Source of the DNA: Mayamaea pseudoterrestris
Taxonomy: Eukaryota
Assembly (NCBI GenBank): GCA_027923505.1
Contig: BROI01000018.1
Span: 62,001-126,000 of the forward strand
Direction of reading: 5' to 3'
Length of the DNA stretch: 64,000 bases
The number at the start of each line of letters is the position of its first letter. Within the stretch, counting starts at the first letter, position 1. Below are positions 1 through 64,000 of this stretch, one piece after another. A program made the translations under genes and the position numbers. Under the pieces are notes generated by a model that was not told the origin of the DNA, made no database searches, and was given only the letters and a program-made list of their open reading frames with translations.

Positions 1-1662
1 TTTATAGGCTTGACGGCCGTGGCAGCCCTGCGATGGCTCAATGGGGACGACTTTTACCTTTGGCCATCGCCTGCTGACTTGGAGGCCCGTCAGCAGCACA
101 AGCAACCTTACCAACAACAGCAACAGCCAGTCAGTAACACCAATCATGATAATCAGCTTATTTTGCAGCAAATGCAAACGATCCAACGGAGTTTGGAGAT
201 TCAGCAGGAGCAACAAGCGATTATTCTGCAACGCATTCAAAGCAATGGCGAGTTTCGTATTAATACCTTTACAGACGAGTCAATGAACCGCCTGCGTGAG
301 CAACAGTCTTCAGCTTCGTCGCCATTGGTGCAAGAGCAATTGATAATGGAGGAGACAACGACTGGAAATAAGGCAACGGAATATGAGCAGTTGCAGGAGA
401 TTCATCTAGAGCTGATGCGACTGCGATCAGACCTTGCTTTGCAGAGTGGTGGCGACGACTCGGGCAAGGAATGGAAAATGCGACTGAATCAGACAATCGA
501 TCAGCTACACAACTATCTTACCAAGGTTGATGGCACATGTCAGCCATTGGATGCTAGCATCGCATCGACTGCGTCAGCGCCCGGCACGTTAACTGATGTG
601 ACGGCAGAGGCAGAAACTGTCAGAACGATGATTAACCCGAATGCTGATATGAATGCTATCGCAGATTCATCTTTAACAGTGTTGGCTGTTGATGGTAAAG
701 ACGAAACTGCGGAGGCAGCGCACAAGTTGGTGGAAGCTATTCTTACACTGGCGACGGAAAATAAAGACCCAGCTGTACTTCAATCTGGCGCTCAGCTCCT
801 CTACCTTTACGTTCATAACCTGTGCAACCATCATAAGGTTCCTAGATATCGTAAGATATTTACCTGCAATGAGAGTTTCCTCAAGGTTGAAGCGCTAATG
901 GGTGCTCGAGAATTTCTGGCCGCCGTAGGCTTTTGTGACAACAAGAATACGCTGGAGTGGCTGGCATCACCGGGCAAGGATGAGGACGACGAGGAGGTTT
1001 ACTTGAACCTTTTAAAGGAGGCGACAAAAGCTTTAAATGTTATAAAGGCTAGTGGAGCAACTGCTGGGTCGGATTTGGTGTATGCCGCCCTGTCGACCAT
1101 GGAACTGAATGCGACAGATGCCGTCCACGAAAGCGATTGCGAGCTATCGGAAGCATCTCCACACACAAAAACAACACTGTTGCAATCTCCAATACGGGCG
1201 TCTCTGGGTGAGCCCTCATCTATAAAAAAACTACCACAGCCGCAGCTCGTAAACGATTCATACAATACGCCTCGATTGGGATCAATTACCTCTCCACCGA
1301 CAATAAAGCATGCGCGCTCACCAAGCCATAGTTTTCCATTTGATTATGAATCGCCAATGCAAAATATGCCACCAAGCGACCAGCTCAATTCAAACGATCA
1401 TAGTTTCTCGGCTGATACGCCTATTCGCAATGATTTGGAGCAGTTGCTAGCGGATACTCCGGCACGAGATGAAATTGATCTTGATGTATCGGTCGATACG
1501 CCAGTACGCACGACGTTTGGAAGTTTACTAGAAGACGGAAAGCTGCAAAGGAGCGACGAAAGTTACGGAGACTCGACTAAGTCGGGCGCGTTGACAGACA
1601 ACCTAATTCACGCCGACGAGTCGGCCCCTATATTTTTGGGCGACGTTGTTGATGACAAATAA
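1..1662 (+). CDS. 5'-truncated protein: hydrophobic segment, coiled coil, PUB domain, disordered tail (possibly Pex14-like)
   Basis: Frame is open from base 1 (FIGLTAVAALRW). Q-rich coiled-coil-like region. PUB-like motif LLYLYVHNL..PRYRKIF..N..F.KV....GAREFLAAVGF. Confidence 0.65.
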   Translation, partial: FIGLTAVAALRWLNGDDFYLWPSPADLEARQQHKQPYQQQQQPVSNTNHDNQLILQQMQTIQRSLEIQQEQQAIILQRIQSNGEFRINTFTDESMNRLREQQSSASSPLVQEQLIMEETTTGNKATEYEQLQEIHLELMRLRSDLALQSGGDDSGKEWKMRLNQTIDQLHNYLTKVDGTCQPLDASIASTASAPGTLTDVTAEAETVRTMINPNADMNAIADSSLTVLAVDGKDETAEAAHKLVEAILTLATENKDPAVLQSGAQLLYLYVHNLCNHHKVPRYRKIFTCNESFLKVEALMGAREFLAAVGFCDNKNTLEWLASPGKDEDDEEVYLNLLKEATKALNVIKASGATAGSDLVYAALSTMELNATDAVHESDCELSEASPHTKTTLLQSPIRASLGEPSSIKKLPQPQLVNDSYNTPRLGSITSPPTIKHARSPSHSFPFDYESPMQNMPPSDQLNSNDHSFSADTPIRNDLEQLLADTPARDEIDLDVSVDTPVRTTFGSLLEDGKLQRSDESYGDSTKSGALTDNLIHADESAPIFLGDVVDDK

Positions 1663-1679
1663 AATGTAATAGACTTTCA

Positions 1680-3386
1680 CTACCGCAGCTTTTTCGATAG
1701 TCGCTCACGCGCATTCGTGGGTTTGTGCTTTTGCCCAGATTTCGACAAAGATCGCTTCCCTGAAGCCTTGACAACATTTGCACTTGGAACCCATTCGTCA
1801 TCAGCTTTATGTAGAACGGACTCATTAATCCAATCCGTGTCTTCTCTGCTTGTGTGTGTAACAGCGATCATATCATGAGGAATATTGGTTGCTCTCGTAG
1901 ACGACAGAGAAAGCTTGATGCGAAAGTCGTCATCGTTCGACTTGCTTCTGTCATCATCAATTGTGTTTGTTGTCTTTTTCAACTTCGGAGCCGAGAGCTT
2001 CAAACGAATCTTGGGCGATGATGGAAGAACCAAGCCACATGAATTATCGGCAACATCATGAGTCAACTCCTTTACTCGTAGGCGCTCATCCTGGAGTTGT
2101 AGAAGCATCGCTTCCACACTGCTGCAGCCACAGATTCTCGACGCTTCAAGCGCAGCGCGATTAATGCTTATACCGGCTTCTAAATCTTCTGAAACAGTGC
2201 GAGTTGTCGCGCGTCGGGTCCACCAGGTATTTAGCGCCTGATTTAGGTGAGAAATCTCCTGAGACATTTGCCGACTGAAAGTTTTGCCCCGCCGCAGCTG
2301 TTGCAAGTACATGGCACCAGCGTAAAAGTGAAGCTCCTCAAAATATGGAAACCGCATTTGTGTCGGAACCTTACTTCGTGCCTCAATGGCATAAGCCTGC
2401 ATCTGCATAAGAACACTAGAACCGTGCAAAAAATTTCCGCCGAAAACGACAGCATCTTCGGCAGTGTAAACGGCATGCATCCAACCGGACGGAATCACCA
2501 TTGTTTCGCCAGCCCGTAGTGTAACTTTTGTGTAATTGTTTCCATCCGCAAGTAAGGTGGGCAAGAAGGTGGATTCCTGCCCCTTGGAGCAAAGCCACTC
2601 TTCATAAATGCTTAAGTTGTCGTCCGTCGGTTCAATCATTAAAAACTCCTTTTCGCCAGAAACCACGTGGTACCAAACCGTCGTGCCGCCAAAGTCGATG
2701 TGGAAGTCAGTGTAGGATCCAGCGGCGCTCGTCAAACAGTAAAGTTTCGTCTGAAGTACTGGTAAATGTTGTGGCCATGCCTGATGCGCCCATGAAACGT
2801 CTCGGACAAACGGCGGAGGATGCACGCGATCGGAAAGCGGCGTAAGCGAAAGCTCCAAACTTATTTGATTAAGAATCCGAGAGTCTTGTTTACTTTGAGC
2901 GTTAGCCGTCTTGCTAGATCGATCAAGCCGCTCGCGCGTTGAGCTCAATGTTGCAAAGGTGGACGGCGACTGTTGATTGTCTTGACTGCTCATCGTTGCT
3001 GCAGCAGCAACACCTGCTTCATCACACCTGTCATGTTCCTTGTATCGTCGTTCCTGTTCTCGCTCCTCAAAATATTCCACCAGGTCGCCAAGTGTCCAAC
3101 CACTAAGTTCTTCCTGGTAACGAACGTCAATCACTCGGACAGGTGTCAATGGACCAATAATGCGAGCAACATCTCTCACTGACAATGTCTCGATGCGCAT
3201 ACCAATACTTTCTGGCGTGTCTTTTACGAGTAATGGTTTATGATGAAATCGTTCAAAGCTTGAAGCAGTCAACTGCGAACCACGACGAACTGTGACAATG
3301 TCGGATGTTTGGTGCGAAAGCGCAAGGAAGGCGTCGATGTGAATGTGAGCATGCTTTTGCTGCGGTACTGATGGTGATGAAGGCAT
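1680..3386 (-). CDS. JmjC-domain histone demethylase, KDM2/KDM7/JHD1-like
   Basis: Motifs NQISLE, YCLTS..GSYTDFHIDFGGTTVWYHV, IPSGWMHAVYT.EDAVVFGGNFLH (H-x-D...H iron ligands). Confidence 0.9.
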   Translation of the reverse strand: MPSSPSVPQQKHAHIHIDAFLALSHQTSDIVTVRRGSQLTASSFERFHHKPLLVKDTPESIGMRIETLSVRDVARIIGPLTPVRVIDVRYQEELSGWTLGDLVEYFEEREQERRYKEHDRCDEAGVAAAATMSSQDNQQSPSTFATLSSTRERLDRSSKTANAQSKQDSRILNQISLELSLTPLSDRVHPPPFVRDVSWAHQAWPQHLPVLQTKLYCLTSAAGSYTDFHIDFGGTTVWYHVVSGEKEFLMIEPTDDNLSIYEEWLCSKGQESTFLPTLLADGNNYTKVTLRAGETMVIPSGWMHAVYTAEDAVVFGGNFLHGSSVLMQMQAYAIEARSKVPTQMRFPYFEELHFYAGAMYLQQLRRGKTFSRQMSQEISHLNQALNTWWTRRATTRTVSEDLEAGISINRAALEASRICGCSSVEAMLLQLQDERLRVKELTHDVADNSCGLVLPSSPKIRLKLSAPKLKKTTNTIDDDRSKSNDDDFRIKLSLSSTRATNIPHDMIAVTHTSREDTDWINESVLHKADDEWVPSANVVKASGKRSLSKSGQKHKPTNARERLSKKLR

Positions 3387-3682
3387 TGTCGCAGTAAATT
3401 GAGGCTGATGATCGAGGTAGTCGAAACTGGCTAACGTATGGTCGTGCGGGATCAGATTTGTGAGGGGATTTGTGATGGACGTTTTGTCGAAGTTGAGATC
3501 TGTCTCGCTCGCGAGGCAATCGTGTGGTTTTCAAAAACGTCGCAGCGAGACTTGATGTGACGCACGATGACGTTTCGCGGAACGACTCGACTTGGCCTCA
3601 TCCAAGGATCAATACCCAGGGATCGCAGAGTTCGTTGCCTTGTCCTTCAACCAAGCGCAAAGAGGAAGAAGCTAATGTAAAG

Positions 3683-5449
3683 ATGAGGCCGCTATGTCTC
3701 TTTGCAATATGTTTGTGCCGCTTGATCCCGCTAGCTGCTTTTGTCACGCCACGAGGCGCCACCAATAGACAATCAGCTTTTCAGCGCCTGTACTCGTCGC
3801 TATCCGCGGCAACAGCAGATGAATCCTGTGACTATCTAGTTCTTGGCTCAGGCCCTGCAGCGCGAGCAATGGCCAGTCTGTTGAGTACAACTACGAATGT
3901 CATACTCGCTGACGCCAACAGCGATCGAGACTGGGCTCCCAATTATGGTGTCTGGGAGGATGAGTGGGAAGCAGTCGCCAAAAAGTATCAAGCCGCTGGA
4001 GTAATATTTGAAGGCGGCAAGGAAGGAAACGCTATAGATCATCAATGGAACATAACTGATTGCTTCTTCGGGGGATCCTTTGATATTCCGAATGAACAGA
4101 AGCTACGCGTCGATCGACCGTACTTGCGCGTGGATAAGAATGCCTTGAAGAACTCCTTGACGACTGGTGGCTATCACATACTGCAGGCGAACCATATTTC
4201 CAAAGCAATTGGTGTCAATATGTATAGTCCGGCTGGAAGCTTGGTAAATGACGAAGAAGGCACCATCATTACACTTGAGTCCAAGGAGAAGGCTACAACG
4301 ACGATCCGTTGCAAGAATGTCATTGATTGTACTGGGCACGAGACGTCACTCATATTGCGAGAAGCCCGAGAAGCGCATAGACCACCCGGTTTTCAAATAG
4401 CTTATGGAGTACTGGTGGATGTTGAGGAAGATCTTTCAATGCCATCGCCAACGCAGATTGGTCCGTATGACAAGCAGGCCATGACACTCTTTGACTACCG
4501 GACTGATCACTACGCAGGCGATGTTAACGAAAAGAAACTCATCAAGGATCCAACATTCATGTATGTCATGCCACTGGGCGAGAATCGTGTCTTCTTCGAG
4601 GAAACATCGCTCGTTGCTCGTCCGGCACTTAGCTTCCAGGAATGTAAGGACCGCTGCTTTCAACGACTCGATCATCTTGGCATCAAAGTAACTAATGTTT
4701 ATGAGGAAGAATTTTGTTACATACCCATGGGCGGAGCATTGCCCGTAAAGGATCAACGTGTCATTGCTGTCGGTGGATCTGCTAGCGTTGTACACCCATC
4801 CACTGGTTACAACCTTTGTCGAACATTAATGGCGGCGGCCGACGTGGCTTTGGCATTGCAAGCGAATGCAGAAAATGTCGATCGAGCAGCTGCTGCCGCT
4901 TATCACGCAGTTTGGTCGCCCGACAATGTTCGGCAACGCAACTTTGCCGTCTTTGGAGGCGAGTTCTTGATGAAACAAAATGTTGTTGGTTTGCGCGGAT
5001 TCTTTGATGGATTCTTTCGACTACCGATGGAAATGTGGGGCGGTTTCTTGGCAGGATGGCCGGGGCTGCCCAATAACGACAAGCATGAAACATGGCTAGC
5101 TAGAATAGTGTTTGGTGTCACCTTTTTAACCAAGCTGCCACCCACGGTGGCGCTGGACATGGTTGCGAGCATTCTCACGTATAGTCTAACGGAAGGGACG
5201 GTGCTCTTACAATCTGTGACTCCGTTTTTCGGGGAGCCAACAAGCTTCGAGTACAAACGAAACAATGATCGCATTGGCGACGTGGCTGCCAAGGAAGAGG
5301 CGAGACAGATGTTGACGGAATCGAAGGTGGAAGACATAATACCAGTGGCCTTTGACGAGCAGCCGAGGTTGCCGGTTGAGCGCATGATAGATTCGTCTTT
5401 GGACGAAACGGTGACAAATATCAAGGTCGTGCAAGATGTGAGCGCTTGA
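3683..5449 (+). CDS. LCYB: Plastid-targeted lycopene beta-cyclase
   Basis: ATG 3683 gives signal peptide + AAF-V. FAD motif VLGSGPA; NYGVWEDEW, FQIAYG, FFEETSLVARP, EEEFCYIPMGG, VHPSTGY. Confidence 0.85.
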   Translation: MRPLCLFAICLCRLIPLAAFVTPRGATNRQSAFQRLYSSLSAATADESCDYLVLGSGPAARAMASLLSTTTNVILADANSDRDWAPNYGVWEDEWEAVAKKYQAAGVIFEGGKEGNAIDHQWNITDCFFGGSFDIPNEQKLRVDRPYLRVDKNALKNSLTTGGYHILQANHISKAIGVNMYSPAGSLVNDEEGTIITLESKEKATTTIRCKNVIDCTGHETSLILREAREAHRPPGFQIAYGVLVDVEEDLSMPSPTQIGPYDKQAMTLFDYRTDHYAGDVNEKKLIKDPTFMYVMPLGENRVFFEETSLVARPALSFQECKDRCFQRLDHLGIKVTNVYEEEFCYIPMGGALPVKDQRVIAVGGSASVVHPSTGYNLCRTLMAAADVALALQANAENVDRAAAAAYHAVWSPDNVRQRNFAVFGGEFLMKQNVVGLRGFFDGFFRLPMEMWGGFLAGWPGLPNNDKHETWLARIVFGVTFLTKLPPTVALDMVASILTYSLTEGTVLLQSVTPFFGEPTSFEYKRNNDRIGDVAAKEEARQMLTESKVEDIIPVAFDEQPRLPVERMIDSSLDETVTNIKVVQDVSA

Positions 5450-5620
5450 TCACTAAATGATGGCTGAAGAGCGTCTGCGAGTGGCTCGATTGTAGTCATT
5501 ACTGATTAATTTAAGAACAAGTAACATGCAATACTTGTCTCAAATTGCAGAGGCTCGTATAATTGGAATTACACCGTATTAATTTAAACATGTCAATGAC
5601 GGCTCTTCAACACTCGACGC

Positions 5621-6419
5621 TTAAACGTCCAAATAATCGGGATGACCATGGCGCATCTTGCCCATGTAATCATCCGAAGGTCTTCCTTGAAAGTTTCTCA
5701 TTTCATTCTCCACTTCTCGAATAAAGTTTAATCCACCTCCAGCCGGAGAAAATACAACTGTCAGTCGCGGGCACGACAACAAGCCACACATGCAGCTTCG
5801 ATCTGGCTTGCCAGCACTCCGAGGCCACAACCAAAAGGGCGTACTTGGTGCAGTGGTAGTAATGGCGACTCCATCGGTCGGCGTGCTAAGAAAACCTCGA
5901 TATGGCTGAGCCGTCACGAAAACACTGCATGGCATGCTGGTGGTGACTCGCTGAATCGATAAGATTTTGTCAAAGGGTACATCTACTTCGATGTTTCCGA
6001 TCCAAAATCGCAGCGTTCCATCCGACGTGACATCAACGGACCGCACCAAATTATACCAAAACCAAGCGAGCAAAATGAGATTGGCAATTGCAACAATTAA
6101 GACCGTGCCGTGAGCGCCAATTGGCACGGCTGCCACCATGAGAACGAGAAAAATGACTTCCAAAAGAATGAATTGGATTTTGAAGCCTGTAATATGAACA
6201 AGAAATGTCAGAGAATAAGCTCCTTGAAATCGGCAGGCAACATGCTGCATGCTGCACTCACCCATTGAATATGGAGCTGATTGAAAGCTGTGCAAAACGG
6301 ATCCATCGTCAGTCACATATGTCAATGACTGCGATATCAGTAGAGGATCTTCATCCGCAATCATTTCAACCTTTTGTTGCTGCGAGGAAAGTTCTGAAGC
6401 GGGCGGCCCGTCCGTCATG
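5621..6419 (-). CDS. Hypothetical two-TM membrane protein with bacterial-PH-like C-terminal region; probable 75-nt in-frame intron 6187-6261
   Basis: Two hydrophobic helices, then VDVTSDGTLRFWIG..EVDVPFDKILSIQRV. GTGAGT...ctgac...TTACAG intron is 3n and stop-free. Start codon inferred. Confidence 0.55.
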
Positions 6420-6580
6420 GTCGACCGGATGATGTGTGCCATGGCGAAGAGTCGTTGCACGCCGTGTCGCATCGCGGCTTCAACGGATTCTCGTATTTGA
6501 GGCATCTTGTCTTACCGGTACTTATTCCGGTTGGACGCTGCTTCGAAAGATCTTCCGGCCACCATTCATGTTCCATCACC

Positions 6581-7768
6581 ATGGCGCCTCTTAAACCGGA
6601 CTTGCGCACCACTCTGGCGGATATAACGCTTGAAACGTGCGTCTACAATGCATCGGGTCCTCGTAGTGGTACTTCCGCTGCCCTGCAGAGGGTGGCACAA
6701 TCTAGTGCGGGAGCTATTTTGACAAAGTCCGCGACGCTTCTTTCGCAGAATGGTAATCCTTTGCCTCGGACTTGGCACCATCCAGATGGATTGGCTTCCT
6801 TCAATTCGGAAGGACTTCCAAACAATGGAATCGACTACTATATTGCAGAAAATAATATTGACGAAGTCATGCAAGGGGCGACGGACGGCAAGAAGCCATA
6901 CATTGTCAGCCTCTCGGGACTGTCGCTTGCCGACAACTTGGAAATGCTTCGACGCATCGCTTCGTCGCCCTCTCGCAACAAGATCGCCGCCATTGAGCTG
7001 AACCTGGCTTGTCCCAACGTCATTGGAAAGCCTATAATTGGGTTCGACTTTGATCAAATGGATATGATATTGAACGAAGTATCCAGACTCGTCACGTCGC
7101 TTGATTTGCCACCACTTGGCGTTAAGCTTCCACCCTACTTTGACGTTTACCATTTTGCTACCGTTGCTACTTTGCTGAACAAGTACAAGACGACGATTCG
7201 CTACGTGGCATCCATCAATACGATTGGCAATGCCTTGGCCATCGATTCAGAGTCGGAAGCGCCATGCATTAAAAGCAATCAAGGCTTGGCTGGCTTGTCT
7301 GGACCGGCAGTCAAGTACACTGCGTTGGCGAATGTTTACAAGCTGCGGCAGTTACTTGATACTTCTATTGATGTCGTGGGAGTGGGCGGTGTGCAGTCGG
7401 GACGAGATGCATTTGAATTAATACTAGTGGGAGCGACGGCTGTTCAGGTTGCCACATGCCACTGGACTGAAGGGCCTGCTTGCTTTGATCGCATCTGCAG
7501 GGAGCTGATGGACCTTATGCAAGCAAAAGGATATCGGACTATTCCAGAATTCGAAGGCAAGGTGAAGGAGTGGACCAAAGAAGGAGCAGCCTTGTCGCGA
7601 CAGGCAAAAGGCGACAAGAACCCAAACAATGGAGCTACTGCGTCTAAGACAACCTCACGGAATACGGAGCTCTCCTTCTATAAAGCGTTGTGCGGTGTTC
7701 TTGTCATTATTGTCGCCATGCTGCTCGCCAACTATCGGTCAAGCGTGCGGCTGCTTCCCACTGAATAA
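6581..7768 (+). CDS. Class 1A dihydroorotate dehydrogenase-like flavoprotein with C-terminal TM
   Basis: YNASG, LTKS, NSEGLPNNG, IELNLACPN (catalytic Cys), GVKLPPY, SINTIGN, GLSG, VGVGGV, GATAVQV. ACCATGG at 6581. Confidence 0.85.
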   Translation: MAPLKPDLRTTLADITLETCVYNASGPRSGTSAALQRVAQSSAGAILTKSATLLSQNGNPLPRTWHHPDGLASFNSEGLPNNGIDYYIAENNIDEVMQGATDGKKPYIVSLSGLSLADNLEMLRRIASSPSRNKIAAIELNLACPNVIGKPIIGFDFDQMDMILNEVSRLVTSLDLPPLGVKLPPYFDVYHFATVATLLNKYKTTIRYVASINTIGNALAIDSESEAPCIKSNQGLAGLSGPAVKYTALANVYKLRQLLDTSIDVVGVGGVQSGRDAFELILVGATAVQVATCHWTEGPACFDRICRELMDLMQAKGYRTIPEFEGKVKEWTKEGAALSRQAKGDKNPNNGATASKTTSRNTELSFYKALCGVLVIIVAMLLANYRSSVRLLPTE

Positions 7769-8263
7769 TGGCGATTAATCTACTTTTTACAATCTTGGCA
7801 ATTTGCAATTCTGATAAGCTTATGCAAGGAAATAGTTCCCTATAATTTTTATGAACGATACTTTAAACCTACTAGGCACTGAAGAATTGTCAACTAAAAT
7901 GCATGTACGAGCATGGGACGAAACCAACCAAGCAGGTTGAATGGTCTCATGGGCACACATTCAAATATGAAATAATACGTCTGGAAGGATAGGCATCCCC
8001 AGCTATATTGTACTAATACATACTACATGGAATTGCCAAGAGGTTCGTCGAAGCAATTGGCGGGTAGCTAACATCGTCCATATCCCTAAGTATCCAAAAG
8101 CATTCTGAATCGAATCCGCGAAAGCCCAAGATACGGTTCAACAACGGTTGGCTGTGAAAAAAGCACGCAATCGTCGTTGTGCCTCGTGCGCACCCCCATC
8201 TCCACCTGTCGCTATCTGATCCGAATCACCCATTCATCACACACGCAAATTAGTCAGTCCACC

Positions 8264-8980
8264 ATGAAGGTCGCTCTTTCCACGACTCTATTGCTATTCT
8301 CGTCTGTTTCGGCCTTTGCGCCGCAGCAGCATCAACAACGAGCGTTTGTTGCTCTTCGAATGTCTGACAGCGAAACGCCTGTGAAAGCCGCTCCAAAGCC
8401 TCCTTCCGCATCGTCTTCATCATCGTCCACGGGAGGCGCTCTCGTACCCATCAAGGAGGAGACTGTTGAATTTACCGCTGGTCTTATTGGAGGTTTTGCC
8501 GGTCTCGTCATTGGCGGACCATTCCTTGCTGCGATTGGAGCCGCCACAGCCAACTACCTTTCCAAGATGGACGGTGAAGCGACTGATGTTGTCCAAGCCG
8601 TCTCCAAATCAAGTATCCAAGTCTACAACTACCTGTCTACGCTCGACAGCAAGTATGAAGTACTTTCAAAAGCCAAGGCTCAGCTCGAAAAAGCCCTCAA
8701 CAGTCTCAAGTCGCAAGATTCCGTCGATCCGGATGCCGTCGCCAAGGTAGAAAAGGCGCTCTCCAGCACCACTAACAAGATTAAGGAAATTAACGATGAG
8801 TATGACCTTGTAGGCGCCGGAAGCACCGCGCTCGCAGTCGTTGGCGACTTGGTGGAAAAGGCTGTCAAGAAGGCGGGAGAGCTCAACGAGGAGTACCAAC
8901 TCACTCAAAAGGCGACGGACAGCCTCGAAAAGGCTGTTAACAAGGCCAAGGCAGCAGCCAACGATGTCAACCGCCCGTAA
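8264..8980 (+). CDS. Plastid-targeted hypothetical protein (Gly-rich TM + helical repeats)
   Basis: MKVALSTTLLLFSSVSA-FAP bipartite presequence; GLIGGFAGLVIGGP segment. Confidence 0.75.
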   Translation: MKVALSTTLLLFSSVSAFAPQQHQQRAFVALRMSDSETPVKAAPKPPSASSSSSSTGGALVPIKEETVEFTAGLIGGFAGLVIGGPFLAAIGAATANYLSKMDGEATDVVQAVSKSSIQVYNYLSTLDSKYEVLSKAKAQLEKALNSLKSQDSVDPDAVAKVEKALSSTTNKIKEINDEYDLVGAGSTALAVVGDLVEKAVKKAGELNEEYQLTQKATDSLEKAVNKAKAAANDVNRP

Positions 8981-9273
8981 ATTACTACTATCTCAAGCTA
9001 ACATTACAGTGTCAATTGAATGGTCATTTTTCGTTTATTACATGTGACGGTCAAGAGTCAAGCTAACAGCACAAGTTTAAATTGAAAGGAACTAGACCAA
9101 CACCAGCTACAACATTTTCTCTATCTAGTTGTAGTGCAAAAATTAATGACGAGTAGCTGCGTTTAGTCGTTATACACTGAAATTGTTCGATGAAGGAGTA
9201 CAGTAGCAAATATTACAAGAATGGTCGATGAATGCTCACGCGCATCGCAAGAGCACAAATAGCACGAGCGTGC

Positions 9274-10218
9274 TTAATTCACCGAGACGTCCGAGAAACG
9301 AAATCTTCCTCTGCGAAAGGCCATGCCGGACAAGACGTAAATCATGAGTCCGTAAGTGGCAGCGCCTTGAATCATGCCTTGCGGTCCTTGCGCGCGAGCC
9401 AAAAAGGCTCCAGCGGCCATGCTACTAAAAACCGAGCTCCACTCGTCTTCCTTGCCGTTGCGGAGCAATTTAACGGCGACGCGACATCCTCCAAAGACGG
9501 CCGAGAGTTCTCCCCAGCTGTGCGAAACGTGAAACGAGACGTAATTTTAAAAACAAGGAGTTGCGTGAGAAGCTAGACCAATAAAGTACGGCATTATTAT
9601 ACATGCCAGAACTCACCTCCTCGCCCACTTTAGACTCTTGCCATTCATTCTGGCCGTTCGCGCACTGAAATCTTGCATCAAGGATACCTGCTGATCCGGC
9701 TGGGTCGACTGAAACAAGAGTCGAGGAACATCCGTGACGCATCCAATTACGTATCCAGCGGTAAAACCCGTAACATACTCCATGACTGTCGCCACACAAA
9801 CTTCAACTGTTCCAGCAATGAGCTTGCCAATGGGTGATAGGTCGCGGTAAGTAATCTTGGGGCGGTAGGGTTCCGAAAGAGAGGCGGGTGTAACTGCAAA
9901 AATGTCGTCAACGTCGTCGGCGAAATCCACATAGTCCGACTGGCGACGGCTCCTGCCAGACTGACGTCCAGAAAGAGTGCGAATAGTCGCTAAAATACCA
10001 GCGCTGCTGCTGCAGCTTCCAATGTTTCCCGTCGAAGATCGCAAAAGTGTCGATGATGCACGACGTCTGCCAAAAGTCGACGAGGAAGAAGCTTGTTCAT
10101 ATCCTTGAAAGTTTGCAACTGAGGCATACTTCGAGGTCAACGAGGCTGCACTCGTGCTACTAGGCGTCAAAAGGACAAGCGCTACGGCGAATACGAGACG
10201 GGGGATAGAGAAGGTCAT
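9274..10218 (-). CDS. Tim17/Tim22/Tim23 (PRAT) family protein with N-terminal signal peptide; intron 9518-9616
   Basis: Splicing gives KSLKWARSWGELSAVFGG...RNGKEDEWSSVFSSMAAGAFLARAQGP, the Tim17-family pattern. Confidence 0.75.
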
Positions 10219-10458
10219 GGTCGAAATTTGAAAGTGTCAACCGAAAGGTTGGCTGTTGCATGTGAAAGAGTTCGATCGTAATCCGCCGCGCCTGACAAGA
10301 TTGAAGGTCGCATTGGTTCTCATATCTTTTGAAAGTAGGATGCGGTTATGAAAACTTGCTCCAGAGGTCACAGCAAGAAACGCGATGCCACTCGAGTCAT
10401 TTTCCTTCATGGCCAACGACAATAGATCGAAATAAGTCAACAGGTTATACAGAGGATT

Positions 10459-13199
10459 ATGACAGCTCCAGACAATGAAGATGAGAGTGGATTCATGACT
10501 CCAGAAATGCTCTTGGCTGACTTACAGCAACCAGATCAAGAAGAAGATGCTGACCAAATCGAGGTACAAACGGATGACACTCATTCCAACGGCTCTCCAG
10601 CTCCCCAACCACTTCAAGACTTTTCGCACATTCAAAACGAACGCACCAGTTTCACGGCAGATTCTCCATACTTTAGTAGCTTCTGTGAAAAAGAAATTCA
10701 GTCTTTGACGGTTCTTTCTGATGCTTTAAAAGAGATTAGTACGCGTACAAAGACGTATGTACAGAATGGCGTCAACATGGTCGAGGCAACGCGTCGATTG
10801 GCCGCCTCGTGTCGACTCAAGCGTGAGCTGAGTTCAGAAGCAGACATGGAAGATCGCGAGAACGAAGAGACTGCTTTTCAATTGCGCAAACAAGCCGTTG
10901 GAGAGGAAATGGTCACACTCCTAGCTATGCTAGGTAGTGTAAGTCGTTTGCAATGTTGATCCAGGCTCAAAATGATTGACAAGATGAAAGATGCTAACTA
11001 TACTAATAATTGATCTTTTTCTCGCTTTAGGTTCTGGAGGAGACTGCATTTGCCCAGGAAAACATGTGTCGGTCGCTTGAACTCACACTTAGTGAGACTC
11101 TGGATGCCTTTATCGAATCGGAAACCAAAATGACATCGATACTCAAGCATCAGGCCGATGAAACAACCGAAGCGGCCGAACAGGTCTATTTAAAATACTT
11201 GACTGGAAAGGCTGTTACGAAGCCATACTCCTCTGCTAATAACAGCGGCAATGATTTGGATCATGGTGCTAGCAGCAGCAATGGCACGGCCAAGACGCGC
11301 GTCGGTAATTCGTTGCGCAACTGGTCAAAAAAGGCAGGTCTTTCGACAGAAATTACCGGGCCTCGTCGGACCGCTTCCAATGGCTCTCGCAACAATGTGG
11401 AAGGTGCCGACGCAGAATTATCGTCAGAGCTTCAGGCCGCAATTGCCAAAGCGGCTTACGCGGCCAACCTTCGTTCTACGCTCGAGCAAATTCGACTGGC
11501 CAATGCCACAGCCGAACTCAAGCGTTTTCAGCTTATGAAGCAGCTACTTAGTGTGAAGCATCGCAAACGTTTTGAACTGGGAGAATCAATTGTTGCATGT
11601 TTTCATGGGATGAATGCCTACTATCATCAGTGCGACGACTTGGTGTCGGGGGTCATTCCGCGACTGAACAGGCTACAAGTAGCACAAAACCAGTTGCGAG
11701 AATCCTTTCACAAGGTTACGTCACCTTCATGGCGCGAGCGCGAGCTGACCTTGATTGACACGACGAATCGTATCAAGGACGACTACATTACATCGGTCCG
11801 CGTGATGGATCGCGTCTCAGATGGCGACATAGTGGCTGTCAAAGAAAACCAAGATTTGGACGCGAAAACGGTAGAGGAGGAAGTCGACTTTTGGAACTTG
11901 TTTAAGATGCTTTCCTCGAATTCCAGGTTCCAGCGCGAATGTATGCCTGGCATTATCATTGAAGGGTGGCTGTACAAGAAGAGCAGCGCCATGATTTCGT
12001 TAAACCCATGGTCGCGTCGATGGTTTGGTATGGACAAGGATTCCATTTTTTACTATCGCCACGACTCGGAAATTCGTAAGGGAAGCTCGGATGTCGCCAA
12101 GTACTATGAACGTGTAAAAATGTGCGACGTTGTCTTGTGCACGATTCGTGAGTTGCCCAGTGACAGAAATGGAAGCAGGTATTGCTTTCAGCTCGTATCA
12201 CCATCGGAGAAGCCCTTGACTTTGCAGGCAAAGTCGGAAACGGACTATCGAATGTGGGTGGACGGAATCCGATCAAACATCGAAAAGCAGCTAGTTAGTG
12301 GTGATCCTCTAAAGGCTGATTTGAACAAAAATATCGGTTTGAAAGCCAAACGACCAAGTGATAGTAATTTAGATGCTGCGGCATACGCTGAGAGCTTCTC
12401 CGAGCTTCCTTTAGATGTTAACGACGATGCCGACAACGTTGTTTCAACACCCGTCGGTAACAAGCGCTCTTCACTCACGTCCTTTGTTTGTAAGGCCAAT
12501 CCAGTTGTTCGGGAGATCATGGAGATGAACCCCATTTGCGCTGATTGCGGCATGGCCGATCCAGACTGGGCTTCTCTCAATCTTGGTGTCTTGGTATGTA
12601 TTGAATGTAGCGCTGTGCACCGGTCGCTTGGTGTACACGTCAGCAAGATCCGTTCGTTGATGCTTGATTCGCTTAATGAGGGCGAGGAGAGACTTGTGTT
12701 ATCTCTGGGCAACGATAAAGTGAATCCTATTTGGGAGGAAGGCATGAAGCAGCAGGAAGGCTGGAAAAAGCCGACTGAATTGGTCGATCGCAAGACTCGA
12801 GAAGATTGGATTAAGAGCAAATACATGTGGAAAGGGTTTCTTGACTTTACGGGAACGGAAGAACTCAGCGAGGACGAGAGAATAGAAAAATATAGTCGTG
12901 ATTTGTTTGAGGCTGCCAGAAACGGCGATGTTTGTGGCGCCGTGTACGCTTTAAGTCATGGAGGGAGTGTTGATTGGATAAACAAGAACGATGGTGGTAA
13001 AACGCCGCTACATGCTAGTGTCCTTGTCAGAAAGGTTGAAGGGCAGCCGTGGCTTGCTATTGAAACTACCGAACTTCTTTTGCAGAACGGAGCGCGGATG
13101 GATGTTCTGGATGCGTCGTCGCACGGTTTGTTAGATTGCGCGCTTCTGGGCAATGCGGAACTTGCCATGGTCGAATTTTTGACAACAAAATTAGCTTAA
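10459..13199 (+). CDS. BAR-PH-ArfGAP-ankyrin protein (ACAP/AGD1-like); intron 10939-11030
   Basis: PH ([13 protein letters not shown]), ArfGAP ([27 protein letters not shown]), ANK (GKTPLH). Phase-0 GT-AG intron joins the two ORFs. Confidence 0.9.
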
Positions 13200-13230
13200 A
13201 TTGAATACAGATTATAGAAAAGGTTTAAAG

Positions 13231-16200
13231 CTAGCCATGGACTAATCTACGTTTGCGCCTCGGCGAAGGTACTTCGTCCTCGACGTGGCAGACACGTGCA
13301 CAAGTCTTGTCGCCAGAGCTGATTGTTCGAAAAGCATTGTCAAGCGGAGAACATGGTCCAAGATTTTCGCCCGGATCATCGTCTTCGTCTTCGTCATCAT
13401 CAAGGGATTCACCCATGTACTCTATCTCGATGGCAACATCTTCATCTTCGAACGGATTTAAGTCGCTGCATTGTTCTGTTCTGCCACGCATGTACTGTTT
13501 CATCGTTTCATTGACTGAAGACGAGAGTCGACTAAAACCAAGCGCATTCAACTCACCGGAGAGATCAGCAACGATTTGTTGAAAGCTAAATGCCTCGCAT
13601 GCACTACGGCAAGCTAGAACGTTCGTCGCATTTTCACTTATGAATTCGTCCGATGTCACACCAGCAGGCTCGCAAGGTCCGGGCATTCGAGTGCTCCTAC
13701 GAGCACTTCCCTTCCTCGATCGGTGAGTGTTTATCGATCGATGTGTATCGAGTTCTGATCGAATGATGCTATCGCTGTTCTCCATCGTTGTATAAGTTTC
13801 AAGCGAACGCAACGTCGAATAAAATGAGCTTTCCATTGTCTCATGAGTCTTGTAGCCCGTTCCCAATGATACACCATCATGATTGCGGGCAGGATTAGTT
13901 ATGTCTTTATATTTCAACGTGCCTGGCGCAAAGTCGGCGTGGTTAACTACTTCATTGTCGTTCTCCCCGGACTCGATATACCGTGACGCCGCATTGTAAC
14001 GATTTGTAAGCCGAATCTCCTCTTTCAATTGTTCAATTTCCGGCGTAGATACTCGATACGGCCTGAGCTGCGGTGGTGTTCCAACTAACGTTTGTTGCTG
14101 CTTGCTCGCCTGTTTCGGTGAAAGCGGTAAATTGCTACCGTTGTGCTTGTCGGTAGATTGCGGAAAGAGCATGTTGCTCGATTGTTGTTTCAAGATTGAT
14201 TCGTCTGCGTAAAAATTGAGTTGGTTGCATCCTTGTCGCCTCCGTCGCTCCAACATAACTTTTCCAGCACGGTTGGCCAGGGAGGAAGTGCCCGAAAAGA
14301 GGGATTGCGAGCCCACCAATGAGGATGCCATAGAATAACTCTCTGACAAGAAAGAGAAGTTGGTATCGGATGGATCAGACATGGGTGACATTATGCGGCT
14401 GTCGGACTCGTGCTCCAAGATACTTCTTGTAGTCGAAGAGAAGACAACTGGCGTTGTCGCAATTTCCGACTGTGAAACTTGTTCAAGTGATTGCTTTGCG
14501 GTCGTGCATGGTTTTGGTAACCTAGCCTCGAACTTCACCACCGGACTGTCTGGAATTTGTGAGCACATGAGTCCAGCATCAGCCTCAGCCTCAGCTTTCG
14601 CATTTTCCGTTTGTTTATTTCGCATCTGGGCCTTGAGCAGGTTTTTCTTCTCATTGTGATCACGTAGCTGGGAAGTTCTCCTATCACCATTTCGTTGTTC
14701 CCCGTTCGCTTCCGTGTCGAACAAGTGATCTGGCTCGTGAGCTATCGCTCTTGGACTCGCACACTGTGTGCCAGTGGAACCAACAAGATATCGACTGTCA
14801 TTTTCTGGCGTTTCTGCATTCTCCTGAAGAGGGGTTTCTCGTTGGAAGGGCGCACCTTTTTGATCCAATGCAATGTCCTTTCCCAGATATTCAAAGTTTT
14901 GAATGGCTTGTCTCATCATTGCTGATTTTCTTGAACTTGTCGATGTCGGGGCTGTTTTGGAAAATTCGACTGACGTTATAGATGTGGTCGGGGCATGTGG
15001 CCTATCCGCGCGCTTACTTTCAGCGCTTGCAGAATTTAAACGGTAATTGTGCTGGACAATATGTTTGCGTCCCAGTCTTACTAACTCACTTCTCTTTGAA
15101 ATGGATTTAAGTGCCCTGGGAGATGAAGGGCGCATGAAAGAGGGTTGTTGAGGAGCATCATCTGGTCGGTTCCATGCGGCGAATGCGGAGCACTTCGACG
15201 ACACAACCATTCCTCCATTCAAATTGCTAGATGTGGTTTCTACTATCTCGCTTTTAGTGATAGGGGAAGACGTGATGGATTGTGTGCGAGTTAGCCCAGA
15301 GAATCTAGCTGGTTTCACGGTCTTTGCTTTGGGGCTCGACTGATCCCACACATCAACGAAGAGTGACGGGGTCATCGGCGAGCTGAGAGATCTCTCACCA
15401 ATGAGTTCAGCGGGACTCGCATCAGGTACCTGAGCATCAAAGCAAGCACCCACTGCATCATTATTTGCAATACTACATGAGCTTTGGCATTTAGTAGTCG
15501 GTGCACCGGACGGCGGCGCACATCTTGGCACAAAATCATGGGTTTGTGCGCCGGTTAAACTTTTTGCGCCAAGGACCTTTTTTCCTTTAATCCGATTGTG
15601 CATCTTTCCCGAAAAAGACGCTAGTCGAGATGCAGCTGGGGAACTTGAAATCGACCTGGTTGACGTTGGAGTTGCTGGGTTGCTTCTATTGTAATGAACC
15701 TGTTCCGCAGCGGCACTCGTATCAGAGTGGCTGACCGCAGACAGTGCAAGCGCAGGTTTAGCCAAGTCGAAAGTAGTCTCACTTTCTTCGCGCTGCCACC
15801 GTTGTGTCGCGATGGGAGCTCGTGGGACTGCTACGTCTACTATTCCATTGGCTTTAGCCATAAGCTGCCATTTCTTGAAAACGGATGCCTGGGACGTAGA
15901 CGACGATTCGTGGATCGCATCGGAAGGTGCCGTGACTCTCCTGTCTTCATGATTGACAATGATCTGCGGAGAGCTGGCATCTGGGCTCGCAATTTCATCA
16001 GACAGAAGCGATTCTAAATCGTGTCGCGCGTCACTGCCACAGAAAGCCTTCGCCATCTCTTTCTCGCGATCCCGTTTCCTTGATGATGAACTGCGCTTCA
16101 CCGATGTACCACTTATTCGATTGACATCAGCAGCACTCGCAAGTAATGATTGTTTCGAAGTGGCTCGCGACGTTGAAAGAATCTCGTCTGCTTTTAATGG

Positions 16201-17586
16201 ATCAGATGTCTTTACTGATTCTTTCAAGCATGTATCAACGAGACTCGATTCCGCGTCCGAAGACGAGATGGGTTTCTCGGGCTTAAGCCATCGATCCAGC
16301 ACGCTGGGTCGTTTCCTCTCTGCTCTGTCATTTGGGGCTGCAGCGAATGGCCGCTGCGTTTTCAAAGCGGACGATGACTGCGTTGTCATGGAGCTAAAAG
16401 ATTCGCCTTTTTCGTGTCCAGGCGGAGGACAAGCATTCGTTTCTTCAACAATGGCTGCAGCGAATGGCCGCTGCGTTTTGAAAGCGGACGAAGACTGCGT
16501 TGTCATGGAGCGAAAAGATTCGCCTTTTTCGTTTCCAGGCGGAGGACAAGCTTTCGTTTTCGCAACCTCCTCTGTCACCAATATTTTCTTCACATTTTTG
16601 GTCGTGACGTTCTCTGCTGGTTGAGTATTCGTCGCCACATTTGCCTGATCGCGGACGTCTGATGGCTCACTTTGTATTTGTCGCGATGAAGATGCTCGCA
16701 TTCTCCACAAGGCCATTGCACTGACATGAGCTGGTTGGGCATCAATTTGTGTCGACGGGAAATCACTCTTTTCATCGCTACCATTCAGCGGCTTATCCGT
16801 CGAGCGCAAGTCATGCCATGACTTGAAACTTAAGCTGCTGTCCGAAATTACATCCGAGACTGGCTCGGCTTTATACGCATTGGTTTTGCACATTGCTTTA
16901 GAACCGCCATGAGACGAAGCGCAAGTGATTTCCAAGTCTGCGCGCTGTTCGACATCGCGCTTAGCTATCGGAGTGAGAGGGGCATTCGGGGATTGCAGCG
17001 TCACACTTGCCTCGGTAGGGAAAGGAGCTGGTGTAACATTCCCGGTAGTAGGTAGGCTATGATTTAATGCTTTCATTTGCCATGGCGGTGTTTGCACCTT
17101 GATGACATCCTTGATAGAGCTTGATGAAACTAATGTTCGCTCCTTCCAGACGTCTTTAATTGACATGGCGTATTGCTGCGCTTCTACATATTCTAGCTCG
17201 TCCTCCTTCTTTTCATCACAAAATGTAGCTGAATCGAACGGCGACTTGTTGTCAAAGATGGTGGCTTTTTCCATGAATGGAGTTGTTCGAGGCGCGGGTT
17301 TCGTAGGCGCCGATTCTCGCTTTCTCCATATATCCACAACACTTGCACGACGAGAAGGTTGAGCTTCATCTACTGCACTACCAACTCGTGGTTCCTCCTG
17401 TTGTAAAGCATTACCTAGGTCGGTATTGATGTTGTCAATTGCTTTTTCGGACGATGCAATGGTGCCAACATTAAACTTAGGTGGCGGAACTTGCTCAACA
17501 TGGTCGAGTGTGTCGTTCATCGCCCGTATACGGTCGCGAATGGACAAGGCGCTCCATTCGGAGCGAGTGAAGGAAGCTGTTGACAT
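13231..17586 (-). CDS. Large Ser-rich, likely disordered hypothetical protein (~1450 aa)
   Basis: Long uninterrupted ORF, first ATG 17586, acidic C-terminus, no recognisable domain. Confidence 0.7.
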   Translation of the reverse strand: MSTASFTRSEWSALSIRDRIRAMNDTLDHVEQVPPPKFNVGTIASSEKAIDNINTDLGNALQQEEPRVGSAVDEAQPSRRASVVDIWRKRESAPTKPAPRTTPFMEKATIFDNKSPFDSATFCDEKKEDELEYVEAQQYAMSIKDVWKERTLVSSSSIKDVIKVQTPPWQMKALNHSLPTTGNVTPAPFPTEASVTLQSPNAPLTPIAKRDVEQRADLEITCASSHGGSKAMCKTNAYKAEPVSDVISDSSLSFKSWHDLRSTDKPLNGSDEKSDFPSTQIDAQPAHVSAMALWRMRASSSRQIQSEPSDVRDQANVATNTQPAENVTTKNVKKILVTEEVAKTKACPPPGNEKGESFRSMTTQSSSAFKTQRPFAAAIVEETNACPPPGHEKGESFSSMTTQSSSALKTQRPFAAAPNDRAERKRPSVLDRWLKPEKPISSSDAESSLVDTCLKESVKTSDPLKADEILSTSRATSKQSLLASAADVNRISGTSVKRSSSSRKRDREKEMAKAFCGSDARHDLESLLSDEIASPDASSPQIIVNHEDRRVTAPSDAIHESSSTSQASVFKKWQLMAKANGIVDVAVPRAPIATQRWQREESETTFDLAKPALALSAVSHSDTSAAAEQVHYNRSNPATPTSTRSISSSPAASRLASFSGKMHNRIKGKKVLGAKSLTGAQTHDFVPRCAPPSGAPTTKCQSSCSIANNDAVGACFDAQVPDASPAELIGERSLSSPMTPSLFVDVWDQSSPKAKTVKPARFSGLTRTQSITSSPITKSEIVETTSSNLNGGMVVSSKCSAFAAWNRPDDAPQQPSFMRPSSPRALKSISKRSELVRLGRKHIVQHNYRLNSASAESKRADRPHAPTTSITSVEFSKTAPTSTSSRKSAMMRQAIQNFEYLGKDIALDQKGAPFQRETPLQENAETPENDSRYLVGSTGTQCASPRAIAHEPDHLFDTEANGEQRNGDRRTSQLRDHNEKKNLLKAQMRNKQTENAKAEAEADAGLMCSQIPDSPVVKFEARLPKPCTTAKQSLEQVSQSEIATTPVVFSSTTRSILEHESDSRIMSPMSDPSDTNFSFLSESYSMASSLVGSQSLFSGTSSLANRAGKVMLERRRRQGCNQLNFYADESILKQQSSNMLFPQSTDKHNGSNLPLSPKQASKQQQTLVGTPPQLRPYRVSTPEIEQLKEEIRLTNRYNAASRYIESGENDNEVVNHADFAPGTLKYKDITNPARNHDGVSLGTGYKTHETMESSFYSTLRSLETYTTMENSDSIIRSELDTHRSINTHRSRKGSARRSTRMPGPCEPAGVTSDEFISENATNVLACRSACEAFSFQQIVADLSGELNALGFSRLSSSVNETMKQYMRGRTEQCSDLNPFEDEDVAIEIEYMGESLDDDEDEDDDPGENLGPCSPLDNAFRTISSGDKTCARVCHVEDEVPSPRRKRRLVHG
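16336..16558. repeat. 117-bp (39-codon) intragenic tandem duplication
   Basis: ggctgcagcgaatggccgctgcgtttt... at 16336 and 16453. Confidence 0.9.
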
Positions 17587-18345
17587 ACTGCTGTCGTTGC
17601 CAATTTGTGCGTGCGCGATTGTTCTTTTGTTGTTGTATTCGTTGGCCTTTCGTTCCAAAGCAGAGGTTCAAGTCTTCCGTGCCAGTCCTTCTTCACCCAC
17701 AACTACAAGGATTCTTCCTTTTCGCCGCTCTTTCGTTTGTTTCTCTCACAGACGAACGAATCAGGTCTAGATTCGTCTCTCTCGCATGCGTTACCCAGGC
17801 ACCATTGTAGGTTTCAACGTACCTCTCCAACACTTGGCTTCGACTTGGATTTTGGCGGCGATTATGTGACGCCCCGACGCGCGCCAGGGTATCCTAGATT
17901 GAAGAGTATACATTAGCGACATGCTCCATCGCCAAAGTAGGCGACGCGCCTCAGCTGAGGGGCAATATATAGAGCATGACTCATGGCCGAACGGATAGTG
18001 TGTTACGAAAATCTGTGTCTCGGACAAACTTACTATATGTTTTAGTGTACACGCGGCTGGCGCGGCGTTGCAACGCTGATTCGAAAGCGGCAATGAAAAG
18101 ATTTGGAGTGAATGGCTCGACACCGCGCTTCGTCCTTCGCTACTTACGCTGGATGACCATGACAGTCAAAGGGCCAGAAAGAGCTGCTTCTCGATGGATC
18201 ATGTACTTAATAGAAGTGGAACATAACTAACGAAACTTGGTCGCATTAACAATAGCTGGAAGTTGATTTGTGAATAACAATAAAGCTACGAGGCTACAGC
18301 TCGTTCTCTTCCACGCTTTTCTTCAAGCACTGCACTGGATTTAAA

Positions 18346-20583
18346 ATGCCCGTCTACCTTTGTCAGTCGGGGTCAGAGGAGCCGGAACCATGGCGCTACG
18401 GCATTCAAGTCTATGCGAGTCCATTCAACATTGATTTATCAGATGTGACGCCTCGGGCAGGTCGAGATTTGGTGGTTGCTTCAAATATAAGCGAACAACC
18501 AACGACTGCTGGACATCCGATTCGTCGAGTGCGGCACGCTGAAGTTGTTTTAGTAGATGACGTTTGCGTGGCACACGAACGATACTGGCTGAGGCTGCGA
18601 TGGCCGGGCAGCAAGGGAGGCTTTGCCGGGTATATTGCCATGGGCTTGGTGACGGAAACTCCCAAGCAAGGTACGTTGAATACTGTCATTCGTCTCGTCT
18701 GGCTTTGTTTCACATCATTGACTCAACGACGTTCCATTTGCAGATCTGAATTTACCCGAAAATCAGGAGTTACGATTCATTGTTGAGGGAGCTCCAGGCG
18801 AGAACGAAATGGGCGGCAACGCGGAGGATGATTTTTTCCTCGAGAAGGATGATGACCCTTCTCGCGAGGAGGATCGCCCGGACAGTGGAAGCATGGAGTC
18901 ACCCTCGGAGCCGCTGGAAGCCTCTTCAAGCGCAACTTTAACCTGTTTACGCACCGGTGTGCCATTTCCGTCTGCAGCTGCCATGCCGTTGCTCGCTGCG
19001 TACGACGATGGCTTCCAACCACCAGCAGCCTTGCCCAGTTTCTTTGCGACTGAACCGGTTTTTTGTCGAATTTGTCGCGAAGGCTTGCATGATGATGCCG
19101 ATGAGGATCAACCAGCTCCTACGGCCGCTACAGAGGGAGAAGAAATTGCTGGGAGAAACACTTCAGACGCACTGCTCGGTGACGAGGCGGATGACGACGA
19201 ACCTGTAGAAGAAACATGGTCATTAATGGCGCAACACACGGCGGGACCAGTGCAGCCTCACCCATCCTACATTGCAAACAGCGAAGCCTTGCAAAATCCG
19301 TTTTTGGCTCCTTGCGAGTGCGCTGGCTCTATGGCCTTTGTACATTATTTGTGCGTGGAGCAGTGGCGTTGCCGATCGCGACACCCTAAGGCAATGAATG
19401 GACACAACTGCGAAACGTGCGGCGCCGCGTATACATTGCCACCACCATTGGAGCGACCGAACCACCTTCATCAGCTGGATCAGGAAGATTGGCTAGAGGC
19501 CATGCCACCGCATGTTATGCAGGCGCTCCGACAGCCGCATTTTTGTTGGCAAGTTGGCGCTGCTATTGTTCGACGACGATGGCTCCGACCGCTCGCTCCT
19601 ATTGTTATGTCTCCGATTGTCGCGCTATATTGTCGAGCCCGACGGTTACTGAAGAAGCGTGGAGTTTCGCGGCGGCGATGGGCTTGTAGCTTGTGCCGGC
19701 GGCGAGCGCGTTGGAAGGTACGAAATGTGGTTTTTTTAAATTGCTTCAAGTTAAACTCGACTTGCCACTCACCCACAATCACCTACTTCTACGACTCTTT
19801 TAGTGTGTCAGATGCTTGCGCAGCTACTATTGCTCACGGCAGTGTCAGAACGTGTCTTGGCACATATTGCACAAGCATGTTTGCTACAAACCATCGCGGC
19901 TATGGGCATCAGTTTTAGCGTATGGAGTGGCTACGCTCGCTCTATTTCCTGGCATTCTTCGTGACCCACTCATGTACGATTTGGGTCTCTGCTTGATTCC
20001 AACATCCTTCGTCATCATGGGTGTAATTGGAGGAGGCGCTGCCATGGCCATGAAGCGGTTTGCCGGCATGGATGTTCGCGGTCGGTTTCTGGAAATGATC
20101 GTTTTAGCATGTACAATATACTTGTTTGCAATTTCGTGGGGACTGGTCAGGGGGTTCTTTGGTGATACATCGGCTTGCTTGGGTGCTTTTGGTGAATATT
20201 ATGTTGCTGAGGACGATGCCGAGAATTGGTACATTTTGCATGCAGTGCGCAAGGTGATTCTTCAGCAGGGGAAATCATACTATGGACTTTGGGATCGATT
20301 GCCGCGCAAGCTGAACAGTGTTTGGTTTCAGGCCGCCGTTTGTTCGGATACTTGTCACGCTAGCGATTGCTGCTTTGAGCACTTGCCGAAGGCAAATCCC
20401 GACTTCTTCTTGGCCGAACATGGAGGAAGCAAGTGCGCGGCCGATTTGATCGGGGTTGCTTGGCTACACATTATTGCATTCGCTACCTTCGTCGGTTGCG
20501 CCATTTGGAAGCAGCAAGAGCGTGAACGACGTCGACACGGTCGCCGACCTGTGCGAGGCGAATGGCGGCTTCATCAAGATTAA
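18346..20583 (+). CDS. RINGv (MARCH-type) + zf-MYND + multi-TM putative E3 ligase; introns 18671-18743, 19718-19803
   Basis: FCRIC...PCECAGSMAFVHYLCVEQW..CETC. Spliced MYND CSLC..ARWKCVRCLRSYYCSRQCQNVSWHILHKHVC. Both introns restore frame. Confidence 0.85.
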
Positions 20584-20851
20584 AGTGGCTCTCGTCAACA
20601 TGTGTTTTAAATCGCAAAAGAGGTTTAGCTTTGTTATGATTAGTGATTTTGATTAGGTAGGTTGTCAAATGATCTTTGTCAACTAAACGCGCATCCGATG
20701 GGTAGCATTTCAGGTCATCGCGCGACGTGACTGCTATGACCGAAGCGCCCGTCGTTCGACGTGATGCTTCACAAATCCAAACAACAACATCTGTAGCAAT
20801 ATCTATAACCTCGTCACCAGTCTGTCGTACTGTCTGAACAATTGCCGGGCA

Positions 20852-21829
20852 ATGACGGAAACGAAGAACATTTTGCTCATTAATCTCAAACCTCCGTACA
20901 GTCTAAAGCCTTCCATTTTAAAGCTGACCTCACCCCAACGAACCCAATCAGTCATCCAATGCCTCATTTACGAAGACAGCGTTAACATTGTCGACCTGGA
21001 GACGGAGCAGTCCGAGCAGAAGCCAATCGAGTCAGCCGTCTTTGAGGACCTCTTCTTTAACTCCCACACCATAATCGTTCCCGATGGCATTTTCTCAAAG
21101 GATTCTCGCGTCTTTCACACTGACAAGTTTATTGATCAAGCATTAAGTGTTCTAGAGTGTTTCTACAAGGAACGACAAGGAAATGTTATAATCATGGCCT
21201 TTGAAGGAATATTTGGGATCGGGAGTGCCATCAATCCAGTCTTTGGCACCGAATGGTCCGTCAAGTTCTTTGAGAATTGTCGAGCAGCGCCAACCGCTCG
21301 AGGATACGAAATACTAGGACCAAACATTCCAAAAGCGCCAGATTTGACGGACTTGGCATATTTTATTGATGCACCTGAAGAGGAAGGATTGTACTGTCGC
21401 ATGCTGGCGAGCAAGGAGGACTTCCTCAAGGATTTTCATGCCGAAGACGAAACGTTTGAACGACTGGGCATTACGCCAACCGAAGGCATGGACTGTTTCG
21501 ATGCGGAGAAGAGTTGGGAGAATTACGTAAGACGAAATAGTGGTCGCTATGTGATATGTCTACATAAGGGAACCGCACCTGGTGAAGGCACTGTCGTTTG
21601 GTATGGAGATCGCGGGCAGTCAAGTGGAATGAGCTTCGTTTTCTGCAAAATGCTGAATTTGGGGGTTTCTGCCCGAGGTCTTTTGGACGACAAGGATCCG
21701 ACGGATGAATACATACAGCCAGCAACGTTAATGCGACATTGGGAGTTGCCAAGCACGATGACCATTGCATCTGTGCTGGCTATTCTACTTGCGATTGTCG
21801 CTAAACTCATGGGGTGCACGTTTGAATAG
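20852..21829 (+). CDS. Hypothetical protein with C-terminal TM anchor
   Basis: 325-aa ORF of globular composition ending IASVLAILLAIVAKL. Confidence 0.6.
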   Translation: MTETKNILLINLKPPYSLKPSILKLTSPQRTQSVIQCLIYEDSVNIVDLETEQSEQKPIESAVFEDLFFNSHTIIVPDGIFSKDSRVFHTDKFIDQALSVLECFYKERQGNVIIMAFEGIFGIGSAINPVFGTEWSVKFFENCRAAPTARGYEILGPNIPKAPDLTDLAYFIDAPEEEGLYCRMLASKEDFLKDFHAEDETFERLGITPTEGMDCFDAEKSWENYVRRNSGRYVICLHKGTAPGEGTVVWYGDRGQSSGMSFVFCKMLNLGVSARGLLDDKDPTDEYIQPATLMRHWELPSTMTIASVLAILLAIVAKLMGCTFE

Positions 21830-21878
21830 ATTCACCTTTAATAAGGAAGTAGCTATATACCAATGATTTGTACAAAGT

Positions 21879-23987
21879 CTATGCCCAGAGTTCTTGGACA
21901 AACCGTCCCTTCTGCGAAAGCTGCGAGAGAAATTGCTTGGCCTCTTCCACTGTCATGCCCCCGTGCGAAACAAAAATCTCCTTGAGCGTCTCGGAAACAT
22001 CGCCACCCATCCTTACGCCGCCGCAGACATAAATAAAAGCACCGTGTGTATCGATAAGTTTCCAAGTGTCATCGGCATTTTGCTTTAGCAAATGCTGTAC
22101 ATATATTTTGCTTCGCTGCTCGCGACTAAATGCGACCACCAATTTGTCCAAGTCGCCAGCTTTTTGATACGCCAGCAACTCATCCTTGTAAATGTAATCT
22201 TCCTTGTTCGTTCGACATCCAAAGTACAAAACATTGCTGCCCACTGTTTGCTTTAAAATTTTGCGTTGATACGATCGTTCCTGCAGCAACGCTCGCATCG
22301 GTGCCACTCCAGTCCCAGGCCCAATCATAATAATGGGAAGTGCCGGATCAGGAGGAAGGCGAAAGGTGGACGGCCGTAAGTGAACCGTAAGGGTTGCGTT
22401 GTTTGGCTTGCAGCGTGCCAAATGTCCAGAGCAAACTCCCTCAAATACACTGCCATCTTTCCGATCCGCCTTGGTCAATGCCACAGTCAAGTGAATTGTT
22501 TTTGGATGCATCGAAGATGATGAACTGATAGTATAGAACCGCGTCTGCATGGACGGCACAATATTGACAAAATGCTCCAATGGAATCTCAATCGACGGCA
22601 ACAGTCTCAATATATCAGCTAATCCAAAGTATTCGTCCGTAATCTTCTCCTTGAATTCCTTCTTGCCTTCCTTTGACGCCAGTCGGAGCAAAAATTGACG
22701 ATCCGTTGCGTCCATCGCATATGAAGCAAGTAGCTTTAATTCGGATCGTCTCGGCGCCGAAGTCAAATCACAGTAGCGCGTCAAACACTCGCGAATCGTC
22801 AGTGGCTGCGGAAACAAGGCGCCATGCCAGTCATGCCCTGGTGCAGGCTTGACCATGAACAACTGGTCCAAATCATATCCAAGACTGCTAGCTACTGACT
22901 CGACAATCTCTTTCTTGTTCATTGGCAATAATCCGAGATTGTCGGCAGTTTGGTAGGCGAGTTTACCATTGGTGCATGAAATGTCAACTTCCACGTGCAG
23001 GGTTGACTCATCGGAAACGGCCGACTGCAACTCGCGCACCACCTTGACTGGTACTTGATGCGACGTAAAGTAGTGGCGATTGGAGCTATGCACCTGATCC
23101 AATGGAATGGCTGCTACTTGTTGGTTAGGATTGGCTATGTACTCGATAGTGTAGGGACAGTCGGGAAATGCCTTGATCAAACCCGCATTGCCATTTATTT
23201 TGCCACGACCATTCAAAACTGCGTGATCCGACACGTAAAGCTTTTTCAAAGTAGGCCAAAGATGATTGTCTTTCCAATTTTCAAAGTCGCCTTCCAAGTC
23301 CGAATCATCGTCTCCGAGACCAATTGGTAAAATGGGCGCTCCTCCAAGACGCTCCAGCACGTGGTTGTAAAACTTGCCCATGGCATTGTAATGATCGTAC
23401 TGCTTGTTACCCAAGCCAAATACGCAATACTGGAGACCCACCAAGCACGACTCCGGTACTTCTAAATTGTTGGTTTTCGTATCATTGAATAAAATGGGCG
23501 TGCATCCCTTTTCTACCAGAGCTTGAACAAACTGAGTTGAATTGTCGGGTGCTTCGCCTTCTCCGTATGTTGACGTGATGAAAATGGCTCTAGCCACTCC
23601 AGTTTCATCATCCTTGCGAGCGTCATCTACCAAGTCTTCCACTTGAATGTCTTCCAAGTCAATGACATGCACTAGAAACCCATGAGTTTGTCCTTCACGC
23701 TCAAGTTGACGAGCAAACTGTTCGGCCGTTCCAGTCTGTGTTCCAAAGTAGATGGATATTTGGCCACCAGGATAATCGTTTCTGTCAATGATCTTGGAAT
23801 TTTTCGAAGAAGCATCTTTGTCATGCATTTCTGATGATCCTTTTAGTAGTTTCTTGCGTCGAGTGTCCATCCAAGCGTACGCCAAGGCGGATGCCATGAG
23901 AATGGTGGCGCACCCCGAGAATAGGACGGGCATTATGGATCCTTTGTCTGAATTCGATACTCCCATGATCCAATCTGTTAAGTTCAT
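21879..23987 (-). CDS. CPR: NADPH-cytochrome P450 reductase
   Basis: N-terminal TM; FMN motifs FGTQTGTAE, TYGEGE, FGLGN; RFYTISSS; MIGPGTGVAP; YFGCR; YVCG; C-terminal ELWA. Confidence 0.92.
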   Translation of the reverse strand: MNLTDWIMGVSNSDKGSIMPVLFSGCATILMASALAYAWMDTRRKKLLKGSSEMHDKDASSKNSKIIDRNDYPGGQISIYFGTQTGTAEQFARQLEREGQTHGFLVHVIDLEDIQVEDLVDDARKDDETGVARAIFITSTYGEGEAPDNSTQFVQALVEKGCTPILFNDTKTNNLEVPESCLVGLQYCVFGLGNKQYDHYNAMGKFYNHVLERLGGAPILPIGLGDDDSDLEGDFENWKDNHLWPTLKKLYVSDHAVLNGRGKINGNAGLIKAFPDCPYTIEYIANPNQQVAAIPLDQVHSSNRHYFTSHQVPVKVVRELQSAVSDESTLHVEVDISCTNGKLAYQTADNLGLLPMNKKEIVESVASSLGYDLDQLFMVKPAPGHDWHGALFPQPLTIRECLTRYCDLTSAPRRSELKLLASYAMDATDRQFLLRLASKEGKKEFKEKITDEYFGLADILRLLPSIEIPLEHFVNIVPSMQTRFYTISSSSSMHPKTIHLTVALTKADRKDGSVFEGVCSGHLARCKPNNATLTVHLRPSTFRLPPDPALPIIMIGPGTGVAPMRALLQERSYQRKILKQTVGSNVLYFGCRTNKEDYIYKDELLAYQKAGDLDKLVVAFSREQRSKIYVQHLLKQNADDTWKLIDTHGAFIYVCGGVRMGGDVSETLKEIFVSHGGMTVEEAKQFLSQLSQKGRFVQELWA

Positions 23988-24212
23988 TGCGTAATCTCAC
24001 TGATGCTGTTGGCTTGTGGCGTCTTCGATTGATGTGCAAGTATCCGGAGGGGCTTCGTTTGCGCCATGGACGATGGGGCCGCTCTGCGTCATCGTTTTGT
24101 TGGTCGTGGAAGTCGCAGGAACGAGTTTACTACCGGTAAGACTATTTGAATTACTGTGCGACATGACATCTCGCTAACTTCTGTCTCACAAACTCATCGG
24201 CAACCATTGACC

Positions 24213-25118
24213 ATGGCATCCTTTGCGAAATGGTACTTTCACAAACTCAAGCATGCACCGTTGACGACCAATATGACTTCAGCCATGATGGTGATGATTA
24301 TAGGAGATGCTTTGGCGCAGGGGATGGAAAAGAAGTTCATGGAAGACATTCAGAAAGTCGACGAACAGCCGAGCAGAGTGAGCATGCCTTACAAATCGGC
24401 AATGATTGATATCAAACGAGAAACATCGACACTTGCCGGACCAGAAGCCAAGGTAGCTTTCCGAAGATATGGAACACTGAGTCCTGATGTGCAGGAAGTG
24501 CATCGAGATTTGGTGAGGAGAAAGGATGCAGAGAGCGCCGAGGCAACGGATAATTTTACGCATTGGAAAGAGACACTAGAATCATCGATCACTACTCTCC
24601 GATTGAAATTTAATGCAATAGACTACTTTCGCATGGGAACCATGACATTTTGGGCAGCTGCAGTTGTCACTCCATACTTTATCTCTGTCTACAATCTCAT
24701 GGATCAACATTTTCCGCATGGGCGAACAACAACTGCTGTAGGATTACGGGTCATGGGGTCATTTGTTGCAAGTGTGCCGCTCAATGCTGCCTTCTTTTGT
24801 TACGGAACGTTTATTTATCATCTTGGCGACTGGTGGTCGCTGGTGTTCGGGTCAATAAACGAACGCCCATCAGCGTCCACTTTAAACGGAATGAAGGAGT
24901 ATCCCTTCAACATGCAGCTACTTGCATCATCTGTTCTTACCAAGTTGAACTCAGAGCTACTCACGACGCTGCAAGCTTCTGCTAGCGTATGGATGCCAAT
25001 AAACACCTTCAGCTTTTACTTTGCCGCACCACACATTCGACCACTCGTGCTGATGGTCTTTTCAGCCTTTTGGAACTGCTATCTCAGCCTGGCGCAACAT
25101 CGCGATGCAGAACTATGA
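24213..25118 (+). CDS. Mpv17/PMP22 family membrane protein
   Basis: WY..L...PL.T...GD.LAQ, D..R, VWMPINTFSF, FWNCYLS. Confidence 0.85.
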   Translation: MASFAKWYFHKLKHAPLTTNMTSAMMVMIIGDALAQGMEKKFMEDIQKVDEQPSRVSMPYKSAMIDIKRETSTLAGPEAKVAFRRYGTLSPDVQEVHRDLVRRKDAESAEATDNFTHWKETLESSITTLRLKFNAIDYFRMGTMTFWAAAVVTPYFISVYNLMDQHFPHGRTTTAVGLRVMGSFVASVPLNAAFFCYGTFIYHLGDWWSLVFGSINERPSASTLNGMKEYPFNMQLLASSVLTKLNSELLTTLQASASVWMPINTFSFYFAAPHIRPLVLMVFSAFWNCYLSLAQHRDAEL

Positions 25119-25178
25119 TATGTATAAAGTTTATAATTAAAGTGTTCTAAAAAGGTCGTATTCTGCAATGACTGCTGT

Positions 25179-26323
25179 CTAAAATGGCTCGTTATCCGGA
25201 AGACCCAGTATTTGGCCAAAATCGCGCATTTCTTGTTCCGACAAGAACTTCTCGCCTCCTTCCATTCGCTCCATGACAGCCACGTCCTCCATCATGTGCT
25301 CCAGACTTGTCGTTCCGTCAAGTGGCGTGACATAGCCAAGCTGCATTAAAAAAGCATATAGCAATGTTTGTGGCGACAACATTTTGGCAGCTGCCATTTC
25401 CTTGGCTTGACGTGTCGCTAGCGCGTGTCGATTCGCCGAAAGTGTCCAAAAGGACTGGTACTTGATACCCTTTGCTTTGAGAAAGACGCGCAAGTCAACG
25501 TCAAAGTTTGAGTCGGCGTAGAAACGGTTCTGTAGCACCCATGGCTTGATGCGTGCCATTTCGTAGAGCGTTTTGAAAAGGTTGGCATCGTAGCAGTTGC
25601 TGATACCAATGTTTCGAACGGTACCTTGGTCGACAAAGGATTCCATTGTCCGCCAAACAAGCATAGTATCCTCGAGCGTTTGCATGGGCGAGTGGAGAAC
25701 GAGTGAATCAAGGTAGTCTGTTTGCAGATTGCGCAATGAGACTTGAAGCGATGTTTTGACTTGGTCCTCCAGCGTTGCATGTTGATTGTATGGTATATTG
25801 TTTGGATCTTGACCATCGACCGAAGTGAACTTTGTTTGCAGAAACAAGTCGGAACGATCCAAGTTCAATTCGTTCGCCGCACTCTTCCACCCTTGACCGA
25901 CACCAGGTTCATGATAATGCTTGGGTTGACAGGCCGTGTCGATGAAGCGAAACCCCGTCTTGACGGCTTGATATACAAGCTCGGCAGTGCGTTCCTTCTT
26001 CCAAGCGGTTCCATAGACGAGGTATGGACGATTGGTGTTGATAATCTTGTTGGCCGAATGTGCAGACGCCATGCCTCTACGTGTTCCTCCCGTTCCGCTG
26101 CTGGAATGAATCTACAATGAGGATGTCAGAGAACCAATTATAGACCAGATGAATAGATATTCATGCTTTTTACAAGACGTACGGATGAATTACTGCTCTG
26201 AAAGGTCAAGTATACAATTAGCAATCCAAGCGTCATCAAAATGAGACTGCCGCTTCTCTTCAAGTTTGAGCTCAAGCTAGTTGAAAATAAAGCACTACGA
26301 GCAGATCGATGGATCCGGACCAT
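25179..26323 (-). CDS. Aldo-keto reductase; predicted extra 5' exon (intron 26112-26182) adding an N-terminal TM
   Basis: YGTAWKK, GFRFIDTA, LFLQTKF, YLDSLVLHSP, IGISN, LQNRF. The core 25179-26072 is firm; the 5' exon is inferred from a phase-0 GTACGT...ctgac...TTGTAG intron. Confidence 0.85.
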
Positions 26324-26684
26324 AACTTGGAAGTTGCTGATCTCAATGATCTTGTTGATACGGCATGTACAAGGATTTCGAAGTCCTTCGCACGACCATC
26401 TTGGATCTTGGTGAGGAGCGACTTTCTCCGAGAAGCAAATGTCGTAGTGGTACTGTCTACGACACGTGAGAAGCAACACGAGAAGCAAACCTTGCTTGCT
26501 TGGCACCTCATCGCCTGTCGCAAACCATTCAACAACTATGCGATAATCTCCTCGTCGCACCCGACTGCGAAGACGTTTGAAACTAAGCTTGTAGTTTATT
26601 TTACGCAAATCAACGTCAGAATTTAGATGCTTTGAACGCTGCGCTACGAACTACTCTCGCCGCTCGTCGCTCGTTGCATCAGCC

Positions 26685-28721
26685 ATGCCATCAGACGAGC
26701 AGTTGTTTCGAGAAGAGTTCGCTTCAAGTCTCCAGGAATCAGTTGCTTCGATACTTTCCGCGCGCAAGGAAGACTGTTTGAGTCTACCGTTACAAGTCGT
26801 CAGAGATGTACTGGAGAAATTTGAGCAAGTTCAGGTTCTGCAGTTTCATCAGCAGCAGCAGACACCGCACGAACATCTGTACTTGCTCTTGCAGTTGTTT
26901 TTCGACACAAGTCTGGACGAGTCGGCCAGCGCTTTGAAACGACGTTCAAGCTATACTGATCTTCAACGTCTTTTGCAAATGATCGATGGGGCTTTAGCTT
27001 TGGTAAATGAATCGGCAGGACTTGACAATCATCATATTCTGGAATTCAATCATGAGTCTGCCATACAGCAGGGTGCTACAGCTAATCGCAAATCTTCGAA
27101 TAATACATTGCGAAACGAAGCTACATTGAATGTTAGCCAGCACAGCAATGATGCAAATTCACTTGCGACGGCGACGCATATGCGATCAGCAGACCACCTT
27201 GATCAAAGTTCAAACCGACAAGTTGAACAAAGTGCTCCGACAAGGGCAGCAGTCCGACTATCGACAGTGCACCACAACGTCGAGTCGGCTATTGTAGATG
27301 CCGGCCTCGAGAATATTCAGCAATCTACCGTTCAGGGTATGTCCAGTATTGCGGTGCAAACGCAAACTGACAGCGAACAGCAACTCAATTTGACTGTGAA
27401 AGAGTCAAACGCGAGCATGGACGATGCATATGCCATGTTGGGCGCCAGTATCAGCTCAGTGCATGCCAGTTTACTGGACGTTTGTGGCGTTGATCCGACA
27501 GAAATTGCTGCAGTTCATCCGCCGCCGACAATGCAAACAGACCATCATGGGGAAACTTCAACCGCAAGGTTAAGAGTCTGTTCACATCATCAGACCCTCC
27601 TTGATTGCAGCGACGTTGCCATGGTGGCGAATGACGCGGGTGGAGTGAACAGCCCACAGAAAAGCGCATCGCGAACCAACTTGAATGTTCGATTGACGAA
27701 ACAATGTCAACCAAAATTTTCCTTTGGGTCCCAACATGTCGACCTGTTAGATCTGACGGAAGTCGCGCAGACGGAGAAAGGTAATGGAACTTCTTTGAAG
27801 AAAAACTTGACCGCTCCAACTGAAACTACATTATCTGCTGAGCCCACCAACGGTACAAACAGAGGCATGCGATTAAATGATCGTGGCCGTTTACAAATTG
27901 CCAAGGTTAGATCGCCAGACGCCATGGATACATCCGACGATGAAGGAGATGAGCCAGCGCCATTTGCTGTTCCACGAGCACTCGCGGTACAACAGCAGCA
28001 ACCCAGCAGATCAGCAATGGTGAATGGCGAGTATAGCGTGGACTTAAATTGCGCACGCACGACATCGAATCCATCTGCAAGTTTGGCAATGTCGCAGTCA
28101 AGTGGTTATTCTACAAATGGCGAACAAAAGAGGCCACGCTCACCCGATGTGCCAATTGTTAATCCTGTCCAGCGAGCACTGACTGCACCAAGTAAGCAGG
28201 AGCCACCACATCACCATTACACATCAAAGCCTAGTAGCAGGCGATGGGACGACGAAGCCGCTTCGGCCGAGTCACGCTCCGGTGACGGCGCATTGTTACC
28301 GGGACCAGGATGCTTGGATCATCGTGACCATGTTAAAATTGGTACAAATGTTATAAACGAACGGTGCTTTTCGTCTCTAAGCGCCGACACTGCGAATGCA
28401 TTCAAGGGAGGCTTGTTGGGACCGCAAAAGACGCATCAGTGCCCCGATGGTGAACAATCGTCGGCCACTAGCCATAGTTCTTCACATACCAACGCCCTTA
28501 ATTCGCCGACGAACAGTATAAGTTCAACTCCAGGACATTCACCCCGTAAGCGTTCTCGAGGCCAAAACAGAAACAATGGGCAAGTTCTATCGCCTCATGT
28601 CCAAGTACCAGTGACCGAGCGCGTTCCAGCAGATATATGGGCTACTTGGTCATATAAGCAAAAACAAGCGTTCATATCAGAGAAGCGTCGAAAACTCGCT
28701 GAACAAGGTAATCGAACCTAA
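26685..28721 (+). CDS. Hypothetical protein; N-terminal helical domain homologous to the SP-RING gene at 35554
   Basis: 678-aa ORF. Residues ~15-105 align by eye with the N-terminus of the 35554 protein; the rest is low-complexity. Confidence 0.7.
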   Translation: MPSDEQLFREEFASSLQESVASILSARKEDCLSLPLQVVRDVLEKFEQVQVLQFHQQQQTPHEHLYLLLQLFFDTSLDESASALKRRSSYTDLQRLLQMIDGALALVNESAGLDNHHILEFNHESAIQQGATANRKSSNNTLRNEATLNVSQHSNDANSLATATHMRSADHLDQSSNRQVEQSAPTRAAVRLSTVHHNVESAIVDAGLENIQQSTVQGMSSIAVQTQTDSEQQLNLTVKESNASMDDAYAMLGASISSVHASLLDVCGVDPTEIAAVHPPPTMQTDHHGETSTARLRVCSHHQTLLDCSDVAMVANDAGGVNSPQKSASRTNLNVRLTKQCQPKFSFGSQHVDLLDLTEVAQTEKGNGTSLKKNLTAPTETTLSAEPTNGTNRGMRLNDRGRLQIAKVRSPDAMDTSDDEGDEPAPFAVPRALAVQQQQPSRSAMVNGEYSVDLNCARTTSNPSASLAMSQSSGYSTNGEQKRPRSPDVPIVNPVQRALTAPSKQEPPHHHYTSKPSSRRWDDEAASAESRSGDGALLPGPGCLDHRDHVKIGTNVINERCFSSLSADTANAFKGGLLGPQKTHQCPDGEQSSATSHSSSHTNALNSPTNSISSTPGHSPRKRSRGQNRNNGQVLSPHVQVPVTERVPADIWATWSYKQKQAFISEKRRKLAEQGNRT

Positions 28722-28856
28722 AGGTACTAGTTTGAATGAGAGCTTTGCTCGGAGGCGTGCTTTAGCATACTAGTAGCGAAATAGAATACACTTTTAGACA
28801 TTCTTGCTAGCGATGCTTTCTTGTGCATTTGTACGCACCATGATGCTTTACAAGTT

Positions 28857-31800
28857 CTGAGACTCCGCACATTCAACCCTGCAGGGATCATCAGCATTGC
28901 CCGCTGAGCCCTCCAATTTCTTTCAAATCATGTTTGTTGTCAATGATGGGCCATAAGTTGGTCAGTGGCACCTCAGCATCCATCACCATGTATGCCACGG
29001 TGAGGCAGAGCAGATCCAACAACTTGTTGGATCTGCTAGCGGTGCACCTCAAGTGGCAAGTGAGACTTTCAAAATGGCCTGCAGATCCCATAATACAACC
29101 AATATGGACTTGAACATTGATTGGGACTCAAAGACTCGTCCATTAGGGTGTGAAGCCATCACCATGCCATGAGACTGCACACATTCAACCAATGGTTGAA
29201 TGTGCCAGCCGTGCTCCCATTTGGCTGCAGGATTCATCAGCATTGCCCGCTGAGCCCTCCAACTTCTTTCAAATCCTGTTTGTTGTCAATGATGGGCCAT
29301 AAGATGGTCAGTTGCACCTAAGCATCCATCGCCATGTATGACACAGTGAGACTGAGCAGATCCAACAAGTTGTTGGATCTGCTAGCAGTGCACCTCAAGT
29401 GCCAAGTGAGACATCCAAAATGGCCTGCAGATCCCATAATACAACCAATATGGTTTTGAACATTGATTGGGACTCATAGACTTGTCCATTTGGGTGTGAA
29501 AGCCATCACCATGCCCTGAGACTCCGCACATTCAATTCAATGAATGGTTGAATGTGCCACCTCTGCTCCCTTTTTGGCTGCATGGATCATCAGCATTGCC
29601 CACTGAGCCCTCCAATTTCTTGCAAATCATGTTGGTTGTCAATGATGGGTCATAAGTTGGTCAGTGGCACCTCAGCATCCATCACCATGTACGCCACGGT
29701 GAGACAGAGAAGATCCAACAATTTGTTGGTTCTGCTAGCGGTGCACCTCAAGTGGCAAGTGAGACTTCCAAAATGGCCTGCAGACCTCATAATACAACCA
29801 ATATGGACTTGAACATTGATTGGGACTCAAAGACTCGTCCCTTTGGGTGTGAAGCCATCACTATGTCCTGAGACTCCGCACATTCAATGAATGGTTGAAT
29901 GTGCCACCTCTGCTCCCTTTTTGGCTGCATGGATCATCAGCATTGCCCACTGAGCCCTCCAATTTCTTGCAAATCATGTTGGTTGTCAATGATGGGTCAT
30001 AAGTTGGTCAGTTGCACCTCAGCATTCATCACCATGTAAGCCACGGTGAGACAGAGCAGATCCAACAACTTTGTGGATCTGGTAGCGGTGCACCTCAAGT
30101 GGCAAGTGAGACTTGCAAAATGGCCTGCAGACCCCATAATACAACCAATATGGACTTGAACATTGAATGGGACTCAAAGTCTTATCCATTTGGGTGTGAA
30201 GCCATCACCTTGCCCTGAGACTGTGCACATTCAACCAATGGTTGAATGTGCCAGCCCTGCTCCCATTTTGGCTGCAGGAATCACCAGCATTGCCTGCTGA
30301 GCCCCCAATTTCTTTCAAATCATGTTTGTTGTCAATGATGGGCCATAAGTTGGTCAGTGGCACCTCAGCATCCATCACCATGTATGCCATGGTGAGGCAG
30401 AGCAGATCCAACAACTTGTTGGATCTGCTAGCGGTGCACCTCAAGTGGCAAGTGAGACTTTCAAAATGGCCTGCAGATCCCATAATACAACCAATATGGA
30501 CTTGAACATTGATTGGGACTCAAAGACTCGTCCATTAGGGTGTGAAGCCATCACCATGCCATGAGACTGCACACATTCAACCAATGGTTGAATGTGCCAG
30601 CCGTGCTCCCATTTGGCTGCAGGATTCATCAGCATTGCCCGCTGAGCCCTCCAACTTCTTTCAAATCCTGTTTGTTGTCAATGATGGGCCATAAGATGGT
30701 CAGTTGCACCTAAGCATCCATCGCCATGTATGACACAGTGAGACTGAGCAAATCCAACAACTTGTTGGATCTGCTAGCAGTGCACCTCAAGTGGCAAGTG
30801 AGACTTTCGAAATGGCCTGCAGATCCCATAATACAACCAATATGGTTTTGAACAATGATTGGGACTCATAGACTTGTCCATTTGGGTGTGAAAGCCATCA
30901 CCATGCCCTGAGACTCCGCACATTCAATGAATGGTTGAATGTGCCAGCCCTGTTCCCTTTTTGGCTGCATGGATCATCAGCATTGCCCGCTGATCCCTCC
31001 AATTCCTTGCAAATCATGTTTGTTGTCAATGATGGGCCATAAGTTGGTCAGTGGCACCTCAGCATCCATCACCATGTACGCCACGGTGAGACAGAGCAGA
31101 TCCAACAACTTGTTGGATCTGCTAGCGGTGCACTTCAAGTGGCAAGTGAGACTTCCAAAATGGCCTGCAGATCCCATAATACAAACAATATGGTTTTGAA
31201 CATTGATTGGGACTCATAGACTTGTCCATTTGGGTGTGAAAGCCATCACCGTTCCCTGAGACTCCGCACATTCAATGAATGGTTGAATGTGCCACCTCTG
31301 CTCCCTTTTTGGCTGCATGGATCATCAGCATTGCCCGCTGAGCCCTCCAATTTCTTTCAAATCATGTTTGTTGTCAATGATGGGCCATAAGTTGGTCAGT
31401 GACACGTCAGCGTCCATCACCATGTATGCCACGGTGAGGCAGAGCAGATCCAGCAACTTGTTGGATCTGCTAGCGGTGCACCTCAAGTGGCAAGTGAGAC
31501 TTTCAAAATGGCCTGCATACCCCAAAATACAACCAATATGGACTTGAACATTGATTGGGACTCAAAGACTCGTCCATTAGGGTGTGAAGCCATCACCATG
31601 CCATGAGACTGCGCACATTCAACCAATGGTTGAATGTGCCAGCCCTGCTCCCATTTTGGCTGCAGGAATCACCAGCATTGCCTGCTGAGCCCCCAATTTC
31701 TTTCAAATCATGTTTGCTGTCAAAGATGGGTCATAAGTTGGTCAGTTGCACCTTAGCATCATTACCATGTATGCCGCAGTGAGACAGAGCAGATCCAACA

Positions 31801-34800
31801 AGCTTGTTGGATCTGCTAGCGGTGCACCTCAAGTGGCAAGTGAGACTTCCAAAATGGTCTGCAGAACCCCATAATACAACCTATATGGACTTGAACATTG
31901 ATTGGGACTCAAAGACTTGTCCATTTGGGCGTGGAAGCCATCACTATGTCCTGAGACTGCGCACATTCAACCAATGGCTGAATGTGCCAGCCGTGCTCCC
32001 GTTTTGGCTGCTTGGATCACCAGCATTTCCCGCTGGGCCCTCCAATTTCTTTCAATCATGTTTGTTGTCAATGTTGGGCCATAAGTTGGTCAGTTGCACC
32101 TCAGCATCATAACCATGTATGCCACAGTGAGACAGAGCAGATCCAACAACTTGTTGGATCTGCTAGCGGTGCACCTCAAGTGGCAAGTGAGACTTTCGAA
32201 ATGGCCTGCAGATCCCATAATACAACCAATATGGTTTTGAACAATGATTGGGACTCATAGACTTGTCCATTTGGGTGTGAAAGCCATCACCATGCCCTGA
32301 GACTCCGCACATTCAATGAATGGTTGAATGTGCCAGCCCTGTTCCCTTTTTGGCTGCATGGATCATCAGCATTGCCCGCTGATCCCTCCAATTCCTTGCA
32401 AATCATGTTTGTTGTCAATGATGGGCCATAAGTTGGTCAGTGGCACCTCAGCATCCATCACCATGTACGCCACGGTGAGACAGAGCAGATCCAACAACTT
32501 GTTGGATCTGCTAGCGGTGCACTTCAAGTGGCAAGTGAGACTTCCAAAATGGCCTGCAGATCCCATAATACAAACAATATGGTTTTGAACATTGATTGGG
32601 ACTCATAGACTTGTCCATTTGGGTGTGAAAGCCATCACCGTTCCCTGAGACTCCGCACATTCAATGAATGGTTGAATGTGCCACCTCTGCTCCCTTTTTG
32701 GCTGCATGGATCATCAGCATTGCCCGCTGAGCCCTCCAATTTCTTTCAAATCATGTTTGTTGTCAATGATGGGCCATAAGTTGGTCAGTGACACGTCAGC
32801 GTCCATCACCATGTATGCCACGGTGAGGCAGAGCAGATCCAGCAACTTGTTGGATCTGCTAGCGGTGCACCTCAAGTGGCAAGTGAGACTTTCAAAATGG
32901 CCTGCATACCCCAAAATACAACCAATATGGACTTGAACATTGATTGGGACTCAAAGACTCGTCCATTAGGGTGTGAAGCCATCACCATGCCATGAGACTG
33001 CGCACATTCAACCAATGGTTGAATGTGTCAGCCCTGCTCCCATTTTGGCTGCAGGAATCATCAGCATTGCCCACTGGGCCCTCCAATTTCTTTCATATCA
33101 TGTTTGTTGTCAATGATGGGTCATAAGTTGGTCAGTTGCACCTCAGCATCATTACCATGTATGCCGCAGTGAGACAGAGCAGATCCAACAACTTGTTGGA
33201 TCTGCTAGCGGTGCACCTCAAGTGGCAAGTCATGAGACTTTTGAAATGGCCTGCAGATCCCATAATACAAACAGTATGGTTTTGAACATTGATTGAGACT
33301 CATAGACTTGTCCATTTGGGTGTGAAAGCCATCACCATGCCCTGAGACTCCGCTCATTCAATGAATGGTTGAATGTGCCACCTCTGCTCCCTTTTTGGCT
33401 GCATGGATCATCAGCATTGCCCACTGAGCCCTCCAATTTCTTGCAATTCATGTTTGTTGTCAATGATGGGCCATAAGTTGGTCAGTTGCACCTTAGAATC
33501 CATCACCATGTATGCCAGGGTGAGACAGAGCAGATCCAACAATTTGTTGGTTCTGCTAGCGGTGCACCTCAAGTGGCAAGTGAGACTTCCAAAATGGCCT
33601 GCAGACCTCATAATACAACCAATATGGACTTGAACATTGATTGGGACTCAAAGACTCGTCCATTTGGGTGTGAAGCCATCACTATGTCCTGAGACTGCGC
33701 ACATTCAACCAATGGTTGAATGTGCCAGCCCTGCTCCCATTTAGGCTGCAGGATTCATCAGCATTGCCCGCTGAGCCCTCCAATTTCCTTCAAATCATGT
33801 TTGTTGTCAAAGATGGGTCATAAGTTGGTCAGTTGCACCTCAGCATCATTACCATGTATGCCACAGTGAGACAGAGCAGATCCAACAACTTGTTGGATCT
33901 GCTAGGGGTGCACCTCAAGTGGCAAGTGAGACTACCAAAATGGTCTGCAGAACCCCATAATACAACCAATATGGACTTGAACATTGATTGGGACTCTTAG
34001 ACTTGTCCATTTGGGTGTGAAAGCCATCACCATGCCCTGAGACTGCGCACATTCAATGAATGGTTGAATGTGCCAGCCCTGCTCCCTTTTTGGCTGCATG
34101 GATCATCAGCATTGCCCACTGAGCCCTCCAATTTCTTGCAAATCATGTTTGTTGTCAATGATGGGCCATAAGTTGGTCAGTTGCACCTTAGAATCCATCA
34201 CCATGTATGCCAGGGTGAGACAGAGCAGATCCAACAATTTGTTGGTTCTGCTAGCGGTGCACCTCAAGTGGCAAGTGAGACTTCCAAAATGGCCTGCAGA
34301 CCTCATAATACAACCAATATGGACTTGAACATTGATTGGGACTCAAAGACTCGTCCATTTGGGTGTGAAGCCATCACTATGCCCTGAGACTGCGCACATT
34401 CAACCAATGGTTGAATGTGCCAGCCCTGCTCCCATTTTGGCTGCAGGATTCATCAGCATTGCCCGCTGAGCCCTCCAATTTCCTTCATATCATGTTTGTT
34501 GTCAAAGATGGGTCACAAGTTGGTCAGTTGCACCTCAGCATCATTACCATGTATGCCACAGTGAGACAGAGCAGATCCAACAACTTGTTGGATCTGCTAG
34601 GGGTGCACCTCAAGTGGCAAGTGAGACTTCCAAAATGGTCTGCAGAACCCCATAATACAACCAATATGGACTTGAACATTGATTGGGACTCATAGACTTG
34701 TCCATTTGGGTGTGAAAGCCATCACCATGCCCTGAGACTGCGCACATTCAACCAATGGTTGAATGTGCCAGCCCTGCTCCCATTTTGGCTGCAGGATTCA

Positions 34801-35272
34801 TCAGCATTGCCCGCTGAGCCCTCCAATTTCCTTCAAATCATGTTTGTTGTCAAAGATGGGTCATAAGTTGGTCAGTTGCACCTCAGCATCCATTGCCATG
34901 TATGCCACAGTGAGACAGAGCAGATCCAACAACTTGTTGGATCTGCTAGGGGTGCACCTCAAGTGGCAAGTGAGACTTCCAAAATGGTCTGCAGAACCCC
35001 ATAATACAACCAATATGGACTTGAACATTGATTGGGACTCAAATACTTGTCCATTTGGGCGTGGAAGCCATCACCATGCCATGACACTGCGCACATTGAA
35101 CCAATGGTTGAATGTGCCAGCCGTGCTCCCGTTTTGGCTGCTTGGATCACCAGCATTGCCCGCTGAGCCCTCCAATTTCTTTCACATCATATTTGTTGTC
35201 AATAATGGGCCATAAGATGGTCAGTTGCACCTCAGCATCCATCGCCATGTATGACACAGTGAGACTGAGCAG
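28857..35272. repeat. Tandem satellite, ~347-bp unit x ~18.5, each unit a dimer of palindrome-bearing ~177/170-bp monomers
   Basis: tgagact(g/c)cgcacattcaa recurs near 29170, 29518, 29870, 30217, 30563 ... 34733, 35082. First unit has an internal deletion; last unit is partial. Confidence 0.98.
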
Positions 35273-35553
35273 TTATTGGGGCTAACGTTTGCTGAGACGA
35301 GTCGAGCGATGGACTTCACGTTCACGGTAGATAGTTATCGTACCGGTACTGCGATGCAACATTTTTTCGGACCACCACTGCTCCATGGCGAAAGAGCTGC
35401 GCGTTCCCAAGACCTGCGCGCGACGACTCGCCATATGCTGCTGCCATACACATACTAGAACTAGTCAAGGTATTACAGAGTGAAACATTGTTAAAGTTGG
35501 TTCGCAGCGACGCGACGTCATTCGCTAGAAACGACAAACGACTAGTCGTCACG

Positions 35554-38398
35554 ATGAACAACCCGCCGGCTGCTGCGACAACAAACAACATCAACAGTAC
35601 GGGCGACGAGGAGGTACAATCAATACCGCCCATGGTGATTAAGATCCTCAAGACTCGCAAGGCTGATTGCTCGATTCTACCAGACGCTGCAATTATTGAG
35701 ATTTTAAAGGAATACAAGCAAACCGACGTGACCAATCCACACGTCAAGCTGCATTCGCTTCTTCGAAAGGTTTTGCTTGACATGGTTGATACATCACGGA
35801 GCGCTTCAGACCGAAGACAAAGCTACATGTGCACTTATTGGCTGTTGCAAAAGATTGATGACGCTGTCCGGTCGGCCAAGCAAGCAGGAATGGCGCACGT
35901 AACGGATGATGTCGGTGCAGCAACTAAAGTTTCCGCTGCAAGCCATGACCCGTCGGAACGCATGAGCCAAGCAAGCAACAATTTACAAGCAATGAATCCT
36001 CAAACCACGGAAAGTAATGATTTCCACAGCTTGGCTCCTTCTGCGAGTCAGGAGACCGCTACGCTACCTGTCGCGAGGCAGTGTAGGACGAGTGGCGAAT
36101 TGTCGACAGCTGGCGAACATTTTGAAAAGGATATGGACTTGTCAAACATGAGAAAACGGCGATGGGACTACCCTTCAACAATTGACAATGCTGCTGGCGC
36201 CCCTTTAAATGCAAAAGAACAAGCAGATTACAGCAAACACGCTCGACTCGACGAAGGTACAGAGCGAACCTATGCCGCTCTCGCCGATGCTTCTTCCACG
36301 GCGCTTGGCCGAGCCACTCCTGCGCACCAGGAACAACAAAAGCAGCAAGAGCAGCAACAAAAACGATTGCCAAACTTATCAATACTGTCACAGCGAAAAT
36401 TAATATCGACAGATCGCGCATCCAAACAATCAAGTGTTTCACTGGAGGCGCCTTTGCGAGAAGAGCGCGATGGCGCGGAAAGAACAGATGCATTGTCCTC
36501 TTCGGAGCGTAGCGATAGCTTTGCTAGTAAGCAAACAATGAATGATGGTACTAGCAACGGATTCAAGCAGCACTCGTTACATAATGATGGATGTGCTTCT
36601 CGCAACAATTGTGGAAGCCATACGTACGCTCCTGCGTTACAACGCGCATCTTCAATGGATATAAGTGCTCGATGGGAACCTCCCAGCAAGTCGGCCGCTG
36701 CAGTGACAGATGACTCACCGGAGTCGACGCCTGCCTGTGATTCTCCAATGGCACAAGATGAAATGCATCTTGTGGGTCGTCCAGTAATGTCAAACAATAA
36801 TGAGCTTGCACGTGCGTCAACAACGGATCGAGTGTCTGGGTTCAGGCAAAGTGAATATCAAACATCACGAGAATCTGTTGTCGATAATGATAGGAATTGT
36901 CAGAATCGAGATCATCACCGAAACAAAACAATTGACAGTCTTTTGGGTCACCGACCTTCTTTGGGCGTACCGGAAGACCCTCAACCAATTGACACGCGCG
37001 GCGAAAAGATCAACCGTCAGCGAGACCTAATGGCGCCAACCGCCTCCACGAGGAATGATTGTGCTGAAAGCCATACGAATGGGACAGTGGTCATGCACAT
37101 GGCGGCTGACACTGCCTCAGTGGGCCCAAACCTCATGTATTCATGCGCGACACGAAATTTACAAAGACCGGCCGTGACAATCACCTTTAATCAGAAGCAC
37201 ATTAGCGATGCATCAAGGGATCGCTTGTTGCGACGACTGATACGCTGGGATCCATACTGGCTGTTCGATTCTCAAGTACAAGTAGGTAAAACCTTCGGGT
37301 TCGTTTCAAAACGAAGCGAAAGTCGATCTTTAAAGTCTGCCATGCAGCTTCGTATCAGACCCGATAGAGATTTATTGATGAACGATAGACAGTCTGCTGT
37401 GATGAACAATAGACAGTCAGCTGAGTCTGCTTGGGGAGATTCGGCGTCACGCCCCCTATCTGCTTATAGTCCAAGGGTTCTTTTACGCATGATACCCGTT
37501 GATGATGCGATTGCCAACCGAGCTGATTGTCATTTGTGGCCGCGTGGGACGTTTCTACAAATTAATGGCAAACCTGTTCAACTGCAGCAGCGTAAAATGA
37601 CAAACCAAGGCAAATGGGAAGGCAATTGCAAGATTTTGAATCTAGGAGCTTTGGTCAAAAGCCCGTTCGATGAGTTGACAATTGAAATGTGTTGTCACGA
37701 CGATATGCCGTTTTACTTCTGCCTGGCTGTGTGCAGATATCAGCCGCCTATTCAGGTCCTTTACGATTTGATGGATCGGCGACGGGAGCGACCGTTGCGG
37801 ATGTTGCGGCTGTTGAGAGGTGCTGGAATTGAACGTGCCAAGCGCCATCTTTCAGCGAGTTTCGAAGCAATTGATGCCGGCGATGATGAGGACGTTTGTG
37901 CAGAGGCGAGATTTACATTTTCGCTCCTTTGCCCAATATCTAAGCGCTTATTGACTTGTCCTGTTCGTGGCGTCCACTGCAAACATTGGCAGGTAAGTGC
38001 TGGTGGTGTTGTCCTGATAACTTGACCCTACTTACGACTAATTTAAATTCTTTGTCAAGTGCTTTAATCTTGTCACTTTTCTTGAGAGCAATGTCGCAGA
38101 AGGGCGACAGCGCTGGCGATGCGCCATTTGTGAGAATTTTATTGCCGTGGAGGACTTGCAGTTGTGCAAATTGACGCGCGACATGTTGTCTGAGTTCAAA
38201 GACATCGCGACGACTTCTCGTGACCGCGTCGAATTTCGGCTGGATGGCACGTACGAGCTACTGCCCGAACGTCGCATAAAGTCAAGAAAGAAGGCTTTAA
38301 CCGACGACGCGATTGTTTCTAATGATATTATGGGCGAGAAGGGTGGCAACGATCAATCAGAAGTTGTCATCTTGGATGAGGAGGATGTGTGTGCGTAA
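35554..38398 (+). CDS. SP-RING (zf-MIZ) SIZ/PIAS/ZMIZ-like SUMO E3 ligase; intron 37993-38059
   Basis: FSLLCPISKRLLTCPVRGVHCKHWQ|CFNL..FL.....RWRCAIC. Upstream HLWPRGTFLQING. C-terminal SIM-like EVVILDEED. Confidence 0.88.
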
Positions 38399-38472
38399 TA
38401 GATCCTACCTCTCCTACACGCATGCCAACGACGGCTGATATGAGAGTGAATATATTAATGGCCAGCAAAATA

Positions 38473-39285
38473 TCACTTTTCGGTTCTTAATTGTTGTAGT
38501 CCCAGCCACCTCATCCCTGCAATCGCCAGAACAGAACCAAGCCAGCCATTTCCGTAGCGAGTGGCGTAAATGGCTAAGTTTTGTAGCGTAGACCACTTGC
38601 ATAGTAACCTTTCCAAAAACGGTTCAATGACACCTTGCAGCAGCTGATATCGAAGATTGCTGACTACCGCCATGAACGCGCCTGTGTATAGTGCAGCATG
38701 AATAATATTGACTTGCCTCGTGGCCGTTGCGAACGATGGCAACATCATCGATCGCAATTGAATAGCCACAGCCGTCAACCCATACCCCAAGGTACTTGCC
38801 AAGACACCGGCTTTGAACAAGGAGGGAATTGGAGCAATTATTGCCCCAAATCGTTGTACTATAGTTGGTTTAGTGACTCCGTCGAGCATTGCTTCTTGAA
38901 AGGCATTGCTGGGGACGGCGATGCCAAAAACGCTTGGTTCATGGAAGGTGGACAATCCGGCTACATCGCCAATTCGTTGCTCTGTTTTTGCGACTCTCCA
39001 CATGCTATAGTATTTACCAATGACTGCTGTCAAGATTCCGGCAACAACAAAGTCCACCTCCGCTACTAAGCGATGCGGTCCGCGCTGCGTATACTCGGCA
39101 GAGAGTTGAGTGCCCCCAGCAAGCAAGACTTCAATGACCGATTTCTTTGCAAAGGAGGGATCTGCTGCGACGCGACGCTCGAAGCCAATGCGTAACTCTT
39201 TCCTCCATTGCGACACTGGTATATTCAAAGAGGAACAAGGATGGATTATGACGACGAGCGTCGGAAGGAGCGCTTTGATCTTCAT
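38473..39285 (-). CDS. RETICULATA-related (DUF3411) plastid membrane protein
   Basis: Signal peptide; GFERRVAADPSF..K...E, EVDFV, PSNAFQ, FMAVVSNLRYQLLQG, RYGNGWLGS. Confidence 0.85.
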   Translation of the reverse strand: MKIKALLPTLVVIIHPCSSLNIPVSQWRKELRIGFERRVAADPSFAKKSVIEVLLAGGTQLSAEYTQRGPHRLVAEVDFVVAGILTAVIGKYYSMWRVAKTEQRIGDVAGLSTFHEPSVFGIAVPSNAFQEAMLDGVTKPTIVQRFGAIIAPIPSLFKAGVLASTLGYGLTAVAIQLRSMMLPSFATATRQVNIIHAALYTGAFMAVVSNLRYQLLQGVIEPFLERLLCKWSTLQNLAIYATRYGNGWLGSVLAIAGMRWLGLQQLRTEK

Positions 39286-39563
39286 GATGGAAAAGGATTG
39301 AAACCGCCGTCATTCGAAGAGAGAAGCACAAATGACCCACCGGTTATCGTGTACGTCGCACCGTGAATGAGATCGATTACTGTAACACAGTAGGCAAAAG
39401 TCGATTGCAGTTCACCTTTTACAGTTAAAAATAGAAGCAAAACATGCATCATCTTCTGTGCAACAGGCAGTGTAAGTTAACATTGTTGTATGGTTTAATA
39501 AAGTAGCAAAGATCTGAAAGCGAATAACTGATTGCACAACCGCTCGCATGATCCAATGTAGGT

Positions 39564-40670
39564 CTAGGACAATTCCGTGGGAGAGAACTGCTCGTCAGAG
39601 CTCTCCGAAGAAACTGATGCCGTGGCGACTGCTTCAGAAGACGCCTCGCTGTCGTTCGACGAAGACTTCTTCCGTATGGACTGCTTCTTGCTGTAGGCCT
39701 TCGAGTAGAAGTGCATAAACAGGACGAAAAGACTCGTCATTTCAAACACTTGCGTGCTGTACGCAAGATAGTGAGTCCAGTTGGCTTCGTCAGGCATGGT
39801 ATAGAGACTTAACGCCGAGTAAGCCAGCACTGACAGAAACTGAGCTAATTGTGACATAGTCAAATACTTTTTCCAAGGACATGAGATCTTGAGCAAACTG
39901 AGTGTATAGTATGAGTACATCATGACGTGAATCCACGAGTTGAGAAGTGCACCAAAGTATATATCACCGCCTGGGTATAGCCTTAAGCCAATCCACCATG
40001 CCCAGGCGATTGATGTATGGTGGTAGACGTGGAGAAAGGAAACCTGAGATTCGAAGGAACGAATGGGGTAAGCAATACTGCAGAGGCTACTGCGACCACG
40101 CAAAAACACGTGAAGCCTTATACGAACCTGATTCATCTTCCCCCGCAAAACCATAAAGTAGGTGTCCATGAATTCCAAGTACTTGTTGCAGTAATGGACC
40201 CAAACCGCGAACGAGGCCCCTGAGTTGACCAAATGAATTGGGCCAGAAACGAAAGGATGTCTATTGATTATGAGAGCATGTAGGATCCTGTAAACCGTCC
40301 ATAAGTTCAGCGCAACTTGCGCTCCATTGTAGAGAATCATAGATTCCCGAAGTAGCACCTTTACATCGACGTTGTGCGCTAGAAATCGTCTCGAAAGTAG
40401 CCTTAGAAGCGGTAGGCTGACGAGGTAGCCAAGCGTCATATACGTTGGAATTCTCCAGCTATGCATATCTTCACCCACTGCAAGTTCTTTCTCTGGAACA
40501 AATGTATATTTTACCCATATTGCTAGAATGGCAACCATAATGGAGGTACATGAATATCGAGCGATATGTGACGGCGGAACGAGTATGGTTTCGATTGGGA
40601 CCGTCGTGTCGGCATCCACTTCTTCCTCATTTTGCCTTTCATTGGATCGGTTCTTGGCTACCTGGAACAT
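39564..40670 (-). CDS. ELO-family fatty acid elongase (motifs resemble algal delta-5 elongases); 84-nt intron 40044-40127
   Basis: KYLEFMDT..MVLR.K..Q|VSFLHVYHH, YFGALLNSWIHVMMYSYY, KKYLT..QL.QF. Start uncertain; ACAGCCATG at 40670 chosen. Confidence 0.88.
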   Translation of the reverse strand: MFQVAKNRSNERQNEEEVDADTTVPIETILVPPSHIARYSCTSIMVAILAIWVKYTFVPEKELAVGEDMHSWRIPTYMTLGYLVSLPLLRLLSRRFLAHNVDVKVLLRESMILYNGAQVALNLWTVYRILHALIINRHPFVSGPIHLVNSGASFAVWVHYCNKYLEFMDTYFMVLRGKMNQVRIRLHVFLRGRSSLCSIAYPIRSFESQVSFLHVYHHTSIAWAWWIGLRLYPGGDIYFGALLNSWIHVMMYSYYTLSLLKISCPWKKYLTMSQLAQFLSVLAYSALSLYTMPDEANWTHYLAYSTQVFEMTSLFVLFMHFYSKAYSKKQSIRKKSSSNDSEASSEAVATASVSSESSDEQFSPTELS

Positions 40671-41039
40671 GGCTGTTTTCGTCGAATATGTCTTTCTCTG
40701 CAGTGTTATGATGCGGACCAAGCCATGTCCTCGTCCAATCCGACAGCAAGGCAAAAACGATGACGAAGAAGGCCGATTGATCATCGACGGGCCTTCAAAG
40801 GGTGCTGAGCCATCAGACCACGTACTTTGTGTGTCGCTTCGGTTTCGGTTTTTCCCTTTCACAAGGTCACAAAGGTACTGGAGCGGACGTCATGCCAATC
40901 TGTCGTATTCCCGTTCGGCAGCTGCCCCTGCCGAACCCATGGTCTCACGGAGGACTTTATAACGAGAGGAAGATGATTACTGATCTGGCAAAATGGGTTG
41001 TAATTAGGCATGTAAGATAAGATTCTTTTAAAAATGCTT

Positions 41040-42029
41040 CTAGAGTTCGTCACCCACTGCTTGCTTGTCAAGAACATTGTCAAAGAAAGAGTCATCAACA
41101 TCATCATCATCGTCTTCGTCACCTCCATCGTCTCCGACAAAATCGTCGTCTTCATAGTCGAAGCCGTGAGACTCTTCGTCAGGCTCATCCTCCTCCTCTT
41201 CCAGGAATTCATCATCATCATCCTCTAATTCATCTTCATTCACATCGAACTCACTATCATCCGGCTCAATCAAATCCTCGGGCCATATGAATCGACTCTC
41301 CTCCAGCGGCACTTTATAATCAACCAGCAAAACTTGTTGTAGCCATTTATAGTTGAAATCACGTTCAGTGGTTGTGACGAAAGCGTTGTAGTCAGTCATG
41401 CTGAAAGTATTGGCCCAAGCATGATCCATAGTAGCATCAATTGCTTGCTTCTCCGCTAGCAGCACGTCCTTTGATTTGACATGTAAAGCCGCAATAGTAC
41501 TTTTGCTCGTTTCATCGCACGCATCCAAATGCTGAACATGGCAGATTGGATGATCTAAATGTTCCTTGGCAAACTGCGACAAGCTCGTGTAGTCATAGCC
41601 TCCATGATACTCTTGCGGTGCCAATGGATCGCCGTATAAAATAGTTGGAGCAGTTTCGACTTTGAATCTTTCGCAGATAACCTTGCCGCGCGGGTGACTG
41701 CAGTTGATTTCGGCCACAAGACCAATCGGATGAGAATTCCATTCCTCCGCCAGTCGCTCCCACGTTGGCTTGAGTATGTCCTTGCATATGGAGCAGCTCC
41801 TGTCCCAAAATAAAAGAAACACTGATTTGCCATTCGTGCTTTGTTTGTAGTTGTTCGTCGTCAGTCTGATTAGTTGATTGTTGGTTGTGGTCTCACTGCC
41901 AATTTGCTGAGCGTCGACTGAGACTGATTGATCATTGTTGGATTTACAGGAAAGTGCGACTACGCAGCAGCAGAAAAGGACACTGATGCTATTACATTTT
42001 CGTTTCCATGTTTTCCGTCGTTCTATCAT
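41040..42029 (-). CDS. ER thioredoxin/PDI-like protein, CSIC motif, acidic tail, GDEL
   Basis: Hydrophobic N-terminus; VFLLFWDRSCSICK, W..LA.EW, EINC, PTILYGDP; ends GDEL. Confidence 0.8.
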   Translation of the reverse strand: MIERRKTWKRKCNSISVLFCCCVVALSCKSNNDQSVSVDAQQIGSETTTNNQLIRLTTNNYKQSTNGKSVFLLFWDRSCSICKDILKPTWERLAEEWNSHPIGLVAEINCSHPRGKVICERFKVETAPTILYGDPLAPQEYHGGYDYTSLSQFAKEHLDHPICHVQHLDACDETSKSTIAALHVKSKDVLLAEKQAIDATMDHAWANTFSMTDYNAFVTTTERDFNYKWLQQVLLVDYKVPLEESRFIWPEDLIEPDDSEFDVNEDELEDDDDEFLEEEEDEPDEESHGFDYEDDDFVGDDGGDEDDDDDVDDSFFDNVLDKQAVGDEL

Positions 42030-42268
42030 GCTACTGATTGACAATAGAAGAAGTCAGGTGGCAAGGAATGATTGTTGCGATTTAAGATTGCGCCTTCATT
42101 CGTTCGACGCGGCAAGAGAGGTCGCTACGGTACTCAGCTCCCACCGGGTGAGATGCCAGGGAGCAGAGGGAAATCGATGACCATGAAAAGGCCGCCAAGT
42201 GTCGGGCAGGCCAAGCATCAATGCAAGATTGATAGTCTCGCTTTATTACAGCTTCTGTTTTCTGCAGG

Positions 42269-43289
42269 ATGCGCTCTCTTTTACTCGCAGCATGTCTGCT
42301 ATCTGTTGCTAGCGGCAGTGCCGTCGTCAAGCTCACGGAGGAAAACTTTCACGAAATGACCAACGACAAGACAGTCTTTTTGAAAATGTTCGCGCCATGG
42401 GTGAGTCGTTGTCAAAGCGTATTTTTGTTGTTTGATGAGTGGATTGCAATCAATTTCATTACAGAGTTCATGCAACATTTCCTCATTCGTAAAATGCTTT
42501 CTTTCGCATTTTCTATCGCTGCGTGACTTGTGCACCTTTGGCTCCTATCGACATTTGCCTTCGATAAACATCCACATCTATTCGTATACACTGTATATAA
42601 TAGTGCGGACACTGCAAATCCATGGCGGCCGACTGGGAAAAGCTCGCTGAGGATTGGAAGGACAGCACCGGACTCATTGGTGAAGTCGACTGCACCGATC
42701 CGGCGAGCGAGCATATTTGCGAGCAGTTCAACGTGGAAGGCTTTCCGACGCTTTTGTACGGCGACCCGTCGGCACCAGACGACTACCAGGGTGCTCGCGA
42801 CTATGATAGTCTGTCTCAATTTGCCAAGACGTTTCTACACAAGCCGGTCTGCACAGTCACCAACGAAGACGCATGCGACGACGAACAAAAGAAGTTGATT
42901 GCCGATCTAAAAAGTAAGAGCAAGGACGAGCTCATGGCGACGGTCAAGGACATTGAAACCAAGGTGCAAGCTTACCAAAACGACTTGAACGATTTTATTG
43001 ATGAGATCAACGAGCAGGTGAGTGTTGAAGTTGTGCATTCGTAGTGTTGAACGAGTGGCAACTCGAGCGAGCTTGGTTTAGCTAACACGTTTCACCTTGA
43101 ATTCTTCACTTTCCACAGTATGACTTGAAGACGGATGAGTTCAACTCCAAGATTCAGTCCCTTCACTCGGAGAGCAATTACAAGTGGTTGCAGCAGGTTT
43201 TGTCAAAAGTGCACGGTGTCAAACCTACACGCCCCGATCGAGACGGCATGGATGGTTTGAATGACGATGCCATCGGCGCAGAACTTTAA
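42269..43289 (+). CDS. Single-domain PDI-like protein (WCGHC); introns 42401-42603, 43018-43118
   Basis: Signal peptide; spliced VFLKMFAPW|CGHCKSM, VEGFPTLLYGDP, YQGARD; last exon ends GAEL-stop. Confidence 0.88.
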
Positions 43290-43419
43290 AAGGAACGGTT
43301 ACGTCTTGGTCGGAGCATATAGTTTGTCAATAGCATTTAGTACTTGTTATCAGTTATTTAGCGCGTTCATTTAACTTGCAATGTTACAGCCATCCAAAAA
43401 CTCATACTCCAGTAGCCAT

Positions 43420-44911
43420 TTACTTTTTAACGATGGCAGCCTTTGGCTTGACAAAGTTATCAATGACCGAGTAAAGCAAGACTCCGGCAATTCCAATGGA
43501 GCATCCCAAGAGCTTGATGGGATCAAGCGACTCGCCCAAAACAAGGGCGACGCCAACAATGACAATGACTCGCTTGGCCGTGTTAGCCACGGACTGCGTA
43601 ACGGCTCCAGTCTTCTTTAATGTCATGGTGGCAACTTCATTGTAACCGTAGAACCAAAGTCCCGACGCAGCAATGTTGGCCCAGACAGCAGGAGTCGTCT
43701 TGACAATGTTTACAAACTCCTTCATGCGGCTTCCTTCTTGCAAAAAGACAATGGGCAAGCTCATGAGGAAACCAAGAATGGTTGTAAGAGCAAACTGGTT
43801 TCCTACGGATCCAATGCGGTCCTTGAGCCCGGCAGTCTCCATGAGCTTTTTGTTTTCGTTTCCCTTGACGGCGGCAAACATGTTGGCAATGCAGGCGCTA
43901 ATCAATGCCGACCAGGCGAAATCGAGCTCCTTGACCGAGGCGAGAATGACTCCGCCAATGACAATGGGAAGGCACCACCACTTGGCCTTGGATACGGGCT
44001 TGTTGTAGACGAACTGTGAAAGAACAGCGGCGAAAGCGGGCTCGGCAGCCTTGACAATCTGGGCAAAGGAGACGGCTCCGGCACCCATGGCGAAGCTGTT
44101 GTAGAAAAGAAGGCAACATAAAGTTAGGCTTTACAGCATCCATCAATTGCCTGCAGTACAAAACAGCAGTTTGGTTCAACTTACACAGACGCAGAATGCG
44201 CTCCCATGAAGCAAAAGGCAACGGGAAGCATTTTGACGAGATCGTTCTTGGAAATGGTTGGCTTCTTACGGGCATCCGGGGCAAGCCAGAGGAACAAGGC
44301 ATACAAGGCTCCAACACCAAGCTGCATGGAACTAATGGCCATGGGAAATCCCGTCTTGCCTCCGGCTGCGTTCAAAGCCATCTTGTTGGTGATGTTGTAG
44401 TAGTAATTGCCCAGGTACCAAAGCGCAAAGTAAACAATCAATCCAAAGTCAATGGCGGAGCTCTTCTTGGCAACGACAGCACCTCCTGAAGGAACGTCGG
44501 ATGCGGAGCTTTGAAGCGTCTGTATAGAAGTTATGTAAGGATGGTGAGAGGATGATTGGAGAATCAAAAAGCCATTGAATTGCATACCAATGCCCGATGC
44601 AGCACAATGATTGGAGGTATCCGATCGGGAATGCGGAGTGGACAACATTTATCGCCACCGCTGCTTTGGCTTGACAGACTCCTCAAGTTTCTATATAATG
44701 ATTGTTAGCCAAAGTCACTTACCATGGCACTACTCGTCAATCGGTTGCCCTGAACGTCCACGGCCTGGACCATGGGCTTGGAGGTGCGGCCGGAGAAACC
44801 AACGTTGCGCATGACGCTGGTGGCCGTCGATCGTTCGGCACCGTGCAAGCCAAAGGCCGATGCGCAGCTCAGCATGCCGACAATGAATGCAGTGGATGTA
44901 GCAACCTTCAT
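43420..44911 (-). CDS. TPT: Plastid triose-phosphate/phosphate translocator; introns 44520-44722, 44096-44184
   Basis: CASA-FG presequence; YFALWYLGNYYYNI.NK, AVSFAQIVKAAEP, VTQSVANTAKRV. Confidence 0.92.
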
Positions 44912-45550
44912 TTTGATCAAGGTGGTTGTAGTGAACGGAAGAAGCAAACGCAATGACCAGTCCAAGCGATGAAAGTGGAGGGATGTCGAGGATTTGGTGC
45001 GAGCGCCGATCCAACCCTGTCAACTTGGCCTCACAGCCAATGAACCACGTCACGCGCCTCGTCCCATCGTATCTTTCGTGAAACTTAAGGTTAGAGCTCT
45101 TGGATCCTCGCTAGTGCTGCTTCGCTTCATTTATTCGATCAACCATGGCGCTTTCCCTGATCAACTACTTCTATTTGGATATTCCGGTGAGTACTTGCAC
45201 GCACTCACAGCTCTTTATGATATAGAAATGAGTGCTGGAACCTTAATATTGACGATTGACCGACACGATGACAACTGAGAGGAAGCATGCAGCAGCGTGA
45301 CGATCGAAACAAAGCAACAACGACGAGAGGATGCGTGCAACCTTTTGCGTGAAACAGAATGTAATGGTACGCGCTCAAAGAGATACGAGAGATCAGCAGC
45401 AAGCGCTTGCGCTTGTAAAATTCGTTCTTGGACATTTGCTATGCCAGTGCTTGCCGTCATTTGTCGTAGCTAATAGCGTTGCCGCGTGCCTCATTGTGAC
45501 TGAGTGTAACAACTAACAATCATGTTTGCTTGAATCTTCTTTCTTGATAG

Positions 45551-45817
45551 GACGCACGGGTTCCTTTTATGCTCTTGGATGGTCTCGTTGTTCTTGGCTT
45601 GAATTTATGGGACAATCACTTGAAGGCCAAAAAGCTCAAGGCGGCACAAACGGACGACGTCGATCATGAGATTGATAAGAAGGCTTCGCGAGCCAACAAG
45701 TCCATTTCGCGACAACAACGCAAGGCTGAAGATACAAAACATAAGCACAATATGAAGGGAAAACCTGTGAGCTTTGCACCCAAACAACACATCAATCAGC
45801 CAAAGAAGAGCAAGTAA
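45551..45817 (+). CDS. Small basic hypothetical protein; possibly the last exon of a gene whose 5' exon is unresolved
   Basis: Pyrimidine tract + TAG acceptor at 45550 with ctaac upstream. Short hydrophobic segment, then Lys-rich tail ending HINQPKKSK. Confidence 0.4.
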   Translation, partial: DARVPFMLLDGLVVLGLNLWDNHLKAKKLKAAQTDDVDHEIDKKASRANKSISRQQRKAEDTKHKHNMKGKPVSFAPKQHINQPKKSK

Positions 45818-45977
45818 TTGTTGCGCATTGCGATTGCCTTTGGTGTAGGCAGTCGGCAGGGAGATGCCGCACATTATTTGAGCACCCTGGATGAAATGCG
45901 AATAATTTATAACGACTAATTTTTTACTGACAAAAGTAACACAATAAATTGTTGCATGTTTTATACAATTGATGCAG

Positions 45978-48119
45978 TTACAGTAATAGCTCGACCTTGG
46001 CACCTACCTCGGCCGAAATTCCTTGCTCGAACAAAACCTTGCATTTTCCAGCTTTACCAAACGGACCAACAATAGCACCTTCCTCCTTGGTGCTCACTAC
46101 CAAGACTTTAGCACCGGCGCTGTCTTTGACATTGATCTCGGGAGCGAACAAGCCTGCAATAATGCCCTGATTATGCTTGCCGTTCGCCAACATGTCGCCC
46201 TTTACTGCTGAAACAGTGCCATGGCGACTTACTCCGTCGGGCAGCTTCTTGCTCTTCTTCACAGCTTCTATTCGTGCACCTGGTCGATCTGGTGGTAGCT
46301 GCATGTCTTGATGCATGCTTTTGGAAGGGTCGTGAGCGTAACGCTTGAAGCGGAGAATCAACGCATCACCCTGTCGAGCTTCCGTCCCTGCCGGAAAAAA
46401 CACCCGAAACATCCCGTCCGTTCCGTACGACGACTTGATTACACCAATATCTCCCTGCTCTGTCTCAATCTTCATGCCAACAAATGGTTTCATATTCGTC
46501 TCCTTCTTGAATAGACCAGAACCAAACACCTCGTATCGAACTACCTTGTCGTCGTCCGAGCGCTTGTGTGCATCGCCAAGACGGCCAATTGTTCCGCGTT
46601 TCTCTTTGGGTACATAGATGCGTAGCTCTGGTATATCTCGAATCGGGTCCAGAGCTTCGACTAGGCGTCCGGCGAACGAGAGGCGACAGGACGAGGTTGT
46701 GCCTGATGCATTATTGTCGACCGCGTCCAGTCGGGAACCAATGATGAGGCTGTGAATGGGACAATGCACTGGTGTCTGAAAATGGATAAACGCCCACTGA
46801 AGCGGAGGATTGTCGATTAATTTGCACGATGAACCTTCGATTTTCTCGACCAGATGTTCTTGTTGTAGATATTGTTGATTAAAATCGTATGACAAACGCG
46901 GCAGACCGGCAATGTCTGCTCCGCCACCAAGCGACGACGAATTTAATTGCTTCTTGTCGGCACATTTAGCAGCAGACTTAACAAGGTTGTTGCTGGCTAG
47001 TTGATCTTGCAACGTTTGTAGCTCCGAGGCGCCCCAGAAGGTGACATTCGCCATGACAGTCACATGGCCAACGGATATGTGAAACTTTGATCCACTAGGC
47101 AACAATCCATTGTAATACTTTATTCCACGAACGACTGCAATACCGCCTCTCCATACTTGAACAGCACCTGGACTTGCCGCGATTCCTCGTTCAAGCAGCT
47201 TGGCGTCCAAATTACTAACGCAAATTCCGGCGCGATCGCCTTGCTGTATTCTGGAAATTTGCCGTTTGAACATTTGCATAGACTTGACCTTGCGGTCCAG
47301 GCCAAGTGTCGGAAACTCCAACACGTCATTTACAGATACTTGTCCACTCAAAACGGTACCAGTCAGTACGGTGCCACGTCCTTTGAGCGCAAAGCAATGA
47401 TCAATGGAAAAGTAAAATGGGCCATCGGAAGAACGCTTGGGCACTGGAATGTTACTTTGTAACAGATTGACGAGCTTCTCCATATTTAACGACGCATGCT
47501 TCTCGACGGCTGCTAGACTTTCGTCAGTTGCAGCCGCCACCTTTTCACCTCCCACGCAGGCAGCAACATCGATGATGGGCGAATCTTTGAATCGTGAATT
47601 AGCCAATCGTATTCTTACCCGAGACGCAGCTGCTTGCAATTGCTCCTCTCGATCCGCTCCCACCAGTAAATCAGCCTTGTTTAGCGCAACAATCAGATAT
47701 GGCGACGTGAGTTCCGCCAAGACGAGACACTCGGTGGTTTGCGCCTGCCAACCTTTCTGTGCGTCCACAACGAGCAACACCAAGTCGACAATTTGTGCAC
47801 CTCCAATAATGGTTCTTATCAGGCTCGCATGTCCTGGACAATCCACTAGAGTCATTTGTAGCGCCGTCTTTTCAGGAAATGCAGTTTGCAAATGTGTCGG
47901 AAGGTTAAGGTAAAAACAGCTGAATCCAAGGTCGAGCGTCATGCCTCGATCGCGCGACTGTCGCGACTTGTCGAGGGCTGCCGTGCTGAGATGCGTCGAA
48001 AGCGCTTTCACCAAGGATGTTTTACCTGAGTCCACGTGGCCGAGGATTGCCAAGTTAATGTTGAGAATGGATTGAGGTTGAATGCTAGCATCGGCGGCAG
48101 GCAGGGTTGTAGCTGTCAT
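45978..48119 (-). CDS. EEFSEC: Selenocysteine-specific elongation factor
   Basis: GHVDSGKT, LSTAALDK..QSR.RGMTLDLGFS, LVDCPGHASLIRTIIGGAQI, QTTECL, CRLSFAG, LFKKETN. Confidence 0.93.
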   Translation of the reverse strand: MTATTLPAADASIQPQSILNINLAILGHVDSGKTSLVKALSTHLSTAALDKSRQSRDRGMTLDLGFSCFYLNLPTHLQTAFPEKTALQMTLVDCPGHASLIRTIIGGAQIVDLVLLVVDAQKGWQAQTTECLVLAELTSPYLIVALNKADLLVGADREEQLQAAASRVRIRLANSRFKDSPIIDVAACVGGEKVAAATDESLAAVEKHASLNMEKLVNLLQSNIPVPKRSSDGPFYFSIDHCFALKGRGTVLTGTVLSGQVSVNDVLEFPTLGLDRKVKSMQMFKRQISRIQQGDRAGICVSNLDAKLLERGIAASPGAVQVWRGGIAVVRGIKYYNGLLPSGSKFHISVGHVTVMANVTFWGASELQTLQDQLASNNLVKSAAKCADKKQLNSSSLGGGADIAGLPRLSYDFNQQYLQQEHLVEKIEGSSCKLIDNPPLQWAFIHFQTPVHCPIHSLIIGSRLDAVDNNASGTTSSCRLSFAGRLVEALDPIRDIPELRIYVPKEKRGTIGRLGDAHKRSDDDKVVRYEVFGSGLFKKETNMKPFVGMKIETEQGDIGVIKSSYGTDGMFRVFFPAGTEARQGDALILRFKRYAHDPSKSMHQDMQLPPDRPGARIEAVKKSKKLPDGVSRHGTVSAVKGDMLANGKHNQGIIAGLFAPEINVKDSAGAKVLVVSTKEEGAIVGPFGKAGKCKVLFEQGISAEVGAKVELLL

Positions 48120-48476
48120 TGTGACTGATCAGTGGCTGGATCTGCTTCAAATTGCTGGAGTACTGCTAAAATGCTAATCTTTCCAAAAGGCAGCTATCAA
48201 GTAATTGTAAATACCGATAGCAGCAGGATGAGAGAGTTGATGGTTGGACGAAAGAATAAAGTTGGATTGAAAACATCATGGTACGCGCGATGGCGCGGAT
48301 GGTCGGAGCGTTATTGGGTACCGGAACGACTTGAATGTGCCGGCGTTTATGAAACGGTCCATGCACGCCGGCATGGCTGATTGGAATCGCCGCCGATTCT
48401 CCAAACCGCGCGGAAACGCCCAATTCAGCTGCTCCATGATCGCATCCTGCTGAGGCAAAGCAAGTGTTTAAACACC

Positions 48477-50395
48477 ATGCGAAGACAAAACGAATCATCC
48501 CCTGCCACCACTCCAAACGGTAGATCATCCTACAAGCGCAGCAGTCGTTTCAGCAGTCGACAAATCCAAACTTCGCCTTCGACTGACCACGAGTTGGAGC
48601 GAAAGTACGATTTGACGCCAGTCAATGACAAGAAAGCTGGAGGCGAAGTGTCTGATGGCTTATTCGTTGATCCATGGGAGAATGAAAAGAGACTTTGGGA
48701 GCAAGAGGAAGCAACTGGACTCATTTTACCAAGGTCAGTGCATGCAAAATGACAGCTCCACTCGACTGGACCTTCGTCGCACCTCGCCTCTCACCGCCGA
48801 CGCCTCTCTTTCCACCAAAATATTCCAGTTCACCAGCATCGCCATCCGTATACATTGAACAGACCGATACGTCTGAAGGTGGCGAGGATGATGACAGTTT
48901 TGGACCGGAGGAACGCGACAGGCAGCACTCCTCCGTCTTTTTAGGGCCGCATGATATTCATCCAAACATGGAGGACAATGCGAATGACATTGATCAACTG
49001 CGCCTATTGGCAGGAAAGCTTTCGACCGAATGGCAGCCTGGATCCATGGCAGCTCCTGCACTATTGCGGTAAGTGAGATGCACTTTCCTTGAGTATAACG
49101 CAATGCATGATGGCAGGCAGCACTCACTAAATTATTTTTCTTTCGCCAGTCGCATTCGAGACTTTCAATTCGCCCAAGAGAAACGACGCAAGAAATACGG
49201 AGATGAAAAGCCATGGGGCATTCTTGGCTTGTACGAACACTTGAGTTCCATTCGCATTGATGTAGAATGGGCTGAAGATCAAGCTTGGCGACGTTCCAAT
49301 GGATTGCCGTATATGTCGTGGGCAGAGTTTGATGAAAGGAAGACTGGTGGCAGCAATCGGCCCTACTTCACCTACCTACTTTTGGTCGTTTGTACCGGAA
49401 TGCTCGTTGCCTCCATTGCTGTCAATGGATGGAAGGTGGCGCCCATTTCAGAGAATCCCATGATTGGACCGAGCGCTCAAACACTCATTGTCATGGGAGC
49501 AAAGGACACCGCCTTGATTGTGAACGAGAATGAAGGATGGAGATTGATTAGCTGCACGGTGCTTCATGCTGGATTGGTACATTTCTTTATCAATATGCTT
49601 GCTCTTTGGTTTGTAGGAGGTGCCATTGAAACGAACCACGGTTGGATCGCAGCCATTATTATCTTTATCATTTCGGCCGTTGGAGGTTCCATCTTTAGCG
49701 CCCTTTTCCTGCCCGGCTACATTACCGTCGGGGCATCGGGAGGTATATTTGGGTTCATTGGAGCTTGCTTGGCAGATATTGTCATGAACTGGAAGCTTTT
49801 GTTTTGCGACTTTGTGACGGAACATCGCGAGAAGCAGAGCCATATTATGGTTGTGGCGATACTAGTTGTTGACATTCTCCTCAATTGCATCATTGGCTTG
49901 ACTCCATACGTTGACAATTTTACGCATTTGTCTGGCTTGGTGTACGGATTCTTATGCGGCATGAGCACCATGGAACGGTTGAGCACAGATTTCTTTGGAT
50001 TGGAGGAAGCGTGGACGACTCGAGCGAAGCACTTCGTCATGCGCTTCTTTGGGATTATAATGAGCTTGACAACCATCATTATCACTCTTGTCGTCTTGTT
50101 GCAAGGTGACGGAGAAAGCTCGCCGTGTCCAAAGTGCCTCTACATTTCCTGCGTGCCCTTTCCACCGTGGCGCGATGACAAGTGGTGGTACTGTGACGAT
50201 TGCGGGCAAGTGACGGCCGACCTTGTACAAGAGCCTCAGCTGCACTTGGATTTGTACTGCCCTGCGGGAGACATGGCGTCGGTCATGTTGAGCAATGCAA
50301 CGGATGTGTCGCGACCGACACTGCAAAAGAAGTTGCCATCATACTGTCGAGATTTCTGTCCTGAAATGCTTGACAACGGCGGGCGCTACTTTTAA
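48477..50395 (+). CDS. Rhomboid intramembrane serine protease; introns 48734-48828, 49069-49149
   Basis: ENPMIGPS, EGWRL, LHAG..H...NM, VGASG, VDNFTHL.G. Both introns restore frame. Confidence 0.88.
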
Positions 50396-50433
50396 TGACG
50401 AGTAAGTCATAATAGTACTATTAAGTCAACTTG

Positions 50434-51573
50434 TCAAATATTATCTGCGCTGCCAGTAGGATCTGCTTCTTGTTGACGAGGGTGTTGTCTACTCACTCCA
50501 TGTCCTTGGCGCTTTTCGCGATGGAGCAAAAACTCACTCGGACAAGGAGCGCCTCCTCCTTCCTCGTTGGCCTGCCTCCGCTTGTCACCAGCCCAGCCTG
50601 CTACTTCTCCAGCAGGTCGTATGACGGCCATGAGAGCCGCTGGTGGATGAGCCGCAATGTGTTCGGCAATCATGTCGGCCGCTTGAAGCTGGGCGGAGTG
50701 CAAAGCTGTTTGAAGTGCAACAATGTTGCTCTCGCCAGTGACATTTTCTAAATGTAATTTACCATTCAATGTGCGCTTCTGTTGAAGGAGAAAGCGGCCC
50801 ATGGCGTTCATGTCGACGGGTGCTAAGGAACTAGTCAAGCCAACGTTTTCATGCGATATGTCGCGCACTCTCTCAAGGACTGTTCCGCCAAACTGCGCCA
50901 CGAGCAAGGACTGGCAGTGGTTCAACTCGACTGCAGGCTTCTCACTTAATAAAACATGCAGACACTGCATTGAATCTTGTAGACGTGTCGATTCCTGAAG
51001 CAAAAGATGCGATTCCGTCTGATAATCATGAACAAAAATGGCAAGGCGCGGTGGTGGAAAGGTTGTTGGCAGCAAACTAAAGAGACTCGCAATGGCAGCT
51101 CCCTGTCCAACAGCAAGTATACCAATGAAAGGCGAGCTTGCCCACAGTTGCTGCAACAAGAGTAGGCTGGCGTCCAAGCCAGGGTATGAGTGTTGATGTT
51201 GCTGCTGTTCGTGTCTCTCGGAGGAGCTCTTCATTAACTGACCATCTTCGGCAGAAACATGTTCAACATCAGCTTCGACGCCGCCTTCGTCTTCCTTGTC
51301 AAAAATGCAATTGACGCCTGAAAATTGTTGAGAATGATAGCTGTCATTGCTCTCATGCCACCATACGCGCTTTGGAGTTACATCATCATCCGCAGACGAA
51401 GACGACAATCCATTCGTGTCGACGACGACCAATGGCGAGTTTACAAAGACAAGATCAATGCCATGATTCAAATATAGCCGCTCTCCCAAGAGCTTAAGCG
51501 ATTCCTTTAGCTCTGTCGCATTACTGCGGGCGTCGTGCAGGCAAAGAATGCGAAGGATTGGAGCAAAGGCCAT
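50434..51573 (-). CDS. FSH1/OVCA2-like serine hydrolase fold protein lacking the nucleophile Ser
   Basis: LRILCLH....N, LVFVNSP, R.WW, GLDASL, GILAVGQGA in place of GFSQGA. Confidence 0.7.
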   Translation of the reverse strand: MAFAPILRILCLHDARSNATELKESLKLLGERLYLNHGIDLVFVNSPLVVVDTNGLSSSSADDDVTPKRVWWHESNDSYHSQQFSGVNCIFDKEDEGGVEADVEHVSAEDGQLMKSSSERHEQQQHQHSYPGLDASLLLLQQLWASSPFIGILAVGQGAAIASLFSLLPTTFPPPRLAIFVHDYQTESHLLLQESTRLQDSMQCLHVLLSEKPAVELNHCQSLLVAQFGGTVLERVRDISHENVGLTSSLAPVDMNAMGRFLLQQKRTLNGKLHLENVTGESNIVALQTALHSAQLQAADMIAEHIAAHPPAALMAVIRPAGEVAGWAGDKRRQANEEGGGAPCPSEFLLHREKRQGHGVSRQHPRQQEADPTGSADNI

Positions 51574-51759
51574 GCTGATTGATGATTGATCGACGAATGA
51601 CGGGTGAGTGTGTGGAATGCAAAATAATGTGTGACAAGAAATCGCACCGGTACCAAATGCGACACGGATCCACGAGGATCGCACAATTCCATGCATTCTT
51701 GACATTGTTACATTCGTCTCCCTACACTGCTAGTCTTTTGTCAATTGAGTGCTGCTAAT

Positions 51760-52520
51760 ATGTCTGAAGAAGACACTCAGGATGATAATGAGCTAAGGGA
51801 GGCCCACGACCGCCTTGCCAAGCTTTCCATGGATTCTGATATCTCGGGGATCCGATTAATAAGTTACAAGGACGAATCGCAGCTACATCATGTCATGAAA
51901 CTCGTTGGAGACGACTTGTCAGAGCCATATTCGAGTGAGTGTAGTATCGATACGAAATGATTGAGCATTCAAGTCTTGCTTTCGCCATCAATCATTTGTC
52001 GCATTAGCTCATTCATTGCTCGTTTCCCTTCCAAATTTTAGTCTTCACTTATCGCTATTTCCTCTATCGTTTCCCGTATCTATGCATACTTGCCGTCCCT
52101 GAAGGACAGGATACTCCCATTGGATGCGTTGTCGCCAAAATTGATGAGGAGGATATTTCCATTGCTCCATCGCAAACCGTCAACGATTCGTCGCAGCAGC
52201 AACAGACAAACACGACCGTTCTCACTGGATACATTGGCATGCTCACCGTTTCGGAGCAATATCGACGGCAAGGAATTGGAAAGACGCTTGTAAGGATGGT
52301 CATTCATCGTTTGAGAGCGTTGGGATGTACATCAGTTACTCTTGAGACGGAGGTTACCAATGTGCATGCGCAGAAACTGTACCAAGATACATTTGGATTC
52401 ATTCGGGAAGAGTTATTGGAGAAGTATTACTTGAATTGGAACGATGCTTATCGACTCCGGTTGTGGTTTGACGTTTCGGCTGATCAAGGGCAACCGGGAA
52501 CTATTGGAGCAGTGAGGTAA
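51760..52520 (+). CDS. NAA30: NatC catalytic subunit N-alpha-acetyltransferase; intron 51935-52041
   Basis: Spliced DLSEPYSIFTYRYF; GYIGML.V...YRRQGIG; LETEVTN..A..LY; YYLNWNDAYRL. Confidence 0.9.
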
Positions 52521-52824
52521 AGTTGTCTGCAATGGTTGTTGTTACGGCAGCTGATGCGCTATAGGCTATCAGAATACCATTACATGACATGGTACAATGA
52601 GTACGCAATCGCAGCAATGAAATGCTAGCAGTGTAAATTACTAACGTCTGCGGCAGACGACCGTTCGTCGTAATATGCTTGTGACATTATGGTAATCTTC
52701 ATTCGTAGCGACACTATTTTAAAAAGACTATTTACTTTGGTCATGAGCCATCAATCAATCGAGCCGCTCGCTTTGCTTATTATTTCTTCCTTCTACGTGA
52801 CGAAAGCGTCGCGTGCACATCATT

Positions 52825-54006
52825 TCATGAGGACTGTTGCGGTCCAGTCGTCATGGCAGCCTTTCCACTCGTGTCGACATTGGAGACACGCTTTTGATGA
52901 CCATGCCGGCCACGGTACTTGCGCTGAATCTGGTAAAAAATGACCCCAAACACCAAGACAGCACCAAGTGCGCTCGCGGCCGATATCTTGTGCCCGAAAA
53001 TGACGGCCGAAATGCAAATCGAGATTAATTGCCGCGTCGTCATGATAACGGTAAACACCACTGGACCAAACTCCTTGATGCAAACGAAAATACAGAGCTG
53101 CCCCGTCGCCGAGGTAATGGCCGTGATGATATTGTATTTGAGTGCCACTGGATTCGCTGCGAGAAACTCCATGACCACCGGTACATCGCCACTAACAATC
53201 AAACCAACCGTCGTGATAATAATGGCCGAAATATTCACGCCAAGCATCATTTGATACTGATCGACATTGTTGCGCCCATACTGCGAGTATACCTTGTCCT
53301 GCCACTGCGACGTGAAGGAGTCGAAGCAAACGTACATGAGCAAAAAGATCAAGCCCAAAAATTCGGTGGACTTTCCAGAATCGCCCGACTTGGACAGGAC
53401 CGAAAAGATTGCCACTCCAATGGTGATCAGCAAAGCTTCCACATATTGCGACCAAGGATAGGACGATCCCTTGAGCAGCTTGCCCATGATCATGACTGGA
53501 ATAATCTTGGAACTCTTGAATACCGTCTGCACCGGAAAGGAAACATACTTGAGCGAGGCATACTGACTCCAACTGCTCACAGTGTTGCTGAGTGCACATG
53601 GCGTAAATGAAAAGAGCGGTGCTACATTGTTCGAGAAGAATGCGCCGTGCTTGATGCGAACGGCAATGAGAGCGACAATGACTGCCAAAAATCGATTAGA
53701 AAAGACGCAAAAGGCAGCGGACGGAAAGCGACCGCTCGGTACCTGAGGAGTCGGATTAAACTCTGTTGTCATGATGAGTTCCTGCATATACCCCCAAGTA
53801 AGGTAGGAAGCTTGTAGCGAGATAAAGCAAAGAAGAAACTTAAAAGCCGTTTTGAAGAACTCGGGGTTTTGCGGACAGTGCGTCGCAAAAAAGACGTCCA
53901 TGTAGTTTTCAAACGACGAGAGAGGAGCTGGCGAGCCGAGAGGGACTTCTCGAATAATTTTTGGTTCCAGTTTGCTTTCACTTGAATCTCCTAGCAGGGG
54001 TCTCAT
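52825..54006 (-). CDS. SLC35B (UAA family) nucleotide-sugar/PAPS transporter
   Basis: YLTWGYMQE.IMT, VFSNRF, SSWSQY.SLKYVSFPVQTVFKSSKIIPVM, FDSFTSQWQ, IMTTRQ. Confidence 0.88.
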   Translation of the reverse strand: MRPLLGDSSESKLEPKIIREVPLGSPAPLSSFENYMDVFFATHCPQNPEFFKTAFKFLLCFISLQASYLTWGYMQELIMTTEFNPTPQVPSGRFPSAAFCVFSNRFLAVIVALIAVRIKHGAFFSNNVAPLFSFTPCALSNTVSSWSQYASLKYVSFPVQTVFKSSKIIPVMIMGKLLKGSSYPWSQYVEALLITIGVAIFSVLSKSGDSGKSTEFLGLIFLLMYVCFDSFTSQWQDKVYSQYGRNNVDQYQMMLGVNISAIIITTVGLIVSGDVPVVMEFLAANPVALKYNIITAITSATGQLCIFVCIKEFGPVVFTVIMTTRQLISICISAVIFGHKISAASALGAVLVFGVIFYQIQRKYRGRHGHQKRVSNVDTSGKAAMTTGPQQSS

Positions 54007-54514
54007 TTGGCTGCAGGGAAGGTGCGAGGTGCGAGGGTAAGCGGGGCTTAGTGAGTACCGGTGGATGAACTGTTGATAAACCAACGAACAAATGCGCTCA
54101 ATCAATGCAAACTCACATCCCATCCTCTCCGCCCGACCCTCCAGGCGCATCAAGTTTGACTGCTTGCTTCGCCATGGTCATTGAGTTACTATGACCACTG
54201 TGGTTGCTGATACTTTGTTCAGAATCAAAACTATTCGAGTGGAGCTTGCGACGCGCAAAATTCATTCGCCTTCGAAACACAACTACCAATACCAGAAAGA
54301 CTACGGAGACTATCGAATGATGGATACAAGCGCTGCAAACAGCAAAGCCTTGATCAGATTCTCAACAGCTTCGACGGTCGTCGGATTGCTTGGACTTTTA
54401 TGCGCGAGGTCGAATGGCGATGGCGAGGGAGCGAGGCGCTCGTTATCGTTGCACGCGCGCGTGAGTGCAACGGTTCAAAGAATGTACCAGTGCGATTTCA
54501 ATCTAGCCAATCAA

Positions 54515-55312
54515 ATGACAAGGTATTACCAATCACATTGCAGTCCACTGAGACACCAGCCAGTCCATAAACTTAACTTGAAACAAGGATGCTAGCACCA
54601 TTCTGGCTTGATTTGGGCATACATATGGCTCAAGGAATGGGTATTTGAAAAGCATGGCAGCTGCTGGCTGAGACTGGTGACAAGTTATCACCAATAACAT
54701 TGCAGTCTATTAAGACATTAACCAGGCATACCATTTTGTAGCGCAGCCTGAATAATGATGTTGGCACCATTCTGGAGTGATTTGGGTGTAGAAAAGGCAC
54801 GTTATATGGGCAATTGAATGTCAAGGCATCTCCAGGCTGAGACTGGTGACAACTTGTCACCAGTCACATTGCGGTCTACCGAGACATTAACCAGGCATAC
54901 CATTCTCTAGCACAGCCTGAATAATGATGTTGGCTACATTCTGGAGTGATTTGGGTGTAGAAAAGGCATGTTATATGGGCAATTGAATGTCAAGGCATCG
55001 CCAGGCTGAGACTGGTGACAAGTTATCACCAATCACATTGCAGTCTACTGAGACATTAATTAGGCATACCATTTTCTAGCGCAGCCTGAAAAATGATGTT
55101 GGCACCATTCTGGAGTGATTTGGGTGTAGACATGGCATGCTATAGGGGCAATTGAATGTCAAGGCATCTCTGGGCTGAGACTGGTGACAAGTTGTCACCA
55201 ATCACATTGCCGTCTACTGAGACACCAGCCAGGCATACCACCTTGTAGCGCAACCTAAATAATGTTGTTGGCACCATTCTGGTGTGATTTGGGTGTAGAC
55301 ATGGGCAAGTTA
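54515..55312. repeat. 169-bp tandem repeat, ~4 copies plus a degenerate leading copy, palindrome-bearing
   Basis: gactggtgacaa at 54672, 54841, 55010, 55179. Confidence 0.95.
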
Positions 55313-55690
55313 TAGCACCATGGAGCTGGTTACTGTGTGGATGTCTGCCCTCCCAAACGACAGATGCTGCACATGAGCTGGGAATGATTGTTATGCAGCA
55401 ATCTCATTGCATATGTATCCCCAAGCATAGCCAGAACAGAATTCATGGAACAAGACAATTGGATGTAGTCTTTGAAGGCCACACACTGTAGCACCATGGT
55501 GCTAGCTATTGTGTGGCCATCTGCCCTCCCAAACAACGGATGCTACATATGAGCTGGGAATGATTGTTATGCATCAATCTCACTGCACATGTGTCCCCAA
55601 ACATAGCCAGGACAGTATAAATGGAACAAGACTATTGGGGGTAGACTTTGAAGGCCACACTCTGTAGCATCATGTAGCAAGCTGGTTGTG
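55313..55690. repeat. 176-bp tandem repeat, ~2.1 copies
   Basis: tagca(c/t)catg at 55313, 55489, 55665; internal tctgccctcccaaac and gagctgggaatgattgttatgca are duplicated. Confidence 0.92.
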
Positions 55691-56024
55691 GTAGGATATA
55701 TCCGGACATGCTTGATGCCATGGTTGTGGTGCATGCAAAGACCCCTAATAATAAACATGCTAGCTATCCCAAACACATTGCTTTACTTTAGATATTTGCT
55801 CTCAAAAAGCCATCAATTACTACTCAATTACTGCAATCTCTGGCCTCTACTTCTGTTTATATAAACTAAAATTGTTGGCACCGACCCATTAAATGGTTGC
55901 TTTGAAGGCCAGTGCTGTTGTGACTGTGACTACTGCTTGACAGTCTTTGTGCATACGGAGCGCACAAAGGTCTGCAGGCTATGTGAAACCATTGATCCTA
56001 CCACCTCCCTGCCCTGCGGATGTG

Positions 56025-56115
56025 TTTGCTTACTACGAATCTCCCTCTGAATTCTTAGAGTTCTTTGTAGCACTTGCTCCAAGGAACATGGCAATTGTCT
56101 TGAGTTGTCCACTGA
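56025..56115 (-). pseudogene. Inverted decayed fragment of the HA-domain gene at 59458 (end of exon 1 plus splice donor)
   Basis: Reverse complement tcagtggacaactc...catgttccttggagcaagtgctacaaagaa...gagattcgtagtaagcaaa matches 59796-59885. Confidence 0.85.
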
Positions 56116-56878
56116 GATCATCTACAAGTGTGCACCATTTCGTATCATGATAACTCCAGCTGCATCTTCACACAAGCTGACGTCATGTTTTTCTTTTGCA
56201 TGCGACCTTTTTCTTTTCACGAAATACCTTCTACCGGTACGACGTCTTTGCAAGCCGTGAATAGCGAGCGTCCCGACGGTTATAATTTTCCCGATGATGA
56301 CGCCAGTACACGTACAGTATATATATACTTACGTCAGTCTTCCCAACTGGCTAACGATGATTGGTTGACGATCTCATCATGTCCGGAAGAACTTGGTCGA
56401 TATGCGAGACTATTCCCACTATGCAGGTTATAGTGGGTTTTAGTATAAGCCAAAATGTACTATTTTCCGTGCGAGGGTCTTCCACTGGCCGTTGAATGTT
56501 GAAGTGTATGATCGCTGACACCCATTCGGAGATGGAATTCGTCACTTCGTGATTTGCCGCGCGCGTGCCTCCAGTGCGGATTTTTCAAGCGCCGCATGGT
56601 GATTTTTACAATCGTGCCACCTCTCATTCCATAACAGGCGTTCACAAGCTTACAGGTATTCATCTTGAATCGACGGTACGTCGCCTTTCATGAGGATGAG
56701 CATGAAGTATTTAATACAATGATGAAATACGGCAGTCAACCGTAACATTGCATTGAACGTTTACTATAACAAAAGCTGCGACTTGATTGTCTCTCTCACA
56801 TTCGCGGATGTTCTATCTCGTTTTGAAGCATTCAACACAGTCAACTGACTTATCAAACTACTACGCCAAGCCAATAAA

Positions 56879-58784
56879 ATGAGTGAAGCAACTTCCGATG
56901 TTGCAGTCGAAAAAGCTACCACCGAGGCTCCCGTCGACATGACTGCTGTCCAGCAAGAGGAAGCAGAAGCCGAGGCCAAGAATGTAACGGACATGCAGGA
57001 GGGTGCTGGTGAGTTGCATGATGACGGAGTGTTCGGCGAGGAGGAAGCGGAGGAGTTGGACGAGAGTGGCGCTCCCAAACGAACCGCCAAGGCCCTCGAC
57101 GACAATTGGGAGGAAGGATTCAACAAGCTACAGGTACGTTTAATTGTGTGAACTTGTTTCTCTTGTGCCCGGACCACTGCAGAGATGCTGCATTGGTTCT
57201 TGACATTGCGAATACATACTTCTCAAACACCTCTTTTGTACCCTTACAGAAGTTTAAAGCGAAACACGGTCACTGCGCGGTCCCTTCCCGATTCCCTGGA
57301 GATCCTCACCTTGGGTAAGTTGAGAGTGTTTGCTTCTTAGTATGTACAGGTCTGGTTCCAACTAACGCGAATTTGATCTTGGGGACGACTTGAACAGGAG
57401 TTGGGGTAAGTCAAAACATTGAATATGTTCACTTTGGGAAAGCGATACCAAACACTAATCCTGTCTGTGTTTAATAGTTGCCACGCAGCGCCGACAGTAT
57501 CGCATCATGGTCAGTGGGTCCGGATTATCGACTCCCATGACGGAGGAACGGGCTCGCCGCTTGGAGGCGATTGGATTCAAGTGGTCGTCCAAGGATCCTC
57601 GCCACATTCCTTGGGAGGCACGCATGGAGGAGTTAACAAACTTTGTTAAGCGCTACGGGCATGCGCAGGTTCCCATTGGATGGACGGTAAGAAAATTAGT
57701 TGGTGACGCCACCGATCGTTGCCGAGATGCACTCTTTTGGCTAACACCAAATGCTCACTCTGCTTGAAAGGAAAACGTTTCGCTAGCGAATTGGATTTCG
57801 ACGCAACGACAAGTGAGTATGGATAGTGACTTTGTTATCAGTATAGATTGAATTCGAGACTAACCATGACGCCGACAACAACAGGAATATAAATTAAAGC
57901 TGAAGGGACGAAGCAATCGACTAACTGAAGAGCGCATGCAAATGCTTAACGACGTTGGCTTCATTTGGGAAGCGCAACGCGGCGGGCCTCGCCGCTTGAA
58001 GAAAGCCCGCGTGAGCGTTCCCGCTCGTGCAACTCCAAAGCCTCCTTCGCGCACGCGAGGTGGTCGAGGAGGCGCTGATCCGGCAACTATGCCAAAGTCG
58101 GATATGCAGGGCCTTGCTTCCTCGGACGCGGTCGTCAGTCGGATGCAAGACGCCGCCAACGCACTCAATGGCTCGGTTCCAGGTGCTGGACAACCGACCA
58201 ACGATGCCACTCTGCAGCTCCTTATCAACCAGCAGCAGGCCCTCTTGGAGTCGCAGCGCCGCAATGCGGCTCTCTTGACGGCCATGCAGCCGCAACTTGG
58301 CATGCAGGGCATGAATCCAATGGGTGGCATGGGAGGTGCTCAATTCGGCATGCCTGGTATGCCCGGTTCCTTTTTGATGCCGCAGCAGTTTGCGCAGATG
58401 CCGATACTTTACACGGCGAACGGCATGCCTTTTCAGCTTCAGCCGTTGGGGTCGAATAATCCGTTCTCGCCGACCGCCGGAGGAATGCCGCAAAATATTT
58501 TCTCCAACATGCCGATGCCAATGCTTGATCCAAGCCAGCAAATGGCAGCAATTCCGCAGCAGCCCACGGCTGCATCGGATCCTCAGAACCAGGCTGCGTT
58601 GCTCCAAGGCACACAGGGAGCGACCGCTGGCGGTGCTGGTGCGCCTTCTCCACTTGTTGCCGCGCAGCAGGCACCGGCGATTCTTCCCAAGCCTCGACCA
58701 ACGCCGCCATCCGCCCCCGCGGAACCGGACGATAAAGAAGATGAGGATGGGTATGGCGATGAGGATGACGAAGGTGATGATTAG
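56879..58784 (+). CDS. Three helicase-associated (HA) domains + Q/M/P-rich tail. Exons 56879-57133, 57250-57314, 57398-57405, 57478-57686, 57771-57812, 57885-58784
   Basis: WEEGFNKL..FK.KHGHC.VP...LGSWVATQRRQY...ER..RLE.IGF.W, repeated (two complete HA repeats at least). All junctions are GT-AG and in phase. Confidence 0.85.
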
Positions 58785-59457
58785 TCAAGTGATTGGTTTG
58801 GGGAATTATTTGTTCGATGGTTTTGCGTTTGCATGAGTTAGTCAGTATGTCAGCAGCCTTAAAGAGATTCATTAACAGTAAACGCAAATTATATGTCAGT
58901 TTTGACATTGATTCATATTCTAGTTTCTCGCCGACGAATATGCTGTGCGTGGAGATGGCGCGTTGGCAGTGGTAACGTACAAGTAGCTACTCGAGTAAGA
59001 ACTGGTGCGACAATCAATTTCAGCCGCTCGGTGCAGATCCCATGCGTTCGTTCCGCGAAACGAAACGCAAAGGACTTTTCAGTTTTGCTTGACGAGTTGC
59101 AAGAATAAACACACGAGCAAGCAAGATTGAAGTGTTGCCATCGCCAACTAGTAGTCATCTCTGTTAATAGTCCTTTGCGTTACGAAGTATCCTTTGTGTC
59201 CTCAGCCAATTAACTGCCGACATTCGCGTAAGTGTTATCACACATACCAGCGCGAGCTCACCCGGTCGTCGCTCCTGTCGCCGCTGTTAATTCCTGGCTG
59301 TGTACGGATTACTCATTAAATGAACCATTCGTATACTGTACTGATTGAATGAACCATTAGTATACTTTGATTGGCGAAATACACTGTTTAATACTCATCA
59401 TTGCATAAACGGCTTCTTTACAACCTCTCCAGACGAGCTTTGTTTTCAGCATTCAGC

Positions 59458-60953
59458 ATGACGAATGATGACGAGAACGAGCTGGCATCCACCAAGGCTG
59501 AAGACTCGGTTGCGCTCCTTGATACTGACGAAGAACCAGCACAAGGAACTGTCGGCGAGATTGACAATGAAGATGACCTGCACCAGAATTTAGACAACAA
59601 ATGGAACGATGCGTTCGCTCGGTTACTACTGTACATTGAGAAGCATGGAGACGCCTTGGTTCCAAATCGATACCAGGGGGATCCGCATCTCGGCAGCTGG
59701 GTTTCAACGCAACGCAGGCAGCACCGTCAATTATTAGAAGGCAAGGGGACTCCAATGACACAGGCACGAGCACGAAAGTTGGAGGAGGTGGGCTTTCAGT
59801 GGACGACTCGCGATCCTCGCCATGTTCCTTGGAGCAAGCGCTACGAAGAACTTCAAGAATTCAAACAGAGATTCGGAGTAAGCAAAGGAAATCTAATGAC
59901 TGTTCGGAAAGGATGATCATCTCTGCTCACGTTAACATTCTCTTTACTACTTGCAGCATGCACAAGTACCAATTGGTTGGAAGGTAAGCTGAACACAACA
60001 TCCGACATTACGTCTTCTTGCTCGCTGTAGATTTGATTAGCACTCACGACATCATCATCACCCTTTTCACTCTCACTCAGGAAAATGTGCCGCTCAGCAA
60101 CTGGATTTCTACGCAGCGACAAGTGAGTATGGATAGTGACTTTATCATCAGTACATTTTGACAATTGAGACTCACCGTGACGCAACGATGACAACAGGAG
60201 TATAAATTAAAACTCAAGGGTCGTAACTCACGCTTGACCCAGGAACGGATTGACTTACTCAACAAGGTTGACTTTGTTTGGGAGGCTCAACGCGGCGGGC
60301 CACGTCGGCAGGAGCGAGCGACAGTCAGTGTCCCGGCGCAAGCACATCCAGCCCAAGCCCGGAACAAGACACCAAAGGTTGATTACGCGCAAATGATGAC
60401 AGGCGCCCAGCAGTTTATGATGCCTGGAGGCTTCTCCATGATGCCATTTGCCATGCCACCAGGCATGATGATGCCAGCAATGCCACATCCTGCGCAAGCC
60501 AACGAAGCGACGAAAGACAAGAAGGATGGCGAAGAAATGGCAACAGATGGAAAGGAAGAAGGAGATACAAAGGTGGACGATGCGAGCGCCAGTGCGAGCA
60601 AATATCCATACTACAACCCACACATGATGATGAACCCCCAGATGATGGCTGCGATGGGCTGGCCTATGATGCCGCCCGGGACGTCTTCATCAAGCCAGCC
60701 GATGGCAATCGGCTTTTTCCCAATGGCTGCGCCATACATGATGGGCTGGCCGCAGGCGACGCCAGCGGCTACGACCACTCCGAGTGGAAACGTTGGCACC
60801 ATCGAGACGAAGCGGAAAGCCGAGGTGGAGATAGACACAGAAGCAGCAAAAAAAGCAAAGACAGAAGACGCTGGAGTCAAAGACAACAAGGAAGAAAACC
60901 TTATCGAGGCGCCTGCTGTCAGTGAGAATTTGGACCAGGAGGCTACTGTTTAG
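59458..60953 (+). CDS. Tandem paralog, HA-domain protein. Exons 59458-59877, 59957-59983, 60081-60122, 60198-60953
   Basis: WNDAF.RL..Y..KHGD..VP..Y..DPHLGSWVSTQRRQ; FVWEAQRGGPRR shared with the neighbour; M/P-rich tail. Confidence 0.85.
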
Positions 60954-61202
60954 TGCGGCTGGCCACGTTGGAGCTGGTGCGGAAATGATTACATGATGTA
61001 GCCGCCCTTAATCCGTATTCGTTTGATATTGCGAGACAGTGCATAGCGAAAGGTGTGTATGTGATACATAGTGATCGGGTGATGGCCTTGCTTCTACTTC
61101 TGCGACTTTGTATATCGTATTTAAGTACGCCCACAACTGTACTTTATATAAGTTGAAGGAGTTCAAATTAACCTTAAGCTATCGTAGTTCCGTAAAGCAT
61201 TA

Positions 61203-64000
61203 TTAGTTCTTGCATTCGTCAACAACTTTGCAGCATTTGTCGCACTGCTTCGTGCCGACAGCCCATGGTTCAGGCGCGCATCCACCCTTGGATTCACCCT
61301 CGTAGCATAAGTAGGGCGCTCCTCCACCAATTGGGCATAAATTCATCTTCGACTGACAAATATCCTTTTCGCAAATGGGGCAACTGTCACTATCGTCCTC
61401 TTCATCAGATTTGGATGAATGGCCACTGCTGTCTTTGTCCACCGAAAGCGCAATCGGATGTTCCTTGCAGGCGCTTATTTCGCAACATGACGAACACTGG
61501 CCATGCAAATCCCAAGGCACCGACGAGCAGCCTCCTCTGCTTGATCCGCCAGTGCAAACATACGTCTTCAAGTAGCGAGGGCAGCGATTCAAGAGTTCGT
61601 TCTGGCATTCCGACTCGGTACATGCTCCACATTGAGGAGTTTCTGCCGTCACCGAATCATCGTTAGCCTCTGCCGGATCGCAAGCACCGCATTCGTGGGG
61701 GTTCTCAATGCCTGCAACTTGACCACATGCCTCCGTTTCTGACTTTCCTTCTTGCCAAATGAGCCATTGTATTCTCTGACGGCACGAGTACAGACCAGCA
61801 ATGGTGTCCAGCACAAAATCGGTACAGCTCGCGGGCCTTCCGCAATCCGTCAAGGTAAATTCCGACGGCGGCTTAGGCTCATCTCCCAAATCGTTTCCTC
61901 TGTTCCGGTTGAGTTCAAGAGGCGTAACCGCTGGACGTGTGGCAATGTACCACAGTGTGTTTGTGAGCGAGTGACCATCACCTGCAGGGCCTTTGAAGGC
62001 TTCGGCCGGCATCATTTCCGTCTTGTTCAGAGCCAGCTTCTGATGCCCTGCCGTTGCAAGAATTGCCTGGACACCAACTCCCCAACCAGTCTCGGTACAT
62101 CCTTCATTGTCATAACAGCTGTCGGACAACGAATGATACATCATCTTCGCCCATTCAGCGCCGTCACGCGCCTCTGAAATAGCTGTGATAGGCATGAGCT
62201 GAATTCCATATGCAAGGTACGGAGCGCTTCCAAACCATGTTTGGAACTGTGTCATCGTTTGCCAAAGCATACCGACAGCAAATTCCACGTAGTTCTGGGG
62301 ATAGATCTTGATATTGTCGTTTCCTCCTCTAATGATATGCCAATACATTTTGGTCGATCGAAGCTCGGTCGCAGTCGCGACCAAGCCAGCCGCATACACT
62401 TCACGCGCGGCGCTCGTCAGCTTTGAATCATGGGCCTCTTCCCCGACAGCAATCATGACTTTACCGTAGAGGGCGACGCCTTCGTACGCAGCAACAGCCT
62501 CGCTAGATGACTCTTGATTCTTGCCGTTCAGGTAGAGCATAGCAATACCACTCGCCCATGAATTGCCTTGATACCAGTCCTTTTGTCGCCAGCTTGGGAA
62601 AAAATCGTCATCATCCGACGGATTGGCAATGTCTCGGATAAGAAGGAGAACATCCTCGAAGTGCTCACGTGCCCAATCATGGTCGAAATGCGAAAGGATC
62701 GCGGCAGCATAAATCATGTACCCGTAATGAAAATGATGATCGTTGTAGAAGCCTGCGAAGGTGTGCCAAATCGATGAGACAGATCTGTCGCATACAAAAT
62801 GTATCGCGCAATAATAAACTTACCGTTACCAAAATCAAGACCAGGATCCGTAAATGTCGGACAGTTGGGAAAGCGATTTCTACAGTCTCTGGTTGATTCG
62901 TCAAAGTCACAGCCGCAACTCACGAGGCCACCCCACTCCGAATCATACACAAAGGGTGTGATGGCACTTCCATTGACCCAAATTTCCACTGCGCTACGTA
63001 GCTCAGACACAGCATTGTCCATGTCCTTCGATGATGGCAGCGAAATGCGGTTGCAAACGTCTGAATAAAGAGCATTTTTCCCGTTGCATATCTCGATTGT
63101 TTCTTCGGCTATTGCGAGAATGCGCCCAAGCTTGGCAAGGCGCTTGCCTGAAAAGTACGTGTCGCCGGCACCCTTTTTGTAGTACTTGGGAAGTGTGAAT
63201 TGAATGTCATCCTTTAAACTGTCCGCCAAGGACTCCATCGCCCAAGGCGCCGGTGGTCGAATGGCTCGCATGCCAATATCAGGTACATCTTCGTCGATTT
63301 CCCATTTCGCCCCACGAGTGAGACAGGCAGGCCCAATCATTGAATGCACGCAATAAATTTGAGAGTCAAATTTCGGCATGGTTTCGAACAAGTCGTAATG
63401 ATGGGGCAAGGCGAACGTAATAAGCTGACTGTTACTCACATCAGCGTCATCATGATCCGGCGACATGCGCTGCACATCCCAGTCAAATGTCAAGGCAATC
63501 TTGTCCTTGCTTTCGTCCACGGCGTAGCTAAATTTGGCGTCAGGTCCAGGATAGTAGTTGGAATGGTTTCGGAGAATGTCGCCATACAACCCTTGGCCGA
63601 GCATGAGAGCGCTCGGGTGCATCAATTCCTGATGACAGTAAATAGGGTTGCCGCCGGTACTGCAGGACTTGAGCCACGCGACACGCACCACAAGTGGCTT
63701 TGTCTTGAAATCATCACGTGCGTCGACCGTTCCCACCACCTGCAAGCTGAACCCAGATTCCTTACTGGAGACGCACCGAACATTGACAGGCTCTGAAAAG
63801 AAAGCCAACCATGAAAAGTCGCTCTCCGAAATAAGCATTTCGACTTCTCTTTCTACACGAAACGTTTTTGAATCGTCGCACTTGATTTTGTGTTGATCAA
63901 CAATGGGATCGGCGGCCAGAGACTTGATCGAGTTGATGGTGGGACGAATGTGCTTGCCGTCCTTAGTCTTGGCTTCAATGGCATCATATACCATGGTAAC
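61203..64000 (-). CDS. GH81 endo-1,3-beta-glucanase with Cys-rich C-terminal modules (5' end outside window); intron 62753-62823
   Basis: DTYFSGK.LAK, FVYD..WGG, spliced DFGNGFYNDHHFHYGYMIY, KDWY.G.SWASG, NQESSSEA. Confidence 0.92.

Follow-up and report, generated by a model that had tools for sequence, protein, structure and literature searches.

Mirrored differences between the two palindromes of a satellite in Mayamaea pseudoterrestris, with arm-to-arm copying as the best fit

Introduction

How can two related palindromes come to differ in sequence and both still be palindromes? The question is raised by a tandem array in a 64,000-nucleotide stretch of contig BROI01000018.1 from the diatom Mayamaea pseudoterrestris (the window, to which all positions refer), in which every repeat unit carries one palindrome of each of two kinds, A and B. 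An earlier note on the same DNA had proposed that the dyad symmetry itself is maintained, and had named four mechanisms without ranking them. Here we describe the array, compare the two palindromes, and weigh the mechanisms against each other.

Results

Array, unit and genomic abundance

The satellite was recovered where the earlier note had placed it, at 28857-35272, as a 347/348-bp unit repeated in tandem 18.5 times on the forward strand (Tandem Repeats Finder: period 348, 18.4 copies, 90% matches, 28879-35272). As in satellites, the monomers, which span 346-352 bp, follow each other head to tail with a fixed unit; the array is short, dispersed and situated within a gene-rich region. The unit is dimeric: an A half of ~171 bp is joined to a B half of ~176 bp (a sub-repeat of ~174 bp), and both halves contain a core of ~70 bp in which a short stretch that varies separates CCATCACCATG from TGAGAC, and three further bases lead from TGAGAC into a 27-bp palindrome; in the consensus, the lead-in from CCATCACCATG to TGAGAC precedes both palindromes, as had been described. 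We found a higher-order period of four units (lag-4 identity 94.3% vs. ~92% at other lags) and two monomer pairs, 6/10 and 7/11, that are 100% identical.

Four public runs (X1, X2, X3 and X6) show the family to be high-copy and diverse. Contigs matching 1.3 units numbered 2,655 in X1, 922 in X2, 2,549 in X3 and 145 in X6; of those in X1, 382 were less than 90% identical and 999 were 90-95% identical. The left flank is single-copy up to the junction (X1 depth 113, X2 depth 35), compared to a summed depth on the repeat of 62,000-1,040,000 in X1; the repeat exceeds the flank in summed depth by a factor of hundreds to thousands, a ratio that is not a copy number. The bins that hold palindromes were among the deepest (548,000 for the A bin in X1 vs. 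62,000-97,000 for its neighbours, values that again are not copy numbers), and loose ends revealed subfamilies that retain TGAGAC and the palindrome although the motif upstream differs. A metagenome scan for the repeat yielded chance matches only. Abundance, the four-unit period and the identical monomer pairs are what is expected of a satellite, with many copies evolving in concert.

Palindromes A and B and a second hairpin

Palindrome A has 13-bp arms around a 1-nt centre, GCACATTCAACCA-A-TGGTTGAATGTGC (reference copy 30225..30251), and palindrome B has 14-bp arms, also around a 1-nt centre, AGCAGATCCAACAA-C-TTGTTGGATCTGCT (reference copy 30401..30429); both copies, which the earlier note had given as examples, matched exactly, and B contains a 27-nt core homologous to A. 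Allowing at most six substitutions, we counted 18 copies of A (27 nt) and 17 copies of B (29 nt). An 18th B copy, at 31788..31817, has a one-base central insertion (AAGCTT) and forms a perfect palindrome of 30 nt whose 15-bp arms meet without a spacer, which brings the near-perfect palindromes described for each unit to 18 of each kind, in their expected places. Of the 18 A copies, eight have arms that match perfectly for 12 bp or more (13 bp in five, 12 bp in three), as do 11 of the 18 B copies. A CC>TG variant at arm positions 11-12, which had been put at about 8 of 18 A copies, was counted in 8/18. Elsewhere in the window, only one further locus has perfect arms of at least 10 bp.

The B half alone has a second hairpin, TCACCATG-TATGC-CATGGTGA (30375..30395), with an 8-bp stem, which was identified from the sequence, the fold and the A/B alignment. 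It lies 10-30 bp upstream of the palindrome, where B has extra length relative to A, and the CCATCACCATG motif common to both halves is reverse-complementary to its 3' arm; the sole length difference between A and B in the core is the one that creates this hairpin. The form most often seen across runs is the perfect one, with CATGG (28998 C>T, ~46-54%). The whole unit folds well beyond shuffled sequences (z = −5.6 as DNA), and the corresponding RNA folds have z = −4.75 on one strand and −4.79 on the other.

Mirrored differences between A and B

The gap-free alignment of A with B, with three mirrored complementary differences, was borne out on 36 half-cores (29 distinct rows). In this pairing analysis, 95.8% of cells were paired, compared to 21-37% after the partner was slid by 1-3 columns, and exactly three pairs (CG/GC, UA/CG and AU/CG) had changed in both arms. 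A and B are identical at 20 of 27 positions, arranged as symmetric blocks. Two of the three changed pairs are transversion pairs (C-G to G-C and C-G to A-T), for which a wobble intermediate does not exist. All three compensated pairs fall on the single A/B split, and so they may represent one event. The remainder of the halves is much more diverged, in agreement with the earlier note: the halves aligned with z = 7.9-8.7 when the palindromes were included, and with z = 2.6, a score reached by 27 of 1000 shuffles, when they were removed. The chance that six random arm differences would give three mirrored complementary pairs is ~5 × 10−5; because independent substitutions would produce such pairs so rarely, something must keep the dyad symmetry.

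Variation within the array

Comparison of segregating sites in the arms (13/52) to those at other positions (91/294) gave no significant signal of purifying selection on the arms within this array (odds ratio 0.74, p = 0.42). Nucleotide diversity was 0.060 in A and 0.056 in B vs. 0.085 overall, and A and B rank at 16% and 11.5%, respectively, among sliding 27-bp windows. Every arm variant in the array breaks the symmetry and none is compensated. With the compensated pairs on one split, variation in the arms close to that elsewhere in the array and compensation absent from all arm variants, there is only a weak case for selection. Thus, the part of the earlier proposal that calls for something to keep the symmetry stands, whereas selection as the keeper gains little from these data, in which the arms come close to varying like their flanks, the outcome that the note itself had set against its proposal.

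Single-base arm transitions leave a wobble on the plus strand in two cases (A27 and B10) and on the minus strand in two (A1 and A18), and this even division between strands lacks the strand-specific G-U tolerance that is expected of an RNA hairpin. At arm position 12 of A, the uncompensated change 29190 C>A accounts for 29-37% (about one third) of A-type depth across runs.

Array edges

Visual inspection puts the start of the array at 28857/28858, where TGAGAC opens a truncated first unit. This left edge (28858..28878, plus strand) consists of TGAGAC, three bases, the A left arm and then CTGCAGG fused at the palindrome centre, and it lacks 35 bp present in the consensus, a deletion at the centre of the A palindrome. 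A 32-kb contig from X2 spans the junction between flank and array with zero differences (28300-28908). At the right edge (35260..35272, plus strand), TGAGAC and three bases are followed by GCAG, the first four bases of the B core, at which the array stops; unrelated unique DNA lies beyond 35272. The array flanks show no monomer similarity (z ~0). All three structural breakpoints (left edge, 35-bp deletion and right edge) fall within a palindrome or immediately ahead of one; the probability of this coincidence, estimated from the share of the unit under the modules, is roughly 0.01, three breakpoints being few. Helitron-type elements have the end motif 5'-TC...CTRR-3', which the array ends do not show.

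Coding potential and CpG depletion

The satellite is non-coding. The consensus has stops in all six frames in each unit, the proteins searched (55-177 aa) included no homologue of a 101-aa open reading frame, and a Pfam search with four open reading frames gave a single match, far below threshold (E = 0.027). Rfam searches found no family at E up to 1, and no tRNA match was obtained.

The observed/expected ratio of CpG is 0.22 in the array as a whole and 0.12-0.30 across it, compared to 0.77-1.36 in all array-free 1-kb bins, and TpG+CpA reaches 1.87 in the array vs. 1.21. All four consensus CpGs segregate on both bases. GC content is 47.7% in the array and 48.5% in the window, and 500-bp windows never fall below 41.6%. 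Such CpG depletion, confined to the arrays, is a mark of long-term cytosine methylation, and from this decay the satellite appears to have long been a methylation target. CG-methylated transposable elements of diatoms (PMC9998398) are likewise repeated DNA, and the lack of CpG and excess of TpG/CpA seen here, which do not extend beyond the repeat, are the sequence signature expected of long-term CG methylation; unlike those transposons, the present repeat is a tandem satellite whose methylation is read from CpG decay.

Discussion

DNA-level arm-to-arm copying, the last of the four mechanisms in the earlier note, is the best fit to these observations. During replication, a palindrome would form a hairpin in which the strand being synthesized would briefly take one arm as template for the other, such that a change in one arm would, in a single step, be either erased or mirrored in its partner (template-switch mutation, or quasi-palindrome correction); unequal crossing-over would then carry the repaired version through arrays. 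On this view, one or a few copying events, rather than six selected substitutions, would account for the three mirrored differences between A and B. Both hairpin formation in vivo and template switching as the copying mechanism are steps that we infer.

Several observations are most readily accommodated by such copying. A single arm-copying event would place all three compensated pairs on one A/B split, and one-step copying fits transversion pairs that have no wobble intermediate better than stepwise selection on RNA does. The gain of a central base at 31788-31817 that left the symmetry perfect also counts in its favour, and the 8-bp-stem hairpin upstream of palindrome B can be considered an independent footprint of copying. 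Hairpins would also make palindromes fragile, which fits the location of the array edges and of the deletion in palindromes. According to PMC8794818, one template-switch event can both create a stem and fix its pairing. The systems described in this and related papers (PMC8794818, PMC5453318, PMC3820800) share with the present locus the reverse-complement arms, multi-base mirrored differences on one split, and a neighbouring insertion that reverse-complements adjacent sequence; the clustered mirrored changes seen here are, likewise, explicable by one copying event. Those papers, however, use reconstructed ancestors and concern an RNA gene, whereas we read the mechanism from the end state only, in a satellite. 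Other observations count against template switching. If correction were frequent, broken copies would be expected to be rarer than indicated by the counts of perfect arms and by the uncompensated 29190 C>A, and the deep palindrome bins, together with the retention of TGAGAC and the palindrome, could also reflect selection acting on the palindrome module. The CpG decay, the segregation of CpGs, and the abundance and diversity of the family argue for a selfish or heterochromatic character. Altogether, we give about an even chance to the full interpretation, a methylated selfish satellite in which palindrome symmetry is kept by arm-to-arm template switching.

A dimeric organization is familiar from alpha-satellite, in which A-type and B-type monomers alternate, with different boxes at an equivalent position. 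The present satellite is similar in that two diverged sub-repeats alternate, each with its own short motif at a homologous place, but its motifs are palindromes linked by mirrored changes, its lineage is unrelated, and it comes without known binding proteins.

The alternative that survives best, although we consider it unlikely, is that the palindromes are selected structures, with cruciform or hairpin DNA marking a satellite-type centromere or another landmark, so that symmetry is constrained and sequence is free. Symmetry has indeed survived sequence turnover, the sub-repeat is nucleosome-sized, the unit folds beyond shuffles as DNA, the palindrome module is deep and is retained in diverged subfamilies, and the frequent A variants lie at the hairpin apex (arm positions 11-12), where they would be tolerated. 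Kasinathan and Henikoff (2018; PMC5889037) report an enrichment of dyad symmetries in centromeric satellites, which resemble this one in being tandem, non-coding and abundant, with a nucleosome-sized sub-unit and short inverted repeats predicted to form non-B DNA. The dyad symmetries found here are capable of forming hairpins or cruciforms, but their arms are perfect over 13-14 bp, compared to arms below 10 bp in those satellites, and the host is a diatom. The diatom centromeres described for Phaeodactylum and Fistulifera (10.1101/2021.11.10.468027) are short, low in GC and devoid of highly repeated elements, a description that does not fit this array, where GC equals the background. Moreover, arm variants in the array are not significantly fewer than others, imperfect copies of A are in the majority, and the strong CpG decay points to silenced DNA, though this is compatible with a centromere.

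It is improbable that each palindrome is the site of a homodimeric DNA-binding protein, with A and B as variants sharing a putative half-site, GCAnATnCAACnA. The identity of A and B in symmetric blocks could be expected of such a site, and 13-bp half-sites with a 1-bp centre might suit a dimer. If the variable positions were uncontacted, however, nothing would make the arms complementary, yet they are complementary in both A and B; if they were contacted, two specificities would be required. There is also no candidate protein, and CC>TG and 29190 C>A would each ruin one half-site only.

Still less probable is that the array is transcribed and that the palindromes act as RNA hairpins, in a structured non-coding RNA or a precursor of silencing RNAs. 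Compensatory pairs are a classical RNA signature, folding is strong on both strands, and methylated repeats are often tied to small RNAs. Against this, Rfam was empty, the covarying pairs lie on one split, two of the three compensations offer no G-U path, one-sided arm transitions show no strand bias of wobble, and a 13-bp stem with a 1-nt centre is short for Dicer-type processing.

Finally, we consider it very improbable that the array represents internal repeats of a mobile element (Helitron/Helentron or MITE) or a row of elements with abutting terminal inverted repeats, because, although Helentrons and MITEs of bivalves are reported to have short satellite-like arrays (PMC7492417, PMC3879986) and this array is itself short, dispersed and in a gene-rich region, its left flank is single-copy to a contig-bridged junction, its flanks are dissimilar to the unit, its borders do not fit the repeated non-satellite termini, characteristic ends and target-site duplication expected of such elements, and head-to-tail junctions would need identical terminal repeats, whereas here only 10/13 positions would match and yet the junctions are perfect.

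Taken together, the findings that favour arm-to-arm copying describe a satellite that is ordinary in kind, though a neat example. It is doubtful that TGAGAC and the hairpin palindrome, drifting in sequence but retaining its symmetry, form a structure-selected conserved core that marks a satellite-based centromere or another chromosomal site specified by structure; if this were true, a satellite-based diatom centromere would contrast with the short, low-GC, non-repetitive ones of Phaeodactylum and Fistulifera.

Structure of the array and its palindromes

Tandem Repeats Finder placed the array at 28879–35272 (period 348, 18.4 copies, 90% matches); by eye, it starts at 28857/28858, where TGAGAC is followed by a shortened first unit, and ends at 35272. 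By fuzzy search we identified 18 copies of palindrome A (27 nt) and 17 copies of palindrome B (29 nt), with exact matches at the example positions of the earlier note (30225–30251 for A and 30401–30429 for B). The remaining B copy (31788–31817) has one additional base at its centre, which turns it into a perfect palindrome of 30 nt. Eight of the 18 A copies and 11 of the 18 B copies have arms that are perfect over at least 12 bp, and the rest of the window holds a single further locus with perfect arms of at least 10 bp. The double change CC>TG at positions 11–12 of the left arm of A (29189–29190 and equivalents), which opens the centre of the hairpin and had been put at about 8 of 18 copies, was indeed carried by 8 of 18. 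It converts CCAATGGTTGAATG to TGAATGGTTGAATG, a direct TGAATG repeat 8 bp apart, and the copies that carry it keep a 10-bp stem with a 7-nt loop. The public sequencing runs whose Logan contigs were compared with the flank and the unit commonly carry another variant at the same place, C>A at 29190.

Every unit contains stops in all six frames, a protein search found no homologue of the 101-aa ORF of the array, and no credible Pfam match was found among the array ORFs, so that a coding reading of the array is ruled out. Neither an Rfam match (at E up to 1) nor a tRNA was found in the array.

Homology of the two halves and mirrored differences

Cutting the 347-bp consensus unit at its two CCATCACCATG motifs yields halves of 171 and 176 bp. 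The A and B halves align with z = 7.9–8.7 relative to dinucleotide shuffles, chiefly over their first 100 bp. After removal of the palindromes the alignment is marginal (z = 2.6, a score reached by 27 of 1000 shuffles); secure homology is therefore confined to a core of ~70 bp, and the rest of the halves is much more diverged, as the earlier note had stated. The order shared by the two cores is CCATCACCATG, 3 to 10 bases, TGAGAC, 3 bases and the palindrome.

Among 36 aligned half-cores (29 distinct rows), for which 13 pairs were scored, pairing was observed in 95.8% of the cells, vs. 21–37% when the partners were slid by 1–3 columns. In exactly three of the pairs (CG/GC, UA/CG and AU/CG) both members have changed, and all three track the A/B split. 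The chance of six independent arm differences giving three mirrored complementary pairs is ~5 × 10−5, which confirms that the mirrored A/B differences described from the sequence are not accidental. The three mirrored pairs represent one phylogenetic split rather than three independent events. CpG deamination is ruled out as their origin because no CpG coincides with any of the three, two of which are transversions.

Proposed copying between palindrome arms

We put at about even the chances that the repeat is a methylated selfish satellite in which template switching between the arms keeps the palindromes symmetric and unequal exchange spreads them. On this reading, which fits best among the mechanisms considered, one arm would be copied from the other at the DNA level during replication, and the repaired palindromes would then spread through the array. 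Template switching in replication is reported, in the available parts of PMC8794818 (also PMC5453318 and PMC3820800), to create perfect stems and to restore pairing in one event. For the array, this mechanism is read from the end state.

The A and B cores differ in length at a single place, where B has a hairpin of its own with an 8-bp stem, TCACCATG-TATGC-CATGGTGA (30375–30395). The 3′ arm of this hairpin is the shared motif in reverse complement, and no form is commoner across runs than the perfect CATGG one (28998 C>T, 46–54%). This hairpin, just upstream of the palindrome, fits a second footprint of copying. Three breakpoints lie in or beside palindromes: the left edge of the array is at the TGAGAC ahead of an A arm, a 35-bp deletion begins at the centre of the left-edge A palindrome, and the right edge falls 4 bases inside a B core. 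Fragile hairpin-forming DNA would be expected to give such a pattern, the probability of coincidence being ~0.01 by rough estimate. Compared with shuffles, the fold of the unit scored z = −5.6 as DNA, and z = −4.75 and −4.79 as RNA from the two strands, good scores that largely restate the palindromes.

Variation in the arms and possible selection on structure

We assessed present selection on the arms using the diversity of 17 monomers (the truncated 18th was left out). Per-site diversity was lower in A (0.060) and B (0.056) than overall (0.085), which places A and B at 16% and 11.5%, respectively, among sliding 27-bp windows. Segregating sites made up 13 of 52 arm positions vs. 91 of 294 elsewhere (odds ratio 0.74, p = 0.42), and all arm variants within the array break the symmetry, with none compensated. 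The symmetry itself stands; by the standard set in the earlier note, the proposal that selection maintains it comes close to being refuted in the array, where the arms vary nearly as much as the other positions of the unit. The power of this test is low, as numerous monomers derive from one another by recent duplication. Across four runs, about a third of the A-type depth (29–37%) came from copies with C>A at position 12 of the arm, a change that is not compensated.

In X1, one of the public runs, depth was 548,000 in the A-palindrome bin vs. 62,000–97,000 in the adjacent bins, and 698,000 in the B bin followed by 1,039,000 in the next; the deepest stretch of the pile-up is the 35 bp after B, outside the palindromes. 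Among the common variants listed (40 of 82 places), only those at 29179 and 29190 touch the arms, and loose contig ends reveal subfamilies that keep TGAGAC and the palindrome with a differing upstream motif. The deep palindrome bins, the few listed arm variants and the persistence of TGAGAC with the palindrome point toward selection, an indication tempered by the depth peak after B, the frequent uncompensated C>A and the listing of 40 of 82 variant places. Selection acting on cruciform or hairpin DNA, for example at a satellite centromere, would also be in line with the nucleosome-sized sub-repeat, the read-depth profile and the location of variants at the hairpin apex. However, the GC content of the array (47.7%, matching the 48.5% of the background) and its repetitiveness are unlike those of the diatom centromeres described so far, as presented in the available part of 10.1101/2021.11.10.468027, and we consider selection of this kind a distinctly less probable explanation, with perhaps one chance in five.

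A binding site for a dimeric protein does not, alone, explain the palindromes, as it leaves unaccounted for the complementarity between arms at the three positions where A and B are unlike. We found no support for the palindromes acting as RNA hairpins: of the three compensations, two involve transversion pairs, for which there is no G-U path, and the array shows neither strand bias nor an RNA family match. Wobble pairs arising from the four arm transitions are split evenly, 2 on the plus strand and 2 on the minus strand, and hence show no RNA-like strand preference.

CpG decay in tandem arrays

The ratio of observed to expected CpG was 0.22 over the array vs. 1.05 in the remaining window. In 1-kb bins, this ratio was 0.12–0.30 across 29001–35000, 0.18 in 55001–56000 and 0.77 in 54001–55000, a bin that overlaps the start of two small arrays; every bin without tandem arrays fell within 0.82–1.36, and the boundary of CpG decay matches the array edges within 1 kb. 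The consensus contains 3 CpGs vs. about 20 expected, its TpG+CpA value is 1.87 vs. 1.21 elsewhere, and all 4 CpG sites of the 17-monomer consensus are segregating at both bases. Such decay, limited here to tandem arrays, is the classical mark of long-term CG methylation and deamination, from which we infer that the arrays are probably methylated. That diatoms methylate CG sites in repeated elements is established, according to the available part of PMC9998398. CpG decay offers a cheap way to flag probably methylated tandem arrays of this genome from sequence alone.

The two small arrays adjoin each other at 54666–55683 (169 bp × 3.8 copies and 176 bp × 2.1 copies), with observed/expected CpG of 0.25 and 0.10, respectively. 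In the 169-bp unit, a palindrome, TGGTGACAA-C-TTGTCACCA, comes immediately after TGAGAC; at 54841–54865 it is perfect, with 12-bp arms, and it has the inner ACAA-C-TTGT in common with palindrome B. Kinship of the period-169 and period-176 arrays with the A or B halves was rejected, as no alignment was obtained (z from −1.2 to 0.5).

Abundance and dynamics of the repeat

We mapped Logan contigs from four runs to the left flank and 1.3 units. The left flank is single-copy, with a depth of 112.9 in X1 and 35.2 in a second run, X2, in which one 32-kb contig spans 28300–28908 with zero differences. Contigs matching the repeat numbered 2,655, 922, 2,549 and 145 in the four runs. Of those from X1, 516 had an identity of 99% and over, 758 of 95–99%, 999 of 90–95% and 382 of under 90%. 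Together with summed X1 depths on the repeat of 62,000 to 1,040,000, which are not equivalent to copy numbers, these matches show that the repeat is a large, diverse family, present in runs labelled as three organisms from two studies.

The array shows a higher-order period of four units (identity of 94.3% at lag 4 vs. ~92% at other lags), and monomer pairs 6/10 and 7/11 are 100% identical (approximately 30858–32250), which indicates recent unequal exchange. The stretch at approximately 30858–32250 is either a very recent four-unit duplication (about 1.39 kb) or an assembly duplication. No degenerate monomers were found in the array flanks (z about 0). Scanning metagenome contigs with a palindrome-free anchor (CCATCACCATG, 3–10 bases, TGAGAC) gave 119 single matches, which we attribute to chance because none was homologous to the unit by blastn, and the degenerate A/B palindrome pattern had no matches in viral contigs or in prokaryote genome contigs. 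A mobile-element origin of the array is unlikely, given that the left flank is single-copy and the flanks are unrelated to the unit. We also rejected an arrangement of successive elements whose terminal inverted repeats abut, since it requires the repeats within each element to be identical, yet they would match at only 10 of 13 positions.

Genomic setting

The window is compact and gene-dense, with plastid-related and other eukaryotic genes; the best named relatives of its lycopene cyclase are from diatoms (Epithemia, Cylindrotheca, Seminavis, Nitzschia, Fistulifera and Chaetoceros; 59–65% identity). The array lies between two long ORFs on the same strand. The upstream ORF (26595–28721) has no Pfam match and terminates in AAG|GTAATC, which resembles a splice donor; the downstream ORF (35335–38025) has a C-terminal, sub-threshold match to a MIZ/SP-RING zinc finger (22.8 bits vs. 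a cut-off of 33.5). Elsewhere, the ORF at 45978–48128 has the complete domain set of a eukaryotic selenocysteine-specific elongation factor, so this diatom probably synthesizes selenoproteins. A minus-strand ORF of 1,478 aa (13231–17667), without a Pfam match, contains 1.9 copies of a 117-bp unit with 95% identity (16336–16559).

Comparison with known systems and significance

The closest known systems are satellites with dyad symmetries, as represented in the available part of PMC5889037, and quasi-palindromes maintained by template switching. Dyad-symmetry satellites and template-switch hairpin repair are both known, and the locus is a tidy example rather than a new sort of system. No description of a diatom satellite family was found in the literature searched, a search that had most subscription journals outside it and does not prove absence. 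Taken as it is, the locus provides a compact natural example of adjacent homologous palindromes whose symmetry outlives sequence turnover, with a second inverted-repeat insertion adjoining. Combined with a long-read assembly, it would give a clean test of mutational vs. selective maintenance of hairpins, and would also reveal whether some diatoms have repeat-based centromeres.
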